A stretch of DNA of 63,881 nucleotides, the filler included. It is 4 parts of 4 records of this genome, joined end to end, with 100 filler letters (N's around TTAATTAATTAA, not from the genome) between each part and the next. Parts side by side here need not be neighbours in the genome. Positions count along the whole stretch, not along the records: positions 14,244 to 35,544 come from DRR723986_9331; 3 more parts are not named here. The stretch is one strand, 5' to 3'. Position 1 is the stretch's first letter. The number at the start of each line of letters is the position of its first letter. This document shows positions 1 to 63,881 of this stretch, piece by piece. The position numbers and the translations under genes are program-made. The notes under the pieces were generated by a model that ran no database searches, was not told where the DNA came from, and saw only the letters and a list, made by a program, of their open reading frames with translations.

Positions 1-9
1 CGCAGTGGT

Positions 10-29
10 AAATCCTACTCCCGCAACCA
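10..29 (+). repeat. Copy of tRNA-Met 3' end (AAATCCTACTCCCGCAACCA)
   Basis: The first 14 nt are identical to 14130-14143 and the copy ends in the acceptor-like GCAACCA. The preceding bases are not a T-arm, so this is a repeat copy rather than the tRNA gene. Confidence 0.65.
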
Positions 30-30
30 A

Positions 31-68
31 TACGATAAAAAGGGTCCCAACGGGGCCCTTTTTACGTA
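31..68. terminator. Bidirectional intrinsic terminator-like hairpin
   Basis: AAAAAGGGTCCC-AAC-GGGGCCCTTTTT stem with A/T tracts on both sides. Confidence 0.7.
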
Positions 69-103
69 TTTGACGCAAGCGTCTACTTCGTGAAGGGCTG
101 CGC

Positions 104-218
104 GAGTAGGACTTGAACTGTTAAAGGTTCATATGGAGCAAGCCCCAAATGAAATGGGGGCGCAGCGGAATGACGAGGAAGCCGCAAGGCAACGAGACTA
201 ATCCTACTCCCAAAACCA
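104..218. repeat. tRNA-linked repeat unit (inverted T-arm copy plus a further 3'-end copy)
   Basis: GAGTAGGACTTGAAC (104-118) is the reverse complement of T-arm-like GTTCAAGTCCTACTC; AATCCTACTCCCAAAACCA lies at 200-218. Confidence 0.6.
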
Positions 219-254
219 AAAAAGTCCTATCGCATTATTTGGTTGAGGCTTTCT

Positions 255-1040
255 CTAGCTGCGAACGGTTACTTCTATGCCGCCGTCAATGACAAGTTTG
301 GTGCCTGTTACATGTTTGGCTTCGTCAGAGGCTAAATATAATACACCGTATGCGATGTCATCAGGCTCACCGAGTTCAGCAAGGGGCACCTTGGATGCCC
401 ATTCTTTTTCCATCTCGTCGAAAGGTACATTGGCCATTTTTGAAAAATGATCCAGTAACGCTTTGAACATATCGGTTTTAATTTGACCGGGGTGTACAGA
501 ATTACAGCGAATACCATACCCAGCTTCTGCACAGTGTAGCGCAACAGACATCGTTAGTTGTCTTACAGCCGCTTTGCTTGCACCGTAGGCCGTTAAGAAG
601 GGTGTGCCTACGAGAGCCGCCAGCGATGACATATTGATGATGGAGCCGCCCCCAGCGCGACGCATCGCCGGAATAACGGCGCGACACCCAAGAAAAACAC
701 CTTCTGTATTAATCCGGTTTATGCGCTGCCAATCTGTGAGAGATGTATTTTCGGGCGATACTGTTTGTAGGTCATCAATTACGCCGGCGTTGTTAACAAG
801 AATGTCTATTTTCCCAAACTTTTCTTCAGCTCCGGCGATAACATCTTGCCAACATTTTTCGTCGGCTACATCCTGCTTCATAAAGTCACAGCCAATATCG
901 CGCGCTGTATCGGCGCCGGATGGCTGAATATCGGTCATCAAAACATCTGCGCCTTCTTTTGCCATCATGGCCGCAATGGAACGCCCAAGGCCCGTTGCGC
1001 CGCCTGTTACAATCGCTACTTTTCCTTGCACACGCCCCAT
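255..1040 (-). CDS. SDR family oxidoreductase (3beta-HSD/cyclic alcohol dehydrogenase-like)
   Basis: TGGATGLG, NNAG, YGASK and NSVHPG motifs. Confidence 0.92.
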   Translation of the reverse strand: MGRVQGKVAIVTGGATGLGRSIAAMMAKEGADVLMTDIQPSGADTARDIGCDFMKQDVADEKCWQDVIAGAEEKFGKIDILVNNAGVIDDLQTVSPENTSLTDWQRINRINTEGVFLGCRAVIPAMRRAGGGSIINMSSLAALVGTPFLTAYGASKAAVRQLTMSVALHCAEAGYGIRCNSVHPGQIKTDMFKALLDHFSKMANVPFDEMEKEWASKVPLAELGEPDDIAYGVLYLASDEAKHVTGTKLVIDGGIEVTVRS

Positions 1041-1043
1041 GAG

Positions 1044-1688
1044 TTACTCCGTTTTTTCTACATTGAGATTAAGACGTAATTCGACCAGCGCGCCCAAGTG
1101 GCCTTCTGGTGTGAACTTCTGCAATGTTATGATCTCTTGAAACGTCCCGCTAGCACCTTCAAATTCACCCGTGCCACTCTTAATAATACCGTAACCGGAC
1201 GGCAGTGGTCCGTATGTTGTTGCGTGTGTTTTGTTGCCTGTCCAGGTTTGTCCTGATTGAATGGCATCTGAGAATATCTTCACGTCTTCTTCAATCATGG
1301 TTTCCTGTTGGTACAAATATAGGCTGCCGCGCCCTTGCAACATAACGGTCCAAAGAGTGTTCCATATCAAAGGGGTGCCCTCTGGCACGTTTTTTGGAAA
1401 CTCTTCCAGTTCACTGGCGATGCCGATTACAGTACCAGATTTTTCACGGATGATACCTGTGAAGGCTAACATGTTAGCAATGGGTGTGCCCGCTAAAGTT
1501 GGAATACCCTCAGGGAAAGATGCAAGAGGGACTGTATTGCCATGTGTCATAGACAGCAGGTCTTTTGAGGTGCTGAGGAAGAATGAAAGCGTGTAGCTAT
1601 CAGGAGGGGTTTCTGCATCACCGGCATGTGCTTGAAGCGGCAAAGTGAAAATGAATAGAATGCTGACAATTAATTTCGGGCAAAACAC
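1044..1688 (-). CDS. Secreted hypothetical protein, dirigent/allene oxide cyclase-like beta-barrel
   Basis: Signal peptide ending AHA, IIKSGTGEFEGASGT motif, GGAG RBS before GTG, operonic with the TBDR and SDR. Confidence 0.7.
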   Translation of the reverse strand: MFCPKLIVSILFIFTLPLQAHAGDAETPPDSYTLSFFLSTSKDLLSMTHGNTVPLASFPEGIPTLAGTPIANMLAFTGIIREKSGTVIGIASELEEFPKNVPEGTPLIWNTLWTVMLQGRGSLYLYQQETMIEEDVKIFSDAIQSGQTWTGNKTHATTYGPLPSGYGIIKSGTGEFEGASGTFQEIITLQKFTPEGHLGALVELRLNLNVEKTE

Positions 1689-1746
1689 TATTTTTCTCCA
1701 AAAAGTGCCGGTGTTAATTTAAAAAGATACAGTTTTGGATTGATGT

Positions 1747-1781
1747 AAAATCGCCCCCTGTCTTGCGAGAGGAGGCGATGT
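1747..1781 (-). terminator. Hairpin after the TBDR gene (partial terminator or mRNA stabiliser)
   Basis: Minus strand reads ATCGCCTCCT-CTCGCAAGAC-AGGGGGCGAT-TTT. Confidence 0.55.
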
Positions 1782-1789
1782 TGGTGCGA

Positions 1790-4165
1790 TTAAAAGTCTT
1801 TTCTAATAGATAATCCCCACTCACGCGGTCTGCCATATAGAAGGTTAGCAGTACCGAAGCTGGTTAGCGTTTGATATCCATTTGTAACGTAAACTTCGTC
1901 CGTAAGGTTTGTAACGGATAAAGCCGCGGACCAACCGCCTTCTTCATGTTCATAAACTAAGCGCGCATTGAAAAGGTTGAAAGCGGGCGCTTCAATTAGG
2001 GCAGTGTTTTGCACATCGTTTTGTGTGCGCGCCTGATAGGACCAATCACCCCGAATATACATCGAAGAGTTATTCCCAACATCCCATGAGTACTGAATAC
2101 CCGCAGTTGCGGTCCATTTAGGTGTTTGCGGTGGTACGGCATCGATAGTGATCTCTTGCACGCCGGGATTTAGTTCAGTGAACTCAAAGTCTACATATCC
2201 CGCACTGGCATTAAGGTCCAGTCCAGGCGTTGGTCGTGCTTGCATTTCAAGCTCAAGCCCGCGGATTTTTGCTTTACCGGCGTTTTGGATTCTGAGCACC
2301 AAATTGCCAGTCGAATCAGCGCTGATGCTACCAAGCTGAATATCGGTATAGTTTCCTTGGAATGCCGCGATATTAAGCTGTAGCCGGTTTTCCAACCACT
2401 GCGTTTTCGTACCAATTTCATACGAAACGATTGTCTCGGGGTCAAACGAGTCCACAGCTGCGTTTGTTGTTGGTCGTCCATTGAAGCCACCACTTTTATA
2501 CCCTTTTGAAACCGATACATAAGTCATCACATCATCGGTCCAGCGATAGTCAAGGCTTCCCATCGGCGTAAATGATGTCCAGCTGTTTTCAACGGTTGTC
2601 TCAGGAATGATGAAAGCACCAGACACATCACGTGTGTGCTCTAATACATAGGTTTTTTCCTCATGAGAAAGGCGCGCTCCTGCGGTTAATCGCAGTTTGT
2701 CTGTGATGCTGTAAGTGCCTTGTGTGAAGGCTGCGTAACTCCGGATATCAATCTCGTTGAAAATATTAAATTCGAGATCAAGCCCGATATTGATAGGGTT
2801 GCCCGGTCCGCCCGGGGCGGTTGGTGCGTCGAGAGGTGAACCATTTAACGTGCCAGGTAAACTTTCAAGGCCGTTAAAAAGCCCTGACGCCAAGTTCACG
2901 TCATTTACATCCTTGCCGTATTCATCAAAGTAAAACAGGCCTAAAACCCATTCGAGTTTGTCGTCGAAACTGGTCCCGATCAGTTGCAGTTCCTGACTGA
3001 TCTGGTTCTGATCCTGTTCTTGCTCAGTTTCCGCATAGGTAATAGGGGATCCGTCAGTATCACTGCCAAAGACAGCATTCATCTCGCGGTAGGCGGTGAT
3101 TGATTTTAAACTTAAATTCTCGTTGATGTCCCAGTTTACGGTCATGGCTAAACCGTAAGCGTCAAGATTGTTAGTGTTTGGGCCTGTAGCGTAAGATGTG
3201 AATGGATCACCTGTTATGAAGGCGCTGCTCATGGTTTGACCGGCAGGCCCACCAACCAAAGCATTCCATAGTCCGGTGAGGCCGCCAAAAGTTGCTCCGT
3301 TATCATCAAAGAATGACAAGGCTACCAATGGTCCTTTTTCGCGTTCTCGTAAGTAATCTGCCACTAGGTCAACAGTTACAGTGTCGGATGCCAACCAACG
3401 CAGTGCTAGCCGGCTAGAAACCGCATTTTCATCACCAGCAGTATCAAGAACCTTATCTGTGCCAAACTCAAGTCTTTTGCCAAAACCATCGCGGTTTTTG
3501 GAAGAGGCAGATACTTTTGCAAACACTGTATCAGAAAGAGAAAAATCGAAACTTGCTCTGGCATCAAGGCGGTTGAAGGTTCCGATCGTAACATCGGCCC
3601 ACCCACCAGCCTCACCTGTGGGCTTTTTAGACGTCAGACTAACAGCGCCGCCTATAGTGTTTTTACCAAAAAGAGTGCCTTGAGGACCACGAAGTACTTC
3701 TACACGCTCCAAGTCTAGTAAGTCCATTGCACCCCCAAGGGTACGCGGGTGGAACACACCATCAATGTATATCCCCACACCAGGGTCCGTTGTGAACAAA
3801 AAGTCTGTTTGGCCGATACCCCGAATGTAAATTTGTATATTGTTGCCGCCACCACTGGAACTTGGGGATGTGTTCATGATTACATTTGGCGCAAACGCAG
3901 CAATGTCGACTAAGTTACGCAGACTGCGTTGTTCAAGCTGATTGTTGGACAAGGCGGTAATAGCCAGCGGCGTTTCTTGAAGGCTTTCTGTTCTTCTTCG
4001 CGCTGTGATAATAATCTCTTCTAACGAAGTCGCATTCTCTTGATCTGCATTTGATTGCGCGTAAGCAATATTAGATGTACCGCTTAGCAATGCCGCAAGC
4101 GCAATGGGTGCTAAAGTATATTTGTTGCACGTATGTTCGCGGGCCTTGGCCTTTTTGTAGATCAT
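1790..4165 (-). CDS. TonB-dependent receptor
   Basis: Signal peptide, TonB box LEEIIITARR, plug motif ERVEVLRGPQGTLFGKN, C-terminal Phe. Confidence 0.95.
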   Translation of the reverse strand: MIYKKAKAREHTCNKYTLAPIALAALLSGTSNIAYAQSNADQENATSLEEIIITARRRTESLQETPLAITALSNNQLEQRSLRNLVDIAAFAPNVIMNTSPSSSGGGNNIQIYIRGIGQTDFLFTTDPGVGIYIDGVFHPRTLGGAMDLLDLERVEVLRGPQGTLFGKNTIGGAVSLTSKKPTGEAGGWADVTIGTFNRLDARASFDFSLSDTVFAKVSASSKNRDGFGKRLEFGTDKVLDTAGDENAVSSRLALRWLASDTVTVDLVADYLREREKGPLVALSFFDDNGATFGGLTGLWNALVGGPAGQTMSSAFITGDPFTSYATGPNTNNLDAYGLAMTVNWDINENLSLKSITAYREMNAVFGSDTDGSPITYAETEQEQDQNQISQELQLIGTSFDDKLEWVLGLFYFDEYGKDVNDVNLASGLFNGLESLPGTLNGSPLDAPTAPGGPGNPINIGLDLEFNIFNEIDIRSYAAFTQGTYSITDKLRLTAGARLSHEEKTYVLEHTRDVSGAFIIPETTVENSWTSFTPMGSLDYRWTDDVMTYVSVSKGYKSGGFNGRPTTNAAVDSFDPETIVSYEIGTKTQWLENRLQLNIAAFQGNYTDIQLGSISADSTGNLVLRIQNAGKAKIRGLELEMQARPTPGLDLNASAGYVDFEFTELNPGVQEITIDAVPPQTPKWTATAGIQYSWDVGNNSSMYIRGDWSYQARTQNDVQNTALIEAPAFNLFNARLVYEHEEGGWSAALSVTNLTDEVYVTNGYQTLTSFGTANLLYGRPREWGLSIRKDF

Positions 4166-4275
4166 CTGGTCTCCCCTTTACCATAAGCATCATTATCCGA
4201 GTACGATCATTTGTACTGAAAGCATTGATCTTTCCTATGTTATGACCATTAAGGCACAGGGATTTGGGTCCGCCT

Positions 4276-4447
4276 ATAACGAAAAATACTCAATTTTTCA
4301 AAAGCAAACAGCCCGCGGTATTTGGATGTTGCTGCGGGCCCAAACTGATGATTTTCTAATTTGAAGCGATGGTCAAATATAACGACACATAGTTTTATTA
4401 AGCGCGCCCGCGGAAAACCCACAGTGGTTTGTAGGTAAAAATACTCA
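4276..4447. promoter_or_regulatory. Repeated 17-bp putative regulator boxes in the divergent TBDR/LuxR promoter
   Basis: ATAACGAAAAATACTCA (4276), CCCGCGGAAAACCCACA (4407), GTAGGTAAAAATACTCA (4431); similar boxes at 9927-10026. Confidence 0.45.
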
Positions 4448-4599
4448 TTTTTCCACTCCCTTGCACATGGTAGAAAAAATAGACATAGAATGGTATGTTT
4501 GTAATTGGGAGGCATATGGCCGTATGGTTAAATGCAATACAAACAAGACTAGATGTTAATGCTAAGAACTTCATTTCGGCTTCTGGGAGGGAAAAGGCA

Positions 4600-5730
4600 A
4601 TGCACGACTTGCGAGCTTCCGATTTGAACCAAGTGCTTGAAGTGGGGCGCTTGTCCAATGAATGTAATTCGGCAGCAGATCTTCAGAATGAAGCTGTTAC
4701 GAAAATGCAGCACTCATTACATGCAGATAGCAGCGTCATGATAAATATTTGCCGTGAAGGCAAGTCCCTCAGGTGTGAGGCAAATAAGGCATTTGATCAT
4801 CCTGAAAGTGAGATGGAACGCTGGTGTAGTCAGTATCAACTACAGGACCCATTTGTGAGTTGTTATATAAATGAGTTTAGGGCGCGTCCTAGCAATGTGA
4901 TTGTATCTAATCAGGTGATTGGAGACCGGGAGTACCAAACCAGCAAATTCTATAATGATTTCTTACGACCAATGTCTATATACCACGTAATGGTGGTTGG
5001 GCTGCGCGCCGGGAATTTCCCCTTTGGGCTTATCGGATTTCATCGACCGAAAAGTGCCCGTGCTTTTTCAGACAGAGAAGTTGCGTTAGCGGAATTGATG
5101 TCGCCCTACATTGTTGCAGCGAACCAGAAAGTATGCGCGCGCGACAAGGTTGCAGAGCGTGAACAGCTAATTGAAACGCTTGCTTCGGATAAACTTTATG
5201 ACAGTGTTATTTTACTGGACGATAACCTGTCTCCAACCTTTATAAGTAAGGGTGCCGCAGCACTTTTAAAAAATTCTGCAGGCCGTTACGTTTTCCCTAC
5301 TCAGGAACAGGCTGTTATGCCGCCGTCACTGATAGAGCGATGTAAAAGGCTCGCTAGAGCGATTGTTGCTAATGCTACTACTGATGGTTTGCAAAATTTT
5401 GATCTGCAAATTAGTGCAAACATTGCACCAATCAGTGTTTCCGTGCGACCGATTGATTATGGCACTCAAGGACTGCGCTTTATGGTGTGCCTTAAAACAA
5501 AAAATGCAGAGCCAGCGCTTTCAAATGACAGCATAAAGCGTTTTGGTTTAACATCTCGGCAGGCCGATATTGCTCAATTGGTAGGGGTCGGTATGACTAA
5601 CGCGGACATTGCAGGAAAGCTATGCATTAGCACCAGAACTGTTGAGAACCATCTGCGAACAGTATATGAAAAAGCGGGCGTTAATAACCGTACCAGCTTA
5701 GTATACCGTATGGCTCAAGGCGTGCATTAG
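4600..5730 (+). CDS. LuxR-family regulator with N-terminal GAF-like sensor domain
   Basis: C-terminal HTH LTSRQADIA...GMTNADIA..LCISTRTVENHL; GAF-like segment FHRPKSARAFSDRE; GGGAGG RBS before ATG 4600 (ORF is open from 4495). Confidence 0.88.
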   Translation: MHDLRASDLNQVLEVGRLSNECNSAADLQNEAVTKMQHSLHADSSVMINICREGKSLRCEANKAFDHPESEMERWCSQYQLQDPFVSCYINEFRARPSNVIVSNQVIGDREYQTSKFYNDFLRPMSIYHVMVVGLRAGNFPFGLIGFHRPKSARAFSDREVALAELMSPYIVAANQKVCARDKVAEREQLIETLASDKLYDSVILLDDNLSPTFISKGAAALLKNSAGRYVFPTQEQAVMPPSLIERCKRLARAIVANATTDGLQNFDLQISANIAPISVSVRPIDYGTQGLRFMVCLKTKNAEPALSNDSIKRFGLTSRQADIAQLVGVGMTNADIAGKLCISTRTVENHLRTVYEKAGVNNRTSLVYRMAQGVH

Positions 5731-5755
5731 AGACAGCACTTATTGGCTCATTTTA

Positions 5756-6832
5756 TTAATGTAGTTTAGCTTTCAGCGTCTTTACTACCAAGTCTAACCC
5801 TTGGCGCCCAGCATCGATTCCCCCTGCGAATGACATGAAACCGTGAATGGTTGTTTCAAAACATTTGTATTCAACTGGCACACCAGCCTCTTGTAATCGG
5901 TCAGCATAATGCTTGCCCTCATCTCGAAGGATATCATACCCCGCCGTAATAATAAGCGCAGGCGGTAAGCCAGATAAGTCTTTTGCCAAGATAGGCGATG
6001 CTAGAACTGACTTCGAATCTTCACTGTCTTCAAAATACATCCCTCTGAGCCATGTTAAACTGTCCCTGGATAGAAAGTAATCACCATTACCGTATGTGTC
6101 GTGCGACGCATAATTGCTGTCGGGCCTTAAGGTAACAGAGGGATATACCAGCAGCTGATATGCGATGGACGGGCCGCCGCGGTCTCTGGCCATTTGTGCA
6201 ACAACAGCACTAATATTGCCGCCAGCACTGTCGCCCGTAATGGCAATGCGGTTTTTGTCGCCGCCTATAGCGCCGACATTCTCTGATGCCCAGGTTAAGG
6301 CGGCATAAGCATCTTCAACCCCTGCCGGGAAAGGGTTTTCAGGGGATAATCGGTAATGTACATTAATCACGATGACGTTGCCGTTTTTGGCATAATAACG
6401 TGATACATTCTCGTGGGTATCCATGTCGCCAAGAGCAAAGCCTCCACCGTGATACAAAACTAGAATAGGGAGTGTTTCATTGCCGCTCAGTGCCACGGGC
6501 CAGTATATTCTTACAGGAATGTCACCGTTAGGCCCTGGTATCGTGCGCTCAACACGTTTGTGGACATCTGTTTTTTCAATATCCAATTTGAAGGTCATTT
6601 CTCTTAAGGCGCTACGAGCCTCAGCAACAGATAGTTCGTGAAGTTGCGGGCCGCCTTTTCCTTGGTCAAGTATGGCTTGTGTTTGCGGATCGACAGTCAT
6701 GGTTTGGTCTTTCGAGCTAATTGCAGTTAAAACAGCATTGTCTTCGGCTCCCGCCCACACCGTGACAGGTGCTAAGCTAAGCGTTGATAGTATCAGCATA
6801 ATTTGGATTACGCTGTGTTTTTTCATGGACAC
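5756..6832 (-). CDS. Alpha/beta hydrolase, HSL-family esterase with signal peptide
   Basis: HGGGF, GDSAGG, D-x-L-R-D-E-G and HGF motifs. Confidence 0.92.
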   Translation of the reverse strand: MSMKKHSVIQIMLILSTLSLAPVTVWAGAEDNAVLTAISSKDQTMTVDPQTQAILDQGKGGPQLHELSVAEARSALREMTFKLDIEKTDVHKRVERTIPGPNGDIPVRIYWPVALSGNETLPILVLYHGGGFALGDMDTHENVSRYYAKNGNVIVINVHYRLSPENPFPAGVEDAYAALTWASENVGAIGGDKNRIAITGDSAGGNISAVVAQMARDRGGPSIAYQLLVYPSVTLRPDSNYASHDTYGNGDYFLSRDSLTWLRGMYFEDSEDSKSVLASPILAKDLSGLPPALIITAGYDILRDEGKHYADRLQEAGVPVEYKCFETTIHGFMSFAGGIDAGRQGLDLVVKTLKAKLH

Positions 6833-6833
6833 A

Positions 6834-7379
6834 CTATCCCAATGTCCTGATCGGGTTGCTGCCGTCCCAATTGATGGATGGTTCTTTAACAGCTGAAAAC
6901 AATTCTTCCACTGCAGGGTTCACTTCAATCAATTCTATCATGCCGCCTAGCTTTGAAAGGGTATCAACGTAAGCCGCCCGGCCATCCACTGGTGCCACTC
7001 TGCCGTAGAGAGCCTCTGCATTTCCCGCAGCGACGTGGTCAGCAAGGTCTTTGTCAAATTGGGCGGTGGACACGCCCCAATGATGAAAACCATAGCCGCG
7101 TGCTTCTAACACATCGGTATACACCGAAGGTGCGCCGCTGTGTTGAACGATGAGCTCAAAGCACATGGAACCGGAAAAAGCCATGGCGAGCGTAATATCT
7201 AATTCGCTGGGTTTCCCTCTATACCTGTAGTCTTCCAGTGCAAAATGTTCAAAGACGAAAAAAGGCCCAATGTTTAGGGTGGTGGTCCAATGATTCATGG
7301 ATTTTTCAAGGTCTTCTACAATATGAGCAACTTGCATGACCCCGCCGAGAGGCTGTCCGAATGATAGTGTTTTTGTCAT
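6834..7379 (-). CDS. VOC (glyoxalase/methylmalonyl-CoA epimerase-like) protein
   Basis: QVAHIVEDLE, FELI, GFHHWG and IELIE metal-ligand pattern. Confidence 0.85.
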   Translation of the reverse strand: MTKTLSFGQPLGGVMQVAHIVEDLEKSMNHWTTTLNIGPFFVFEHFALEDYRYRGKPSELDITLAMAFSGSMCFELIVQHSGAPSVYTDVLEARGYGFHHWGVSTAQFDKDLADHVAAGNAEALYGRVAPVDGRAAYVDTLSKLGGMIELIEVNPAVEELFSAVKEPSINWDGSNPIRTLG

Positions 7380-7407
7380 GTTTTACATCCCTTGGGCTCG
7401 TAGCCAT

Positions 7408-9054
7408 CTATTTGAAGGAAAAGTCTTTATAGGTTTCTCGTATGGCTGTTTTTTTGATTTTGCCTGTTGCCGTTAGCGGCAACGTGTCAACAATATGGAT
7501 CTCGTCAGGTAACCACCATTTAGCGACTTTCTTTTGTAAAAAGGCCAACACTTCACCCGGTTCAATAGTTTCCCCGGCAACAGGGACAACCAGCATTAGG
7601 GGGCGTTCTTCCCATTTCGGGTGATACACACCAATTACAGCGGCCTGTGAAACTTTTGCGTGACCAACGGCAGCATTCTCAAGATCAATGGAACTGATCC
7701 ACTCACCGCCGGATTTAATAACATCTTTGGTTCTGTCGGTGATTTTCATATATCCGTATGGGTCGAGCGTTGCGACATCACCGGTTGGAAACCAGCCCTG
7801 ATCATCCAGGTGGGTTTCGTTCTCTCGTTTATAGTAGCCTTTGGCGGCCCAGCCACCTCTCACCCATAAGTCGCCAGATGTTTCACCGTCTTGTGGAATG
7901 GGGTTTCCTGATGGGTCGACAATTTTTAATTCCAACCCGAACATAACACGCCCCTGCTTCGAGAGGACGTCGGCACGCTCGCTTTTGGAGAGAGTGTCAA
8001 CTACTGGCGTAGCAGAAGCAAGCGTGCCTAAGGGGCTGATTTCAGTCATCCCCCATAACTGAAGAACTTCGACGCCGTATGTATCTCGGAAGCGATCTAT
8101 CATAGCCATCGGAACGGCTGATCCGCCAATTGTTGTTCTGTTAAGACTGGGGATGGAAGCATTTGTTTTATCCAGATGCTCGAGCAGCATGGTCCAGACA
8201 GTTGGCACAGCACAGGCAAAGGATACATGCTCTTCATTAATGAGCGAAAGAAGGCTGACAGGGTCCATTTTAGTGCCAGGCAACACCAGTTTTGCGCCAA
8301 CCATCGGCGCAATATAGGGCATGGCCCAAGCATTGGCATGATACATGGGGGCAATGGGCAAGATACAATCTTTTGGTCCCAATGCCATGGCGCCTACTTG
8401 CGCGGCACCAAGGGCGTGAAGAACAGTTGACCGATGACTGTAAAGTACGCCTTTAGGGTCGCCAGTTGTACCCGAAGTATAACAGAGGGATGACGCTAGG
8501 TTTTCATCAAACACAGGCCATGGGTAGTCTGTAGGGTTGTCGCCCAGCAAGTCTTCATAGCAGAGAGCGTTTGAAAGGCCTGTCTCTGGCATATCAGCTT
8601 TATCACACAAGACAATATAACGCTGAATTGTCGGTAAACGGCTTGCCAATTTTTCTACCAACGGCAGATAGTCAGGGTCTAGAAACAGTAGCGTATCTTC
8701 AGCATGATTAATTATGTAAACAATCTGGTCTTCAAATAAGCGCGGATTAACCGTATGCAGCACTGCGCCGATACCGGAAACACCGTAAAATAATTCGAAA
8801 TGACGGTGCGTATTGCCGGCTAAAGTGGCAATGCGGTCGCTGGTTTTTGTCCCTAAACTATTCAGACCATGCGCCAATTTTCCAACCCGCTTGTGAGCAT
8901 CCGCGTATGTGTAGCGGTGCAGCGTTTCTTGCCCGGACTGGGAGACAATTTCACGTGTCCCATGGTAGCTTGCAGCATACTGTATTAACGAGCTTATTAG
9001 CAGGGGAACATCCTGCATCAGGCCGAATAGGGGGGTGTTGGATGACGTGTTCAA
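7408..9054 (-). CDS. Fatty-acid/acyl-CoA ligase (AlkK/DmdB-like)
   Basis: [19 protein letters not shown] and [16 protein letters not shown] motifs; TTG start at 9054 with GGAG RBS (ORF is open to 9111). Confidence 0.92.
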
Positions 9055-9067
9055 ATGTGTGCTCCAA

Positions 9068-9865
9068 CTATCCCGAATGCCGGGAAGGCATGCCTGCAAG
9101 CTGTCCGCCATCTACAAGAACCTGAGACCCTGTCATCATGCCGGAGCTGTTTGAGGCGAGGAATAATATCACATTCGCAATATCGTCGGGAGTTGCGACC
9201 CGGCCGATGGGAACCTCTTGTGCCATGCCAGCCAGCATGGTCGCACGGTCCGGAAACATTTCTGCAATCGGGTCTAACATTTCGCTATCAACATAGGTGG
9301 GGTGCACCGAGTTACAGCGTACACCCGGCGCATGTTTGGCGCAGTGCAGGGCAACTGATTTAGTCAGCATCGTCACGCCGCCCTTGCTGGCGCAGTAACC
9401 AGCGATGTCCTCGCCGCCAACCAAGCCGCCAATGGACGATATGTTGATGATTGAACCACCGCCGCGGGTTTCACGCATAGCTGCAATCGTATGTTTGCAC
9501 CCAAGAAAAACGCCTGTTAGGTTGACTGAAAGCATCCAGTTCCAGTCTTCCAAAGTTAGTTCTTCAAAGTTGCCTGAAGTGCCTACACCTGCACAGTTAA
9601 CGAGAATATCAACGGCCTCAAATTGTTTGACTGTGATGTCTAGGGCGCTCTTCCAGCTTGCTTCTTGGCTCACATCTAGCTTGACTGAAAGGGTATTTGG
9701 CCCCAGTCCTTCTGCAAGGGTTTTTGCCATGTCAAAATTGATATCTGCGATGATAACTTTTGCCCCCTGATTAACCAGCTTACTCACAGTTGCCTTGCCT
9801 ATGCCTGATGCGCCGCCGGTAACAAGGGCCACTTTGCCATCCAGTTGTAAAATATCGTCTTTCAA
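9068..9865 (-). CDS. SDR family oxidoreductase
   Basis: TGGASGIG, NCAG, YCASK and NSVHP motifs; probable TTG start at 9865. Confidence 0.92.
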   Translation of the reverse strand: MKDDILQLDGKVALVTGGASGIGKATVSKLVNQGAKVIIADINFDMAKTLAEGLGPNTLSVKLDVSQEASWKSALDITVKQFEAVDILVNCAGVGTSGNFEELTLEDWNWMLSVNLTGVFLGCKHTIAAMRETRGGGSIINISSIGGLVGGEDIAGYCASKGGVTMLTKSVALHCAKHAPGVRCNSVHPTYVDSEMLDPIAEMFPDRATMLAGMAQEVPIGRVATPDDIANVILFLASNSSGMMTGSQVLVDGGQLAGMPSRHSG

Positions 9866-9926
9866 ATTATTCGCCCCTAGCAAAATTTTTGCATAGATAG
9901 AAGGCATTGAAGAGGTATTTCGGGCA

Positions 9927-10026
9927 ATAGCGGAAAACACTCAAATCATTATAATCTTTTTGTCATCCACGGCTTCTATGAACATCTGAAAAAAGATAAA
10001 ACCGCTCATATAAGGGTTTTACGTCA
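9927..10026. promoter_or_regulatory. Putative regulator boxes in the second divergent promoter
   Basis: ATAGCGGAAAACACTCA (9927), AAAGATAAAACCGCTCA (9992) and ATAAGGGTTTTACGTCA (10010) resemble the boxes at 4276-4447. Confidence 0.4.
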
Positions 10027-10126
10027 TGGCAACCCGACCAAGCAGGATTATCGTTTAATTAGCAGCCCTTTTCATAAGGAAAGGGGGCCAATTGGCTTGA
10101 TTTTGAATTTGGAAAAGGAAACGACC

Positions 10127-10600
10127 ATGACTCTGCAAAACACAATAATGAAAGCTATCAAGCCAACTTATCCATCGTTCACAAACCCGGGCGAAATTCC
10201 TTGGGTGCAGTGGGTAATGGAAGGCACATATTTTAAGCTTCTGAATGTTAACGAACTAACAGGCGGTTTTACCATGTTGTTGAAAGTGGACGCGCATGAT
10301 GACCCTGTGCCGGTGCACGGACATGTTGGCGGCGTTGAAGTGTATGTCATAGAAGGTGAGTTTGGTTATGACGATGACCGGGGCGCCGCAGGGTGGTATG
10401 GTTTTGAACAAGGTGGTACACTCCATGAGCCCAATTCACCCGGCGGCACGACTATGTTTGCAATCGCTCATGGTCCGATCATTGGCTATAATCCTGATGG
10501 CACAGTTGCCGCTGTAGTTGACGCAAAATTTATGTACCAAATGGCTAAAGAAGCCGGCACTCACAAACATCTACGCGTTGGCTTTCCAGGTGAAGGATGA
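10127..10600 (+). CDS. 2,4'-dihydroxyacetophenone dioxygenase-family (ChrR-like cupin) protein
   Basis: IPWV, YFKLL, HxH (PVHGH) and ExGGTLHEP cupin motifs; AAGGA RBS. Confidence 0.75.
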   Translation: MTLQNTIMKAIKPTYPSFTNPGEIPWVQWVMEGTYFKLLNVNELTGGFTMLLKVDAHDDPVPVHGHVGGVEVYVIEGEFGYDDDRGAAGWYGFEQGGTLHEPNSPGGTTMFAIAHGPIIGYNPDGTVAAVVDAKFMYQMAKEAGTHKHLRVGFPGEG

Positions 10601-10684
10601 AGCCAGCACCGCCCCATTCCTATTCATTAGATATTCTGAAACTAACTTTCATAGGTCTCCCGTACCCTATATTGGAGTTTGATC

Positions 10685-11644
10685 ATGGTGAAACCTTTTG
10701 CCTCTTCTACAGACCTCACAGAGAAAACCGAGACGTTGGAAATTCTTGCTGACGGCGTATATGCTTTAACCGCTGAGGGCGATCCGAATGTGGGCGCAAT
10801 CGAGGGCGAAGACTTCGTTGTGGCTATTGAGGCACGTGCTACGCCGCAGGCAGCGTGCGATTGGCTGCAACAGCTACGCACGCATACTGATAAGCCTGTA
10901 AGATATCTGGTGTTAACGCACTATCATGCTGTTCGCGTGCTGGGCGCATCTGCTTTCGGCGCTCAAGAAATTATCACACATGAAATGACGCGCCGACTGA
11001 TTAAGGAGCGCGGGATGCAGGATTGGGACAGCGAGTTTGGGCGCATGCCCCGGTTGTTCAAAAATCCTGATGAGATTCCCGGCCTCACACAGCCAACGCA
11101 AACCTTCCACGATAATATGCGTATCGAACTGGGCGGTGACAGGGGGTATTTGGAGTTAAAATTTTGTGGACGCGGTCATACAGCCGGCGACATTGCTGTC
11201 TGGTACCCTAAACACAAAGTTTTATTTGCCGGGGATCTCGTAGAAGCAGAAGCAGCTCTATACACGGGCGATGCTTTCCATATGGATTGGTCTGGCGATA
11301 CCCTCGATCAGGTAAAAGCATTTGGCGCTGAATTCTTAATTGGCGGTAGAGGGGCTGTTGCTCGTGGCAACGCGTCGGTTAATGCCGCCATTGACCAAAC
11401 TCGAGAGTTTCTGGTTGGCATGCGCGATAACGTAAAGTCGGTGCATGAACGTGGCGGTACACTGAAAGAAGCTTTTGAGGCAACGCATGCGGCGTTAGGG
11501 CCCAAGTTTGGTCAGTGGCCAATTTTTGAACATTGTTTGCCTTTCAACGTGCAGCGTTTGTGGGATGAATATGATGGCATTGACTGGCCGCGCATTTGGA
11601 CCATGGACCGTGACCGTGAAGTTTGGGCGCAACTTCAAGGATAA
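10685..11644 (+). CDS. MBL-fold metallo-hydrolase
   Basis: THYHAVR, GRGHTAGD and FAGDL motifs; family typically found with the FAD monooxygenase and DUF2783. Confidence 0.88.
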   Translation: MVKPFASSTDLTEKTETLEILADGVYALTAEGDPNVGAIEGEDFVVAIEARATPQAACDWLQQLRTHTDKPVRYLVLTHYHAVRVLGASAFGAQEIITHEMTRRLIKERGMQDWDSEFGRMPRLFKNPDEIPGLTQPTQTFHDNMRIELGGDRGYLELKFCGRGHTAGDIAVWYPKHKVLFAGDLVEAEAALYTGDAFHMDWSGDTLDQVKAFGAEFLIGGRGAVARGNASVNAAIDQTREFLVGMRDNVKSVHERGGTLKEAFEATHAALGPKFGQWPIFEHCLPFNVQRLWDEYDGIDWPRIWTMDRDREVWAQLQG

Positions 11645-11649
11645 ATTCC

Positions 11650-13242
11650 ATGCCATCTGCCGAGATACCAAAGTTTAAATCCAAACCTTACAAAGCGGCA
11701 CCTGAACTTTCCGGCAGGGGGACATCAGATCATCCCTTCATTATCGTCGGGTCTGGCCCGATAGGATTGGCGCTTGCCTTAGACCTTGCCATAAAGGGTC
11801 ATCATGTGACGCTTCTCACGGCCTTTGATTTTATAGCATTGGGCAGCAAGGCGATCTGTTTTTCCAAACAATCTCTAGATATTTTTGACAGGCTCGGTGT
11901 TGGTAAACGGATTGTGGACAAAGGGGTTGTCTGGAATGTAGGCAAGCTTTTCTGGAAGGACAAAACTGACCCTGTGTATCAGTTCGATATGTTGCCTGTG
12001 AAGGATCAGAAAAACCCAGGGTTTATTAATATTCAGCAATATTTTGTTGAGGACTACTTGGTTGATGCTCTGGAAGAAATGGACAATGTTGATATTCGCT
12101 GGGGGCATAAGGTTCAGGATATTCAGGTTGGAGAGGAAAGCGCAACACTCTCGGTTGCTACCCGCGATGGAGACTATAAACTGGCAGCTCAATATGTGCT
12201 TGCCTGTGACGGGGCGCGCTCCAAAATCCGGGACTGCATGGGGTTGGATTTTGAGGGGCGTATCTTTGAAGATAATTTCCTGATTGCTGACGTGCGTTTC
12301 AAGCAGGACCGGCCATCGGAACGCTGGTTTTGGTTTGACCCACCGTTTTGCAAAGGGGGTACTGCACTTCTGCACAAGCAGCCTGACGATATTTGGCGGC
12401 TTGATTTCCAATTAGGCTGGGATGTTGACCGCGAAGCGGCAACCTTGCCGGAAAATGTGCAACCGTTTGTAAAAGGTATGCTGGGTGATGATGTGGAATT
12501 CACCAAGGAATGGTATTCAGTTTATACTTTCCAGTGTCGGAGGATGGAGCGTTTCCTCCATGGGCCTGTAATTTTTGTCGGTGACAGCGCACACTTAGTA
12601 TCACCGTTTGGTGCCAGAGGCGCGAATGGCGGATTTTCCGATGCTGAGAATGTCGCCTGGAAGCTGGATCTTATACTGAACAGCGAAGCACCAAAGAGTT
12701 TGCTAGAAAGCTATAATTACGAGCGCGTTATGGGGGCCGATGAAAATATATTGAATTCCAGCCGTTCGACCGATTTTATGACACCTAAAAATGCACAGTC
12801 TCAAGCGTTTAGGAATGCTGTGCTTGAACTTTCCGATGATTATGAGTTCGCCCGTCCCTTCATTAATTCAGGCCGTCTATCGGTCTCAACGCCTTACCAT
12901 GACAGCCCTCTCTCAACACCTGATGTTGACGAGTGGGACGGCGGCGTTAAACCCGGGCATACATGCCTCGATGCGCCGATTGAACAAGATGGAAAACAGG
13001 CATGGCTACTGGAACAGTTAGGTGGGTGTTTCAAGCTCCTGCATTTCGGCGAAAATTCACCCAAAGTTGATATTGAGACGATTGTTTTGAGGAAAAATAG
13101 TCGATCGGCGCGCCGTTACGATGCCGAAGAAGGTGCCACCTATCTTATCCGGCCTGATCAGGTGGTTGCTGCTCGCTGGAAAAGTGCCGAAGTTGATAAA
13201 GTTCAGCAAGCGATTGCAAGGGCAAAAGGGTACGATTTATGA
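11650..13242 (+). CDS. FAD-dependent aromatic monooxygenase (MhpA/PheA-like family)
   Basis: GSGPIG, CDGARS, GDSAHLVSPFGARGAN and C-terminal LIRPDQVV motifs. Confidence 0.9.
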   Translation: MPSAEIPKFKSKPYKAAPELSGRGTSDHPFIIVGSGPIGLALALDLAIKGHHVTLLTAFDFIALGSKAICFSKQSLDIFDRLGVGKRIVDKGVVWNVGKLFWKDKTDPVYQFDMLPVKDQKNPGFINIQQYFVEDYLVDALEEMDNVDIRWGHKVQDIQVGEESATLSVATRDGDYKLAAQYVLACDGARSKIRDCMGLDFEGRIFEDNFLIADVRFKQDRPSERWFWFDPPFCKGGTALLHKQPDDIWRLDFQLGWDVDREAATLPENVQPFVKGMLGDDVEFTKEWYSVYTFQCRRMERFLHGPVIFVGDSAHLVSPFGARGANGGFSDAENVAWKLDLILNSEAPKSLLESYNYERVMGADENILNSSRSTDFMTPKNAQSQAFRNAVLELSDDYEFARPFINSGRLSVSTPYHDSPLSTPDVDEWDGGVKPGHTCLDAPIEQDGKQAWLLEQLGGCFKLLHFGENSPKVDIETIVLRKNSRSARRYDAEEGATYLIRPDQVVAARWKSAEVDKVQQAIARAKGYDL

Positions 13243-13448
13243 GCAAACTTAAAACTAACATTAATATAACGCACCATGATGATCTGTATCAGATGATTGT
13301 TGAGCTGCATGACGGACGTAGTGAGGCTGAAAGTCAGAAAATTAATGCAAAGTTGATTTTCATTCTCATGAATCAAATCGGTGATAAGCAAGTTGTTACT
13401 GATGCTATTCAGCTTGTTGAAGCGTCTGCATTAAAATGGGGCGATTGA
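13239..13448 (+). CDS. DUF2783 domain small protein
   Basis: DDLY..LHDG.SE.ES..INAKLI.ILMNQIGD pattern; ATGA overlap with the upstream gene. Confidence 0.8.
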   Translation: MSKLKTNINITHHDDLYQMIVELHDGRSEAESQKINAKLIFILMNQIGDKQVVTDAIQLVEASALKWGD

Positions 13449-13636
13449 ATATACAAGAAAATGGGTATGCTTGTGTCTCCATCTCCATCCAGTCTTCCAC
13501 CGCGACTTTGAGACATCCATCATGTTGCGTACCGCTGTTGCAATGCCAAGGAAACAGTTGTTTTTTGTAAGCGCGTGATGGGTGCGATATATGTATCAGC
13601 TTTTTCGGAAGACAATGTGCTATCAACCTGCGAGCA

Positions 13637-13735
13637 TCACCCTATATGCTGTTTGGTGACACGGTTGGCATTTAAATGCGCGACGCCTGAGGCCACTAAA
13701 TCTTCGGCAGGATTGAAAATACCGTCGAGAAGTAT
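13637..13735 (+). pseudogene. Remnant of a fumarylacetoacetate hydrolase-family gene (C-terminus)
   Basis: Translates as SPYMLFGDTVGI*MRDA*GH*IFGRIENTVEKY, matching the recalled FAH-family end PFMxFGDTVRIEMxDxxGxSIFGAIEQTV, with three in-frame stops. Confidence 0.65.
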
Positions 13736-14099
13736 TGTTCAGTAAGTGATCATGAATGAACTTTGTATATGTGAACCATCAACATAATATTCGTATCTAA
13801 CCCATCAAAGGTCTAACTTTATCGAGGGGAGTAGATTTTATATTTGCTCTCACCGACATTACTTGCCCTGTGAATGCAACATTCGCGATGAGTGATGTAT
13901 CTCCAAGCTCCTCAGAGGGTGAAATTGTGTATTTAAGCAAAGTTGACTATTTTGAGCAAATACACTTAAAAAGGCGTAGTTTGTACCTACTGGGCTTTAG
14001 AATGAGCTTTTCGAATCACAGAACTCACACAAAATTGCACACACGATTTTTCATCAATTCAAATAGATTAATAAAATCAGATAGTTATAGACAAATCAA

Positions 14100-14143
14100 T
14101 CAGGCTCATAACATGAAGGTCGTAGGTTCAAATCCTACTCCCG
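14100..14143 (+). mobile_element. 3' half of tRNA-Met(CAT), probable att site duplication
   Basis: TCAGG-CTCATAA-CATGA-AGGTCGTAGGTTCAAATCCTACTCCCG gives the anticodon arm (one mismatch) and T-arm, with no D-arm or 5' acceptor upstream. Confidence 0.7.
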
Positions 14144-14243
14144 NNNNNNNNNNNNNNNNNNNNNNNNNNNNNNNNNNNNNNNNNNNNTTAATTAATTAAN
14201 NNNNNNNNNNNNNNNNNNNNNNNNNNNNNNNNNNNNNNNNNNN
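14144..14243. other. Artificial contig spacer
   Basis: 44N-TTAATTAATTAA-44N; stops in all six frames. Confidence 0.98.
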
Positions 14244-14362
14244 CACGGCGAAATTGCCTTCACAGAATCCGCTTGTTGCTCCTTGGTGGCGAAAGTAGCC
14301 GTCATCGATCTCTGGGGGCGGTGCGACCTGGTGTGATGTTGTATCCATGTTGGATAGTTTTG

Positions 14363-14434
14363 AACCGCGGAGGCGCGGAGAACGCAGAGGAGCCGCGAGG
14401 ACAGAAACTCTGCGTCCTTAGCGACTCTGCGTTT
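14363..14434. repeat. Palindromic CGCAGAG/CTCTGCG-type extragenic repeat
   Basis: AACCGCGGAGGCGCGGAGAACGCAGAG pairs with CTCTGCGTCCTTAGCGACTCTGCGTTT. Confidence 0.6.
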
Positions 14435-14909
14435 CCCAATGCCTTCCTAGAATCCGCTCGTTCGGCCTTAGCGATGAAAACGAAGCCGTAGCTTGCAGAG
14501 CGCGTTCAATCGGGTGCGCAGGGCGTTCCCCGGCGGAGTGTCTGCCTTCTTAGAGGTGTCAGCACCGGGTTGATTACCAACGGCTAATCAAACACCCTTG
14601 CGGCTGCGTTTCCGCCGTCTTGGGGTGACTGAGCCCACTTAGGCCACCTTTCCGCGGTGGCTGGCGTGAAACATGGGCCAAATTCGACTATCATATTGCC
14701 CGCGCGGTAACAACGAGATTGAGGGAAGCCAAACTCCGACGGCTGGCAAAGCGTGTCAAGTCGCAGTGGAAACTGCGGTAATTCCTAAGTTGGCTTTTTA
14801 GGTTGCCAAGAAGAAGGCCTAGCCCTTCGATGGGCGTCGACCGCGTTCCCACCTTGAACAGCTCTTTCCTGACTGCACTTGCCTAGCAGGTGCTCAAACG
14901 GTGCAAAGT

Positions 14910-17900
14910 ATGAATCGACGAATTTCGTTCGCGCTCGCAAGCGTGTTTCTCTGGTCATTTACCACATTCTCATCAGCCGCAGATCGGTTGGTGTTTGAGC
15001 CGGATAGCGGCGCGGGTGCGAAGCACATTGTTTTGATTTCGGGCGATGAAGAATATCGCACGGAAGAATCTATGCCGATGCTAGGGAAGATCCTAGCCAA
15101 ACACCACGGCTTCAAGTGCACTGTGCTGTTCTCTTTGGCGGCAGACGGTTCGGGGACTATCGACCCCAATAATCAGCAGGGAATCGTCGGCTGGGAAGCT
15201 CTGCGTGATGCTGATCTGATTATTACCGGGACGCGTTTCAGGCGTCCGTCGACCAGCCAAGCCGCCTTTGTGACCGAGTACCTGAAAGCGGGCAAGCCGC
15301 TAATCGGAATCCGCACATCGACTCATGCCTTTGCGGGCAAGGGAACTTTCGGTGACATCAGCTACGACGATTTTGGACTCAAGGTTTTCGGCGAAACTTG
15401 GGTCAGCCATCACGGTGAACACAAGGTCCAGGGATGCCGCAGCGTAGTCGAAGGTGATGGCGATCACCCCATCCTGCGTGGCGTTGGGGAGATCTTTTGT
15501 CCATCCGACGTTTACGGCGTGAAGCACCTAACGGAGAAGGACGACATTCTTCTCAGAGCGGCCGTGACGGAGAGCCTGAATCCGTCCTCGGCGAACCTAG
15601 CTGGAGACATCAACAAGCCGATGCAAGCCTTCGCCTGGCTGCACGAATACACCCGCCCCGGCGGACGCGGCGTCGCAACTTCATTTTGTACCACGGGCGG
15701 CGCTTCGGTCGACCTGCTCGACGAAGATCTCCGCCGGATGATCGTTAACGCGGCCCTACACTTGACGGGCCAAGAAGTACCGGAAAAGGCGGACGTGAGC
15801 TTTGTTGATCCCTTTGATCCAAGCTTCTACGGATTCATTCGCCAAGAGAACTACTGGAAGGATCTGGGCCTCACCCCTGCAGATTTTGACCTGGGCAAGA
15901 CGACTCACACCGCCGATCCGAAGGGCTCTCCAGAGTGGGAGTTCACGGCGACACAGGCCAACAATTTAGAGTTTCGCGCCGGCGAAAAGATCGCCTTCGT
16001 TGGCGGCTCGCTTGCAGAACGAATGAACCTGTTCGGCTACTTTGAAACTGCCCTGCATACGCGTTTCCCTGAGCAAAAGCTGATTGTCCGGAACTTCGGA
16101 TGGCCCGCTGATGAGGTCGGTAACCAGCAGCGTCCCGACAACTACACGCGTATCGACGATCCGATGGAAGTCTTCGGTCCATCGACGTTCATCTGCTTCT
16201 TCGGCTTCAACGAACACTTTGCGGGAAACTCGCCGGATCAAGTCAAGGCGTTCAAGGACAAGTATCGCGCTTGGATGGATGCAACACGAACGAAGTTCAA
16301 CACCGATGACCGATCAGTTCGCTTCGCACTTGCGACGCCGATTGCTTTCGAGCCGGCGGACAACCGGCACTTGCCAGATGGGCAACAAAACAACAAGGAT
16401 CTCGCTGCCTACTCCGCGGCAGTTAAAGAACTAGCCGCTGCACTAAATCTACCTGTTGTTGATCTGTTCGAACCTAGTCTTGCAGCATTTGGTGAGGAGA
16501 AGGGGCTTCAGTTTACGATCAATGGCATTCACTGTAACGAGCAAGGCGATCGACTCGTTGCCCAGGAACTCGACAAGCAGTTCTTTGGCGATGAACATCC
16601 GATCGGCATGGATGATTCTGAGTTCCATCGCGTGCGATCCGCAGTGAACGACAAGGCATGGTTCCACTTGCAAGACTATCGCATGCTCAATGGTTGGTAC
16701 GTCTACGGCGGCCGTCGGACTTGGGACACCGAAACATTCCCAGGTGAGTACCAGAAGATCCGCAAGATGGTTGCCGTACGCGACAGCTACATTTGGGACA
16801 TGGTCGCTGGCAAAGAAGTCCCCGAGTACCCCGATGACTCGAAAACGGGCGAGGTCTTCATTCCTGAAACAATGTTCGGTACTCGAGACGACGGTTTTCG
16901 CAAAATGCGTGAGCCCACCACGCTTGAGTACCCAACGCCCGAAGAGCAGATAGCGGCCATGAACGTCCCCGAGGGCTTCGAGGTTCAACTGTTTGCATCC
17001 GAGGAAGATTTTCCTGAGTTTTCCAACCCGACACAGATGACCTTCGATTCGAAGGGGCGGCTGTGGGTGTCCTGTATGGTCAACTATCCGCAGTGGCTTC
17101 CTGGTAGTGCCAAGCCCGGCGACAAGCTGCTGATCTTTGAGGACACAGACAAGGACGGCAAGGCCGACACTTGCAAGACATTTTATGACGACTTGATTTG
17201 CCCGACTGGTTTCGAATTCTATGAAGATGGCGTGCTAGTCGTCGACGAACCGCGGATCATCTTCCTGCGTGATACAGATGGCGACGACGTGGCCGATGAT
17301 GTCACTCATGTTGTCGATGGAATTGCGACCGACGATACTCACCACGCCATGGGCGCTTGGGAGTGGTCGCACGGTGGACTGCTCTACATGCTGGAAGGCG
17401 TTTCGATGTCGACCACTATGGAGACGCCCTGGGGACCGTTCCGAAACAAAGGCCCCAGTGGTGCTTACGTTCTCGACCCGAAATCCTGGCGCTTCCGCCA
17501 CTTCCGCACTCCCGGTTACGGGAATCCCTGGTGTATGGTGTTCGACAAGTGGGGCATGGGAATCATCGGTGACGGAACTAACGCACAACAACACTGGACG
17601 AGTCCGCTGTCGGGCTACGAAGTTCCAACGCGGCGCACACTGCGACCGGTCTTTGATAACGAAGGCATGCGTCCTGCGGTCGGTAATGACTTCATCTACA
17701 GCCGCCACTTCCCTGACGAAATGCAGGGCCAGTTCACTTATGCCTGCGTGATCAACATGCACGGCATGCCACGGTTCGAACTTGGTGATGAAGAGGGAAC
17801 GGCTGGCTACGCCGGAAAGCGAATTGAGGACCTGCTCAGTTCGACCGATAACTTCTTTCGTCCTGTCGACCCGCAAATTGGGCCCGACGGGGCGATGTGG

Positions 17901-19622
17901 TTCGGCGATTGGTGCAACGCTCTGATCGGTCACATGCAGTATTCACAGCGTGACCCCAACCGAGATCACGAGCATGGCCGAATTTACCGCATGGTCTACA
18001 AGGACAAGCCGCTTGTCGAGCCAGAGCTGCAGGAAGACAAATCAATCCCGCAGCTTCTCGAGCAGCTTTCTTCGCCTGAGACCCGCACACGCTATCGTGC
18101 TCGTCGCGAATTGCGCAGCCGCGATGAGGAAGAAGTGCTATCCGCCGTAGCTGAGTGGATCGCCTCGGATGAAGTCGGGGCTGAAGACCTTTGTGAAGCT
18201 CTATGGCTCCAGGAAAGTTTCCGGGCAGTCGAATCGGGCTTGGTCAAACGACTGATGAATTCAGACGTGTTTCAGGCGCGATCCGCCGCAGTCCACACCG
18301 TCACAAACGAACTCTTGCGTTACCCTGGTGCAATGGAGTTGTTCAAATCCGCGATCAACGATCCGCACCCGCGCGTTCGGCTTGAGGCGCTGCGAGGGCT
18401 GAGCTACATCAGGACTGCAGAAGCTGCTGAAATTGCATTGAGCGTCACGCTGCACCCGATGGATTACTGGCTCGAATACACGCTCGAACATACGCTGCAT
18501 GCATTGACACCTGCCGCCGACAGCGCGATCTCCGACGGCAGCTTCCTCGCCGCTGCCGACAAGTCGCTGCTGGAGTACTATGAAAACTTCAAGCTAGCCA
18601 TGGGACCAGGCGGAAAGGCCGTCAAGCCACTCAAGGCGGCTGAAAACCCAGACTTGTCGGATTGGCGACGCACTGCCGCCGTCCGTGAACTTGCCGGAAT
18701 CCGCGGTGGTAAAGCGAGCAAGGGCAACGTTGTTTTCTCGCGCGTTTGCGCAGCCTGTCACATGATTGGCAAAGACGGAAAAGACTTTGGCCCCAAGCTC
18801 GATAGTATCGGCGCAAGGTACTCCAAGGAGGACATCATTCGTCACATTCTGTGGCCCAATGAAACGATCGCCAAGGGCTACGAAACGGTCCAGATCCTAA
18901 CCGTCGAAGGCGAGGTGGTGAACGGGTTTGTTCTCAAGGAGGGTGAAGAATCCATCACGCTCGGTGTCTCAACGCAGGACGGCAAGGGCAAAGAGGAAAC
19001 CATCCTGACCGAAGACATTGAAGTTCGCAAAGAGATGAAGAACAGTTCAATGCCGGGCGGATTGGCTGGTACGATCGCCCCAAGTGAGTTCCTTGACTTG
19101 ATCGAGTACCTGAGCGCGCAGAATGGTTTTGAGATTGATGCCGAAGGCTGGATATCGACTGGTCTGCCCGAAGGCGAACTTCGCAAACACGGCGACCTAG
19201 TTGAGATCTCGCGCAACGCGAAACTGCGACTTGGGAAAAATTTCCCAGACAACTACAGCAAGTATGCCAACCTTGTTCTAAGTCCGATCGACTCCAAGAA
19301 TCGTGAATTCGCGTTTCACTCGCCAAACGCCAATCGAGAATCTCCTGCCATTGAAATTGACCTCGGTCAGCTTTCCGAGGTCCGGCACATCAAAATCGAA
19401 AACCGACGCAATCCTCAGTTCTATGCACGAGCTAAGGATTTAGCTGTTTGGGTGTCCAGTGAAGGAAAGCAATGGAAGCAGGTTTGGAAATCAACTGAAC
19501 CAAAGGGCAACTACGACATTGATCTTCCGGCGGGCACCGAAGCACGATTCATCAAGATCGGGCTAGATGGCAGTGGGATTTTCCACTTGAACCAAGTGGT
19601 GGTATTCGGCCCAGCCAAATAG
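14910..19622 (+). CDS. PVC-type membrane-bound dehydrogenase/heme-binding protein (ThuA-like + SGNH-like + propeller + HEAT + cytochrome c + F5/8-type)
   Basis: ISGDEEYRTEE, FVGGSLAE...NGIH, VPEGFEVQLFASE, FRPVDPQIGPDGA, CAACH...FGPKL...SMPGGL and a C-terminal discoidin-like domain. Confidence 0.88.
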   Translation: MNRRISFALASVFLWSFTTFSSAADRLVFEPDSGAGAKHIVLISGDEEYRTEESMPMLGKILAKHHGFKCTVLFSLAADGSGTIDPNNQQGIVGWEALRDADLIITGTRFRRPSTSQAAFVTEYLKAGKPLIGIRTSTHAFAGKGTFGDISYDDFGLKVFGETWVSHHGEHKVQGCRSVVEGDGDHPILRGVGEIFCPSDVYGVKHLTEKDDILLRAAVTESLNPSSANLAGDINKPMQAFAWLHEYTRPGGRGVATSFCTTGGASVDLLDEDLRRMIVNAALHLTGQEVPEKADVSFVDPFDPSFYGFIRQENYWKDLGLTPADFDLGKTTHTADPKGSPEWEFTATQANNLEFRAGEKIAFVGGSLAERMNLFGYFETALHTRFPEQKLIVRNFGWPADEVGNQQRPDNYTRIDDPMEVFGPSTFICFFGFNEHFAGNSPDQVKAFKDKYRAWMDATRTKFNTDDRSVRFALATPIAFEPADNRHLPDGQQNNKDLAAYSAAVKELAAALNLPVVDLFEPSLAAFGEEKGLQFTINGIHCNEQGDRLVAQELDKQFFGDEHPIGMDDSEFHRVRSAVNDKAWFHLQDYRMLNGWYVYGGRRTWDTETFPGEYQKIRKMVAVRDSYIWDMVAGKEVPEYPDDSKTGEVFIPETMFGTRDDGFRKMREPTTLEYPTPEEQIAAMNVPEGFEVQLFASEEDFPEFSNPTQMTFDSKGRLWVSCMVNYPQWLPGSAKPGDKLLIFEDTDKDGKADTCKTFYDDLICPTGFEFYEDGVLVVDEPRIIFLRDTDGDDVADDVTHVVDGIATDDTHHAMGAWEWSHGGLLYMLEGVSMSTTMETPWGPFRNKGPSGAYVLDPKSWRFRHFRTPGYGNPWCMVFDKWGMGIIGDGTNAQQHWTSPLSGYEVPTRRTLRPVFDNEGMRPAVGNDFIYSRHFPDEMQGQFTYACVINMHGMPRFELGDEEGTAGYAGKRIEDLLSSTDNFFRPVDPQIGPDGAMWFGDWCNALIGHMQYSQRDPNRDHEHGRIYRMVYKDKPLVEPELQEDKSIPQLLEQLSSPETRTRYRARRELRSRDEEEVLSAVAEWIASDEVGAEDLCEALWLQESFRAVESGLVKRLMNSDVFQARSAAVHTVTNELLRYPGAMELFKSAINDPHPRVRLEALRGLSYIRTAEAAEIALSVTLHPMDYWLEYTLEHTLHALTPAADSAISDGSFLAAADKSLLEYYENFKLAMGPGGKAVKPLKAAENPDLSDWRRTAAVRELAGIRGGKASKGNVVFSRVCAACHMIGKDGKDFGPKLDSIGARYSKEDIIRHILWPNETIAKGYETVQILTVEGEVVNGFVLKEGEESITLGVSTQDGKGKEETILTEDIEVRKEMKNSSMPGGLAGTIAPSEFLDLIEYLSAQNGFEIDAEGWISTGLPEGELRKHGDLVEISRNAKLRLGKNFPDNYSKYANLVLSPIDSKNREFAFHSPNANRESPAIEIDLGQLSEVRHIKIENRRNPQFYARAKDLAVWVSSEGKQWKQVWKSTEPKGNYDIDLPAGTEARFIKIGLDGSGIFHLNQVVVFGPAK

Positions 19623-19768
19623 GTTTTGCTTGTTTCCTGCCGTCAATACAGTCTCAAGAATGCGGGCGCTTTGCCAAAGCAGGCGTCTTGCTAGGATAGG
19701 ATGCAACGACGGCAGGTGCAGGTTGATATCGACCGCAGACAAACTCGGATCGAAGAGAGGGTGAAGCC

Positions 19769-20068
19769 TTGTCAAACAACGTCAGCAGCGCTCAACTAGA
19801 CTCCGACTCGTTCGCCGACCGTCCGATCATGAGTGCTTTGAGCGGGTTGTTCTACGCGGCCGTCGTCATCGCGATCAGTGTGTGCATGTTGCTTGTCAAC
19901 GCGCTGGTTTGCCTGACCATCTACTCAGTCATCCCGCCGTTTGCGCCAAAGGAAATCATGGACAGGCTGGGGCAGTTCTTCTTCTTTACTGCGCCGTTGG
20001 TGCTCATGCTGCTTGAGTGGAATTTAGTCGACCGAGTCGGACGGATCTTCACCAAGACTGACTCTTAG
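19769..20068 (+). CDS. Small two-TM membrane protein
   Basis: Two hydrophobic segments, GAGGG upstream, same strand as neighbours. Confidence 0.6.
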   Translation: MSNNVSSAQLDSDSFADRPIMSALSGLFYAAVVIAISVCMLLVNALVCLTIYSVIPPFAPKEIMDRLGQFFFFTAPLVLMLLEWNLVDRVGRIFTKTDS

Positions 20069-20112
20069 CGGCCACTCCACAATTCCCCAAAACCTCAAGG
20101 CACGATGCCACC

Positions 20113-20973
20113 ATGGATCAACAGCGGATTGCAACTGGACTGCCCGTTTTGGATGCAGCCCTAGGCGGCGGGCTCCTGCCAGGCAGTCTGACCATGATCT
20201 TGGGAGCGACGGGCGTTGGTAAAACCCAACTGGCCATTCGACTGGCTAGTCCCGCATCGCCGGCACCAGCTGGGGCGTTTATTGACCTCTCAAGCCGTGG
20301 CGACTCACAGAACCACGATGGCTACGCAAAGAGCATTGCTGGACGCGAGCTTTCGTTCGTTGCGAAGGACGCGGAGCTACCGGCGTTTGCGCCCAGCAGG
20401 CCCGAAGATGTGCTCACGTTTTTCGGCTACGGCGGGCGTCGCGTCATGCGCAGCCAAATGGATACCGATCAGTGGCATGGTTGGCAATCAGAGATCAACC
20501 GCCGCATGCCCCTGTTATACAGATTCATTTACGGGCATTTGATTCACGGCACTCGCCGGTTCGTCGTTGACGGCATTGAACCGCAAGACGATGCGTCGGA
20601 TTCGATTCAGCTCGACCTGCTTGAGTTAATCTACCATCGCATGCTTCGCCAAGAGCACGATTGGTTGGCTCGCGAAGTTCTGCGTGAACATTTTCGCGAG
20701 CACAGCCAGCAAGTCGATGCGCTGTCTTACGACCACGAAGAGTCCGCTTGCGTAGTCTTGGTCACGACAAAGTTGACGATGCTAGATCAACTGGTGACAA
20801 CGCCACTGGCCGACGGCGACCTCGCCGCAGGAGCCAACACGGTCATTATGATGGGCCGCACGCAGACGGAGACCGGAATGGGGCGAGCACTATACATCGC
20901 CAAGCACCGAGGCAGCTACGCCAACCAAGACTACCTTCCGTTTCATATCGACGACAACGGCCTGCAGTTCTAA
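20113..20973 (+). CDS. Single-domain KaiC/RAD55-like RecA-fold ATPase
   Basis: TGLPVLDAALGGGL, Walker A GATGVGKT, Walker B FVVDG, RALYIAKHRGS. Confidence 0.85.
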   Translation: MDQQRIATGLPVLDAALGGGLLPGSLTMILGATGVGKTQLAIRLASPASPAPAGAFIDLSSRGDSQNHDGYAKSIAGRELSFVAKDAELPAFAPSRPEDVLTFFGYGGRRVMRSQMDTDQWHGWQSEINRRMPLLYRFIYGHLIHGTRRFVVDGIEPQDDASDSIQLDLLELIYHRMLRQEHDWLAREVLREHFREHSQQVDALSYDHEESACVVLVTTKLTMLDQLVTTPLADGDLAAGANTVIMMGRTQTETGMGRALYIAKHRGSYANQDYLPFHIDDNGLQF

Positions 20974-21104
20974 TCCACGATTGGGATCAGTACTCATGAG
21001 GTGAGGGCATTTCGCTTCTCTTGAGGTGTCGTCACCGATTTCCCTTTCCAAGCCCCAATCCGCATTGATATGCCTTGCTGGGGGCTAAGCGACCCAGCGG
21101 ATAA

Positions 21105-22382
21105 CTACTTCAGTTCCTCTGCAAAGTAGAACAGTCCTTTGCCACTACGAGCTGCTTCGGCAAAGTTGGCGGCTTCTTCGGTGTTTCCCTTTTTGCGGTG
21201 GAACTCTGACAGAAAGTAGGCTGCGTCCCGTGAGATGGAACCGCCGCGGACAGCTTGCGCGAAACTGATCTCCGCCGCTTCCATTTGCCCTGTTTGGAGT
21301 TGCGTCCAGCCGAGCGTTGCAAACGCCTCAGGCACGTTGGCGTATTTTCGCGAGTTCTCGAGCGCGACATCGTAGGCTCGATTGTTGGAATCCATCGAGT
21401 CTTTCATTGTCAAAGCGAGTGCCAAGACATTCCGAGTCGCAAAGGGTGCATCCTCCTGTTCGGCCATCGAATTCAGGGCCGCAATGGCTGCGTCGGAATC
21501 GCCTCGTGCCAACAGTGCCATTGCGCGGAGGGTTTGTCGGGCGATCGCATCGGATTGCTCGGGAAGCTTATTGACGATGGTAAGTGTTTCGCCAGCTCTA
21601 TCGCGGTTGAGCAGCCACTGGGCGAACTCCATGCCGCACCGATCCTCGGGGTCACTGTAGTTGAGGCCCTTCCGGAACCATTCCTCGGTCTTGTCTTCTT
21701 GACCGGCCGCGTTGTAAAGCCGTGCGATGATGAGCTGCGGAGAGGCTGCCTTAGGATCCTTTTCCTTCAGCTTGGTGAAAAACTGGGCGGCCTGCTCAAC
21801 ATCACCGGTTTGAAACGCATGCTTGCCTTTGTACGACAGCAACCGCGGCTCCTCACTGAAGCTTGAATCGACGGCATCGAAGATCGACGGGAACTGCGCC
21901 CACACTCCGCGGGCTTCGCAGCTTTGCAGGAGTACCAATCGCGTTTCGAATCGGACAGCCTTATCGAAAGCGTCGGACCACTCTTCAGGCTTGGGTTGGT
22001 TGAGTGCTAGTTGAGCGTGGACGTAGGCATCGAACCACCGCCGTTCGAAGGAAGCTAGTTTCGCGAATCCGAAGAAGATGTCGAACCGCGGCAGCGACTG
22101 GGCGGAATACTGCTCCAGCACCAAGCGAGCTCTGGCGTACTGCCCTTTTTCGCTCAGCAGCTCGAAAAGCAGCACATCGCCAGCCAGCATGTCCTTCTTC
22201 TCCCGTGCCAGCAGCCTCAGCCGTTCCCTCGCTTCGTCAAACTTCCCCTCACCAACCATTCCCTCCGCCTGCTGAATAACCGACTTCGTGTAATCGGAGT
22301 ATCCCGACGAAGACAGCACCAAGCCAGCTTGTGACTCTGAAGCGACCGAGAAAACGGCGAGCAGTACCAGCGTTAGCTGCAT
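21105..22382 (-). CDS. Exported tetratricopeptide repeat protein
   Basis: Signal peptide (SQA); helical repeats such as FATLGWTQLQTGQMEAAE; alternative start at 22421. Confidence 0.8.
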   Translation of the reverse strand: MQLTLVLLAVFSVASESQAGLVLSSSGYSDYTKSVIQQAEGMVGEGKFDEARERLRLLAREKKDMLAGDVLLFELLSEKGQYARARLVLEQYSAQSLPRFDIFFGFAKLASFERRWFDAYVHAQLALNQPKPEEWSDAFDKAVRFETRLVLLQSCEARGVWAQFPSIFDAVDSSFSEEPRLLSYKGKHAFQTGDVEQAAQFFTKLKEKDPKAASPQLIIARLYNAAGQEDKTEEWFRKGLNYSDPEDRCGMEFAQWLLNRDRAGETLTIVNKLPEQSDAIARQTLRAMALLARGDSDAAIAALNSMAEQEDAPFATRNVLALALTMKDSMDSNNRAYDVALENSRKYANVPEAFATLGWTQLQTGQMEAAEISFAQAVRGGSISRDAAYFLSEFHRKKGNTEEAANFAEAARSGKGLFYFAEELK

Positions 22383-22624
22383 CGATAGGGGCTTTGGTCT
22401 CACTGCAATTCCTTGGCTCAAAAAGAGGTAGTAACGAGCATAATTTTAGCATGCCAGGCTCGTTCTGGCCGGGTGGGCGAAAGACGGTGGGTAACTTGCC
22501 CCAAAATGCGTAAATACCCACGTGTATAAGTGGACATTTCATACTGGGGGAATTATTCTGGCGGTTGATCTGTGGTAACCCCAGTTATTACCGCCTAACG
22601 CCCCTTGATTGCAGGAAGGCCCAC

Positions 22625-23941
22625 ATGAGACTGTTTCTTCTAACGTTTGCGCTATTCGCTAGCAGCTCTAGTGCTGTGTTTGCGCAAGATACTAATATGA
22701 TCACGCCTGGTGGCGATTGGTTTGTTGGTGGCAACTGGAGTTCCGGAACTCCGACGATTACCAATTCTGCTGGCATCAACTCGTCCACGACCGCGAGTAT
22801 TTCCGCAGCAGGTGCTGAGGCTCGAAGCCTAGACATGAACTTTGGCTCGACGGTCAATGTCAACGGTGCCGGTACACTAACAATCGCTGAAGGAATTAAC
22901 ACCGTCAGCGGAACCTCGAGCACACTCAATATTGCCGGCACCTTGACCGTCGGCACAAACGGAGCTCCTGCTCAAACCTCAAACATTATTAACAGTGGCG
23001 GCTTCGGCACCAGTACGACTGGTACCGTGAACCTACGAGACAATGTCAACATGACGGTGACAACGAGCTCATCGGTTGGAATGGCAAATATCAATAACGC
23101 TGGCCGGCTGACTCTTGTGACCGATGCAACGGGCGGGGAATATCAGCAACGCGGAACTATCAACAATACAGGTACGCTAATTCGCTCAACGAACCGTAAC
23201 TGGACGATGAATGACGCGTCAATTACGAACTCCGGTCGATTCGAAAGCGTTGGGGCGTTCATTGAATCAGGGACAGCCAGTTTCTCCAACAGCGGCACGT
23301 TCGTGGCCACGCCGGGAACCACATCCTTCTCTGGTGTCGACTTTACGAACACCGGGATTCTTGAGGTTCAGAATGGTGCAACGGTTTCCTTCACTGGTGG
23401 ATCTTTTGACGGAGATTCTGGAACGGTAAATGTCCTGGGAAGTGGATCTTTGTCGACAGGTGCTGCACTGAGCCTTGATGCGGCAACGCTAACCGGAACC
23501 GGGAGCATCACCGACGACATCACGATGACTGGGGGAAGCATCGCACCGGGTGATATGGCTGGTGACATTGGTGTCCTGCAGCTCGGCGGGAGCCTAACGC
23601 TGGACAATGCCACTACTCTCACGATCGACCTGGGTGCGGGTGGTGCTGATCGCCTAGCTGTCGGAAGTACATTCGATCATGGTGGGGCAACGTTGGACCT
23701 AGACCTTGCTGGCGATTTCATGGGAACACTCGGGCAGACTTTCACCATTGCTTCCCATGCGGCTCGTGCTGGCAGTTCAGTTTTTGCCAACAGCATGATT
23801 ACCGAGGGTATCTATGAGTTCGAAGTCAACTACAACGCAACTTCGACAGTTCTTCGCATTACGGCGGTTCCTGAGCCATCGAGCATTGCGATTCTTGGGT
23901 TGGCGAGCGGCATTGCATTCGTTCGACGCCGCAAGAGCTAG
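22625..23941 (+). CDS. PEP-CTERM sorting-domain protein with G/T/N/S-rich beta-helix-like body
   Basis: Signal peptide; C-terminal VPEPSS, TM helix, RRRKS. Confidence 0.92.
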   Translation: MRLFLLTFALFASSSSAVFAQDTNMITPGGDWFVGGNWSSGTPTITNSAGINSSTTASISAAGAEARSLDMNFGSTVNVNGAGTLTIAEGINTVSGTSSTLNIAGTLTVGTNGAPAQTSNIINSGGFGTSTTGTVNLRDNVNMTVTTSSSVGMANINNAGRLTLVTDATGGEYQQRGTINNTGTLIRSTNRNWTMNDASITNSGRFESVGAFIESGTASFSNSGTFVATPGTTSFSGVDFTNTGILEVQNGATVSFTGGSFDGDSGTVNVLGSGSLSTGAALSLDAATLTGTGSITDDITMTGGSIAPGDMAGDIGVLQLGGSLTLDNATTLTIDLGAGGADRLAVGSTFDHGGATLDLDLAGDFMGTLGQTFTIASHAARAGSSVFANSMITEGIYEFEVNYNATSTVLRITAVPEPSSIAILGLASGIAFVRRRKS

Positions 23942-23975
23942 AAGATAAACCTCTAGGGCTAGCAATCAAAAACGC

Positions 23976-24007
23976 AAACGCCGCTGGTTTTCCAGTGGCG
24001 TTTTTTT
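23976..24007 (+). terminator. Intrinsic terminator
   Basis: CGCCGCTGG-TTTT-CCAGTGGCG followed by a T-tract. Confidence 0.85.
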
Positions 24008-24296
24008 GTGGCAATTCGGGAAACGGCCCTTTGAAAGCAAAGGAACCAAGGGCTTGGCCGAATAGATGGTGAATCGTCGCAGACTGCCAACAATCGCCGC
24101 CAATTCCACCAGCAAGCGTAGGCGGCAAGGATCGTCTGGCTATAGTAGACACTGTCGGCCACGTCCTCCGAACGCTTCTAGGACAACATTCCGAGCCAAC
24201 TCTCATTCTTTCTGAGCAAAATCTCGTCAAGCGGTGATAGAACCCGCGGTGCGGCAAGTTCGCACGACCTGCTGGCGAGAAATACGCAACCGCATC

Positions 24297-25907
24297 ATGA
24301 AGCTAAACAACGTCGTTTTCGGGGCACTACTGCCACTTCTATTCTTGGCACTGGGCATAGGCGTCTTCCTTGGCCTGCAACCTCCCGAACCTCCAAAAGT
24401 TCAGCCGCTGGGAGACAATGTCCCGAAGCTCCTGAATGTCCTGCCGATTGCTGAGGTTAGCAAGGTTCGCTTGCTTTCAGAGCTATCCGAAACGCTGAAC
24501 ATTCCCGTAAGTGGGACCGTCGTACCGTATCGTGAACTGCAACTTGCTGCGGAAGTCGCTGGGCGAATCGTTGAGAAAGATCCAAGTGTTCGCAGTGGCA
24601 ATTATGTGTCGAAGGGCCAGGTGCTCTACCGGATCGATTCGCAAGATTACCAATTGACTATCGAACGCCTGCAGCGCCGCCGCGAACAGGAAGAAGCTGC
24701 TCTGATCGAGCTAGATCAAGAGATTAAGAACAACGAAGCGATTCTTGAGGTTGTCAAAGAACAACTCGCGCTAGCCAAGCAAGAGGTCGAGCGGCTTGAG
24801 TCACTTGGACAGGGCGTCGCCAGCCTTGCGGAGTTGGATGCAACCAGGCGAACGCAGCTTACTGCGATGAACCAGCTTGTTTCAGCAAAGAACCAGCTTT
24901 CTTCGGCGCAAACACGGCGATCAAGGCTGGAGCTTGCGATACAATCGGCTGAAACCGAGCTGAAGCAAGCACGTCTGGATCTGAAGCGAACAGAAGTCGT
25001 TGCACCGGTGAACGGTCGCATCGTTTCTGAACAGGTCGAAGTGGACTCCTTCGTCCAACGCGGCACACTGCTAGTTGTCGTCGAGGACACCGAGAAGGTC
25101 GAGGTGGCAGCAAATCTCCGCATGGACGAGCTGTTTTGGATTCTGGACGAACAGAGCGTTAGTGCTGAGGAGATTATTAATCCCGCGCAAGCGAGTCGAT
25201 ATGTTCTGCCCGAAACGCCCGTCCGTGTGCAGTTCCGAGCAGGCAACCGAGAGAACACAGTGTTCGAATGGACGGGCGTCCTAGATCGTTACGATGGAGC
25301 GGGGCTGGATGCACAGAGTCGGACTGTACCGATTCGAATCCGTGTTGATGAGCCGTCCAAATTTCGAGCAATCGGCGAAAGCGCCGAACAAGCCACTTCG
25401 GGACCGCCCATGCTGGTTCGTGGAATGTTTGTGGAAGCAATCGTTGAGTCCCGGCCTGCGACACCTCTACTGCTGGTTCCCAAGCTGAGCATCAAGCCTG
25501 CGACGGGCTCCTATCAAGTTTGGAAGTTCGTGAAGAATTCGGAAGCGATTTATGCTTCCCGGCGAGCAATTCGGGAACGAAAACTCGCGGCCGAAGCGAA
25601 GGAGGCAGGCGAGGAAGAAGCGGCCCCGCCGGCAAGCTCTCCAGATACCTCGGAAGCTGATGACGACGCTGAACTGCCCGTCCCAGAAGAGTGGGAGGTA
25701 GGTTTCTTGAAAGTCTTGGATAATGTTAGAGTTGTCAGCGCATTCGTCACGCCCGAAGGTGAATCAATCATCGATGGCGTTGAGTACTCGGTCTGTGAGA
25801 GTGACGGAACGCTCCAACCTCAAGATCTCGTGATTACGACGCCGCTTCCCGGCATCGAAGGCCTTGGGAAAGATCCAGTTCGTATTCGCAAGATCCCCCA
25901 AGAATAA
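24297..25907 (+). CDS. RND efflux periplasmic adaptor (MFP)
   Basis: N-terminal TM, AEVAGRIV, coiled coil, APVNGRI. Confidence 0.88.
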   Translation: MKLNNVVFGALLPLLFLALGIGVFLGLQPPEPPKVQPLGDNVPKLLNVLPIAEVSKVRLLSELSETLNIPVSGTVVPYRELQLAAEVAGRIVEKDPSVRSGNYVSKGQVLYRIDSQDYQLTIERLQRRREQEEAALIELDQEIKNNEAILEVVKEQLALAKQEVERLESLGQGVASLAELDATRRTQLTAMNQLVSAKNQLSSAQTRRSRLELAIQSAETELKQARLDLKRTEVVAPVNGRIVSEQVEVDSFVQRGTLLVVVEDTEKVEVAANLRMDELFWILDEQSVSAEEIINPAQASRYVLPETPVRVQFRAGNRENTVFEWTGVLDRYDGAGLDAQSRTVPIRIRVDEPSKFRAIGESAEQATSGPPMLVRGMFVEAIVESRPATPLLLVPKLSIKPATGSYQVWKFVKNSEAIYASRRAIRERKLAAEAKEAGEEEAAPPASSPDTSEADDDAELPVPEEWEVGFLKVLDNVRVVSAFVTPEGESIIDGVEYSVCESDGTLQPQDLVITTPLPGIEGLGKDPVRIRKIPQE

Positions 25908-25953
25908 GACTTGGCAAGGCACGGCCGAACAAGGCAAGTAAGGATTCTGATTG

Positions 25954-28900
25954 ATGCGATCAATTGTACAGTGGGCGATTAAAAACACGCCCGGAGTCAA
26001 TGTGATGGTCATCGGCACGCTGATTGCCGGGCTGTTGAGCTTTATGGGCATGCGCCGTGAGGTCTTCCCAGAATTCGAGCTCGAGGTCATCCTCGTGTCC
26101 GTGCCGTACCCAGGCGCTTCACCGGCGGATACCGAAAAGGGCGTTTGCCAGCCAGTCGAAGAAGCGGTGCGCGCTCTCGACGGTATCAAACGACTTGTCA
26201 GCATCGCGCGTGAAGGCGGTGGTTATGTCCTCGTCGAACTCGACTCCAATGTTCTCGATGTTCAAAAGGTTGTTACAGAAATCCGCTCGCGTGTTGACCG
26301 CATCACCAACTTTCCGGAGTTGGCGGAAGACCCTCAGGTGGAACAAATCACGTTCCGCGAGTCGGCGATCCGAGTTGCCATCCTGGGGCCGCCCGGAACT
26401 GATCCCGACAGCGAATTGAAGTTGCGTGATGTCACCGAGTCGATCCGCGACGATCTGCTTGATCTCGGACCGATCACTCAGACAACCATCCAAGGTGCTA
26501 AGCCGTTTCAGATCGATGTTGAGATTTCCGAAGATACACTTCGCAAACACGGTCTTACGCTTTCACGCGTTGCTCAGATTCTACGGCGAGAAAACGTTGA
26601 ACTGCCAGGCGGCCAGTTGAGGGCTGACGGTCAAGAAATCCTCCTGCGAGGGAAGAATCGCCGTGAGATTGGGGAAGAACTTAAGCAGTTGCCAGTATTG
26701 GCTCAGTCAAATGGCGTCGTCCTGAATGTCGGCGATCTTGCTCAGGTTCGAGATCAATTCGATGATTCAACGGTCATCAGCGAGGTCAATGGCCGACCGG
26801 CCCTGGTGATTAGCATCGATCGCACCAGCGACGAAGACTTGCTGGTGATCGCAGACTCGGTTCACGAATACGTCGATGCCGCCATCGAAAGTGACACCTT
26901 GCCCCAAGGTTACTCGATGCAGGTTTGGGGAGACACCAGTATCGACGTCCGCGACCGCATGCGGATGCTCCGCGACAACGGCTTGCAAGGCCTGTTGTTC
27001 GTCTTCATTCTGCTGGCGCTGTTTCTTGAGTTCCGCCTCGCGTTCTGGGTTTCGCTGGGCATTCCAATCTGCGTCATGGGCGCCGGCATCATCCTGCTGG
27101 GGACCGGGCAGACGCTCAATATGCTCAGCATGTTTGCCTTCCTAATGGCACTGGGCATCGTGGTCGATGATGCAATCGTGGTGGGCGAGAACATCTACGC
27201 GCACCGCAACATGGGCAAAGACTTTAAAACGGCAGCCATTGACGGAACCGTGGAAGTTTTGCCGTCGGTAACGACCGCGATTGCTACGACGATCATTGCG
27301 TTCATGCCCTTCTTCTTCGTGAGTGGTGTGATGGGCAAGTTTATTGCCGTCATGCCGGTCGCGATTATCGCGATGCTTGCAATCTCGCTTGTTGAAGCCG
27401 CCACTGCTTTGCCCTGTCACCTTGCCCATGGCGACGCAGGCAAGCCGAAGAATCTGTTGCAGCACATTACACATACCATCAGCAACATCTTTGCGCCCGT
27501 TGTGCGGTTCACTGATATGAGCAGTAAGTTTTGCGGCAAGGCGATGGATTGGTTCGGCGACTATGTCTATCTGCCTATGCTGCGTTTTCTACTGCGTTAC
27601 CCTGCGTTTGGCGTGTCGACCGGGATCACCTTGCTGTTGGTAACGGCAGCAGTCGTGAATGCAGGGTTTATTCGCGTTAACCCGTTCCCGAAAACTGACT
27701 CCAACCAAATTTTGGCTCAGGTTGTATTTCCGGACGGAACACCAGCCGCTCAAACGAATGCAGCCACATCTCAGATTGAAAAGGCTGTTCGGGCCGTGAG
27801 TGCTGAGTTGGCGGGCTTGGACCCTGAATCGGATGAAGCTTTGGACGCCGACGGCGTTCCCGCGGGGCCGGTAAAACTCACCTTCCGACAAGTCGGTCAG
27901 ATTACTCAGCAAGGTGCTATGGGCTCTACTGGTCCGGGCGCAGGTTCTCACGTCGGGCAAATCTTTGTTGAACTGGAAGATTCAAGTGTTCGTTCGATCA
28001 CAAGTACGGAGTTGATTAATCTTTGGCGGAAAAAGGCCGGAGAGATCAGTGGTGCGGAACGCGTCACGTACGATTCGGCCAGCGTTGGTCCGGGAGGCAA
28101 GCCAATTGAATTCAAGCTGCTTGCTCCAGCCAGTAAACAAGCCGAGCTGGACCAAGTTGTCGAAGAGGTCAAGGCCGAGATGTCGAAATTTGCCGGTGTC
28201 TACGATATTCGCGATGATGCGACGCCAGGCAAGACTGAGTTTCAAATTCGCGTGAAAGATCGAGCCCAGTCAATGGGCGTCACCGCGGCGGACTTGGCCG
28301 AGACGATTCGTAACGCATACTACGGCGCAGAAGTCATGCGACTGCAGCGGGGGCGTCACGAAGTCAAGTTGATGGTTCGCTATCCCGAGGACGAACGCAC
28401 TTCCCTGATTCAGTTCAACGACATACGCGTTCGCGGCGACGACGGCGTCGAACGACCTATCACAGAACTGGCTGAAATCTCTGTCTCGCAGGCCTACTCA
28501 GAAATCAATCGACTGGATCAACAACGTTCCATCACGGTGACAGCGGAAGTCGATGCGGCAGAGGCGAATTCAACAATAGTGGTCAACAACATCCGGAACG
28601 ATATTTTGCCGGTCTTGTTTGAGAAGCATCCTGACGTGAGCGTCGATTGGGAAGGACAAACCCAGCAGACTTTCGAGTCACTCGTCAGTCTAGGTATTGG
28701 CTCGGCGATTGCACTGTTGGCAATGTACATAATTTTAGTTGTCGAATTTCGTTCGTACTTCCAGCCACTTTTGATCATGGCGATTATCCCATTCGGTGCC
28801 ATCGGTGCCGCCTGGGGACACGCGGTCATGGGATTGGAGGTCACGCTCTTTAGCTTCTTCGGACTCGTGGCATTGACTGGTGTCGTGGTCAACGACTCAA

Positions 28901-29292
28901 TCGTTCTGGTTGACTTTATCAACGCTCGCGTGCGAGGCGGAATGGATCACGAGGAAGCGTTGCTGGAAGCTGGGCGAAGGCGTTTGCGACCAGTTTTCTT
29001 AACCAGCCTGACAACCATCGGAGGTCTGGTTCCAATGCTCTTGGAAACGTCTTTTCAGGCACAGTTCCTTGTTCCAATGGCGACCGCAATTGCCTTCGGA
29101 CTGATGCTCTCGACGCTGCTTGTACTCTTCCAGGTACCAGTGTTTTTCCGCATCTACCTGGCAGCTTGCACCGGACTTGGATTTGACCCTGCGGCAGCAG
29201 AACAGCATCATACGTCTTCAGTGGATGAAGCAACTGCGGCTGGCAATGAGTCCACCGAGTCTCCCGGCCAACCCGCTCCGCAGCCTTCGTAG
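25954..29292 (+). CDS. RND efflux permease (AcrB/D/F family)
   Basis: GIVVDDAIVVGEN, GVVVNDSIVLVD and RLRPVFLTSLTT motifs. Confidence 0.94.
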   Translation: MRSIVQWAIKNTPGVNVMVIGTLIAGLLSFMGMRREVFPEFELEVILVSVPYPGASPADTEKGVCQPVEEAVRALDGIKRLVSIAREGGGYVLVELDSNVLDVQKVVTEIRSRVDRITNFPELAEDPQVEQITFRESAIRVAILGPPGTDPDSELKLRDVTESIRDDLLDLGPITQTTIQGAKPFQIDVEISEDTLRKHGLTLSRVAQILRRENVELPGGQLRADGQEILLRGKNRREIGEELKQLPVLAQSNGVVLNVGDLAQVRDQFDDSTVISEVNGRPALVISIDRTSDEDLLVIADSVHEYVDAAIESDTLPQGYSMQVWGDTSIDVRDRMRMLRDNGLQGLLFVFILLALFLEFRLAFWVSLGIPICVMGAGIILLGTGQTLNMLSMFAFLMALGIVVDDAIVVGENIYAHRNMGKDFKTAAIDGTVEVLPSVTTAIATTIIAFMPFFFVSGVMGKFIAVMPVAIIAMLAISLVEAATALPCHLAHGDAGKPKNLLQHITHTISNIFAPVVRFTDMSSKFCGKAMDWFGDYVYLPMLRFLLRYPAFGVSTGITLLLVTAAVVNAGFIRVNPFPKTDSNQILAQVVFPDGTPAAQTNAATSQIEKAVRAVSAELAGLDPESDEALDADGVPAGPVKLTFRQVGQITQQGAMGSTGPGAGSHVGQIFVELEDSSVRSITSTELINLWRKKAGEISGAERVTYDSASVGPGGKPIEFKLLAPASKQAELDQVVEEVKAEMSKFAGVYDIRDDATPGKTEFQIRVKDRAQSMGVTAADLAETIRNAYYGAEVMRLQRGRHEVKLMVRYPEDERTSLIQFNDIRVRGDDGVERPITELAEISVSQAYSEINRLDQQRSITVTAEVDAAEANSTIVVNNIRNDILPVLFEKHPDVSVDWEGQTQQTFESLVSLGIGSAIALLAMYIILVVEFRSYFQPLLIMAIIPFGAIGAAWGHAVMGLEVTLFSFFGLVALTGVVVNDSIVLVDFINARVRGGMDHEEALLEAGRRRLRPVFLTSLTTIGGLVPMLLETSFQAQFLVPMATAIAFGLMLSTLLVLFQVPVFFRIYLAACTGLGFDPAAAEQHHTSSVDEATAAGNESTESPGQPAPQPS

Positions 29293-29431
29293 ACTTGACC
29301 AAAAGTCGCAAGCCTGCGTTCGGTTGAAAACACTGGTACGGCAATTTTGCGTGGCTTGGAAGCCGAAAATGAGGCAAAGGTTCCTTGATTGCCTGTGACT
29401 ATCTGATTGCCTCTGAATGCAAAGGACGGCC

Positions 29432-30421
29432 ATGAGCGAGCTCTGCGGCGTTCTGCCGATTGACAAACCGCCTGGTATGACCAGCCGAGATGTCGTCAAT
29501 GTGTTTCAACGAATACTACGCCCCAGCAAGACAAAAGTCGGGCACACCGGCACGCTGGATCCGCTTGCCACGGGCGTGCTCCTACTTGCCGTCGGTCGAG
29601 CAACGCGTCTCGTCGAGTATTCTCACGAAGCGTTGAAGGAATATCAGGCGACGTTCCAACTTGGCCTCACTAGCCCTTCGCTGGACATTGAAACTGAGGT
29701 AACGCAGGTCGAAGGTGCGGCAGTCGTGGATGCTATTGCAATGCGCCATGCCGCCCAGAATATGGAAGGCTGGATTCGCCAACGGCCGCCAGCTTATTCA
29801 GCGATCCACGTCGATGGAAAGCGAGCCTACGATTTAGCGCGAGCTGGACAAAACGTCGACATTCCGGAACGCGAGATCTATATTTCCGAACTTGAGATTA
29901 ACAACGTCACTGAAACGTCTTTCGATCTGCGGACCGTCTGCTCGACCGGTACTTACATTCGCACGCTCGGTGACGACATCGCAAGAGTCTGCGGCAGCCG
30001 CGCCGTCATGTCCAAACTTCGGCGCACACAGGTTGGGCCCTTCGCCGTGGCGGACTGCAAGTCCATTGAAGGCTTCAGCTCGGTCGAAGACATTGCCGAA
30101 AAACTCTTGGCCCCACTCGGGCTAGTGCAACATATGCCTAGGCTAACGTTAGACGCTACAGAGCTTGAACACGTGCGAAATGGACGTCGAATCGACCGGG
30201 AGATGCAATGCATTGTAAAGACCGGCGCGTGTGCTTGCCGCCCTTCGAAATCCAATGATTCTCCCGCCATAGAAACCATCGCAGCGATCGACGGCTCGGG
30301 CGCTTTGGCTGGCATCTTGTCGGCAAAGGATGACTACTGGCGTGCAGACAAGGTCTTTGTGACCAACACGCCGACCAGCCCACCTAGCAAGACGAGCACT
30401 CCGCAAAGCGCTGAGTCTTGA
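29432..30421 (+). CDS. truB: tRNA pseudouridine(55) synthase
   Basis: DKPPGMTS, KVGHTGTLDPLATGVL, PPAYSA and GTYIRTL motifs. Confidence 0.95.
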   Translation: MSELCGVLPIDKPPGMTSRDVVNVFQRILRPSKTKVGHTGTLDPLATGVLLLAVGRATRLVEYSHEALKEYQATFQLGLTSPSLDIETEVTQVEGAAVVDAIAMRHAAQNMEGWIRQRPPAYSAIHVDGKRAYDLARAGQNVDIPEREIYISELEINNVTETSFDLRTVCSTGTYIRTLGDDIARVCGSRAVMSKLRRTQVGPFAVADCKSIEGFSSVEDIAEKLLAPLGLVQHMPRLTLDATELEHVRNGRRIDREMQCIVKTGACACRPSKSNDSPAIETIAAIDGSGALAGILSAKDDYWRADKVFVTNTPTSPPSKTSTPQSAES

Positions 30422-31830
30422 TGACGCATTCCAAAGTGCAGCATTTCGAACAGACGCATCGAAACGGTTGCCACGCCTGGCGGCAACACAAGGATGCTGG
30501 CGCTGAGCTCGCCAACTGACAGCACGCCCAACAGGGCCCAGACAGCCACAAGTTGCTTCCAGAGGGTGGGCCAGAGGCAGCGGAGCCGACCGAACATAGA
30601 CAAGTCGTCTAGTTGCATCTCCTCCCGTACGCTTGCTGGAATCGTCAACGACAGCACGCCAAGAAAGCCCACCGCCAATGGCGCAAGCCGAAACATCTGT
30701 GCCAACACAACTGCGGTAATCGTGTGGTCGTACAAAAAACCAAGCCCCGCAAAATCGCGGTTCATTATGGCGATTACCAGCATCCCGACCAACGGCCCAG
30801 GAATACACATTGCCGTCACCATCAGTAGACCAACGCACCATCTCGCGATTCTTGCATTCGGTGGGATTGCCCAGGTGGCTGCTGCAATGATCGTTGCCAG
30901 CGAAGCAGAGCAGAAGGCAATAATGGCACTCCAATAGTATTCTTGGCTGAAGAGTGAGAATGCTTCACGCACGGTTTGAACGAAGCGCGCCCACGTCCAA
31001 CTGTAAGAGGCATCGCCGTTCGCCGTGAGCGCGGGTGTCCAACCCGCTTTCGCGACCAAACTAGCCGCAGGTAACAGAACAAGGAAACCAATGAGCAGCC
31101 ATGTTGCGATTGAACAGGCCCATCGCAGGCGGCAGAGGTCGACGGGCTGTGCAGCGAACTGCGCCTGGGGCTGTAGCCCCTGTATCTTCGCGAGACGCCA
31201 CCACAGCAAAATGCCAACTAGCACTAGCGGAAATGCCCCGAGCCCGCCCGCAACAATGTAAGTTCTGGGGCTGATCGTCCCGAGACTGGCATCCAAGTAG
31301 ACGAGTTCGGCGACGCTTGGAACCCGATAGAGATTTGTGACGACCATCTCAGTCAACACGGGAAAACAGCAAACGCCCGCACTAGCTAGCAGCCAGGGGG
31401 CCAACCGCCTCGAAACGACTTGTCGGAGCCAAAGCGCTAGGCCTCCTTCAACGATAGCAGCCTCTTCTTCACTGCGGTTTGCCCAGGTCAACCCGACAGC
31501 ACACACAAGTGCAACCTGAGGAGCTGCCGCGGCAGCATGAATTGCGGCGACCGAGAACACATTGCCGGCTGAATTCGATGGGCTCCACAGCCTGGAGAGG
31601 AATACAGTGAACCAACCTTGGGTTCCGAACCCAGCACACCATGCTCCAGCGAACGCGTACAGCGGCAAAGCAAGCTGGCTACACAAGAATAACCACGCCC
31701 ACCGCCTGCCAAGTACGTTGGTCCGAGCCAAGAGAATAGCAAGAGTTGCTCCGACCGGGACAGCCAAGAGTATTGTCAGGCCACATACAGCCAGCGTATT
31801 AAGAACAGCCTCAATGACTTCTTGGTTCAT
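30334..31830 (-). CDS. Iron/thiamine-type ABC transporter permease (duplicated TM domain)
   Basis: Multiple TMs, EEEAA loop, GEL..S.LV.PPG motif; 88-bp convergent overlap with truB. Confidence 0.78.
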   Translation of the reverse strand: MNQEVIEAVLNTLAVCGLTILLAVPVGATLAILLARTNVLGRRWAWLFLCSQLALPLYAFAGAWCAGFGTQGWFTVFLSRLWSPSNSAGNVFSVAAIHAAAAAPQVALVCAVGLTWANRSEEEAAIVEGGLALWLRQVVSRRLAPWLLASAGVCCFPVLTEMVVTNLYRVPSVAELVYLDASLGTISPRTYIVAGGLGAFPLVLVGILLWWRLAKIQGLQPQAQFAAQPVDLCRLRWACSIATWLLIGFLVLLPAASLVAKAGWTPALTANGDASYSWTWARFVQTVREAFSLFSQEYYWSAIIAFCSASLATIIAAATWAIPPNARIARWCVGLLMVTAMCIPGPLVGMLVIAIMNRDFAGLGFLYDHTITAVVLAQMFRLAPLAVGFLGVLSLTIPASVREEMQLDDLSMFGRLRCLWPTLWKQLVAVWALLGVLSVGELSASILVLPPGVATVSMRLFEMLHFGMRHQDSALCGVLVLLGGLVGVLVTKTLSARQ

Positions 31831-32326
31831 GGGTGACCGGTCTACGCAGAATTGTCCGAATTGTCTTGAGGCAGAAACCAAGACTCTAGTCTAAAGACTT
31901 TGCCGAAGTCGCACACCTATCGTATAGCTATCGTAAGTGGCCCAATCGAATCGAATGGCCGGCCCCCGTATCCAGCCGCGTTTTGGTAGCTATTTGCCCA
32001 TGAAACTTGGCGGCCCGTAAGCTGGGAGCTTGAGTTCGAAGAGCGATCGCTGGTCGAGCGCGGGAGATGTGATGGTTGTGAGGAGTGTTCGGATTGCTGC
32101 GGCCTTGTCCTTTCTGCGAATCCGTCGTGGGGCGAGGTGGAAATGCGGCCATTCTTGGCGGCAACCCGCCGCACGGGACGCAGTGGTGTGTATGCTTTAA
32201 GGGACAACACTACCCCCGCGAAACTACCTCCGGCGAATCCGTGACAAGGTCGGGCTGGGCGATGGGCTTAGCTGAAAATGAACGCTGCGGGCGGGCGAGT
32301 GTTGCGAACCACAGGAGACGATGTTT

Positions 32327-32962
32327 ATGGCGCGGCCTCTAAGATTTGAACTTGGCGACGAAGAGTTTGCCTTGGAGATGAATAAGGTTGACCGTGCAAA
32401 GCTATACGGAACCAAGGAAGTCGAAGTGGTCGACTCCGATGAATCCGCCTGCGAATTGGCTACGCTGGCCGATGACGGTCGAACACTCATCGGCAAAGGT
32501 GGCACCGGCCTCGGCTGGATCGATGCTGACGGGCACTGGTGCGACAAGACCGAGCTGAAGCCCATTAATGTAGATGGCGACGAGGTCATTCCGGTCAAGA
32601 GCTCCTTCTCGTCGGCGATCAAACTGTTTGATACCGCAACGGTCGACGAGTACTTCGAACACAACATCCGCTTGCTCTATGAATTGCAACCGGTCGACGC
32701 AGATTGTCAAGTTTCTGAATCGTACAAGCAGTTGGTTTCGGAGCTGAAGAAGGGCACCATCTTTACATTCCCCTACAGCTTTCGCGGAGGGTTGGAAGCA
32801 GATGCTGCATTCCTGCTAACCAATGATCAAGGGGCCATGATGATGGCTGTCGGTTCGAAGACGGAGGTTGCTTATGTCGGCCTGCAAGCGGCTGCGGCTG
32901 CCGCCGAGGGAGAGCAAGCAGATGCTCCTGCGGCTGACGACTTCGACTTTGACATGATCTAG
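32327..32962 (+). CDS. Hypothetical protein, putative divergent Ku-core protein A
   Basis: AGGAGA RBS. By-eye match to bacterial Ku: YELQP..SESYKQLVSELKK..FPYSFRG..AAFL..AMMM versus recalled YFLEP..SKSYVLLAKTLAE..VHFTLRN..LAAL..VMMV. Acidic tail. Confidence 0.6.
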   Translation: MARPLRFELGDEEFALEMNKVDRAKLYGTKEVEVVDSDESACELATLADDGRTLIGKGGTGLGWIDADGHWCDKTELKPINVDGDEVIPVKSSFSSAIKLFDTATVDEYFEHNIRLLYELQPVDADCQVSESYKQLVSELKKGTIFTFPYSFRGGLEADAAFLLTNDQGAMMMAVGSKTEVAYVGLQAAAAAAEGEQADAPAADDFDFDMI

Positions 32963-33000
32963 AGTCCACTAGAATTCCGAATCTACTGGGAAGATTATCC

Positions 33001-33720
33001 ATGCCGGAAATCAATATCGCTAACAGCAAGGGCCGCGACGCACTGGTTGGGCTCGAAAGCGTGACAAGCACCAATCCGGTGCGATGGGTTGATGCACAAG
33101 GCCGCCAGGCTGCAAGTGCGCGTTACGTCAAGGCAACTCTTGGGCACGACATCGAAAGCCTGAAACGGGAACATGGCGAACTACCATCTGTAGGCAAAGC
33201 GATCTTGGAAGGCGATCCTGAGATTGATCTGACAAACACGGGGCGGTTCCTGAAGGAAACGGCGAGGGTGTTCGTCGATGCTCGAGGCGAAATCGTCCGA
33301 AATGTTCGCTTCTTCGAAGTGATCAAGAATCCCGACGGCTCAGAGCGTGAACGTCGCGTGCGGCAACTGGCGGACCCGAACGTTTCTGGGGACTCACCGC
33401 TCAAGTGGTCGGGCGTGTTCATTCCGAAGGAGAAAGCAGTACGGAAGTTTGTCTTCAGCGGCAAGGCTCAACTGCAGCACGTCAACGGCCTCACGTACGA
33501 CTTCCTGTTCGGAATGGCGAAAGACTTAGAGGACCGCAATAGCCTGATGCTTCTCGGGGCCGGCAACGACAGCAAACAACCATTGATTCTTCGCCGCGGC
33601 GGCACTCCCTACCGGGGATTCTTAGAAGGACGTACCGATGGTGACAAGTACTGTCTTATCTTGCACTTTTCCAATCTAGAGCTGAAGGTTGCATCGGAAA
33701 GCAAGGGAGGCGAAAAATGA
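33001..33720 (+). CDS. Hypothetical protein, putative divergent Ku-core protein B
   Basis: By-eye match to Ku at VGLESVT..VRW..RY, VDARGEIV, FIPKE, YDFLFGMAKDLED, LILRR and LILHF..EL; ATGA overlap with the ligase gene. Confidence 0.6.
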   Translation: MPEINIANSKGRDALVGLESVTSTNPVRWVDAQGRQAASARYVKATLGHDIESLKREHGELPSVGKAILEGDPEIDLTNTGRFLKETARVFVDARGEIVRNVRFFEVIKNPDGSERERRVRQLADPNVSGDSPLKWSGVFIPKEKAVRKFVFSGKAQLQHVNGLTYDFLFGMAKDLEDRNSLMLLGAGNDSKQPLILRRGGTPYRGFLEGRTDGDKYCLILHFSNLELKVASESKGGEK

Positions 33721-35189
33721 GTAACTTAGCGCTTACGATTGACCAAGGCCGATTCACAGTGAAGTTGGGAGACTATTCCGTCGGTCCAGCCACTGCATTG
33801 TCGGACTCCAACATTCTGAGTCTGACACAGGATTATCGCCGGCAAGTTGCAGGGCGTATGGCACCGCTTTCGCCAGAGGATGTTTCGGCTCGGATTCCGC
33901 AAGGGGAATACCATGCAAGCCGAAAACTGGATGGCGAGTTCACAGCACTTGTCTATCAAGATGGGCATGCATTCTGCATTAACCCAGGTGGAACCGTGCG
34001 CTCTGGCCTGCCGTTCATGGATGAGGCCGCGAAGGCTTTTGAAGCAGCGGGCATCAACTCGGCCATCATCGCCGGGGAGCTGTATGTTCATTTGCCAAAG
34101 AAGAAACGAAGCCGTGTTCACGATGTCACTAAGATTGCTCGGAATCCAAAGACGGCGGCAGATCTGAAGAAGTTGCGTTTTGCGGCTTTCGACGTGATTC
34201 AGATCGACGGGCAGCCGGGCGGCGAGTCGTACGCTGACCGATTCCAAACTGTGGAATCAATCTTTGCCAAAGGGAAGCTTGCCACCACGGTTGAAACGCA
34301 AATCGTTTCAGGTGCGGATGAAATCAAGAGTCTGGTCGCGAAATGGGTGGAGGGCGAAGAAGCCGAGGGGGTTGTTGTTCGCAGTGACGACACCGGTTCA
34401 TTCAAGATCAAGCCACAACACACGCTGGACGTTGTCGTCGTAGGCTTCACGGAGGCGGTCGACCAACGGGCTGGCCTGCTGCATGACCTGCTCGTTGCCG
34501 TCATGCGGAAGGACGGTAGCTTTCACGTTTTGACCAAAGTCGGCGGTGGCTTCAGTGAAGATCAGCGACGCGAGATGCTCAGCGACTTGAAGGACATGGT
34601 CGTTGAGAGCGAGTACATCGAGGTCAACTCAGACTACGTGGCTTATCAAATGGTCAAGCCTGAGTGGGTGATCGAGATATCCTGTTTGGATTTGATCTCG
34701 CAAACGACCCGCGGTGGGCCGGTGAATCGAATGGCCATCGATTTCTCGGAAGATGCTGGGTACCGCGTCGTTCGTCGGCTTCCGCTCGCAACCGTCATCT
34801 CTCCTCAGTTCGTGCGTGTTCGTGACGACAAGAATGTTGAACAGTCGGACATTCGCATTGAACAAGTCAGTGAACGCGTCGTAGTCGACATGCTTGACGC
34901 CGATGCGCGAACATTTACGCTACCCGAGAGTGAGGTTGTCAAACGTGAAGTGTTTACGAAGGTGCTCAAGGGACAAACGATGGTCCGCAAGTTCGTTTTG
35001 ATCAAGACGAACAAAGAACAGTCGGGCGAGGATTTCCCTGCCTACGTACTTCACTACACGGACTTCAGCCCGAACCGCAAGGATCCGCTGGCCCGCGATG
35101 TTTTTGTAAGCAATTCTGAAGCTCAGATTCAGTCAATGTTTCTCTCGCTGAAGGAGAAGAACATCAAGAAGGGCTGGGCCGAAGCGTAA
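33717..35189 (+). CDS. ATP-dependent DNA ligase-family protein with C-terminal WGR-like domain
   Basis: Motif I RKLDGE, III IAGELY, IIIa AFDVI, IV EGVVVR, V KIKP; OB fold (LDVVVVGF, KVGGGFS, VKPEWVIEI); VI PQFVRVRDDK. Confidence 0.88.
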   Translation: MSNLALTIDQGRFTVKLGDYSVGPATALSDSNILSLTQDYRRQVAGRMAPLSPEDVSARIPQGEYHASRKLDGEFTALVYQDGHAFCINPGGTVRSGLPFMDEAAKAFEAAGINSAIIAGELYVHLPKKKRSRVHDVTKIARNPKTAADLKKLRFAAFDVIQIDGQPGGESYADRFQTVESIFAKGKLATTVETQIVSGADEIKSLVAKWVEGEEAEGVVVRSDDTGSFKIKPQHTLDVVVVGFTEAVDQRAGLLHDLLVAVMRKDGSFHVLTKVGGGFSEDQRREMLSDLKDMVVESEYIEVNSDYVAYQMVKPEWVIEISCLDLISQTTRGGPVNRMAIDFSEDAGYRVVRRLPLATVISPQFVRVRDDKNVEQSDIRIEQVSERVVVDMLDADARTFTLPESEVVKREVFTKVLKGQTMVRKFVLIKTNKEQSGEDFPAYVLHYTDFSPNRKDPLARDVFVSNSEAQIQSMFLSLKEKNIKKGWAEA

Positions 35190-35544
35190 ACTCCTTGGCC
35201 ACGTCGAATTGACGACTTTTCGCCATCGAAGTGAATACTCGTGCTAACTACAGGCCGCGTTAGCGTGGGGGTTAGGCCAGAGCATCAAAAGCCGGGCCGC
35301 GATCTCGACTGGTCGGTTTGGTTCAATTTCTTCTAATATCTTTGAACAAACGCTAGCAGCCAGCGCATCATTCCTCTCTAGGGCGTGAACCTAGCCCCTG
35401 CGGACTTCTTCCGGGCATTGGGGCGACCAATCGTGGCAGGCTTGGCCGGTCCTCTGTTGACAGCATTTTTCCTTGCCAATCGATGATTTCGGTTATTTGC
35501 AATACTGCAGAAAAAACAAGTTATACTGGTCGTCAAGCTTGACG

Positions 35545-35644
35545 NNNNNNNNNNNNNNNNNNNNNNNNNNNNNNNNNNNNNNNNNNNNTTAATTAATTAA
35601 NNNNNNNNNNNNNNNNNNNNNNNNNNNNNNNNNNNNNNNNNNNN
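35545..35644. other. Artificial contig spacer
   Basis: 44N-TTAATTAATTAA-44N. Confidence 0.98.
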
Positions 35645-35786
35645 TGGGCCCTTTGATTTCACTCAAAGAAGCGCTCAACAGCCCACAAGCAATTCAAAAG
35701 TAATCCAGAAGCAAGACTGAAGTCCAACTGCGCGCCGGAACTGACTCTACAACCAGCACTCAATTCCATCGCGTCAGGTGCCAGGC

Positions 35787-35833
35787 AAAAAACAAAAAAG
35801 GTGACGCAGAATCGAAACGTCTACGCCACCTTT
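35787..35833 (-). terminator. Intrinsic terminator of the peptide ABC operon
   Basis: Minus strand reads AAAGGTGGCGTAGA-loop-TCTGCGTCACCTTTTTTG. Confidence 0.8.
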
Positions 35834-35861
35834 GTGATAAATTTGTCAGCTGCTAATTAGC

Positions 35862-37079
35862 TTAACGCCTGATAGCCTTTGGATCAATTGCGTCCTGTAA
35901 ACCATCACCAAAGAAGTTAAAACTCATGACGGTAAGCAGGATCAAAAATCCGGGCAGGAGAATCAGGTGCGGCGCGTCAAAAACCATTTCCTTGGCGTTC
36001 ATTAACATGTTACCCCAGGAAGGTGTCGGCGGCTGAATACCAAGGCTCAGGAAGGAGAGTGCGGCTTCCGATAGAATCGCATCACCAACACCGAGTGTGA
36101 CGGCTACCAGCAGGGGAGCGATCACGTTGGGAGTAATGTGACGGAAAATCACCCAGGCGTCCTTGGCTCCCAATGTGCGTGCCGCTAAAATAAACTCGCG
36201 TTCGCGGATCGAGAGGATGCTACCGCGGACCAGACGTGCAACCGTCATCCACGAAAACAACATCAGCACAATAAACACTTTCCAAATACTCTCATTGTCG
36301 CCGCCTATCAGGGCGTTAACAAATGGTACTTTTTCGAGTGAGATTGCGGAGAACACAATTAGAATCGGCAGGCGCGGCAAGGCGATCAAAGAGTCGGTGA
36401 CACGCATTAAAATGCCGTCGATTATCCCGCCGTAATAACCGGAAATGCTTCCGATTAACAGGCCGATTATCGCTGCTGCGAGCGCAACAATGATACCGAC
36501 GAAGATTGAAACGCGTGTGCCGTACACCAGGCGAATAAACACGTCGCGGCCAAGTTGGTCCGTGCCGAAAATGTGAAAAGTCTCAAAACGTTCAACCAAA
36601 GTGCGGAAATCTCCCATCCCGTCGCCAGTGAGAGGCTCCAGCTTGGGGAGGATGTCCAGTCCTTCGCTTGCAAAAGTTGTGACGACCTTTTCACGATCGG
36701 CTCCGGCATCCACGATTCCGGCTGCGCTAAAGGTTTGTATCAGGGAAGTTTCGCGTTCGGCATCGGCCTTTAAAAACTCTTCAACGGCGAACTCGCGTTC
36801 GCTGAAGGATTTTTCGAGCGTTGTGAACATGGCCTCGTAACGATGGCCCAGGTTCTGCTCGTTCTGGTCGATGTTAACCGTCCAGGCGATGACGTCGGCA
36901 AAAATAGCGACGAGCAGTGCGACGCAGATAAAACCAAAACCGACGAGTGCCAGTTTGTGATCTTTAAACTGCGTAACGACGATCTGCAGCATCGACTTGG
37001 CTTCGACGTGTTCTTCGAAGCCTGCTCCCTGTTTGTCTGCGCCGTTTTCTGCGGCGGAATTCGTTTGCACGTTGCTCAT
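35862..37079 (-). CDS. Peptide ABC transporter permease (OppC/DppC family) with enlarged extracytoplasmic insertion
   Basis: FGTDQLGRD, REFILAARTLGA, PPTPSWGNM and GDGLQDAIDP motifs. Confidence 0.92.
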   Translation of the reverse strand: MSNVQTNSAAENGADKQGAGFEEHVEAKSMLQIVVTQFKDHKLALVGFGFICVALLVAIFADVIAWTVNIDQNEQNLGHRYEAMFTTLEKSFSEREFAVEEFLKADAERETSLIQTFSAAGIVDAGADREKVVTTFASEGLDILPKLEPLTGDGMGDFRTLVERFETFHIFGTDQLGRDVFIRLVYGTRVSIFVGIIVALAAAIIGLLIGSISGYYGGIIDGILMRVTDSLIALPRLPILIVFSAISLEKVPFVNALIGGDNESIWKVFIVLMLFSWMTVARLVRGSILSIREREFILAARTLGAKDAWVIFRHITPNVIAPLLVAVTLGVGDAILSEAALSFLSLGIQPPTPSWGNMLMNAKEMVFDAPHLILLPGFLILLTVMSFNFFGDGLQDAIDPKAIRR

Positions 37080-37094
37080 GGTTTTTGCTGTGTT

Positions 37095-38066
37095 TTACGA
37101 ATAGGAAATGCGCGGATCGACGACGGCGTACAGGACATCGGCGATCAGGTTCATGACGAGGACCATGATGATCGTGATCATGAAACTGACCATCGCTGCA
37201 TTGTAGTCGCTGTTAATAATTGCTGTGTAAAGGAACTGGCCGATGCCCAGATAACCAAACACCGTTTCGGTAATCAGAGACCCCGAAAACAGGAATGAGA
37301 GGCTGAGGGCAACGATTGTAATAATTGGGATAAGCGCATTGCGGAAGCCGTGTATCCAGATGACAGTTCGGCGGTCCATGCCCTTGGCACGTGCCGTACG
37401 AATAAAGTCATTGCGCATCGCTTCCATCATGGAGCTGCGCGCATAACGCACATAAACACCCATTTGCAGTGCGGTTAAAGAGAGCACGGGTAAAACAAGG
37501 TGCCAGAGGCGGTCACCAAGTTGTCCCATTAAGCTCATTGAATCATGACTGGAATCGATCGTTCCACTGGCGGGAAACCAGCCGAGGCCCGATGCAAAGA
37601 TCATGATAAACACCAGCGCCAGAAAGAACGAAGGTGTCGAGATTCCGGCAAAAGCCGTAAAGTTCGCCAGATAGTCCAGCTTGGAGTTCGGCTTAAGGCC
37701 CGAGAAGACGCCAAGTGGAATACCGACCAACAATGCCAGCCCCATCGCAAATGCGGAGAGCAGCGTTGTATTTAACAGTCTATCCCAGATTAGGTCTGTC
37801 ACCGGAACACGGTAGGTACGCGAGTAGCCCAGGTCGCCCTGCAATACTCCGGCAGCCCAGTCTCCGTACTTGGTGAAGAATGATTGTTCGGTACCGTAAA
37901 TCTCTTTAAGACGCGCGATATCCTCGGGCGTAATATTTGGTATCGAACTGATCATAATGTCGAGTGGGTCACCCGGCATCAATTGCATTACGCCAAACGC
38001 GACCATCGAAAGTAGGATGGTCACGACAACGGTTTGCAATAATCGGCGCAAAATATAGGCGGTCAT
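37095..38066 (-). CDS. Peptide ABC transporter permease (OppB/DppB family)
   Basis: YILRRL, MPGDP, GDLGYS, DFIRTARAKG and DVLYAVVDPRI motifs. Confidence 0.93.
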   Translation of the reverse strand: MTAYILRRLLQTVVVTILLSMVAFGVMQLMPGDPLDIMISSIPNITPEDIARLKEIYGTEQSFFTKYGDWAAGVLQGDLGYSRTYRVPVTDLIWDRLLNTTLLSAFAMGLALLVGIPLGVFSGLKPNSKLDYLANFTAFAGISTPSFFLALVFIMIFASGLGWFPASGTIDSSHDSMSLMGQLGDRLWHLVLPVLSLTALQMGVYVRYARSSMMEAMRNDFIRTARAKGMDRRTVIWIHGFRNALIPIITIVALSLSFLFSGSLITETVFGYLGIGQFLYTAIINSDYNAAMVSFMITIIMVLVMNLIADVLYAVVDPRISYS

Positions 38067-38103
38067 GCGGCCTGTCCTTGTTTAATTCCGCGTACGGGTT
38101 CGA

Positions 38104-39819
38104 TTAATTGGAAGCGGCCGGTTTCAGATTCCAGTATTCAACGTGATGTGACGCTGAGAACTGGTGTGAGGTTAAGTGGTAACCTTCCATGTTAATCGGC
38201 GTGACCGAGATATTGGCACGATAGTACAGTGGAATGACAGGTACGTCGCGAGTATATTCGCCCAGGACGCCGTGAATCTGTTGCTTGCGCATTGCCGGAT
38301 CCAGTTCGTCTTCCATTTCGTCAATCAGGCTGTCAACGACAGGGTTGGACCAGCCCGGCGTATTTTGACCGCTGTAGCTGTTTGACTCTGCCGGAATGCT
38401 TTCGGTATGCAGTGTCGATTTTGGCGTGCTTTGTGGGGAGGAAATCCAGGCGTACATGGCCATGCCGGTATAGAGGCGTTTACGTGTGGTTTCACCAAAG
38501 AATACGCGTGCATTCTGATTGTTAATCACCAGGTCTACACCGACGCGTTTTAACATACTCTGCAGAATTTCCTGAACGTTCTGGCGCGTCTTATCGCCGG
38601 ACGTTGTCATAATTGTTAACTGTAAACGTTCGTCGTCTTTGTAACGGAAACCGTCATCACCCATCATCCAGCCGGCTTCTTCGAGCAGGCTTTCAGCTGT
38701 GGAGCGCGAGTAGTCGTAGAGTGTGATTTTTGAGGGATCGTCGGTATACCATTCAACGTCTACAGGAGAAACATTGTGGATAGCCGTTTTCTGGCGATTC
38801 TCAAAAAGTGTTTTTGTGATTTCATCGCGATTGATCGCATGTGTTAATGCACGGCGAACGCGCAGGTCTTGCAGGATCGGATTGTCCAGATTAAGATCGA
38901 TGTGCTCATACACCAGGCCGTCCACGTAGTTAACTTTGTAGGGCATGCCGTCAGCATTGATGCTTTTCTCAAATTTGGAGGCCTGGTCAAATTTTAGACC
39001 AAGGACGGAGATCATGTGGATCGTTCCGGCGCGCAGGTTGGCTTCGAGCGTGCTGGTATCGGGCAGATACATCAGCACAATCTTATCGATATTCGGGCCA
39101 TCACCAAACCAGTGTTCGTTTTTAACCAGTGTGACGTGGTCACCAAGTTTGATTTCCGATACACGGTAAGGGCCGCAGTACAAACCGGGATTGGTTGGGT
39201 CGGTTGTGTACATTGAGTTTTTCTCATAACCCTGGTTGGTTTCCTTGAACTCTTCAAAGACTTCAAAGTCCAGGTGATGTGGCAGCATGTAAAATGTACC
39301 CTGCTGGTTAAAGTCCCAGCGCACCTTGTCAAAGGTAAAGGTAAACTTACGCGGGTTGTCAGGATCGATGTCAACAGCTGTAATCATGCTGAAAACTTCG
39401 CGCGAGCCAACGCCAACGGTGTTGGTGTTGCCCACGACCCATGAGAACCATGCATCTTTGCCGGTTACCGGAGTTCCGTCACCCCAGCTGACGCCTTCTT
39501 TGATTTCCCATGTGGACTTGAGCGTTGGAACGCCGTCGATTGTGTCGATGCGTGCCAGGCCGTTTTCAAGTGTTGGAATTTCGGTACAAATCGGTGAGAC
39601 CCAGTTATTGTTATAGTCCATCGTCACGATATTGCGGTTAACGAAGGAATAGATATAGGTCGTTGCATTCATTGTCATGATCAGGGGATTGAGATTCTCA
39701 AACTCCTGCGACATGCCGATTTTGAACTCTGTGTTGCCCGGCAGCGGTTTTTCATCCGCACAGCTAAGCAACATCATTCCGGCGAGGAAAGTAAGAAAGA
39801 CGCCACGTAATAAAACCAT
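38104..39819 (-). CDS. Peptide ABC transporter substrate-binding lipoprotein (family 5)
   Basis: Lipobox LLSC; WGDGTPVTGKD, GPYRV and VRRALTHAINR motifs. Confidence 0.92.
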   Translation of the reverse strand: MVLLRGVFLTFLAGMMLLSCADEKPLPGNTEFKIGMSQEFENLNPLIMTMNATTYIYSFVNRNIVTMDYNNNWVSPICTEIPTLENGLARIDTIDGVPTLKSTWEIKEGVSWGDGTPVTGKDAWFSWVVGNTNTVGVGSREVFSMITAVDIDPDNPRKFTFTFDKVRWDFNQQGTFYMLPHHLDFEVFEEFKETNQGYEKNSMYTTDPTNPGLYCGPYRVSEIKLGDHVTLVKNEHWFGDGPNIDKIVLMYLPDTSTLEANLRAGTIHMISVLGLKFDQASKFEKSINADGMPYKVNYVDGLVYEHIDLNLDNPILQDLRVRRALTHAINRDEITKTLFENRQKTAIHNVSPVDVEWYTDDPSKITLYDYSRSTAESLLEEAGWMMGDDGFRYKDDERLQLTIMTTSGDKTRQNVQEILQSMLKRVGVDLVINNQNARVFFGETTRKRLYTGMAMYAWISSPQSTPKSTLHTESIPAESNSYSGQNTPGWSNPVVDSLIDEMEDELDPAMRKQQIHGVLGEYTRDVPVIPLYYRANISVTPINMEGYHLTSHQFSASHHVEYWNLKPAASN

Positions 39820-39963
39820 TGGGTAAAACTCCTTAAACGGAACTATATAGTTGTATGGTATACATTCAAATTTTTGTGCCACAACTGGCAATAAGAGCAA
39901 GCGGATGCGCCGCCAGCCACCTGAAATGATAACACGTGTATGTTATCGTTTTTGGCCTTTGCC

Positions 39964-40950
39964 TCACTCCTGTGAGTGCAGCCAGCAAGCGGTCTGATGG
40001 CCTTCTTGCGCACCAGCGGGCGTGGAAAGTGTCGGCGTAGCCTGATCACACTTATCGAATTTTTTGGGGCAGCGCGGATGAAATGCGCAGCCTGACGGCG
40101 GATTGATGGGGCTGGGGACTTCACCCTCTAAAATGCGCTCCATGCGTTTTTTGCCTTCGCCGACTTTGGGGATTGCGCTCATCAGCGCTTGTGTGTAGGG
40201 ATGCATCGGATTGGCGAAGAGTTCTTCGCGCGGTGCTATCTCTACAATCTTGCCCAGATACATCACAGCGATGACGTCGCACATGTGCTCAACTACGGCC
40301 AGGTCATGTGAGATAAACAGGTAGGTCAGGCCCAGCTTTTCCTGCAGATCTTTCATCAGGTTTAACACCTGTGCCTGGATCGAGACGTCAAGCGCGCTGA
40401 CGGGCTCATCGGCAACCACGAGTTCGGGGTTGAGTGCCATGGCGCGCGCAATACTGATACGTTGGCGCTGTCCGCCTGAGAACTCATGCGGATAACGATT
40501 CATGTAACTGGGTTTGAGGCCTACCAGGCGCAGCAGTTCGCGCACTTTTTCGGTGCGTTCCTGTTTGTCTTTGCCGATGCCCTGCACTTTGAACGGCTCT
40601 TCCAGGATTTGCGCTACGGTCATACGCGGATCCAGCGAGGCAAAAGGATCCTGGAAAATCATCTGAATATTTTGGCGTTCCTTACGCAAGTCCGCAGCAC
40701 CCAGGCCGGCAAAGTCGCGCCCCTTAAAGTGGATGTCACCTTCGGTGGCTTCATACAGGCGGATGATTGTTCTGCCGAGCGTTGACTTGCCACAGCCGGA
40801 TTCGCCTACCAGGCCGAGCGTCTGACCGCGTTGCAGCTGGAAGGATACACCGTCTACGGCTTTAACGTCGCCAACATGGCTCAGGAAAAAACCCTTGCGA
40901 ATCGGGAAGTATTTCTTGACGTTTTGGACTTCGAGGATGGGCTCGGCCAT
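39964..40950 (-). CDS. Peptide ABC ATP-binding protein (OppF/DppF family)
   Basis: [23 protein letters not shown] and a C-terminal Cys cluster. Confidence 0.94.
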
Positions 40951-41021
40951 ATGTCTCTTGTTACTTGGATGTGCGTAATAATAGAAAAAGCTTTTTAGCC
41001 TGTCGCCGTGAGTTTCACACA

Positions 41022-41987
41022 TTAATGTGGATGGAAACAGGCGACTTCCTGTCCGCCGGCGTGCACTTCAAGTGCAGGCATTTCGCGGCGGCACTGTTCT
41101 GTGACGCGTGGGCAGCGGTTTTGGAATGGGCATCCCGGAGGCAGGTTGAGCGGGGAAGGCACCGAGCCCTCAATCGTCGGGAGACGTTCTACTTTGCGGC
41201 CCAATCGTGGAATTGAGTCGAGCAGCAGGTACGTGTAGGGATGTTTGGGGCGGTTGAATATGTCTTCAGCCTTGCCGATTTCCACCGTGCGTCCCGCGTA
41301 CATCACCATAACGTTATCGGCAATCTCCGAAATCACGCCCAGGTCATGTGTAATGAACTGGACCGTCATATTCATCTTTTCCTGCAGCGACTGAATCAGT
41401 TCCAGAATCTGGCCCTGGATCGTCACGTCGAGTGCCGTTGTCGGCTCATCGGCAATCAAAAAGTCAGGGTTGCAGGAAAGAGCCATCGCAATCATGGCGC
41501 GCTGGCGCATCCCACCCGAGAGTTGGTGCGGGTAATTGGAGTAGCGTTGATCGGGTGAGGGAATGCCGACGAGGCGCAACATCTCAACGGCGCGCTCACG
41601 CGACGCCTCTTTTTCCAGTTTAAGATGTTTCATGATCTGCTCGTCCAGCTGATAGCCGATCGTATAGACGGGGTTGAGCGCCGTCATGGGCTCCTGGAAG
41701 ATCATGCCGATTTTGTTGCCGCGCATCTTGCCCAGTTCCTGGTCATTCAGCTTGAGCATGTCCACGCCGTCGACCAGAGCTTCACCCCCGACGACTTTGC
41801 CGGGAGACTCCAGCAGGCGCATTAGTGAATAAGAGGTGACGGACTTGCCGCAACCACTCTCACCGACAATGCCAAGTGTTTGACCTTTTTTAATGGAATA
41901 GGAAACGTCGTTTACGGCTTTGACCTCGCCTGCTTTGGTAAAGAACGAGGTGCGCAAGTTTTTGACTGAGACGAGTACGTCGCTCAC
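41022..41987 (-). CDS. Peptide ABC ATP-binding protein (OppD/DppD family)
   Basis: [16 protein letters not shown] and DEPTTALD motifs. Confidence 0.94.
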
Positions 41988-42244
41988 TATGCGGAAGCTC
42001 CACTATAAAAAACGATGACCTGCGTATGAACGAGCGGGACGGCAGGCTTAAGATTCTGAATCCAAACTTCCGGAAGCCACGCTCTCAGGCACAAGTACAC
42101 ATGAAAAAAGCGACCGGAGTCGGCGGTAACGGGCCGACGGACGTGGATTGGCAAGGTCCATTTTTTCGCCATTCGGAAGTTACAAAATTCCATTCATTGT
42201 TGCATTGTCTAATACAGGTGAATTTTACTGACGAATTTGTGATT

Positions 42245-43189
42245 TCAGTTTTCTGCGAAAGACGGAATATCTACCCGGTACTCTGCGTTGCCCTCCGGTA
42301 GTGCCGTCTTTGTGCTCGCAGTGATGATCCTTTTGAGTGTGTCAATCATGGGGCGCGAACGGAATGGTCGCGAAGTCGCTATGCTGATTTCACGCACCGG
42401 CCAGGGTGATTTTAGCGGGCGCAGGAGTGTTCTGTCGTCCAGATCACGGGCTTCAAGCCAGGGCAGCAGCGTCAAGCCATCCCCGCGCTTTATCAATTTG
42501 CGGAGCGTCTCAAGTGTGCCGCTGGCGAACTGAATCCGGCGTCCCGCGCCACCTTTACCCGTGCCGCATAGGCTCAATGCCTGTTCGCGCAGGCAGTGTC
42601 CTTCACTCAGCAGCCAAAGATCGTCGGCCGGAATGTCTGCCGCCGCTATCTCCTTATGTGCATGCAAGGGGTGTCGTGGCGAAACATAGGCTACGAATGG
42701 CTCGTTAAATAGGAACTCCTCGTGAATCCCCGGTGTGTTGACCGGTGTTGCCAAAAGTCCCGCATCGATTTCGTCGTCCAGCAAACGCCGCAGCATCACC
42801 GCCGTGGGCGTCTCCTCCACAATCAACTCTACACGCGGGTTTTGTTCAGCGAAACTATCCAGAAAAAGTGGCAGCAGGCCCGGCGCCAGGGTTGGAATCA
42901 CGGCCAGGCGGAATTCACCCTGCGGTTCGTCAGACATTTCGCGTGCCAGATCCTGCAGCACGTCGGATTCCCGCAAAACTGTGCGTGCCTGTGAGATGAT
43001 CCTGCGGCCGATGTCCGTCGGCTGCACCGGTTGTTTGCTGCGGTCAAACAGCGTCACGCCCAATTCATCTTCCAGCTTGCGCAGCTGCATACTCAAAGTT
43101 GGCTGCGAAACATGGCTTGCAGCTGCGGCCTCAGCAAAGTGTAAATGCTCGGCTACGGCCAGCACATAACGGAGTTGTACCAGTGTCAT
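42245..43189 (-). CDS. oxyR: Hydrogen peroxide-sensing LysR regulator
   Basis: LysR HTH; EGHCLREQALSLC has both redox cysteines; divergent from ahpC. Confidence 0.93.
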   Translation of the reverse strand: MTLVQLRYVLAVAEHLHFAEAAAASHVSQPTLSMQLRKLEDELGVTLFDRSKQPVQPTDIGRRIISQARTVLRESDVLQDLAREMSDEPQGEFRLAVIPTLAPGLLPLFLDSFAEQNPRVELIVEETPTAVMLRRLLDDEIDAGLLATPVNTPGIHEEFLFNEPFVAYVSPRHPLHAHKEIAAADIPADDLWLLSEGHCLREQALSLCGTGKGGAGRRIQFASGTLETLRKLIKRGDGLTLLPWLEARDLDDRTLLRPLKSPWPVREISIATSRPFRSRPMIDTLKRIITASTKTALPEGNAEYRVDIPSFAEN

Positions 43190-43208
43190 AGCGCAATATA
43201 ATAAGCCT

Positions 43209-43244
43209 ATAGTTTTTAGCTATCGATCCATAGAAATAATCGAT
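43209..43244. promoter_or_regulatory. OxyR binding site
   Basis: ATAG-N7-CTAT-N6-ATAG-N7-CGAT between oxyR and ahpC. Confidence 0.85.
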
Positions 43245-43332
43245 TTGATTTATGGTGCGGCGCGGTGCTAAATTGCAGCCATTCAAAAACAATTGGTTTA
43301 CTTTTTACACTGTTGAATCAGGATCGAAGAAC

Positions 43333-43887
43333 ATGAGCGCAAGAATCGTAGGTATCGGATCGGTTTTCCCAGAATTCAATAAAACTGCTGTTGTTTCCCT
43401 TGAAAAAGGCCAGGAATTCAAAGCTATCAGCTCTGAAGACCACAAAAACGCGGGCAAGTGGATGGTGATGTTCTGGTGGCCGAAGGACTTCACTTTTGTT
43501 TGTCCAACCGAAATTGCGGAGTTCAACAACCACTACGAAGAATTTACAGATCGTGATGCCGAACTGATCGGTGCTTCCACAGACTCAGAGTTTGTGCACC
43601 TGGCATGGCGCAACGATCATGATGACCTGCGCGGCCTCAAATTCCCAATGCTCGCAGATACCAGTAAGTCTCTGGCAGAGCAGCTCGGCGTACTCGAAGA
43701 CAACGAACGCGTGGCATATCGCGCCACCTTCATCGTCGATCCCCAGGGCGTTATTCGCTGGGTCTCCGTCTACGACCTCTCCGTCGGCCGCAACGTCGCC
43801 GAAGTTGTTCGTACGCTGGACGCACTGCAGACGGACGAGCTCTGCCCCTGCAACTGGGAAAAAGGTCAGGAAACACTGACTGTTTAA
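43333..43887 (+). CDS. ahpC: Peroxiredoxin, AhpD-partnered type
   Basis: PKDFTFVCPTE and C-terminal ELCPCNW. Confidence 0.95.
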   Translation: MSARIVGIGSVFPEFNKTAVVSLEKGQEFKAISSEDHKNAGKWMVMFWWPKDFTFVCPTEIAEFNNHYEEFTDRDAELIGASTDSEFVHLAWRNDHDDLRGLKFPMLADTSKSLAEQLGVLEDNERVAYRATFIVDPQGVIRWVSVYDLSVGRNVAEVVRTLDALQTDELCPCNWEKGQETLTV

Positions 43888-43956
43888 GTTCTGGCCGGCG
43901 AGTTGAATTCGATACGAAAATCTTTGTGATCAGCTAGCGCAAAAAAAGGGATAACT

Positions 43957-44550
43957 ATGAGCTTAAAGGAAGAATTAATCGCAGCCAAAGGTGAGTTGTT
44001 AAGTTTACTCGGATTGGATACAGAACGCGCAGCTGATTCGCTGGATGCCATGGCCGAAGGTGAGTGTAAGTACATTCGCGACACAAAAGTTAACCTGAAA
44101 AATACGCTGAAGTCAAAACATCTCTCCGAAAAAGAGACAGCCCTCTTGGCTCTGGCCGTAGCTGTTAACGAAAAGAATGCAGCTCTTAAGGAAGCTTTTA
44201 CACGCCGCGCACGTGACTTCGAGGCCACCGACCAGGAAATCGGCGAAATTCATGCAATGACATCACTCCTGGGAATTAACAACGTCTTCTATCGTTTTCG
44301 GCATTTTGCTGACAACGAAAAGTACGAAGCCATGCCGCCGCGTATTAAGATGACATTGATGATGAACCCAGTTCTCGGCAAAGAGTTTTTCGAACTTGCC
44401 AGTCTTGCAGTTTCGGCTGTTAACGGCTGTGAAGTTTGTGTTAACTCGCACGAGCAATCGGTACGACAGGCCGGTGCAACGGAGGAGCGCATCTTTGATG
44501 CCATACGGTTGACCGCCGTTGTGAAGGGAGTTTCGGCAATCATTAACTAA
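43957..44550 (+). CDS. ahpD: Alkyl hydroperoxide reductase D (CMD family)
   Basis: NNVFYRFRH and LAVSAVNGCEVCVNSHE. Confidence 0.9.
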   Translation: MSLKEELIAAKGELLSLLGLDTERAADSLDAMAEGECKYIRDTKVNLKNTLKSKHLSEKETALLALAVAVNEKNAALKEAFTRRARDFEATDQEIGEIHAMTSLLGINNVFYRFRHFADNEKYEAMPPRIKMTLMMNPVLGKEFFELASLAVSAVNGCEVCVNSHEQSVRQAGATEERIFDAIRLTAVVKGVSAIIN

Positions 44551-44676
44551 GTAAGGTATGCAGCAAACACAAACAACAACAAGATGGTAGAGTAAGATAA
44601 AGATAATTCGGACGGTGTGTTTGCCTTAGTCCAAACTTCAAAGACAGTTCAATTTTCGTAGCAGAGATTGATCGAT

Positions 44677-44716
44677 AAAGCTGCGGTGCATGTTAAAGTG
44701 CATCGCAGCTTTTTTT
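44677..44716 (+). terminator. Intrinsic terminator of ahpCD
   Basis: AAAGCTGCGGTGCA-loop-TGCATCGCAGCTTTTTTT. Confidence 0.85.
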
Positions 44717-45417
44717 ATGCGCGTCTTTTCCGTCATCCGGCCTAAAGCTCAAATCATTGCACGGTCATCGGTCGGTCTTCTGCCAAAATTGCAGCGCTCC
44801 TGCGCTTGGTCGCTTGTAGCTCGCTTTCTAATCATCTTATTTGTCGCTGTGCTGGAGGCCTCCAGGCTCAGAGACTTTTATCTCAGGCACAGCTGTAAGA
44901 GTTGAATGCAAGCTCGCCTAATTCCCGCTAAAGCATAAAATCCGGCCGTTTACCACTCAATTACTGGCCGTTGACGTTTTCATGTATGGTCAGGAACGAG
45001 AAAGGATGTAGACTTGTAAGGTTAGCCGGCGCTTCGCGACCGTTGGTTAATCATCGCAATCAAGCTTGAGAGACCTCAGAACTTAACCTGTTTTTTTAAT
45101 AGGGAGGGAGGAATATGTACTAGAGGCTCAAGTTTACGTGGAGGCGGCGGGGTGGTCCGGGGCCAGGAGGTCCCCAGAATCACGCAAAGGTACGCCCAAA
45201 ATTTCCAGACTTCCCGTTAACAACCTCAAACCTCCCGGTCAGCTCAGTAAACCTCCCGTTCAGAAGAATGTTTCCAACCAGCCTCTTCCCAAAACTCAAA
45301 TAAAATTCGCCCAGTCTGCCCTGTCTAAAACAACCCGTCACAATCCGGAAAACAAACAGCCTTCTCGTTCAACAGTAAACAAGAAGGCTGTTATTATATT
45401 CTACCCGAACAGTCCAA

Positions 45418-47226
45418 TTAGTCAATCGGCGGAGCCATACCCGGATTTGATGCGCCAAAGTATGGTAGCAGCAGCTGAATAAAGTCGTCAGCACCGACGC
45501 TCAGGTCGCCATTCATATCACCAGTGCGCACTACGTTGTAGGGCGTGCCGTTAATAAGTAGCTCGTCCAGCGCCACCAGACCACCCAGCACATTTGCTGC
45601 CACCGTAAAGTCATGTGTGCTTAAACTGCCATTTGTTAAGGTCACACGCTCAGCCGAAACCACGGCCAGGTGTCCACCGTGGCGAATCACAAGCCAGTAG
45701 TCGCCCGTCGTAATCCCGCTAAGTTTTAACTCCGCATCGCCGTCAGAATTTAACAAAGCCGTGAATCGACCGGCGCGCGTTGCAGTGCTCAGGTCTGCAC
45801 CTTCGTACAGGTCAATCATGATGCCCGCAGGTTTGTGGCTTGTGCCGTCCCAGTAGCCGCGCAAATATGCTGTTAACATCAGCTCAGGTGCTTCAACAAG
45901 TGTAAGCTCAGCAGTCTCTGAGTTAACTGCGCCACATTCGTTTGTTACCACAACGCGGAAGTCGCCGGCATCGGATGGACGCAATAGCTCCAGCTCCAGG
46001 CTCGTGCCATTTGCTCCCGGAATATCAGTTTCTTCGTATTGCCACTGATATGTTAAGCCTTCACCCTCGGCCTCAACACTAAACGTCACATCACCGCCAA
46101 TTGTCCCGGTTTGTGATTGTGGATGTGTTGTAATGCTGGCCGTGTTTAGCACTGTCAGATTCGCTACTTCGCTCGTAACGCTACCGCAGTCGTTACTGAC
46201 CACTGCGCGGTACTGATTGCCGTCCAGGTCAAGGCCAATACTATTCAGGTTAAACTTTGTAGTTGTAACGCCGGGAACATCTTCCCAGGTCTCGCCGCCG
46301 TCGTCACTCACTTCCCAGTTGATCGTCAGGGTAGGGCTTCCGTCCAGCGCAATCGTAAACGAAGTGTTCTCATTCACACAAACAGTTCTGTTCTGCGGGT
46401 GACTAGTGAATGAAGGTTCCTCTAAAATTGTTAAGTCCACCTCGTTCGACGTTAAGGTGTCCGATGCGGATTTAACAATACAGCGATACATATTGCCATC
46501 CATGCCCAGAAACACATCCGATAGTTCCAGCACCGAACTTGTTGCGCCGGTTACGCCGACCCAACCACCGCCGTCATTACATTCCCAGCAGTACGTCAGG
46601 CTGGCACCCGTGGCGCTAAGGGAGAATTCAGCGTCGTCGCCTGGGCAGGCATTCTGGTCCTTCGGCTGCGTGTCAATGTTTAAACCATCAATTGTACGTG
46701 ACGTCGGATTGACAATTCCGTAGCCCGTATTATCGCCCGTGTCAAAATCCAGCTCGGTTGCAGAGTTAAACACACTGGTGTTTGTGCCGGCCGTAATAAA
46801 ACTGAGGTCGTCTTTCAGGTCGCCATCAACAATATCCCATTTAAGGGTTGCAATCCTGAATTCCGTTCCACTGTTAATCGTAAACGAGCCCGGGAACTTC
46901 AGCAAATTCAGCCGAATAAATCCCGCGCCAATCGTTTGTGTCACAGAAACAAAATTATCGGTCAATTCCTGGTTAATGTCAAACGCCGGATCCAGCGAGA
47001 GTCCCGTCAGCGCTAGGGTGTTGTAGTTAACCGCAATATTACTCGAAACCACAATCCAGTCATCGCTGTCACTGGTTTCGGCCCACAGCTCAGCCGTATA
47101 TTCATCATTGGCCGCTTGCTGATTTTTAATGCTCAGCGTCACGCGATTGGCCGCAAAGGTATTGATACTGGCCATTATCAGCAGGACGAACACGCTGGTC
47201 GCCAGAGTCGGTAACATTCTTTTCAT
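45418..47226 (-). CDS. Secreted protein with three Ig-like domains and a C-terminal dockerin-like Ca-binding loop
   Basis: Signal peptide; three repeats of QP...F.V...G..L.YQW...G.Y/F..V; GDMNGDLSVGADDF. Confidence 0.8.
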   Translation of the reverse strand: MKRMLPTLATSVFVLLIMASINTFAANRVTLSIKNQQAANDEYTAELWAETSDSDDWIVVSSNIAVNYNTLALTGLSLDPAFDINQELTDNFVSVTQTIGAGFIRLNLLKFPGSFTINSGTEFRIATLKWDIVDGDLKDDLSFITAGTNTSVFNSATELDFDTGDNTGYGIVNPTSRTIDGLNIDTQPKDQNACPGDDAEFSLSATGASLTYCWECNDGGGWVGVTGATSSVLELSDVFLGMDGNMYRCIVKSASDTLTSNEVDLTILEEPSFTSHPQNRTVCVNENTSFTIALDGSPTLTINWEVSDDGGETWEDVPGVTTTKFNLNSIGLDLDGNQYRAVVSNDCGSVTSEVANLTVLNTASITTHPQSQTGTIGGDVTFSVEAEGEGLTYQWQYEETDIPGANGTSLELELLRPSDAGDFRVVVTNECGAVNSETAELTLVEAPELMLTAYLRGYWDGTSHKPAGIMIDLYEGADLSTATRAGRFTALLNSDGDAELKLSGITTGDYWLVIRHGGHLAVVSAERVTLTNGSLSTHDFTVAANVLGGLVALDELLINGTPYNVVRTGDMNGDLSVGADDFIQLLLPYFGASNPGMAPPID

Positions 47227-47795
47227 AGTCAGTCGAGGGGAAGGTGCCACAATACGCTACACGGCACAATCGGAGTTAATCCGCGCAGCAGAACGCCAAA
47301 CTTACATCCTCTCGCCCCGATTCCAAATCTCCACCTGTCCATGCCGCCTTTTACCTACGTCCCCACGTCACGAATTCGTAATTCCACATTCCGCACACCG
47401 CATCATTCCAGCCCAAACTAAAATGACCTGCCACCGTTCTATCTTCATCGCCTCACCAATCTCAACTCATTTTCTGAGCGCTTTGAGCTCCTTGTCTCGC
47501 TTTGCTCGCTGCGTCTCTCAGGCTTTTATGAGCTTCTTGTTAGTCACCGCACGATCAGTCTAATTCCATTGAGCCGGCGCCAATTCTCAGCGATTTCACT
47601 CAAGATCCCACGCGTCAGATCAAGTCTCCTGGTCGTTGAGACCAAACCCATTGCTGCAATGCAAGGACCCCGAACCCGCCGCCTGAATCCGAACCTGCAA
47701 GCCACAATGCCATCGCTGAGACTAAAGCCCCAAGCCAAAAAACGCTGAGCCACCAGCTGCTCAGTTCAAATGCGAAAAGTCCTGGCGTCGAGAGG

Positions 47796-47836
47796 TGTAG
47801 ACTTACGGCTGTTAGCCCTAAGGGCTGTGAGCCGTA
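47796..47836. repeat. Palindromic REP-like element truncated at the contig end
   Basis: TACGGCT-GTT-AGCCCT-A-AGGGCT-GTG-AGCCGTA, preceded by TGTAGACT. Confidence 0.5.
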
Positions 47837-47936
47837 NNNNNNNNNNNNNNNNNNNNNNNNNNNNNNNNNNNNNNNNNNNNTTAATTAATTAANNNNNNNN
47901 NNNNNNNNNNNNNNNNNNNNNNNNNNNNNNNNNNNN
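47837..47936. other. Artificial contig spacer
   Basis: 44N-TTAATTAATTAA-44N. Confidence 0.98.
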
Positions 47937-47984
47937 CGCTATACGTCCGTGCGACTCGCACTAGCCGCCAGGTCGAAACAGGGG

Positions 47985-50792
47985 CTACTTTAGCATCTCC
48001 TCGATCGTCGTCTTAGCAACCTGAAGTGCCTCAGGCAGCTTATCTGGCTGCTTGCCGCCGGCCTGTGCCAAGTCTGGCTTTCCGCCGCCACCGCCACCAA
48101 CGACCGGTGCGACCTTGGAAATCCATTGCCCAGCACTGAGCCCCGACTCAACCAACTGCTTACTTACGCCAGCAACCAACAGGACTTTGCTATCGCCCAC
48201 TGCCGAAGCGAGCAGCACGGCTGTTGGCTCCGAGCTCTTCTGGCGGATTTGATCGATCCATTGCCGCATCAGGTTCGGCGTCGCGCCCGCAGTTTCAGCA
48301 ACCACAACGCGGCTGTTCCCAATCGTGACCGAAGACTCCAGTAAACCATCTGCCGAGATGGCACCTGCCGATTCGAGTGAGGCAGCCTGTTGTTTAAGCT
48401 TGGCACGCTCCTCGATCAACGACTTTGCTCGTGTGGTCAATTCCGCCTGTGGTGCATTGAAGACTCGAGCGACATCACGCAACAGCTTTCGCTGCTGGCC
48501 GTAATCGGGTTCTGTGGCCCCGCCGACTTTGCTGCCCTGCCCTGCATTCGGTTTCTGGCCGCCACCGGCTAGCTGCTTTTTGAGCTGCCGGATCTCAAGA
48601 GCCAACTCTTTCGCGGCGTGAGCAATCTCATTTTCGGAGCAGTCGAAGATTGCTGCCAACTCTTTAGTTTGACTTGCAACCTCCGATCGATGCTGCTTGG
48701 CTCGCTCACCGGTCAGCGCGACAACACGTCGAGTTCCAGCGGAGACACTTTCCTCGGTGATGACTTCAAATTCGCCAACTTCCGAAGTATTGTCCAGGTG
48801 AGTACCGCCGCACAGTTCGTGGGAGAACTGCCCCATGGATACCATTCGCACCGGATCTGGATACTTCTCGCCAAAGAGCATCATTGCACCAGCCTGCCTA
48901 GCTTCTGCTAGCGAGACTGTCTTCCACGAAATGGGGGCTTTGGACTGCACCTTGTCCGAGACAATCTGTTCAACCCGAGCAAGCTCGTCATCGGACAAAG
49001 CCTCTTGATTTGTGAAGTCGAACCGCAGCCAATCCTGTTCGACCTTACTTCCCTGCTGTTGTGCGTGCTCGCCCACGATCTGCTGAAGAGCATGGTGCAG
49101 AATATGGGTAGCCGAGTGCGCTCGCCTAACACCATCGCGCCGCTGAGTATTAACGGTCGCCTGAACCGTCTTTCCCTCGCTGAGCGTACCACTGGTGACA
49201 CGTCCGATGTGGATAATCAATTCACCAGAACGCTGGGTATCTTCGATTTCGACCGAGCACTCACCGGAAGTCAGGCTACCGACATCGCCAACCTGTCCAC
49301 CACCTTCGCCATAGAAAGGCGACTTATCCAGTACGATTCGTAGAGTACCGTTTTCGGCGCTCGCTTCCTTGACCAGGCGATCGCCGTCATCGCTTGACGC
49401 AATGATCCCTTTGACGACCGCATCAGATTCGGTGTGATCATAGCCAAGAAACTCGGTACGTCGTAGCGCTTCCTTCAGCGTTTCAATTGGGCCCGTTTTG
49501 AACAACTCGCCTCGGTCACCACCGCTGACCTTTTCATGCTTCTCCATCGCAGTTCGGTAGCCGTCCCAGTCGAACGTCAGATTGCGTTCGGCAGCGAGCG
49601 ACTGGAACAATTCGGGAGGCACACCGTGAGTCTGATACAAGCTAGCCGCTTCGCCACCATCGACCATCACGCTTCCGGAACTACCCATTGCGTCGAAGAC
49701 GCCGTTAATTCGTTCAAGGCCGCCGTCAATCGTCGCGAAGAAGTCCGCTTCTTCCTTCTTGATCACGTCAGCAACACGCTGCTGCGTCTGTGACAATTCA
49801 GGGTACGCTGCACTCATCGCCGAGACTACCGCTGGCACGATGTCGTGCAAGAACGGCTCGCGCAGCCCGATCTGATGACCATCGAGTACCGCACGGCGCA
49901 GCAACCGCTTAATTACATAGCGAGCCTTCTTCGGCCCTGGAAGGATATTTTCGTGAATCGCAAAGGTGCAAGCGCGAACGTGATCGGTGATCCTTCGCAG
50001 TCGACGCCCCGCATCGGATTCGTACTCGTAGTTTGCCGAGCAGACTTCTGCTGCCGCTTTCACTATTGGAAAGAGGACATCGATATGGAAGTTCGTTGGA
50101 ACACCTTGCAAAACGCTTGCTGTCCGCTCGAGCCCCATTCCAGTATCGATATTCTTACTCGGGAGCGGCCGTAGGTTATCTGGCGGATCCCCCACTCGAT
50201 TGAACTGGGTGAAAACGAGATTCCAAATCTCGACGTCTTTGCCGTCATCTAGCTGGTAGTAAATTTCGCTGCACGGCCCACAAACACCGTCGGGGCCCAA
50301 GCTGGGAGCGCTGGCTGGCCAGAAATTCTCATCTTCTTCCATCCGCGTGATGCGGTTGGTGGGCAGGCCGATCTTCTCATTCCATATCCCAGCCGCTTCA
50401 TCATCGTCCTTGTAAACCGTGACCGTCAGCCGACCTGGATCGATGCCAAGCCATTTATCAGCGGTTAGAAACTCCCAAGCCCAGCGAATGGCTTCTTCTT
50501 TGAAGTAGTCGCCGAAGCTGAAGTTGCCCAGCATTTCAAAGAACGTATGGTGATAGGCTGTCCGACCAACGTTTTCAATGTCGCCGGTTCGCAGACATTT
50601 CTGACAAGTGGTCGCACGCGTGAAGTCCAAGGCCACTTTGCCAAGAAAGTGGTCCTTGAACTGGTTCATACCCGCCGGCGTGAACAGAACGGATGGATCC
50701 CAAGTCGGGACAAGTACATCGCTGGGCTGCCGAGAGTGCCCCTGCGATTCATAGAATTCCAAGTACTTTTCGCGTAGTTCGTCGGTCTTCAT
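47985..50792 (-). CDS. alaS: Alanine--tRNA ligase
   Basis: HHTFFEMLGNFSFGDYFK, DTGMGLER, HSATH, ELCGGTH and GGGGGKPDLAQAGG motifs. Confidence 0.97.
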   Translation of the reverse strand: MKTDELREKYLEFYESQGHSRQPSDVLVPTWDPSVLFTPAGMNQFKDHFLGKVALDFTRATTCQKCLRTGDIENVGRTAYHHTFFEMLGNFSFGDYFKEEAIRWAWEFLTADKWLGIDPGRLTVTVYKDDDEAAGIWNEKIGLPTNRITRMEEDENFWPASAPSLGPDGVCGPCSEIYYQLDDGKDVEIWNLVFTQFNRVGDPPDNLRPLPSKNIDTGMGLERTASVLQGVPTNFHIDVLFPIVKAAAEVCSANYEYESDAGRRLRRITDHVRACTFAIHENILPGPKKARYVIKRLLRRAVLDGHQIGLREPFLHDIVPAVVSAMSAAYPELSQTQQRVADVIKKEEADFFATIDGGLERINGVFDAMGSSGSVMVDGGEAASLYQTHGVPPELFQSLAAERNLTFDWDGYRTAMEKHEKVSGGDRGELFKTGPIETLKEALRRTEFLGYDHTESDAVVKGIIASSDDGDRLVKEASAENGTLRIVLDKSPFYGEGGGQVGDVGSLTSGECSVEIEDTQRSGELIIHIGRVTSGTLSEGKTVQATVNTQRRDGVRRAHSATHILHHALQQIVGEHAQQQGSKVEQDWLRFDFTNQEALSDDELARVEQIVSDKVQSKAPISWKTVSLAEARQAGAMMLFGEKYPDPVRMVSMGQFSHELCGGTHLDNTSEVGEFEVITEESVSAGTRRVVALTGERAKQHRSEVASQTKELAAIFDCSENEIAHAAKELALEIRQLKKQLAGGGQKPNAGQGSKVGGATEPDYGQQRKLLRDVARVFNAPQAELTTRAKSLIEERAKLKQQAASLESAGAISADGLLESSVTIGNSRVVVAETAGATPNLMRQWIDQIRQKSSEPTAVLLASAVGDSKVLLVAGVSKQLVESGLSAGQWISKVAPVVGGGGGGKPDLAQAGGKQPDKLPEALQVAKTTIEEMLK

Positions 50793-51085
50793 CGTAGTTC
50801 CAGCAGTCGAATATCTGTCGCGGAGAGGTTTTGTGCCCGCACATTGCACAGCTTCAGCCTCGCTATGAGACGCAAATATAAGCGCCAGCAAGGTTTTTCA
50901 CTATCCGTCCACACCCTGTGGCCATAGGAGCGGTGTCGGCATTTACGGGCCGCCAGTGGCGAAAAACTAGGGCGATAGCTCGCTTATCTGTCCCGACAGC
51001 AAATGCTCACCAGCAGTTCAGTGCCAACGAGCGATAAGCCTCAAATAATGCGAAGCCGAGAAAATAGGCACTACGGAATCGCCAA

Positions 51086-52642
51086 TTACATCGGCCCAAC
51101 TACTTTGACGACACGCTTTTGCCCCTCGCTGTTGACCAGCTCAACCTCTACCTCTCCGAGCATGGAGAGCGTAAACGAGTAAAACCGCTCGGGAGACTCC
51201 ATTGGTGAATTCAAAACCCGCAAGATCGCATCTCCGGGCCGGATCCCTGCTCTCCAGGCGTCGGAACTGGGTTCAACTCGGGTTACGGCGATTTTTGCTT
51301 GAGCGCGATCGCCTCGCAGCCGCCCGCCGAGCAGCTCACCTGGCAAGGCGCTGATGTAGTCGACAGTAATTCCTCGCCATGGTTGCGGCGCTGCCGAAGC
51401 ATAGGAGTTGTCGTCCGCCCCGGCCGGCCGTTTACCTAGCTTCACGCGGAGCGGTTTCCCCTCCCCGGGCCGTCCGCGTTTCTCAATGAAGAGAATGACA
51501 TCCTCGTTCGCACCCGCTCGACTGAGCTCACGAAACAAATCGTCGCGCCCAGAAATTGGTGCAGCGTTCACTTGAGTGATAATGTCCAGCGGCCGGACTC
51601 CAGCTCGGTGCCCTGGCAGCCCTTCAATGACAGTCTGCACTAGAATGCCGTCGTGGCCGAGCTCCTTGTCAAAGGCAAGCAAGTCGGTCGGTTGTATCCC
51701 CAAGAAACCGAATTCGGGCAATCGCCCCAATCTCATTCGCTGGACCATGCGTTGGAAGGTTGCATCGGCGGGGATCGCCAACCCTGCTGCTTTCTCCGCA
51801 CCAGGCTTTTCAACCAGAGCTGTCATCAATGCGACGAGCCGCCCCTGCGTATCAAACACCGCACCACCGCTTGTACTCAGAACGCCTCTATCGTCTACCT
51901 GCTCACTGGGTTTTGGAGCCCTAACGGCCTTAGCGCCTACGACGTCCACCTGCAGAAGTGTGCCATATCCGTGCATCGTTGATGGCTGGAGCGGGATTGG
52001 GCCCTGGCTTTCCTCAGGCGCACGCCGTTTCAAACCACTAATTACGCCCCAGACTGCCGTCGCCGCACCGTCTTGGACGATCGCATCGGTGCCGCCGACA
52101 ACGCCAACCACATCACCTCGTTTGAGCCCTTCAACATCTCCATACTCGACTGCCTGAACACCTGACAGCTCCGCCTTGAGCACGGCTAGGTCGCTGAAAG
52201 CATCAGATGCCATCACAACTGCGGGCACGGTTCGCGAACTGGACACGCCAGTGCCGCCCGCGTCTTCAACGACCTGCGTCTGGAAAACAGTCTTATCAAG
52301 GCACACGAAATAATCGTACTTGCGCGGATTTCCAAGGACGTGCGCACAAGTCACAATCGTGCCATCGGATGCGACGATAATACCGGCCCCAACGAACGTC
52401 GAAACAACTTGGCCAGTCGCGGCTCCGTTGTCGGCGAGCCGCGAAAGAACGGAACGAGGAGCTCGCTGCTTTTCAACTCGGGCGATGGCAACCATATTCT
52501 GCGTCTGAGCGCGCAACGACACTGCCGCATCGGAGCCCGCTTGACCATAAAGCAGGCTGGGACACAAAACTGTGACAATAAAGCAAAACAGCCGACCTGT
52601 AGAAACAAGCCGGCTGCGTATCAACTCAGAGTGCTGCTGCAC
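51086..52642 (-). CDS. Trypsin-like serine protease with two PDZ domains (HtrA-like)
   Basis: TCAHV, SDLAVLK, STSGG, GFLGI and two PDZ-like segments. Confidence 0.85.
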   Translation of the reverse strand: MQQHSELIRSRLVSTGRLFCFIVTVLCPSLLYGQAGSDAAVSLRAQTQNMVAIARVEKQRAPRSVLSRLADNGAATGQVVSTFVGAGIIVASDGTIVTCAHVLGNPRKYDYFVCLDKTVFQTQVVEDAGGTGVSSSRTVPAVVMASDAFSDLAVLKAELSGVQAVEYGDVEGLKRGDVVGVVGGTDAIVQDGAATAVWGVISGLKRRAPEESQGPIPLQPSTMHGYGTLLQVDVVGAKAVRAPKPSEQVDDRGVLSTSGGAVFDTQGRLVALMTALVEKPGAEKAAGLAIPADATFQRMVQRMRLGRLPEFGFLGIQPTDLLAFDKELGHDGILVQTVIEGLPGHRAGVRPLDIITQVNAAPISGRDDLFRELSRAGANEDVILFIEKRGRPGEGKPLRVKLGKRPAGADDNSYASAAPQPWRGITVDYISALPGELLGGRLRGDRAQAKIAVTRVEPSSDAWRAGIRPGDAILRVLNSPMESPERFYSFTLSMLGEVEVELVNSEGQKRVVKVVGPM

Positions 52643-52643
52643 G

Positions 52644-53795
52644 TTAGCCCTTCGCTGCTACCTCTTCGGTATCCTCTGATTCGGTCGACTCAGTCGCCTC
52701 GACGGAAGCCTGCCCCTCTGGACCAGCGTAACCACCGGCACTCATCACAAGGTCGCGAATCTCTTCGCAGACGTCAGGATTCTCAAGCAGATAAGCTCGA
52801 GCCTTCTCCTTGCCCTGGCCCAGATAGGCATCGTTGTACTTAAACCACGCACCACTCCGCTGCACCACTTTGTGCGTCACACCCAAGTCAAGCAAGTCAC
52901 CTTCGTAGCTGATGCCTGAATTGTGCATCATGTCGAACTCCGCCAAACGAAACGGCGGCGCGACCTTATTTTTCACGATCTTGCATCGAACACGCTGACC
53001 GACCACTTCTTCGCCGTCCTTCAGTGCACCGATCCGGCGTACATCAATTCGACATGACGAATAGAACTTCAGTGCTCGACCACCGGGTGTAGTTTCGGGC
53101 GAACCAAACATCACACCAACCTTCTCCCTAATTTGGTTGATGAAGATGACAACAGTCTTGCTCTTGGCGATCGCCCCGGTCAACTTCCGAAGACTTTGGC
53201 TCATCAATCGAGCTTGCAAACCAACGTGGCTTTGCCCAATCTCTCCCTCTAGTTCTTGTCTAGGCACAAGAGCCGCAACGGAGTCAACGACGATGACGTC
53301 GACCGCGTTACTTTTCACCAGGTGCTCGGTAATCTGCATCGCTTCTTCACCAGAGCTGGGCTGGGAGACAAGCAGAGTATCCAACTCAACGCCCAGCTTC
53401 TTACCCCAACTTGGGTCAAACGCATGCTCGGCGTCAATAATCGACGCGATGCCGCCCGCCTTCTGAGCCTCAGCGCAGATGTGCAAAGCAAGCGTTGTTT
53501 TACCGCTGGATTCCGGACCATACACCTCAATGATCCGCCCTCGCGGAACGCCCATTCCTCCAAGAGCCATATCGAGCGAGAGGCTCCCAGTCGCGACTCC
53601 CTTGATCTTCAACAGCCCCTCGCCACCGAGAGGCATGATTGAGCCCTCGCCGAATTGCTTTTCGATCTGCTCAAGTGTCGTCTTCAGGCCTGGCTCGCGC
53701 TTATAGACCGCTTCCATTCCAGCAGGTCCATTTGCCTTGGATTTCTTCGAGCTCGTGCTTTTCTTTGCCATTCTCGTTCTCGTCGCTGCGACCAT
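52644..53795 (-). CDS. recA: Recombinase RecA
   Basis: [26 protein letters not shown] and KNKVAPPF motifs. Confidence 0.98.
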
Positions 53796-54161
53796 ATTAG
53801 TTCACCTTCTCATTGAGCCATTCTTGCCATCAACTCGTCAACGCTGAACTAGCAGCATTGATTAGCAAAGTCAGGAACGCCCAGAGGCAATTGATCCTAA
53901 CGTTTCAGTACCCCCGAAGCAACAACCTGCAACAAACCAAGACGAGTGGGTCGGACACCACCACACTCGCATTTGGTTCGACGCAGCGGAGTCGCCACAG
54001 AGTCCACCAGCTTGCTATGAATGAGTATCGAGTGGGCTTCGACACGTATGGTCAAAGAGAAATGAGACCGCCGAAAAACCGCAGAAATAAAGGACGATTC
54101 GCGGTGAACGCCACCGCCGGAGCTCGTAATTCGCTTGGCGGCGCTTGATTTACGGTGCGCG

Positions 54162-54303
54162 GTAGGCAAACTCCGCGTGTCGTAGCGGTCGAAAAGCGGG
54201 ACTTTTCAGGGTTGGGGACGGCACACGGAGTGTGCCTACTACTTTTGGGGAGGCTGTGCTGGGCACTCGGACGGCACACGGAGTGTGCGTGCTGCTTTTG
54301 GGG
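54162..54303. repeat. GTAG-type REP cluster (one forward degenerate copy, two reverse copies)
   Basis: GTAGGCAAACTCCGCGTGTCGT (54162-54183); GGACGGCACACGGAGTGTGC..TTTTGGGG at 54216-54250 and 54269-54303. Confidence 0.8.
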
Positions 54304-54325
54304 CTGCTACTGTGTTTTGCGCAGC

Positions 54326-54355
54326 AAAAAAGCAGCAGATGTAAACCTGCTGCTT
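54326..54355 (-). terminator. Intrinsic terminator after rpsP
   Basis: Minus strand reads AAGCAGCAG-loop-CTGCTGCTTTTTT. Confidence 0.85.
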
Positions 54356-54387
54356 CTTCGATTGATAAGATTCTGTCGCTGCGAAAC

Positions 54388-54789
54388 CTAGGATTCGCTT
54401 GCTTCAGCCGCAGGAGCTTCGGCGGCTGGTGCTGCCTCTTCGGTAGCGGCGGCAGGCGCTGCGGCTACTGGAGCTGGCGAACGACGACGGCGACGAGCCT
54501 TCAATTGCTCGAGCGCGGCCTCTTGGCTTTCAAGGTGCGTTCCATCCGTTCCGTACTTCTTGATCAGAACGCCAACCTTTTCACTTGGCTGAGCACCAAC
54601 GCCGAGCCAGTAATCGATTCGCTCACGCTTCAAAACCGCTCGAGCGTCCGTATCTGGAACCATTGGGTCGTAGTAACCCAGCTCTTCGATAACTTTACCA
54701 TCACGCGGTGCACGTGAATCTACCGCACAGACTCGGAAAAATGGACGAGCCTTTCTGCCCATCTTCTTCAAGCGAATTCGAACTGCCAC
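54388..54789 (-). CDS. rpsP: 30S ribosomal protein S16 with Ala/Glu-rich tail
   Basis: AVRIRLKKMGRK, DSRAPRDG, LGYYDP and GAQPSE motifs; GGAG RBS with GTG start. Confidence 0.96.
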   Translation of the reverse strand: MAVRIRLKKMGRKARPFFRVCAVDSRAPRDGKVIEELGYYDPMVPDTDARAVLKRERIDYWLGVGAQPSEKVGVLIKKYGTDGTHLESQEAALEQLKARRRRRSPAPVAAAPAAATEEAAPAAEAPAAEASES

Positions 54790-54989
54790 AAACTTGCTCC
54801 TAGACTCTCCACCGTCGCTTTCGAGCGTCGGCACTGATCAACTGTATATTTCTAAGTCCGCCCGGCGGTATCGCAGACGGTCATCCATTTTTCTTTGGAA
54901 GCCCGCTATTCTTTCATGGATTCCAAACAACGCAACTGCAGATTTCAGTTTCTTGCCTGCTAGGCATCGCAGAAGGCCATCATTTGACT

Positions 54990-56465
54990 CTATTTCTTCT
55001 TGCGTTTTTGCTTCCGACGCAGTTTATCTCGCTCGCGCTGGAGCTTGGCCTTTTCCTTCGGCGAAAGCCGCTTACCAGTGGTTTTCTTGGTCTTCATCCC
55101 CATCGCGGGGTCTCCGCCGGCCATCATGGTGCTTTGCATTTGCTGCATCATCGCCATCCGGTCCTTCATGCCACCCCCAGCAGCCATCTGCATGATCGGC
55201 GCCATCATCGAAAATTGCTTGATCAGACCGTTGACCGCTGACGGAGCTACGCCTGCACCTTTGGAGATTCGATTTCGACGTAAAGTGTCAATAATTTTAG
55301 GGTTACGTCGTTCATCGGGCGTCATCGAGTCGATCATGCCGAGCATTTTTCGCATCTCGCCATCGGTGTCTTCGCCCTCGATCATCTTCTTCATGTCGCC
55401 CATGCCAGGCATCAGGCCCATCATCTTTTGCATCAAGCCAGGCTTAGCGATCTTCTGCAGGACTCCGCGGAAATCCTCCAACGTAAACTGGCCAGAAGCC
55501 ATTCGCGCTTCAAGCTCTTCACGTTCCTTGTCATCGATGATTCGATGAGCTTCCTGGGCGACGGCGACAATATCGCCCATCTCCAGAATTCGTCCCGCCA
55601 TGCCTTCCGGCCGAAACGGCTCGAGGGCGTCCATGTGCTCACCGGTACCGATGAATTTAATCGGCACCTGCGTCACGGCCTTAACGCTCAGCAACGCACC
55701 ACCGCGAGCGTCGCCGTCGAGCTTGGTCATGATCGCACCATCAAGCTCAAGCGCTTCGTTAAACGCGGCGGCACTGTTGACGGCATCCTGCCCCGTCATT
55801 CCGTCAACGACCAAGTAAACCTGATCGGGTCCTACCTTTTTGTCGATCATCGAAAGCTGGTTCATCAGCTCTTCGTCGATCGCCAGGCGACCAGCGGTAT
55901 CGAGGATTACGACATTGGCCCCTTGAGCCTTTGCCTGCGCGACGCCTTCCTTGCAGACTCTGACCGGGTCCTTCTGTTCCAAATCCGCGTAGACAGGCAC
56001 ATCAAGCTGATTGCCAAGCGTCTTGAGCTGCTCAATGGCCGCAGGACGCTGAAGGTCGGCCGCGACCAGGAACGGCGCAGCCTTCTGCTCCTTCAGCAGT
56101 TGCGCTAGCTTCCCGCAAGTCGTCGTCTTACCTGACCCCTGAAGACCGCACATCATCAGGATGGTGACAGCGTCCTTCTTGACGGGAATGGATACATCCA
56201 CCGGTCCGAGGATGTCGATCAACTGCTCATGAACGATCCGCACCAACTCCTCGTGCGGCTTAAGCGACAAAAGTACTCGCTGGCCCAGGGCCCGTTCGGA
56301 CACTTGGCCCATGAAATCCTGGACAACCTGGTAACTGACATCCGCCTCCAGCATGGCCTGCTCGACCATCTGAAGACCTTCACGCATGTTTGCTTCGGTC
56401 AGTTTTCCTTTACCGCGGATCGATTTGAACGCGGACTGTAGACCTTCGGAGAGCGAATCGAACAT
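54990..56465 (-). CDS. ffh: Signal recognition particle protein
   Basis: GLQGSGKTT, DTAGR, TKLDGDARGG and a Met-rich M domain. Confidence 0.97.
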   Translation of the reverse strand: MFDSLSEGLQSAFKSIRGKGKLTEANMREGLQMVEQAMLEADVSYQVVQDFMGQVSERALGQRVLLSLKPHEELVRIVHEQLIDILGPVDVSIPVKKDAVTILMMCGLQGSGKTTTCGKLAQLLKEQKAAPFLVAADLQRPAAIEQLKTLGNQLDVPVYADLEQKDPVRVCKEGVAQAKAQGANVVILDTAGRLAIDEELMNQLSMIDKKVGPDQVYLVVDGMTGQDAVNSAAAFNEALELDGAIMTKLDGDARGGALLSVKAVTQVPIKFIGTGEHMDALEPFRPEGMAGRILEMGDIVAVAQEAHRIIDDKEREELEARMASGQFTLEDFRGVLQKIAKPGLMQKMMGLMPGMGDMKKMIEGEDTDGEMRKMLGMIDSMTPDERRNPKIIDTLRRNRISKGAGVAPSAVNGLIKQFSMMAPIMQMAAGGGMKDRMAMMQQMQSTMMAGGDPAMGMKTKKTTGKRLSPKEKAKLQRERDKLRRKQKRKKK

Positions 56466-56919
56466 GGCTGCTTCTATTACTTCATATCTGGTGACTTGCT
56501 AGCAGCAGGATTGCACCAGGCTAGCATCCACTCTGGTCCCAAGTTTCCGGATAACTCGAGTCGAGCGTTTGAGGACGTCAGGCTTCGCGCGGACATCCTG
56601 CCAGCCTGGCCATTGGACCGCCTCAGGCAAAGCAGGCATGAAAAACTGCCGCGAAGCCCACAATTCTAGTGCTCAGAAGCCAAACGTATAGCTGTACCGC
56701 AACAATTCGAGGGCCAACCGCCAGCCCACTGACTACTTTCGAACGAAAACCGGCTCGACCGCATCCTAACCAATTGATAACAATTCGCCCCCTCGTCGAA
56801 ACGCATCCCCAAATTACACTTAGGCGAATTAGGCAAACTGCTCAGGAGCACTGCTCAGGAACACTGTGCCTGAACCGCCGAGCCCCCCCCAACACCCCCT
56901 GCCTTGCCGAAAGCCTCCC

Positions 56920-58602
56920 ATGCCTAAGCAAATCGAGTCGATTACCCAGCAGAAATTGGCCAAACGAACTCGCCCTGGCAAGCTCGCCAAGCGGCTGGCC
57001 CTTGGGCTGCTTACCACCGGGATCATCACATCACAGCTATTTAGTCGCCCGCAAACCTGCTCTGCTCAGGACCCAATCGCGAAACTGCAATCGGACGCAA
57101 TTGAGCAAGGCAAAGCCGAGTTTGGCCACTGGGGGCCCAAAGCCGACAAATATTCGAGCTGGACAACCCACTCCAACCGACTGATTCCTGCCTACATTTT
57201 CGGCGGCAATTTTGACAGCGTTGCTGGCGAGAACAGCGTCTACCGTAGTGCCGAGAAGCTGGAAAACCTCTACGGACGCACACCAACCAAAACGCTCAAC
57301 GAACGAGCCGATTACTTTGACCAGACGGACATCTACCGCCTGCAGAAGAACGCAGCCGACAACGGCAAGAAACGCATCATCTTGTTCGTTTTCGACGGGA
57401 TGGATTGGCAAACCACACGAGCTGCGGCGATAGCCAAATCGGGCAAGGTTGCATATGACTCTGGAAGAGGCACAGGGCTTGCGTTTCAGGACTACGACGG
57501 AACGGAAACCGACTACGGCTACTTTGTCTCCAGTCCGCATAACAACGGAACCAGCGTGGACGTCAACACGCAAACGGTGAAGACGCCCGGCGGCAAGACG
57601 CCCGGCGGCTACGACATCAATCGTGGTGGCGACAAACCGTGGTCTGACTTTCCTAACAAGCAGTATCCAATTGCCATCGGCGACGAAGCACACGCCTACA
57701 CCGACTCTGCCTCCAGCGCGACCAGCATGACTGCTGGCATCAAGACATATAACAACGCAATCAACCGCGACTTTACTGGCCGAGAAGTCTTACCACTTGG
57801 CCGAACGCTACAAGAACAGGGCTTCTCCGTCGGAATCGTAACGAGCGTCCCGGTATCTCATGCGACACCGGCATGCGGCTACGCGAGCAACGTTCACCGA
57901 AGCGACTACCAAGACATTACCCGCGACCTGCTTGGCCTGCCCTCGATCAGTCACCCCGGCGGCTTGCCAGGCGTCGACGTGCTTCTGGGTGCAGGGTTTG
58001 GTGAAGTCAAGGAGAAGGACGGAGCCCAGGGCAAGAACTTCGAACCAGGGAACAAATACCTTGCTCCGAGCGACTTGAAGAAGTTGGCCTCGGGCGACAA
58101 GTACGTTGTCGCTCAGCGAACTAGCGGGACACCAGGCGTCAAAGCGCTCCGTGACGCAAGCCATGCCGCCATGAATGGCCAAAAGAAGCTGTTCGGGTTC
58201 TTCGGTGTAAAAGGCGGCCACCTTCCCTATCAAACCGCCAACGGCGACTACAAACCAGTGAAGAGTGTCGGCAACCCCACCAGTGCCGCTGCAGAGGTGT
58301 ATACAAAGGCAGATGTTAGCGAAAACCCAACCCTTAGCGAAATGGCCGTTGCCGCCCTTGAAACGCTCGACAGTCGCGGCAAACCATTCTGGCTGATGGT
58401 CGAAGCTGGTGACGTCGACTGGGCCAATCATTCAAACAACATCGACAACTCAATCGGTGCCTTGCTGAGCGGCGAAATGGCGTTTCAACAAACAATAGAT
58501 TGGATCGAAACAAACGGCGGCTGGGATGAAACGGTCGTTATCCTGACCGCCGATCACGGCCACTACCTAGTACTGGACAACCCGCAAAAACTAGCCAACT
58601 AA
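56920..58602 (+). CDS. Alkaline phosphatase (PhoA family), apparently circularly permuted
   Basis: IILFVFDGM, TDSAS, HATPA, VEAGDVDWANH, TADHGH; the normally C-terminal motifs HSN.LIP.Y and DQTDIY are N-terminal. Confidence 0.88.
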   Translation: MPKQIESITQQKLAKRTRPGKLAKRLALGLLTTGIITSQLFSRPQTCSAQDPIAKLQSDAIEQGKAEFGHWGPKADKYSSWTTHSNRLIPAYIFGGNFDSVAGENSVYRSAEKLENLYGRTPTKTLNERADYFDQTDIYRLQKNAADNGKKRIILFVFDGMDWQTTRAAAIAKSGKVAYDSGRGTGLAFQDYDGTETDYGYFVSSPHNNGTSVDVNTQTVKTPGGKTPGGYDINRGGDKPWSDFPNKQYPIAIGDEAHAYTDSASSATSMTAGIKTYNNAINRDFTGREVLPLGRTLQEQGFSVGIVTSVPVSHATPACGYASNVHRSDYQDITRDLLGLPSISHPGGLPGVDVLLGAGFGEVKEKDGAQGKNFEPGNKYLAPSDLKKLASGDKYVVAQRTSGTPGVKALRDASHAAMNGQKKLFGFFGVKGGHLPYQTANGDYKPVKSVGNPTSAAAEVYTKADVSENPTLSEMAVAALETLDSRGKPFWLMVEAGDVDWANHSNNIDNSIGALLSGEMAFQQTIDWIETNGGWDETVVILTADHGHYLVLDNPQKLAN

Positions 58603-58645
58603 GAACAAGTGACCTGCATCGCACACATGTTGGCGACACAGAACG

Positions 58646-59002
58646 CTACATCTGCGCTACTACTGCGAAGAACCCGCCGAGAATTGCCAACAGGATTACG
58701 ATGCCTAGCCAAGAAGGTATACCACCTTTCTTGGATTCTGAATTCTTGGGCGCTGACATACCTGAGACAGCCAGTCCAACCAGAGTGATTGCGATTCCGA
58801 CGCCCATCACATACAAGCTAGGCAATCGACTGCCCGGCGTATTCGGCGGCAGACTCGACAGCAACCAAAACGCAACCGCACCGTAACCAAGCACCACGAG
58901 CCCCAGGCCAAGCACAACTCGGCCCGCAATCCGCAGACCGGAATTCCCTGGCGGCAGACCAGCGGAAGAATCTTGTGGCTCGAATGGATTGGATTGGTTC
59001 AT
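58646..59002 (-). CDS. Small three-TM membrane protein
   Basis: N-terminal NPF motif common in planctomycete membrane proteins; three hydrophobic helices. Confidence 0.7.
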   Translation of the reverse strand: MNQSNPFEPQDSSAGLPPGNSGLRIAGRVVLGLGLVVLGYGAVAFWLLSSLPPNTPGSRLPSLYVMGVGIAITLVGLAVSGMSAPKNSESKKGGIPSWLGIVILLAILGGFFAVVAQM

Positions 59003-59083
59003 CTCGGTTGCTGGTTCAATGTGCGTTTGGAATTACATCTACCATGAGCGACCGCGCGTGCAGCTCTCGGCTACACGAGTGCG

Positions 59084-59431
59084 TCAGATCGCTTCAGGGC
59101 CTCTTTCACCGGTTCGAATACGAACACACTCATCCATCGGCAAAACGAAAATCTTCCCGTCGCCGATCTGCCCCTTTTCACCAGTTTTGGCCGCACCGAG
59201 TACCGCCGATACGGTAGGTTCAACGAACTCGTCGTTGACTGCAATCTGCAATTGCACTTTGCGCAGTAAATTGATGCTTGACTCCGGTGCACGTCGGCTC
59301 GACAGTTGGCCTTTTTGTCGCCCAAATCCCTGGCAGTCAATTACCGTCAATCGAAAGACTTCAACTTCCGTAAGGGCCTCTTTTACAGCTTCCAAACAAT
59401 TCGGCTGTATGATCGCAATGATGAGTTTCAC
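59084..59431 (-). CDS. glnK: P-II nitrogen regulatory protein (GlnB/GlnK family)
   Basis: KLIIAIIQP, GFGRQKG, TGE.G.IGDGKIFV and RIRTGERG motifs; GTG start; downstream of amtB. Confidence 0.9.
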   Translation of the reverse strand: MKLIIAIIQPNCLEAVKEALTEVEVFRLTVIDCQGFGRQKGQLSSRRAPESSINLLRKVQLQIAVNDEFVEPTVSAVLGAAKTGEKGQIGDGKIFVLPMDECVRIRTGERGPEAI

Positions 59432-59478
59432 TTTGTTTCGTCCAAACCGTCTTCGTCCACGAACCGCCTGACTAGTTC

Positions 59479-59495
59479 GGCAAAAATGATGCCTG
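59479..59495 (-). promoter_or_regulatory. Sigma54 (-24/-12) promoter for the P-II gene
   Basis: Minus strand reads CAGGCAT-CATTT-TTGCC, with exact GG-N10-GC spacing. Confidence 0.65.
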
Positions 59496-59863
59496 TCTCG
59501 CGTGCACGTTGTGGAGCACGCTGGTTTGCCGAACACTTTCTCGGGCAGCCAAACTACTCTAGTTCGTTCGATCTGTCATCTGCCGGATCAAAGTTCGCTT
59601 TGTGAAAGCACCGCCAGCGGAGCAAATGGGCGGCAGTTTCGCGAAGCCAACAGCGTAAACATAGATGCCAAGCTTCAGTTGGCATTAAGAAAAAATACCC
59701 CGGCCCGGACGCGTGAGGCGGACACTCGTCGCGAGCCATGTGGGGTACCTTCAGGCCCAGGCATGAGCCGAAGCCTCTCAAGGACGTTGTTCCGCGGACT
59801 TCACTGTTCAGGAGTGCGTGTTAAAGAACACCGGGCGATTGAGAACAGTGAACCGCCGTGCGG

Positions 59864-59911
59864 AAAAAGCAACCTGAGAGGGAGTGACCTTGCGGCCGGC
59901 TCCCTCTCGGG
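59864..59911 (-). terminator. Terminator-like hairpin after amtB
   Basis: Minus strand reads CCCGAGAGGGAG..CTCCCTCTCAGG followed by TTGCTTTTT. Confidence 0.65.
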
Positions 59912-59963
59912 CACTTTGGGTAGTTTCAATCAGACGGCTGTACAACCACCTGAATCGTCTTTC

Positions 59964-61394
59964 TTAGGTACCTGGCTGAGAGATTCGCTCAGCAGGGTAG
60001 GCATGCATGCCGTGCTCAGAGATATCCAAGCCCGTTTGCTCTTCCTCTGGACTGACTCGCAGGATTCCCACGACCTTCAGAATCAAGAAGAGTACTAGCA
60101 TCGTAAAGAACGCCCAGCCGCAGATGGTTGCTGTACCGATCAACTGCGTGACAAAGCTCGTCGTTCCGTCGGCAAGATAACCATTTGGCAAAATGCCAAT
60201 CGCCATACATCCCCAGACTCCACAAAGACCGTGGACCGGGAAAGCACCAACTGGATCATCAATTTGGAGCTTGTCGAGAAGCATAACGCCGAGGACGATC
60301 AAGACGCCAGCAACAGCACCGACGACGATTGCCATGTTGTTACTCATGCAGTCGCAGCAAGCAGTGATGCCCACCAGGCCGCCGAGGATGCCATTGAGGC
60401 CCATGGAGAGATCTGGTTTTCCAAACACGCCCCAGCTAACAAGAGTCGCAACTAAACCACCGGCTGCTGCGGCAAGCGTTGTCGTAACAGCACAGTGCAT
60501 CGTGTCGTTCATCGCACCGGTGCCATGGAAGCCAAGCATACTACCTGGGTTAAAGCCGTACCAACCGAACCAAAGAATGAAAACGCCGAGGGCAGCAATT
60601 GGCAAGCTGTGACCTGGCATTGGCATGCTCTTGCCGTTTACAAAACGGCCAATCCTTGGCCCAAGGACGATCGCACCTGCTAGTCCAGCGAATCCGCCCA
60701 CTCCGTGTACAACTGCTGAACCTGCAAAATCCTGGAAACCCATTTCGTTCAGGAAGCCTTCTCCCCACTTCCAGTAGCCACTAATTGGGTAGATAAACGC
60801 AGTCAGGACGGCACTGTAGACTAGGTATCCCAGAACCTTCATACGACCAGCAACTGCACCAGAGACGATTGTGGCTGCCGTTGCAGCAAATACCGCCTGG
60901 AACAACCAAGCTACTTCTGGGCTGAAGTCGCCACCGTCTGAACCTTCGATTCCAATTCCACCGAAGCCAAAGTAGGGATTTGTTTCAATGCCGTAAGTCT
61001 TCGGGTACATCAACCCATAGCCGACCAGGAAGAACAGCAGAATCCCGACGCAAATGTCCATCGAGTTCTTGAACAGAATGTTGACCGCATTCTTCTGAGC
61101 GTTGAAGCCAGCTTCGACCATCGCGAAGCCTGCTTGCATGAAGAACACCATCACGGCTGCAATGAACAAGAACATGTTGTCGAGCGCGTAGCCGACACCC
61201 AGGTCCTCGGCCTCTTCCTCAGCCGGCTCTTCTTCCGCGGCATCTTCTTCGCCGCCTTCTACCTCTTCAACTTCGGCTGCTCCGTCTTCGTCCTGTGCCC
61301 GAACGTCGACAGGTGTTGACGCCGAAGCAAACCCAAAAACAACAGCCGCTAGGAGCAGTAGCCAGCTCCGCCTGAAATCCAGTGAACTCAACAT
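59964..61394 (-). CDS. amtB: Ammonium transporter
   Basis: FMQAGF, FQAVFA.TAATIVSGAVA, DFAGSAVVH, GWYGFN and DDPVGAFPVH motifs; start uncertain (61394, 61418 or 61433). Confidence 0.95.
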   Translation of the reverse strand: MLSSLDFRRSWLLLLAAVVFGFASASTPVDVRAQDEDGAAEVEEVEGGEEDAAEEEPAEEEAEDLGVGYALDNMFLFIAAVMVFFMQAGFAMVEAGFNAQKNAVNILFKNSMDICVGILLFFLVGYGLMYPKTYGIETNPYFGFGGIGIEGSDGGDFSPEVAWLFQAVFAATAATIVSGAVAGRMKVLGYLVYSAVLTAFIYPISGYWKWGEGFLNEMGFQDFAGSAVVHGVGGFAGLAGAIVLGPRIGRFVNGKSMPMPGHSLPIAALGVFILWFGWYGFNPGSMLGFHGTGAMNDTMHCAVTTTLAAAAGGLVATLVSWGVFGKPDLSMGLNGILGGLVGITACCDCMSNNMAIVVGAVAGVLIVLGVMLLDKLQIDDPVGAFPVHGLCGVWGCMAIGILPNGYLADGTTSFVTQLIGTATICGWAFFTMLVLFLILKVVGILRVSPEEEQTGLDISEHGMHAYPAERISQPGT

Positions 61395-61578
61395 CAAAAT
61401 CTCTCGCCTTATCGCCATGGAGTGGGGGAACACCTCCGATCCAGCGGTTCATTCCGGCTGCACCAGAGGTGATATTGGTCGCATGCCGCAATCCTGCTCG
61501 TGCCCGGGCCAATCGTTAGCTCTTGAACGCGAATCTATGAAGCAGAAGACGGTGCGAAAACGTCTGGCGTACACCTAA

Positions 61579-61595
61579 GGCATTTCATGTGCCAT
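61579..61595 (-). promoter_or_regulatory. Sigma54 promoter of amtB
   Basis: Minus strand reads TGGCAC-ATGAA-ATGC, with GG-N10-GC spacing. Confidence 0.75.
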
Positions 61596-61713
61596 TAACC
61601 GACAAATCCCGCAATTAGTGGCAGGCAAGCCACCTAAAGCTTTGCATGCATGAGGTTTAGAGAAACCAGAAAAAACGCCGCCGACAGCGGCAACCCGCAA
61701 CCACAAGGACTAG

Positions 61714-61752
61714 TGCACGCTACGCAGGCAAATGCTGCCCAATTCCCAAGCA
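61714..61752. promoter_or_regulatory. Tandem NtrC-like enhancer sites
   Basis: TGCAC-N7-AGGCA (61714-61730) and TGCCC-N7-AAGCA (61736-61752), offset by 22 bp and lying about 120-160 bp upstream of the sigma54 site. Confidence 0.7.
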
Positions 61753-61898
61753 CGCACGCGTAAGAAAAATCCTCGTCTCGCAGGCCTCTGACCTGTGACC
61801 GATCGAGCCTGCTTTTGAAGATAGCTGGCTCCGAGTCTTAAGATGCTAGAGAAGCAGGATTGCGGCCCCACTTCAGCGTCGCCGATCGATCCTCCGAG

Positions 61899-63359
61899 CT
61901 ATTCTGCTTGGTCGCCACCGGATGTCTCTGGGTCGTCTGCCCCCGAACCGACTGCCTCACCCTTGCCGCTGCTCTCACCCGCTTCCTCAGAGCCAGGCTT
62001 CTTTTCGGTCGGCTTCTCGGCAGCGGGCTTTTCTTCGGCCGAAGATTCCTCGCCGGATGCCTCTTTGCTTCCTGCCTCACCGCTCTCAGTATTCTTGGCC
62101 GTGTCGCCCTTCTCTGCTTCAGCCTTGGTTGCGTCTTCAGTTCCGGACTCGCTCGACACAGCTTCATCCTCCGAACCAGACTCATTGCCAGACTCTTCGC
62201 TGGCCATTTCTTCGACTTCCGCAGCATCACCAGACTCCGACGTCTCCTCATCGGACTTGCCGTCGGAGCCATCGCTTGTGTCCGCGCGCTCATCGGACAC
62301 GTCACCTTCAGCAACCTCCTCAGTCGAGGCGTCGACCGACTCGTCAGCCTCCTCAACTTCCTCGACCTCCTCCGCTCCGTCCTGCTGCTGAGCATCCGCT
62401 GGGAACAGTCGCTCGTATTCCTTCAGGTAGTGGTCGTCTCCGTATGTCAGCTCTCCACCCTGGTATCCGGCAATCGAAACAGCGCCGACGGCGACGAATG
62501 AACCCAACATCCACAGCATCCGCATGCCGGTGTCCCCAGTCCGACGGACGCTACGCGCCGTGGGTATCAAGATCAATGCAACTACCGCAGCAGCGATGCC
62601 AAGCCAGCGGTGGCGGTCAATTGAACTATTGCCCAAATCGAAGCTCATCGCACCATATCCTTCGGATTGAGCGTACGACCAGCCAAGAGCACTCGCCACA
62701 ACGGCCCCCAGAGCACCAATCCACAGACAATGGAATGCAACGGGTTCAAAAGCGTCACGGTTGATAAACGACAAGACGACGAACCCGGCCGAAACCACCA
62801 GCAAAGCAATCGGGAAATGGATCGTAGCCGGGTGGAACAAGCCACTCAGACGCCACCACTTCTCGGCGTCCGTCAGGGATTCCGCCAACGGTACTTCCGG
62901 CTCAAGTTCCTGGTCGGCCGCTTCCTCTCCAGGAATCTCCCCCCACGATGCCCCTTCTTCAATCCAGACCTTCAAAAGAGCCAACTGCGCTCCGCTCAGA
63001 CTCCCAACGTCGCTGTCGGCTGGCGGCATCCGCATGTCGACATCATCGGTAATGAGGTAATCCACCCACAGCGAGCTCGACTCCAAGTCCCCAGCTTCGA
63101 CGTAGTCACTCATCGAATCTTCCATATCAACACGGAAGTCGTTCTTCGCGTCTTCGGGACCATGACAAACCAAACACTTGTCCCGAAGTATGGGCCAAAC
63201 GTCGCGGCCAAAATCTACCAACTCACCTTCGACTGGCCCCGACGCATCATCCTGCGCACTTGCAGGCACACTGCCGACGATCGCAAGAAGAGCTGCGCCA
63301 ACAAGCAGCCAGGCACGACTAGAAACCAGAGAGATTTGAGGACGGATTTTCAAGAGCAT
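61899..63359 (-). CDS. Planctomycete cytochrome c domain + DUF2231-like membrane domain + acidic tail
   Basis: DFGRDVWPIL..CLVCHG..MPP..WIEEGA; HPATIHFPIALL; GGELTYG; about 160-aa E/S/A-rich tail. Confidence 0.82.
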   Translation of the reverse strand: MLLKIRPQISLVSSRAWLLVGAALLAIVGSVPASAQDDASGPVEGELVDFGRDVWPILRDKCLVCHGPEDAKNDFRVDMEDSMSDYVEAGDLESSSLWVDYLITDDVDMRMPPADSDVGSLSGAQLALLKVWIEEGASWGEIPGEEAADQELEPEVPLAESLTDAEKWWRLSGLFHPATIHFPIALLVVSAGFVVLSFINRDAFEPVAFHCLWIGALGAVVASALGWSYAQSEGYGAMSFDLGNSSIDRHRWLGIAAAVVALILIPTARSVRRTGDTGMRMLWMLGSFVAVGAVSIAGYQGGELTYGDDHYLKEYERLFPADAQQQDGAEEVEEVEEADESVDASTEEVAEGDVSDERADTSDGSDGKSDEETSESGDAAEVEEMASEESGNESGSEDEAVSSESGTEDATKAEAEKGDTAKNTESGEAGSKEASGEESSAEEKPAAEKPTEKKPGSEEAGESSGKGEAVGSGADDPETSGGDQAE

Positions 63360-63559
63360 CTTGATATCCCAACTTTGTCGAAATAGTAAGTTTTGGAGGG
63401 GGAGACGCCGCGTAGTGACGGCGTGGCGGGATTACGGCTGCCCGAAAAACTACTGCCAGGGCAACCGATATACGGCACCGCGTTGAAACCGAAGGCCATT
63501 CATCGGCGGCGCAAGCACTATTCTACGATGCCGGAGCCACGATGTGGACCGTGATAGAA

Positions 63560-63880
63560 TCAGTCAGGCATCCCGCCGTGCAACTTGAGCGTGCCTTGGG
63601 CCGCAGGTTTAGCCTGTGAAGCTGGCCCCTTCTCAGTCGATAGAGATTTGCCGCTTTTCGACACATCGCTGGTTTTTGTCGCTTCTGGAGACGCGACACT
63701 TGGCTTCGGCACGGAAGAAGATTTGGTTGCGGGCGATTCAAGTACAATAACGTCCTCAACCACCTCGACCGGTCCCACGATCGACTCGGATTCGAATCGG
63801 ATTTCTCCCGCTTGAGGTATCACGGTGGCACTTCCGCCACTTGGCCAGCTCTCTTCAGCGACAACTTCTTCAGCGACAAC
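63560..63880 (-). CDS. 3' part of a hypothetical low-complexity protein (partial, runs off the window)
   Basis: Frame is open to the window end; tandem 15-bp repeat at 63852-63881 encodes VVAEE. Confidence 0.55.
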   Translation of the reverse strand, partial: VVAEEVVAEESWPSGGSATVIPQAGEIRFESESIVGPVEVVEDVIVLESPATKSSSVPKPSVASPEATKTSDVSKSGKSLSTEKGPASQAKPAAQGTLKLHGGMPD

Positions 63881-63881
63881 T

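Follow-up and report, generated by a model that had tools for sequence, protein, structure and literature searches.

A candidate DNA end-joining module of two predicted Ku-fold proteins and a minimal ATP-dependent DNA ligase in Planctomycetota

A three-gene operon at positions 32,327–35,189 of the window (the whole stretch of DNA that was analyzed, 63,881 nucleotides including filler) encodes two proteins with predicted Ku-like barrels, ORF A and ORF B, followed by an ATP-dependent DNA ligase. On balance, we favor the view that the operon specifies a self-contained, NHEJ-like module of three proteins that binds and seals DNA ends and that draws on two families unrecognized as Ku by sequence. 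It probably represents Ku-plus-ligase end joining in a new form that sequence searches do not see, and its function and stoichiometry are inferred here. The core of the preliminary description, which had read the operon as an end-joining system of two divergent Ku-like proteins and a ligase, holds, and a Ku-like pair traveling with its own ligase points to an undescribed end-joining repair module missed by sequence-based surveys. The module ranges over at least several hundred Planctomycetota species and is also found in records labeled Verrucomicrobiota and Myxococcota. A literature search (excluding subscription journals and supplements) returned no paper describing the ORF A or ORF B families.

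The layout read from the sequence agrees with the operon as first described. Three ORFs follow one another on the plus strand; the ribosome-binding sequence AGGAG lies 9 nt ahead of ATG 32327 of ORF A; a 38-bp gap separates the ORF A stop (32962) from the ORF B ATG (33001); and the ORF B stop and the ligase start overlap in ATGA, with GGGAGG ahead of the overlap. ORF A could alternatively open at ATG 32321, which gives a protein of 213 aa, and its residues are numbered by this version throughout. Homologs begin MAKPL, in keeping with ATG 32327. A promoter and terminator scan yielded nothing exceeding shuffled sequences. The features are:

32313–32317, plus strand: Shine-Dalgarno-like AGGAG before ORF A, 9 nt 5' of ATG 32327 and 3 nt 5' of ATG 32321
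32327–32962, plus strand: ORF A, acidic protein of predicted Ku fold, 211 aa from ATG 32327 (ORF, homologs and AF2 model)
32387–32629, plus strand: ORF A residues 23–103, conserved insertion and candidate bridge between barrel strands 2 and 3 (model secondary structure)
32876–32959, plus strand: ORF A residues 186–213, disordered acidic linker and C-terminal motif DFDMI (pLDDT <50; conservation)
32963–33000, plus strand: intergenic spacer between ORF A and ORF B, 38 bp, with a weak GGGAAG ribosome-binding site (read from sequence)
33001–33720, plus strand: ORF B, basic protein of 239 aa (ORF, homologs and AF2 model)
33717–35189, plus strand: ATP-dependent DNA ligase, 490 aa, start overlapping the ORF B stop in ATGA (ORF and domain matches)
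33996–34391, plus strand: ligase nucleotidyltransferase domain, residues 94–225 as matched by Pfam (PF01068, 39.7 bits; cut-off 26.2)
34470–34832, plus strand: ligase OB domain, residues 252–372 (PF04679, 39.3 bits; cut-off 27.5)
34854–35186, plus strand: conserved ligase C-terminal domain, residues ~380–490 (ortholog conservation)
35300–35325, plus strand: weak terminator-like hairpin ~110 nt 3' of the ligase stop (consensus scan only; such sites are fewer than in shuffles)

ORF A has 729 homologs, annotated 'hypothetical' throughout, and neither ORF A nor ORF B matches a Pfam, NCBIfam, PADLOC or PHROG family (Pfam and NCBIfam at E up to 1). When the AF2 model of ORF A (pLDDT 69) was compared with 48,161 representative PDB chains using VIA-align, two bacterial Ku chains ranked first, 9i91_A (Z 11.3, rmsd 2.8, 107 residues aligned) and 9vnq_A (Z 11.1). 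The top 16 chains all belong to the Ku/SPOC superfold, and Z drops from 7.1 to 3.9 at rank 17; SPOC domains score 9.2–9.7, about 1.5 Z under Ku. Foldseek returned 53 PDB matches at E ≤ 0.001, all of them Ku among the matches listed (best E 1.1e-5, probability 1.00), and the only two matches at E ≤ 0.001 in a viral structure library were both phage Ku proteins. The match of ORF A to Ku expected from the preliminary description is thus clear at the level of predicted structure. Ku80 and Ku70 chains are also found within the best fold matches of the A and B models.

The 80-residue insertion of ORF A contains invariant residues and lies at the position of the DNA-encircling bridge of mycobacterial Ku, which is described as residues 23–91 (PMC12784962). 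Residues 2–183 of ORF A align across Ku residues 1–173, whereas SPOC domains cover only ~125–145 residues. ORF A is ~60 residues longer than a SPOC domain, a compact barrel of ~125–165 residues with no bridge, and the extra length falls at the Ku bridge site. The model and its comparisons give ORF A the β-barrel of Ku, with an insertion that corresponds to the Ku bridge in size and place, the putative bridge being the least confident part of the model (pLDDT <50 at residues 29–37 and 43–63). The protein ends in the consensus DLMDFDMI, a motif seen across 65 sequences in which F210 and M212 are nearly invariant. Its strong acidity (pI 4.2, net charge −23) is unusual in a DNA clamp subunit.

ORF B represents a family of 2733 homologs that form 551 clusters at 50% identity. 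Its AF2 model is poor (pLDDT 50, pTM 0.36): the N-terminal ~130 residues are arginine-rich, and residues 131–233 are predicted to form a Ku/SPOC-like barrel, with a weak match. In a search independent of Foldseek, only 28 of the 48,161 chains reached Z ≥ 2. Ranks 1–6 are Ku, with Z values of 5.5–4.5 that lie under the level the search tool calls reliable, and ranks 7–15 are SPOC, INTS13/14, MED25 and Sld7, the same set as for ORF A; SPOC domains score 3.8–4.4. The Foldseek list is weak, yet nearly all Ku. The earlier expectation that ORF B, too, would match Ku thus stands as regards the predicted fold, which is very specifically retrieved, but falls short in strength, with Z ≤ 5.5 over residues 131–233 only and a model at pLDDT 50. 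Prediction and comparison place a Ku/SPOC-type barrel in the C-terminal half of ORF B; the aligned part has no bridge insertion.

The pI of ORF B is 9.1, and many of its Arg and Lys residues are invariant. Lysine-rich AAKKP/HC2-like tails are carried by some ORF B homologs (P0405, P0121, P0153 and P0401) and by some ligase homologs (P0334 and P0275), and lysine-rich tails have been described at bacterial Ku C-termini (PMC6379672). The basicity of ORF B, its invariant Arg and Lys residues and the tails among its homologs are hints of DNA binding. As a lead only, the clusters nearest to ORF B in the Protein Atlas are mostly archaeal (Nanobdellota) hypotheticals, recognized under the reliable mark.

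At the sequence level, no relation to Ku was detected for either protein. The Ku core profile (PF02735/COG1273) matches neither, hhalign against 22 aligned canonical Ku proteins of planctomycetes gave probabilities of 0.1% for ORF A and 0.2% for ORF B, comparisons of sub-domain profiles with Ku were null, and searches of PDB sequences with the two profiles retrieved no Ku and nothing relevant. The mycobacterial Ku motif order that had been proposed for both ORFs is therefore not upheld by these profile comparisons. ORF A and ORF B show no significant similarity to each other, sub-domains included. Because there is no sequence-level relation, common descent of ORF A and ORF B with Ku is argued from the predicted fold by itself.

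The third protein combines a nucleotidyltransferase domain carrying KxDG with an OB domain, as is characteristic of the ATP-dependent DNA ligase superfamily. Both Pfam matches exceed their cut-offs (DNA_ligase_A_M, 5.7e-10; DNA_ligase_A_C, 8.6e-10), and KxDG (KLDG, at about residue 70, upstream of the Pfam match) and other nucleotidyltransferase motifs are readable in the translation, in agreement with the intact ligase described earlier. The protein matches phrog_114 (7.7e-24) and archaeal and eukaryotic Lig1-type structures (E 3e-8); several of its homologs also touch the RNA_ligase Pfam model (PF09414). LigD polymerase/primase and phosphoesterase domains are absent from the ligase by Pfam and NCBIfam searches, as had been stated, and none is encoded as a conserved neighbor in 80 loci. 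Scores against the NHEJ-ligase equivalogs are far under the cut-offs (TIGR02779, 68 bits against 227.75; TIGR02776, 54.5 against 373.2).

The C-terminal domain of the ligase is conserved to residue 487–490 in orthologs, but its assignment as WGR, and with it the proposed ligase-WGR fusion, was not confirmed. Its 108–130 residues gave no Pfam match to WGR (PF05406) even at E up to 10, PF05406 was found in 0 of the 120 listed ligase homologs, and a six-frame search of five module-bearing genomes located WGR at other loci only. An hhalign comparison of the domain with WGR was collinear and non-significant (probability ~1%, P 0.057), so a WGR-like fold is conceivable. Prediction and comparison indicate a minimal ATP-dependent DNA ligase that is catalytically intact and bears an additional, conserved domain at its C-terminus. 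In the Protein Atlas this C-terminus retrieved only ligase OB clusters (0.81–0.83), a lead only. An apparent fusion of ORF B to the ligase at one locus (L036, 904 aa) was rejected because its reading frame passes through a masked run of N.

The genomic coupling of the Ku-like proteins to an ATP-dependent DNA ligase is strong, and their co-occurrence far exceeds chance: 68 of 80 loci have ORF A, ORF B and the ligase side by side on one strand, in this order. In a family-level sample of 151 genomes, 17 have all three genes, one has a deletion remnant and 133 have none; the 17 genomes with ORF B all have ORF A and the ligase, which otherwise are found only in the genome with the remnant. Where ORF A does not adjoin ORF B it is encoded elsewhere in the genome (5/5), and the same is true of the ligase (5/5). 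The predicted co-occurrence of the triad in other genomes is therefore nearly perfect, and A, B and the ligase are inherited and lost together as a unit. The module was found in at least 593 genome stretches of a collection holding one genome per species, and in 4 of 101 genomes of an order-level sample. ORF B identity is 53% in Verrucomicrobia and Sandaracinaceae records, similar to that of distant planctomycetes, which suggests horizontal transfer.

Beyond the triad, the 80 loci contain no conserved neighbors, and no polymerase or nuclease accompanies the module. The flanks examined consist of ordinary chromosomal genes (truB, ABC permeases, SmpB, a methyltransferase and a Na/Ca exchanger), and no integrase or phage genes were seen in them. 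Canonical Ku is encoded by 28 of the 151 family-sample genomes; E. coli, used as a control, has none. A possible anticorrelation with the module was not seen, canonical Ku being found in 3/17 module-bearing and 25/134 other genomes of the family sample and in 0/4 and 37/97, respectively, of the order sample; the presence of the module is independent of canonical Ku. Separately, a GCTAGC palindrome, absent from this window, is enriched upstream relative to a mostly coding background, which is not a proper intergenic control, and it was therefore set aside.

We propose that the module serves chromosomal repair as an accessory system, which only a minority of genomes carry and which does not depend on canonical Ku-LigD. 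Acidic ORF A and basic, arginine-rich ORF B would come together at double-strand DNA ends as an asymmetric, Ku-like clamp, most of whose DNA contacts would come from ORF B. The clamp would recruit its dedicated ligase, perhaps through the C-terminal peptide DLMDFDMI of ORF A, displayed on the acidic disordered linker, or alternatively through the C-terminal domain of the ligase. The ligase might then seal compatible or blunt ends without processing by LigD polymerase or phosphoesterase. An ESMFold2 run of the A+B complex, in which alignments were ignored and the fold of the partner was uncertain, scored 0.00 and is evidence neither way.

SPOC domains bind peptides, not DNA, and ORF A and ORF B might accordingly be SPOC-like peptide or phosphopeptide adaptors that regulate or localize the ligase for a task other than the joining of double-strand breaks, for example to seal nicks after excision repair or to repair RNA. 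The SPOC scores of both models (Z 9.2–9.7 for A, 3.8–4.4 for B), the acidity of ORF A, the lack of confidence in its modeled bridge and the contact of several ligase homologs with PF09414 would all fit. However, bacterial Ku tops the ORF A ranking by more than 1 Z over SPOC, the ~60 residues by which ORF A exceeds SPOC length fall exactly at the Ku bridge site, the lysine-rich tails on ORF B and ligase homologs point to nucleic-acid binding, and the ligase best matches DNA-ligase families; we consider adaptors improbable. We regard as more doubtful still a role of the triad in mobile-DNA conflict or maintenance, in which it would protect, circularize or inactivate linear foreign DNA and serve defense or a mobile element instead of chromosome repair. 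Neither A nor B has a PADLOC or PHROG match, and the flanks examined are chromosomal, with no integrase or phage genes seen. The patchy distribution (4/101 and 17/151 genomes) speaks for such a role, although canonical NHEJ is likewise patchy (Ku in 28/151), as do the horizontal transfer suggested by the 53% ORF B identity in Verrucomicrobia and Sandaracinaceae records, the unconserved flanking genes and the occurrence of Ku in phages.

A different stoichiometry, which we hold to be unlikely, would have the two Ku-fold proteins act as separate homodimers (A2 and B2), for example one as an end-binding ring and the other as a loader or regulator of the ligase. Canonical bacterial Ku is a homodimer (PMC12784962), and the absence of detectable sequence similarity between A and B, their very different charges and their unlinked position in 5 of ~78 informative loci are consistent with independent action. 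Yet their co-occurrence at the genome level is strict (17/17, plus the unlinked cases, 5/5), their charges are complementary, as expected of obligate partners, and genetic evidence for Ku3-Ku4 of Sinorhizobium meliloti provides a precedent for a bacterial heterodimer (PMC6379672).

The preferred reading, an A:B clamp serving its own ligase, can be set beside known systems. As in bacterial Ku-LigD NHEJ (Mycobacterium, Bacillus), a component with a predicted Ku fold is encoded beside an ATP-dependent DNA ligase, the system is accessory and patchy, and some members have lysine-rich C-terminal tails. Unlike Ku-LigD, the module has two unrelated-looking Ku-fold proteins in place of one homodimeric Ku, neither of which matches PF02735, and its ligase has no polymerase or phosphoesterase, scores 68 against 227.75 bits and carries an extra C-terminal domain; ORF A also lacks the helix-turn-helix 'sling' found after the barrel of mycobacterial Ku (PMC12784962). 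A bacterial parallel for the pairing may be the putative Ku heterodimer Ku3-Ku4 of S. meliloti, which acts with LigD4: two different Ku-type genes of one operon are both needed for one pathway, and the pair is asymmetric, with a lysine-rich tail on one subunit and not on the other (PMC6379672), to which the two different genes A and B can be likened. Ku3 and Ku4, as described there, are however ordinary PF02735 paralogs accompanied by full LigD enzymes, whereas the module comprises sequence-invisible families and a minimal ligase. Eukaryotic Ku70/Ku80 with DNA ligase IV resembles the module in concept, as a diverged Ku-fold heterodimer (in our case, a putative A:B dimer) with a dedicated ligase devoid of end-processing domains of its own; A and B differ in lacking the vWA, SAP and Ku80 C-terminal domains, and no XRCC4-like partner was seen.

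Ligases of NTase-OB_2-WGR architecture have been reported from delta-proteobacteria and Planctomycetia (PMC7470946). These enzymes (for example, L103) are, like the module ligase, minimal bacterial ATP-dependent ligases in which the OB domain is followed by one further small domain, and they come from the same phylum. The OB domain of the module ligase is nevertheless PF04679 and not PF14743, WGR is undetectable, and only the nucleotidyltransferase domain aligns with L103 (25% identity, E 1e-6). SPOC domains and Integrator INTS13/INTS14 share the β-barrel superfold predicted for A and B, and in INTS13/14 two diverged Ku-like proteins form a heterodimer. Both are, in contrast to A and B, eukaryotic and not ligase-associated, and SPOC lacks a bridge-sized insertion.

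It is conceivable, if somewhat short of an even chance, that the module adds a third kind of Ku-based machine for end joining to eukaryotic Ku70/80-Lig4 and bacterial Ku-LigD, one in which an obligate asymmetric heterodimer of an acidic and a basic Ku-fold protein, both beyond sequence recognition, loads a minimal ligase through a C-terminal docking peptide. If so, bacterial NHEJ would be wider and more diverse than PF02735-based surveys report, and bacteria would provide a naturally occurring Ku-like system of two subunits in which to ask why Ku became heterodimeric. The module is invisible to NHEJ surveys because these count Ku by Pfam or COG profile; a 2025 survey of Ku evolution, for instance, cut its sequences down to the pfam02735 region (PMC11936186). 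Canonical Ku is missing from 14 of the 17 family-sample genomes that carry the module, and genomes scored as lacking NHEJ would need to be re-scored if the module joins DNA ends. With three genes and neither polymerase nor nuclease, such a compact end-joining cassette might also become a tool for genome engineering. The cultured planctomycete Anatilimnocola floriformis encodes an orthologous ligase (P0348), and genetics may therefore be feasible.

The three open reading frames at 32.3–35.2 kb of the window are closely packed on the plus strand, in the layout that the preliminary description had read from the sequence:

32321/32327–32962, plus strand: ORF A, with two possible ATG codons
38 bp, read in the sequence: spacer between ORF A and ORF B
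33001–33720, plus strand: ORF B
33717–35189, plus strand: ligase gene, with GGGAGG upstream and an ATG that shares ATGA with the ORF B stop codon

The start at 32327 chosen there for ORF A is also the likely one, because AGGAG lies 9 nt 5' of this second ATG and the homologues of ORF A begin with MAKPL. Residue numbers of ORF A refer to the 213-residue reading from 32321.

Neither A nor B is assignable to the Ku family by sequence. Both had zero matches in Pfam, NCBIfam, PADLOC and PHROGs at E up to 1, and profiles built from their homologues found nothing relevant among the sequences of solved structures. When compared profile to profile with 22 aligned canonical Ku sequences of the same bacterial order, A reached a probability of 0.1% and B one of 0.2%, and A against B gave 0.4%; sub-domain profiles did not improve on these full-length results. 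Since these comparisons were null, the motif correspondences with mycobacterial Ku that had been proposed for both proteins are statistically unsupported. All homologues of A and B are named 'hypothetical protein' in the databases, and no description of either family was found in the openly accessible literature searched. In the Atlas, a protein language model resource, the nearest clusters of ORF B are nameless hypotheticals of 226–265 aa, most of which come from archaea of the Nanobdellota. With a score of 0.96 and recognition under the reliable mark, they are a possible lead to archaeal relatives.

Structure prediction places ORF A close to Ku. The model, folded with 43 homologues, is usable (pLDDT 69, pTM 0.58), and Foldseek returned 53 PDB matches at E ≤ 0.001, those listed being all Ku, with bacterial homodimers at the top. 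A second search, independent of Foldseek and covering 48,161 representative chains, placed two bacterial Ku proteins at the head of the list, one with Z 11.3 (rmsd 2.8 over 107 residues) and one with Z 11.1, followed by Ku80 and Ku70 (Z 9.9 and 9.8), SPOC domains (9.7–9.2) and INTS13/14. Ranks 1–16 all belong to this one Ku/SPOC superfold, and beyond rank 16 Z drops from 7.1 to 3.9. The only two significant matches in a viral structure library are phage Ku proteins. The model consists of two N-terminal strands, 80 residues (23–103) and the remaining barrel; the DNA-encircling bridge of mycobacterial Ku spans residues 23–91, according to PMC12784962, and residues 2–183 of ORF A align across Ku residues 1–173. 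Together, these features make ORF A, as modeled, a Ku-type barrel with a conserved bridge-sized insertion at the Ku bridge position. The insertion is highly conserved, yet it is the lowest-confidence region of the model; ORF A exceeds SPOC domains in length by about 60 residues. Whereas Ku carries a C-terminal helix-turn-helix 'sling', ORF A has none and ends in a disordered acidic linker and a conserved end peptide with the consensus DLMDFDMI.

The ORF B model is poor (pLDDT 50), with zero Foldseek matches at E ≤ 0.001; the sub-threshold list is nearly all Ku. In the Foldseek-independent search, just 28 of the 48,161 chains reached Z ≥ 2: ranks 1–6 are Ku (Z 5.5–4.5), and ranks 7–15 are the same SPOC, INTS, MED25 and Sld7 chains that ORF A had found. 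These matches cover residues 131–233 only, with Z under the tool's safe level. That they should all fall on one small set of folds by chance is hard to credit, and we assign the C-terminal half of ORF B, with moderate confidence, to a Ku/SPOC-type barrel; the N-terminal 130 residues are arginine-rich. The proposal that both proteins are Ku-like thus holds in part: on the predicted models, the Ku fold is present in A and weakly so in B, and a relation to the Ku family at the sequence level is not found.

The third gene product matches Pfam DNA_ligase_A_M and DNA_ligase_A_C, both over the cut-offs, and phrog_114 of PHROGs; Lig1-type structures match residues 69–378, and several NCBIfam ligase models are matched with scores far under their equivalog cut-offs. 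Pfam and NCBIfam detected no polymerase or phosphoesterase domain, in agreement with the suggested absence of LigD accessory domains, and by its sequence the protein is a member of the ATP-dependent ligase superfamily, not LigD. The WGR fusion also suggested for it was not borne out: Pfam finds no WGR in the last 108–130 residues, none of the 120 ligase homologues among the matches listed is so annotated, and a six-frame search of five module-bearing genomes located WGR only in other genes (such as loci L108 and L109 in genome G001 and L103 in G005). In these five genomes WGR is carried by PARP-like proteins and, in a single genome, by a true NTase-OB_2-WGR ligase, a class recorded for delta-proteobacteria and Planctomycetia in PMC7470946. 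This ligase has the nucleotidyltransferase domain alone in common with the module ligase. An hhalign comparison of the ligase C-terminal domain with seven WGR sequences was collinear and non-significant, leaving a WGR-like fold of this domain unconfirmed. Module-bearing planctomycetes also encode PARP-like proteins combining WGR, PARP_reg and PARP catalytic domains.

The three genes co-occur in other genomes, which supports the proposed module. A scan for B loci, with one genome per species, yielded at least 593 confirmed loci, of which the best 80 were analyzed. By tblastn, 73 of these 80 loci have A directly upstream of B, and 72 have the ligase downstream; all three share order and strand in 68. 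The record ends too early in 2 of the 7 loci without A and 2 of the 8 without ligase. Where there was room, the missing gene was found full-length at another genomic site, for A in 5/5 loci and for the orthologous ligase in 5/5 (locus L051 left out). Among 151 genomes of one planctomycete family, B occurs in 17, and A and the ligase each in 18, namely the same 17 and genome G130, where A residues 1–107 abut ligase residues 250–488 and B is missing (contig C15, 115214–116247), a decayed remnant that fits a single internal deletion. No other gene is conserved around the triad in the 80 loci, and the neighbors looked at are ordinary chromosomal genes. We regard as strong the conclusion that the unit is exactly A, B and ligase, gained and lost as one. 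An apparent 904-aa B-ligase fusion (L036:6001–8715) was rejected as an artefact of a masked N run in the record.

Pirellulaceae or other Planctomycetota account for most of the 80 loci, and a small number of records bear the labels Phycisphaerae, Verrucomicrobia, Sandaracinaceae or Glaciecola, the last possibly from mis-binning. With carriers numbering 4/101 in the order sample and 17/151 in the family sample, the module is an accessory system. Canonical Ku occurs in 37/101 and 28/151 genomes of these samples and is neither enriched nor depleted among carriers (3/17 vs 25/134 other genomes in the family; 0/4 carriers in the order; 1/5 among the first genomes sampled). The module and Ku-LigD are independent, and there is no simple replacement.

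ORF A is strongly acidic (pI 4.2, net charge -23) and ORF B basic (pI 9.1), and paired homologues keep the contrast (median pI 4.3 and 8.5). Invariant arginines and lysines are numerous in the N-terminal half of ORF B. Some B homologues (350–595 aa) and many ligases (540–630 aa) bear lysine/alanine/proline-rich, histone-H1-like tails, the long AAKKP-type tails of B matching the HC2 model, and a SAM domain is present in one of the B homologues; homologues with C-terminal add-ons include P0364, P0405, P0401, P0121 and P0153 for B and P0334 and P0275 for the ligase. The window's own B and ligase have none. In the accessible part of PMC6379672, lysine-rich repeats of the Ku C-terminus are described as important for DNA binding and LigD interaction, and as present in S. 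meliloti Ku3 and absent from Ku4. Because of these charges, basic residues and tails, we infer that A and B may form an asymmetric clamp, in which most contacts with DNA would come from B and the end peptide of A or the conserved C-terminal domain of the ligase would serve as tether. A putative end-binding and sealing module is the reading we lean towards, by a small degree; an obligate heterodimeric Ku-like machine is a possibility that we rate lower, at somewhat less than even odds. The closest system functionally is bacterial Ku-LigD NHEJ, the function of the module being predicted; the nearest precedent for two differing subunits is S. meliloti Ku3-Ku4, and the nearest concept is Ku70/80 with a ligase devoid of end-processing domains.

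Several minor features were recorded. G+C is 0.44–0.49 in window positions 1–14000, below most of 14001–63881 (0.52–0.57), and dips to about 0.49 near 34–40 kb and 44–48 kb. Locus L046 (6714–8715) has about 2 kb of extra sequence between B and ligase. A BRCT + MerR-HTH + TPR protein, which may be a lineage-specific regulator or a mere neighbor, is encoded just 3' of the ligase in 11/80 loci, in most of them on the ligase strand (e.g. L032:8401–9546). In the 250 nt preceding A, 21/69 loci have the palindrome GCTAGC, often as TGCTAGCA, at 1.41 per kb vs 0.11 per kb in the rest of the loci, a mostly coding background; the window has no copy upstream of A (loci with the palindrome: L001, L030, L038–L042, L047–L049, L054, L057, L059, L061, L063, L067–L076). 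Canonical Ku genes in this order and family often form adjacent tandem pairs (genome:contig:position G015:C1:2823234–2824598, G038:C54:188404–189849, G024:C80:25400–26807, G019:C245:77014–78326, G119:C133:7197–8530 and G200:C10:49037–50383), which resemble S. meliloti Ku3-Ku4.
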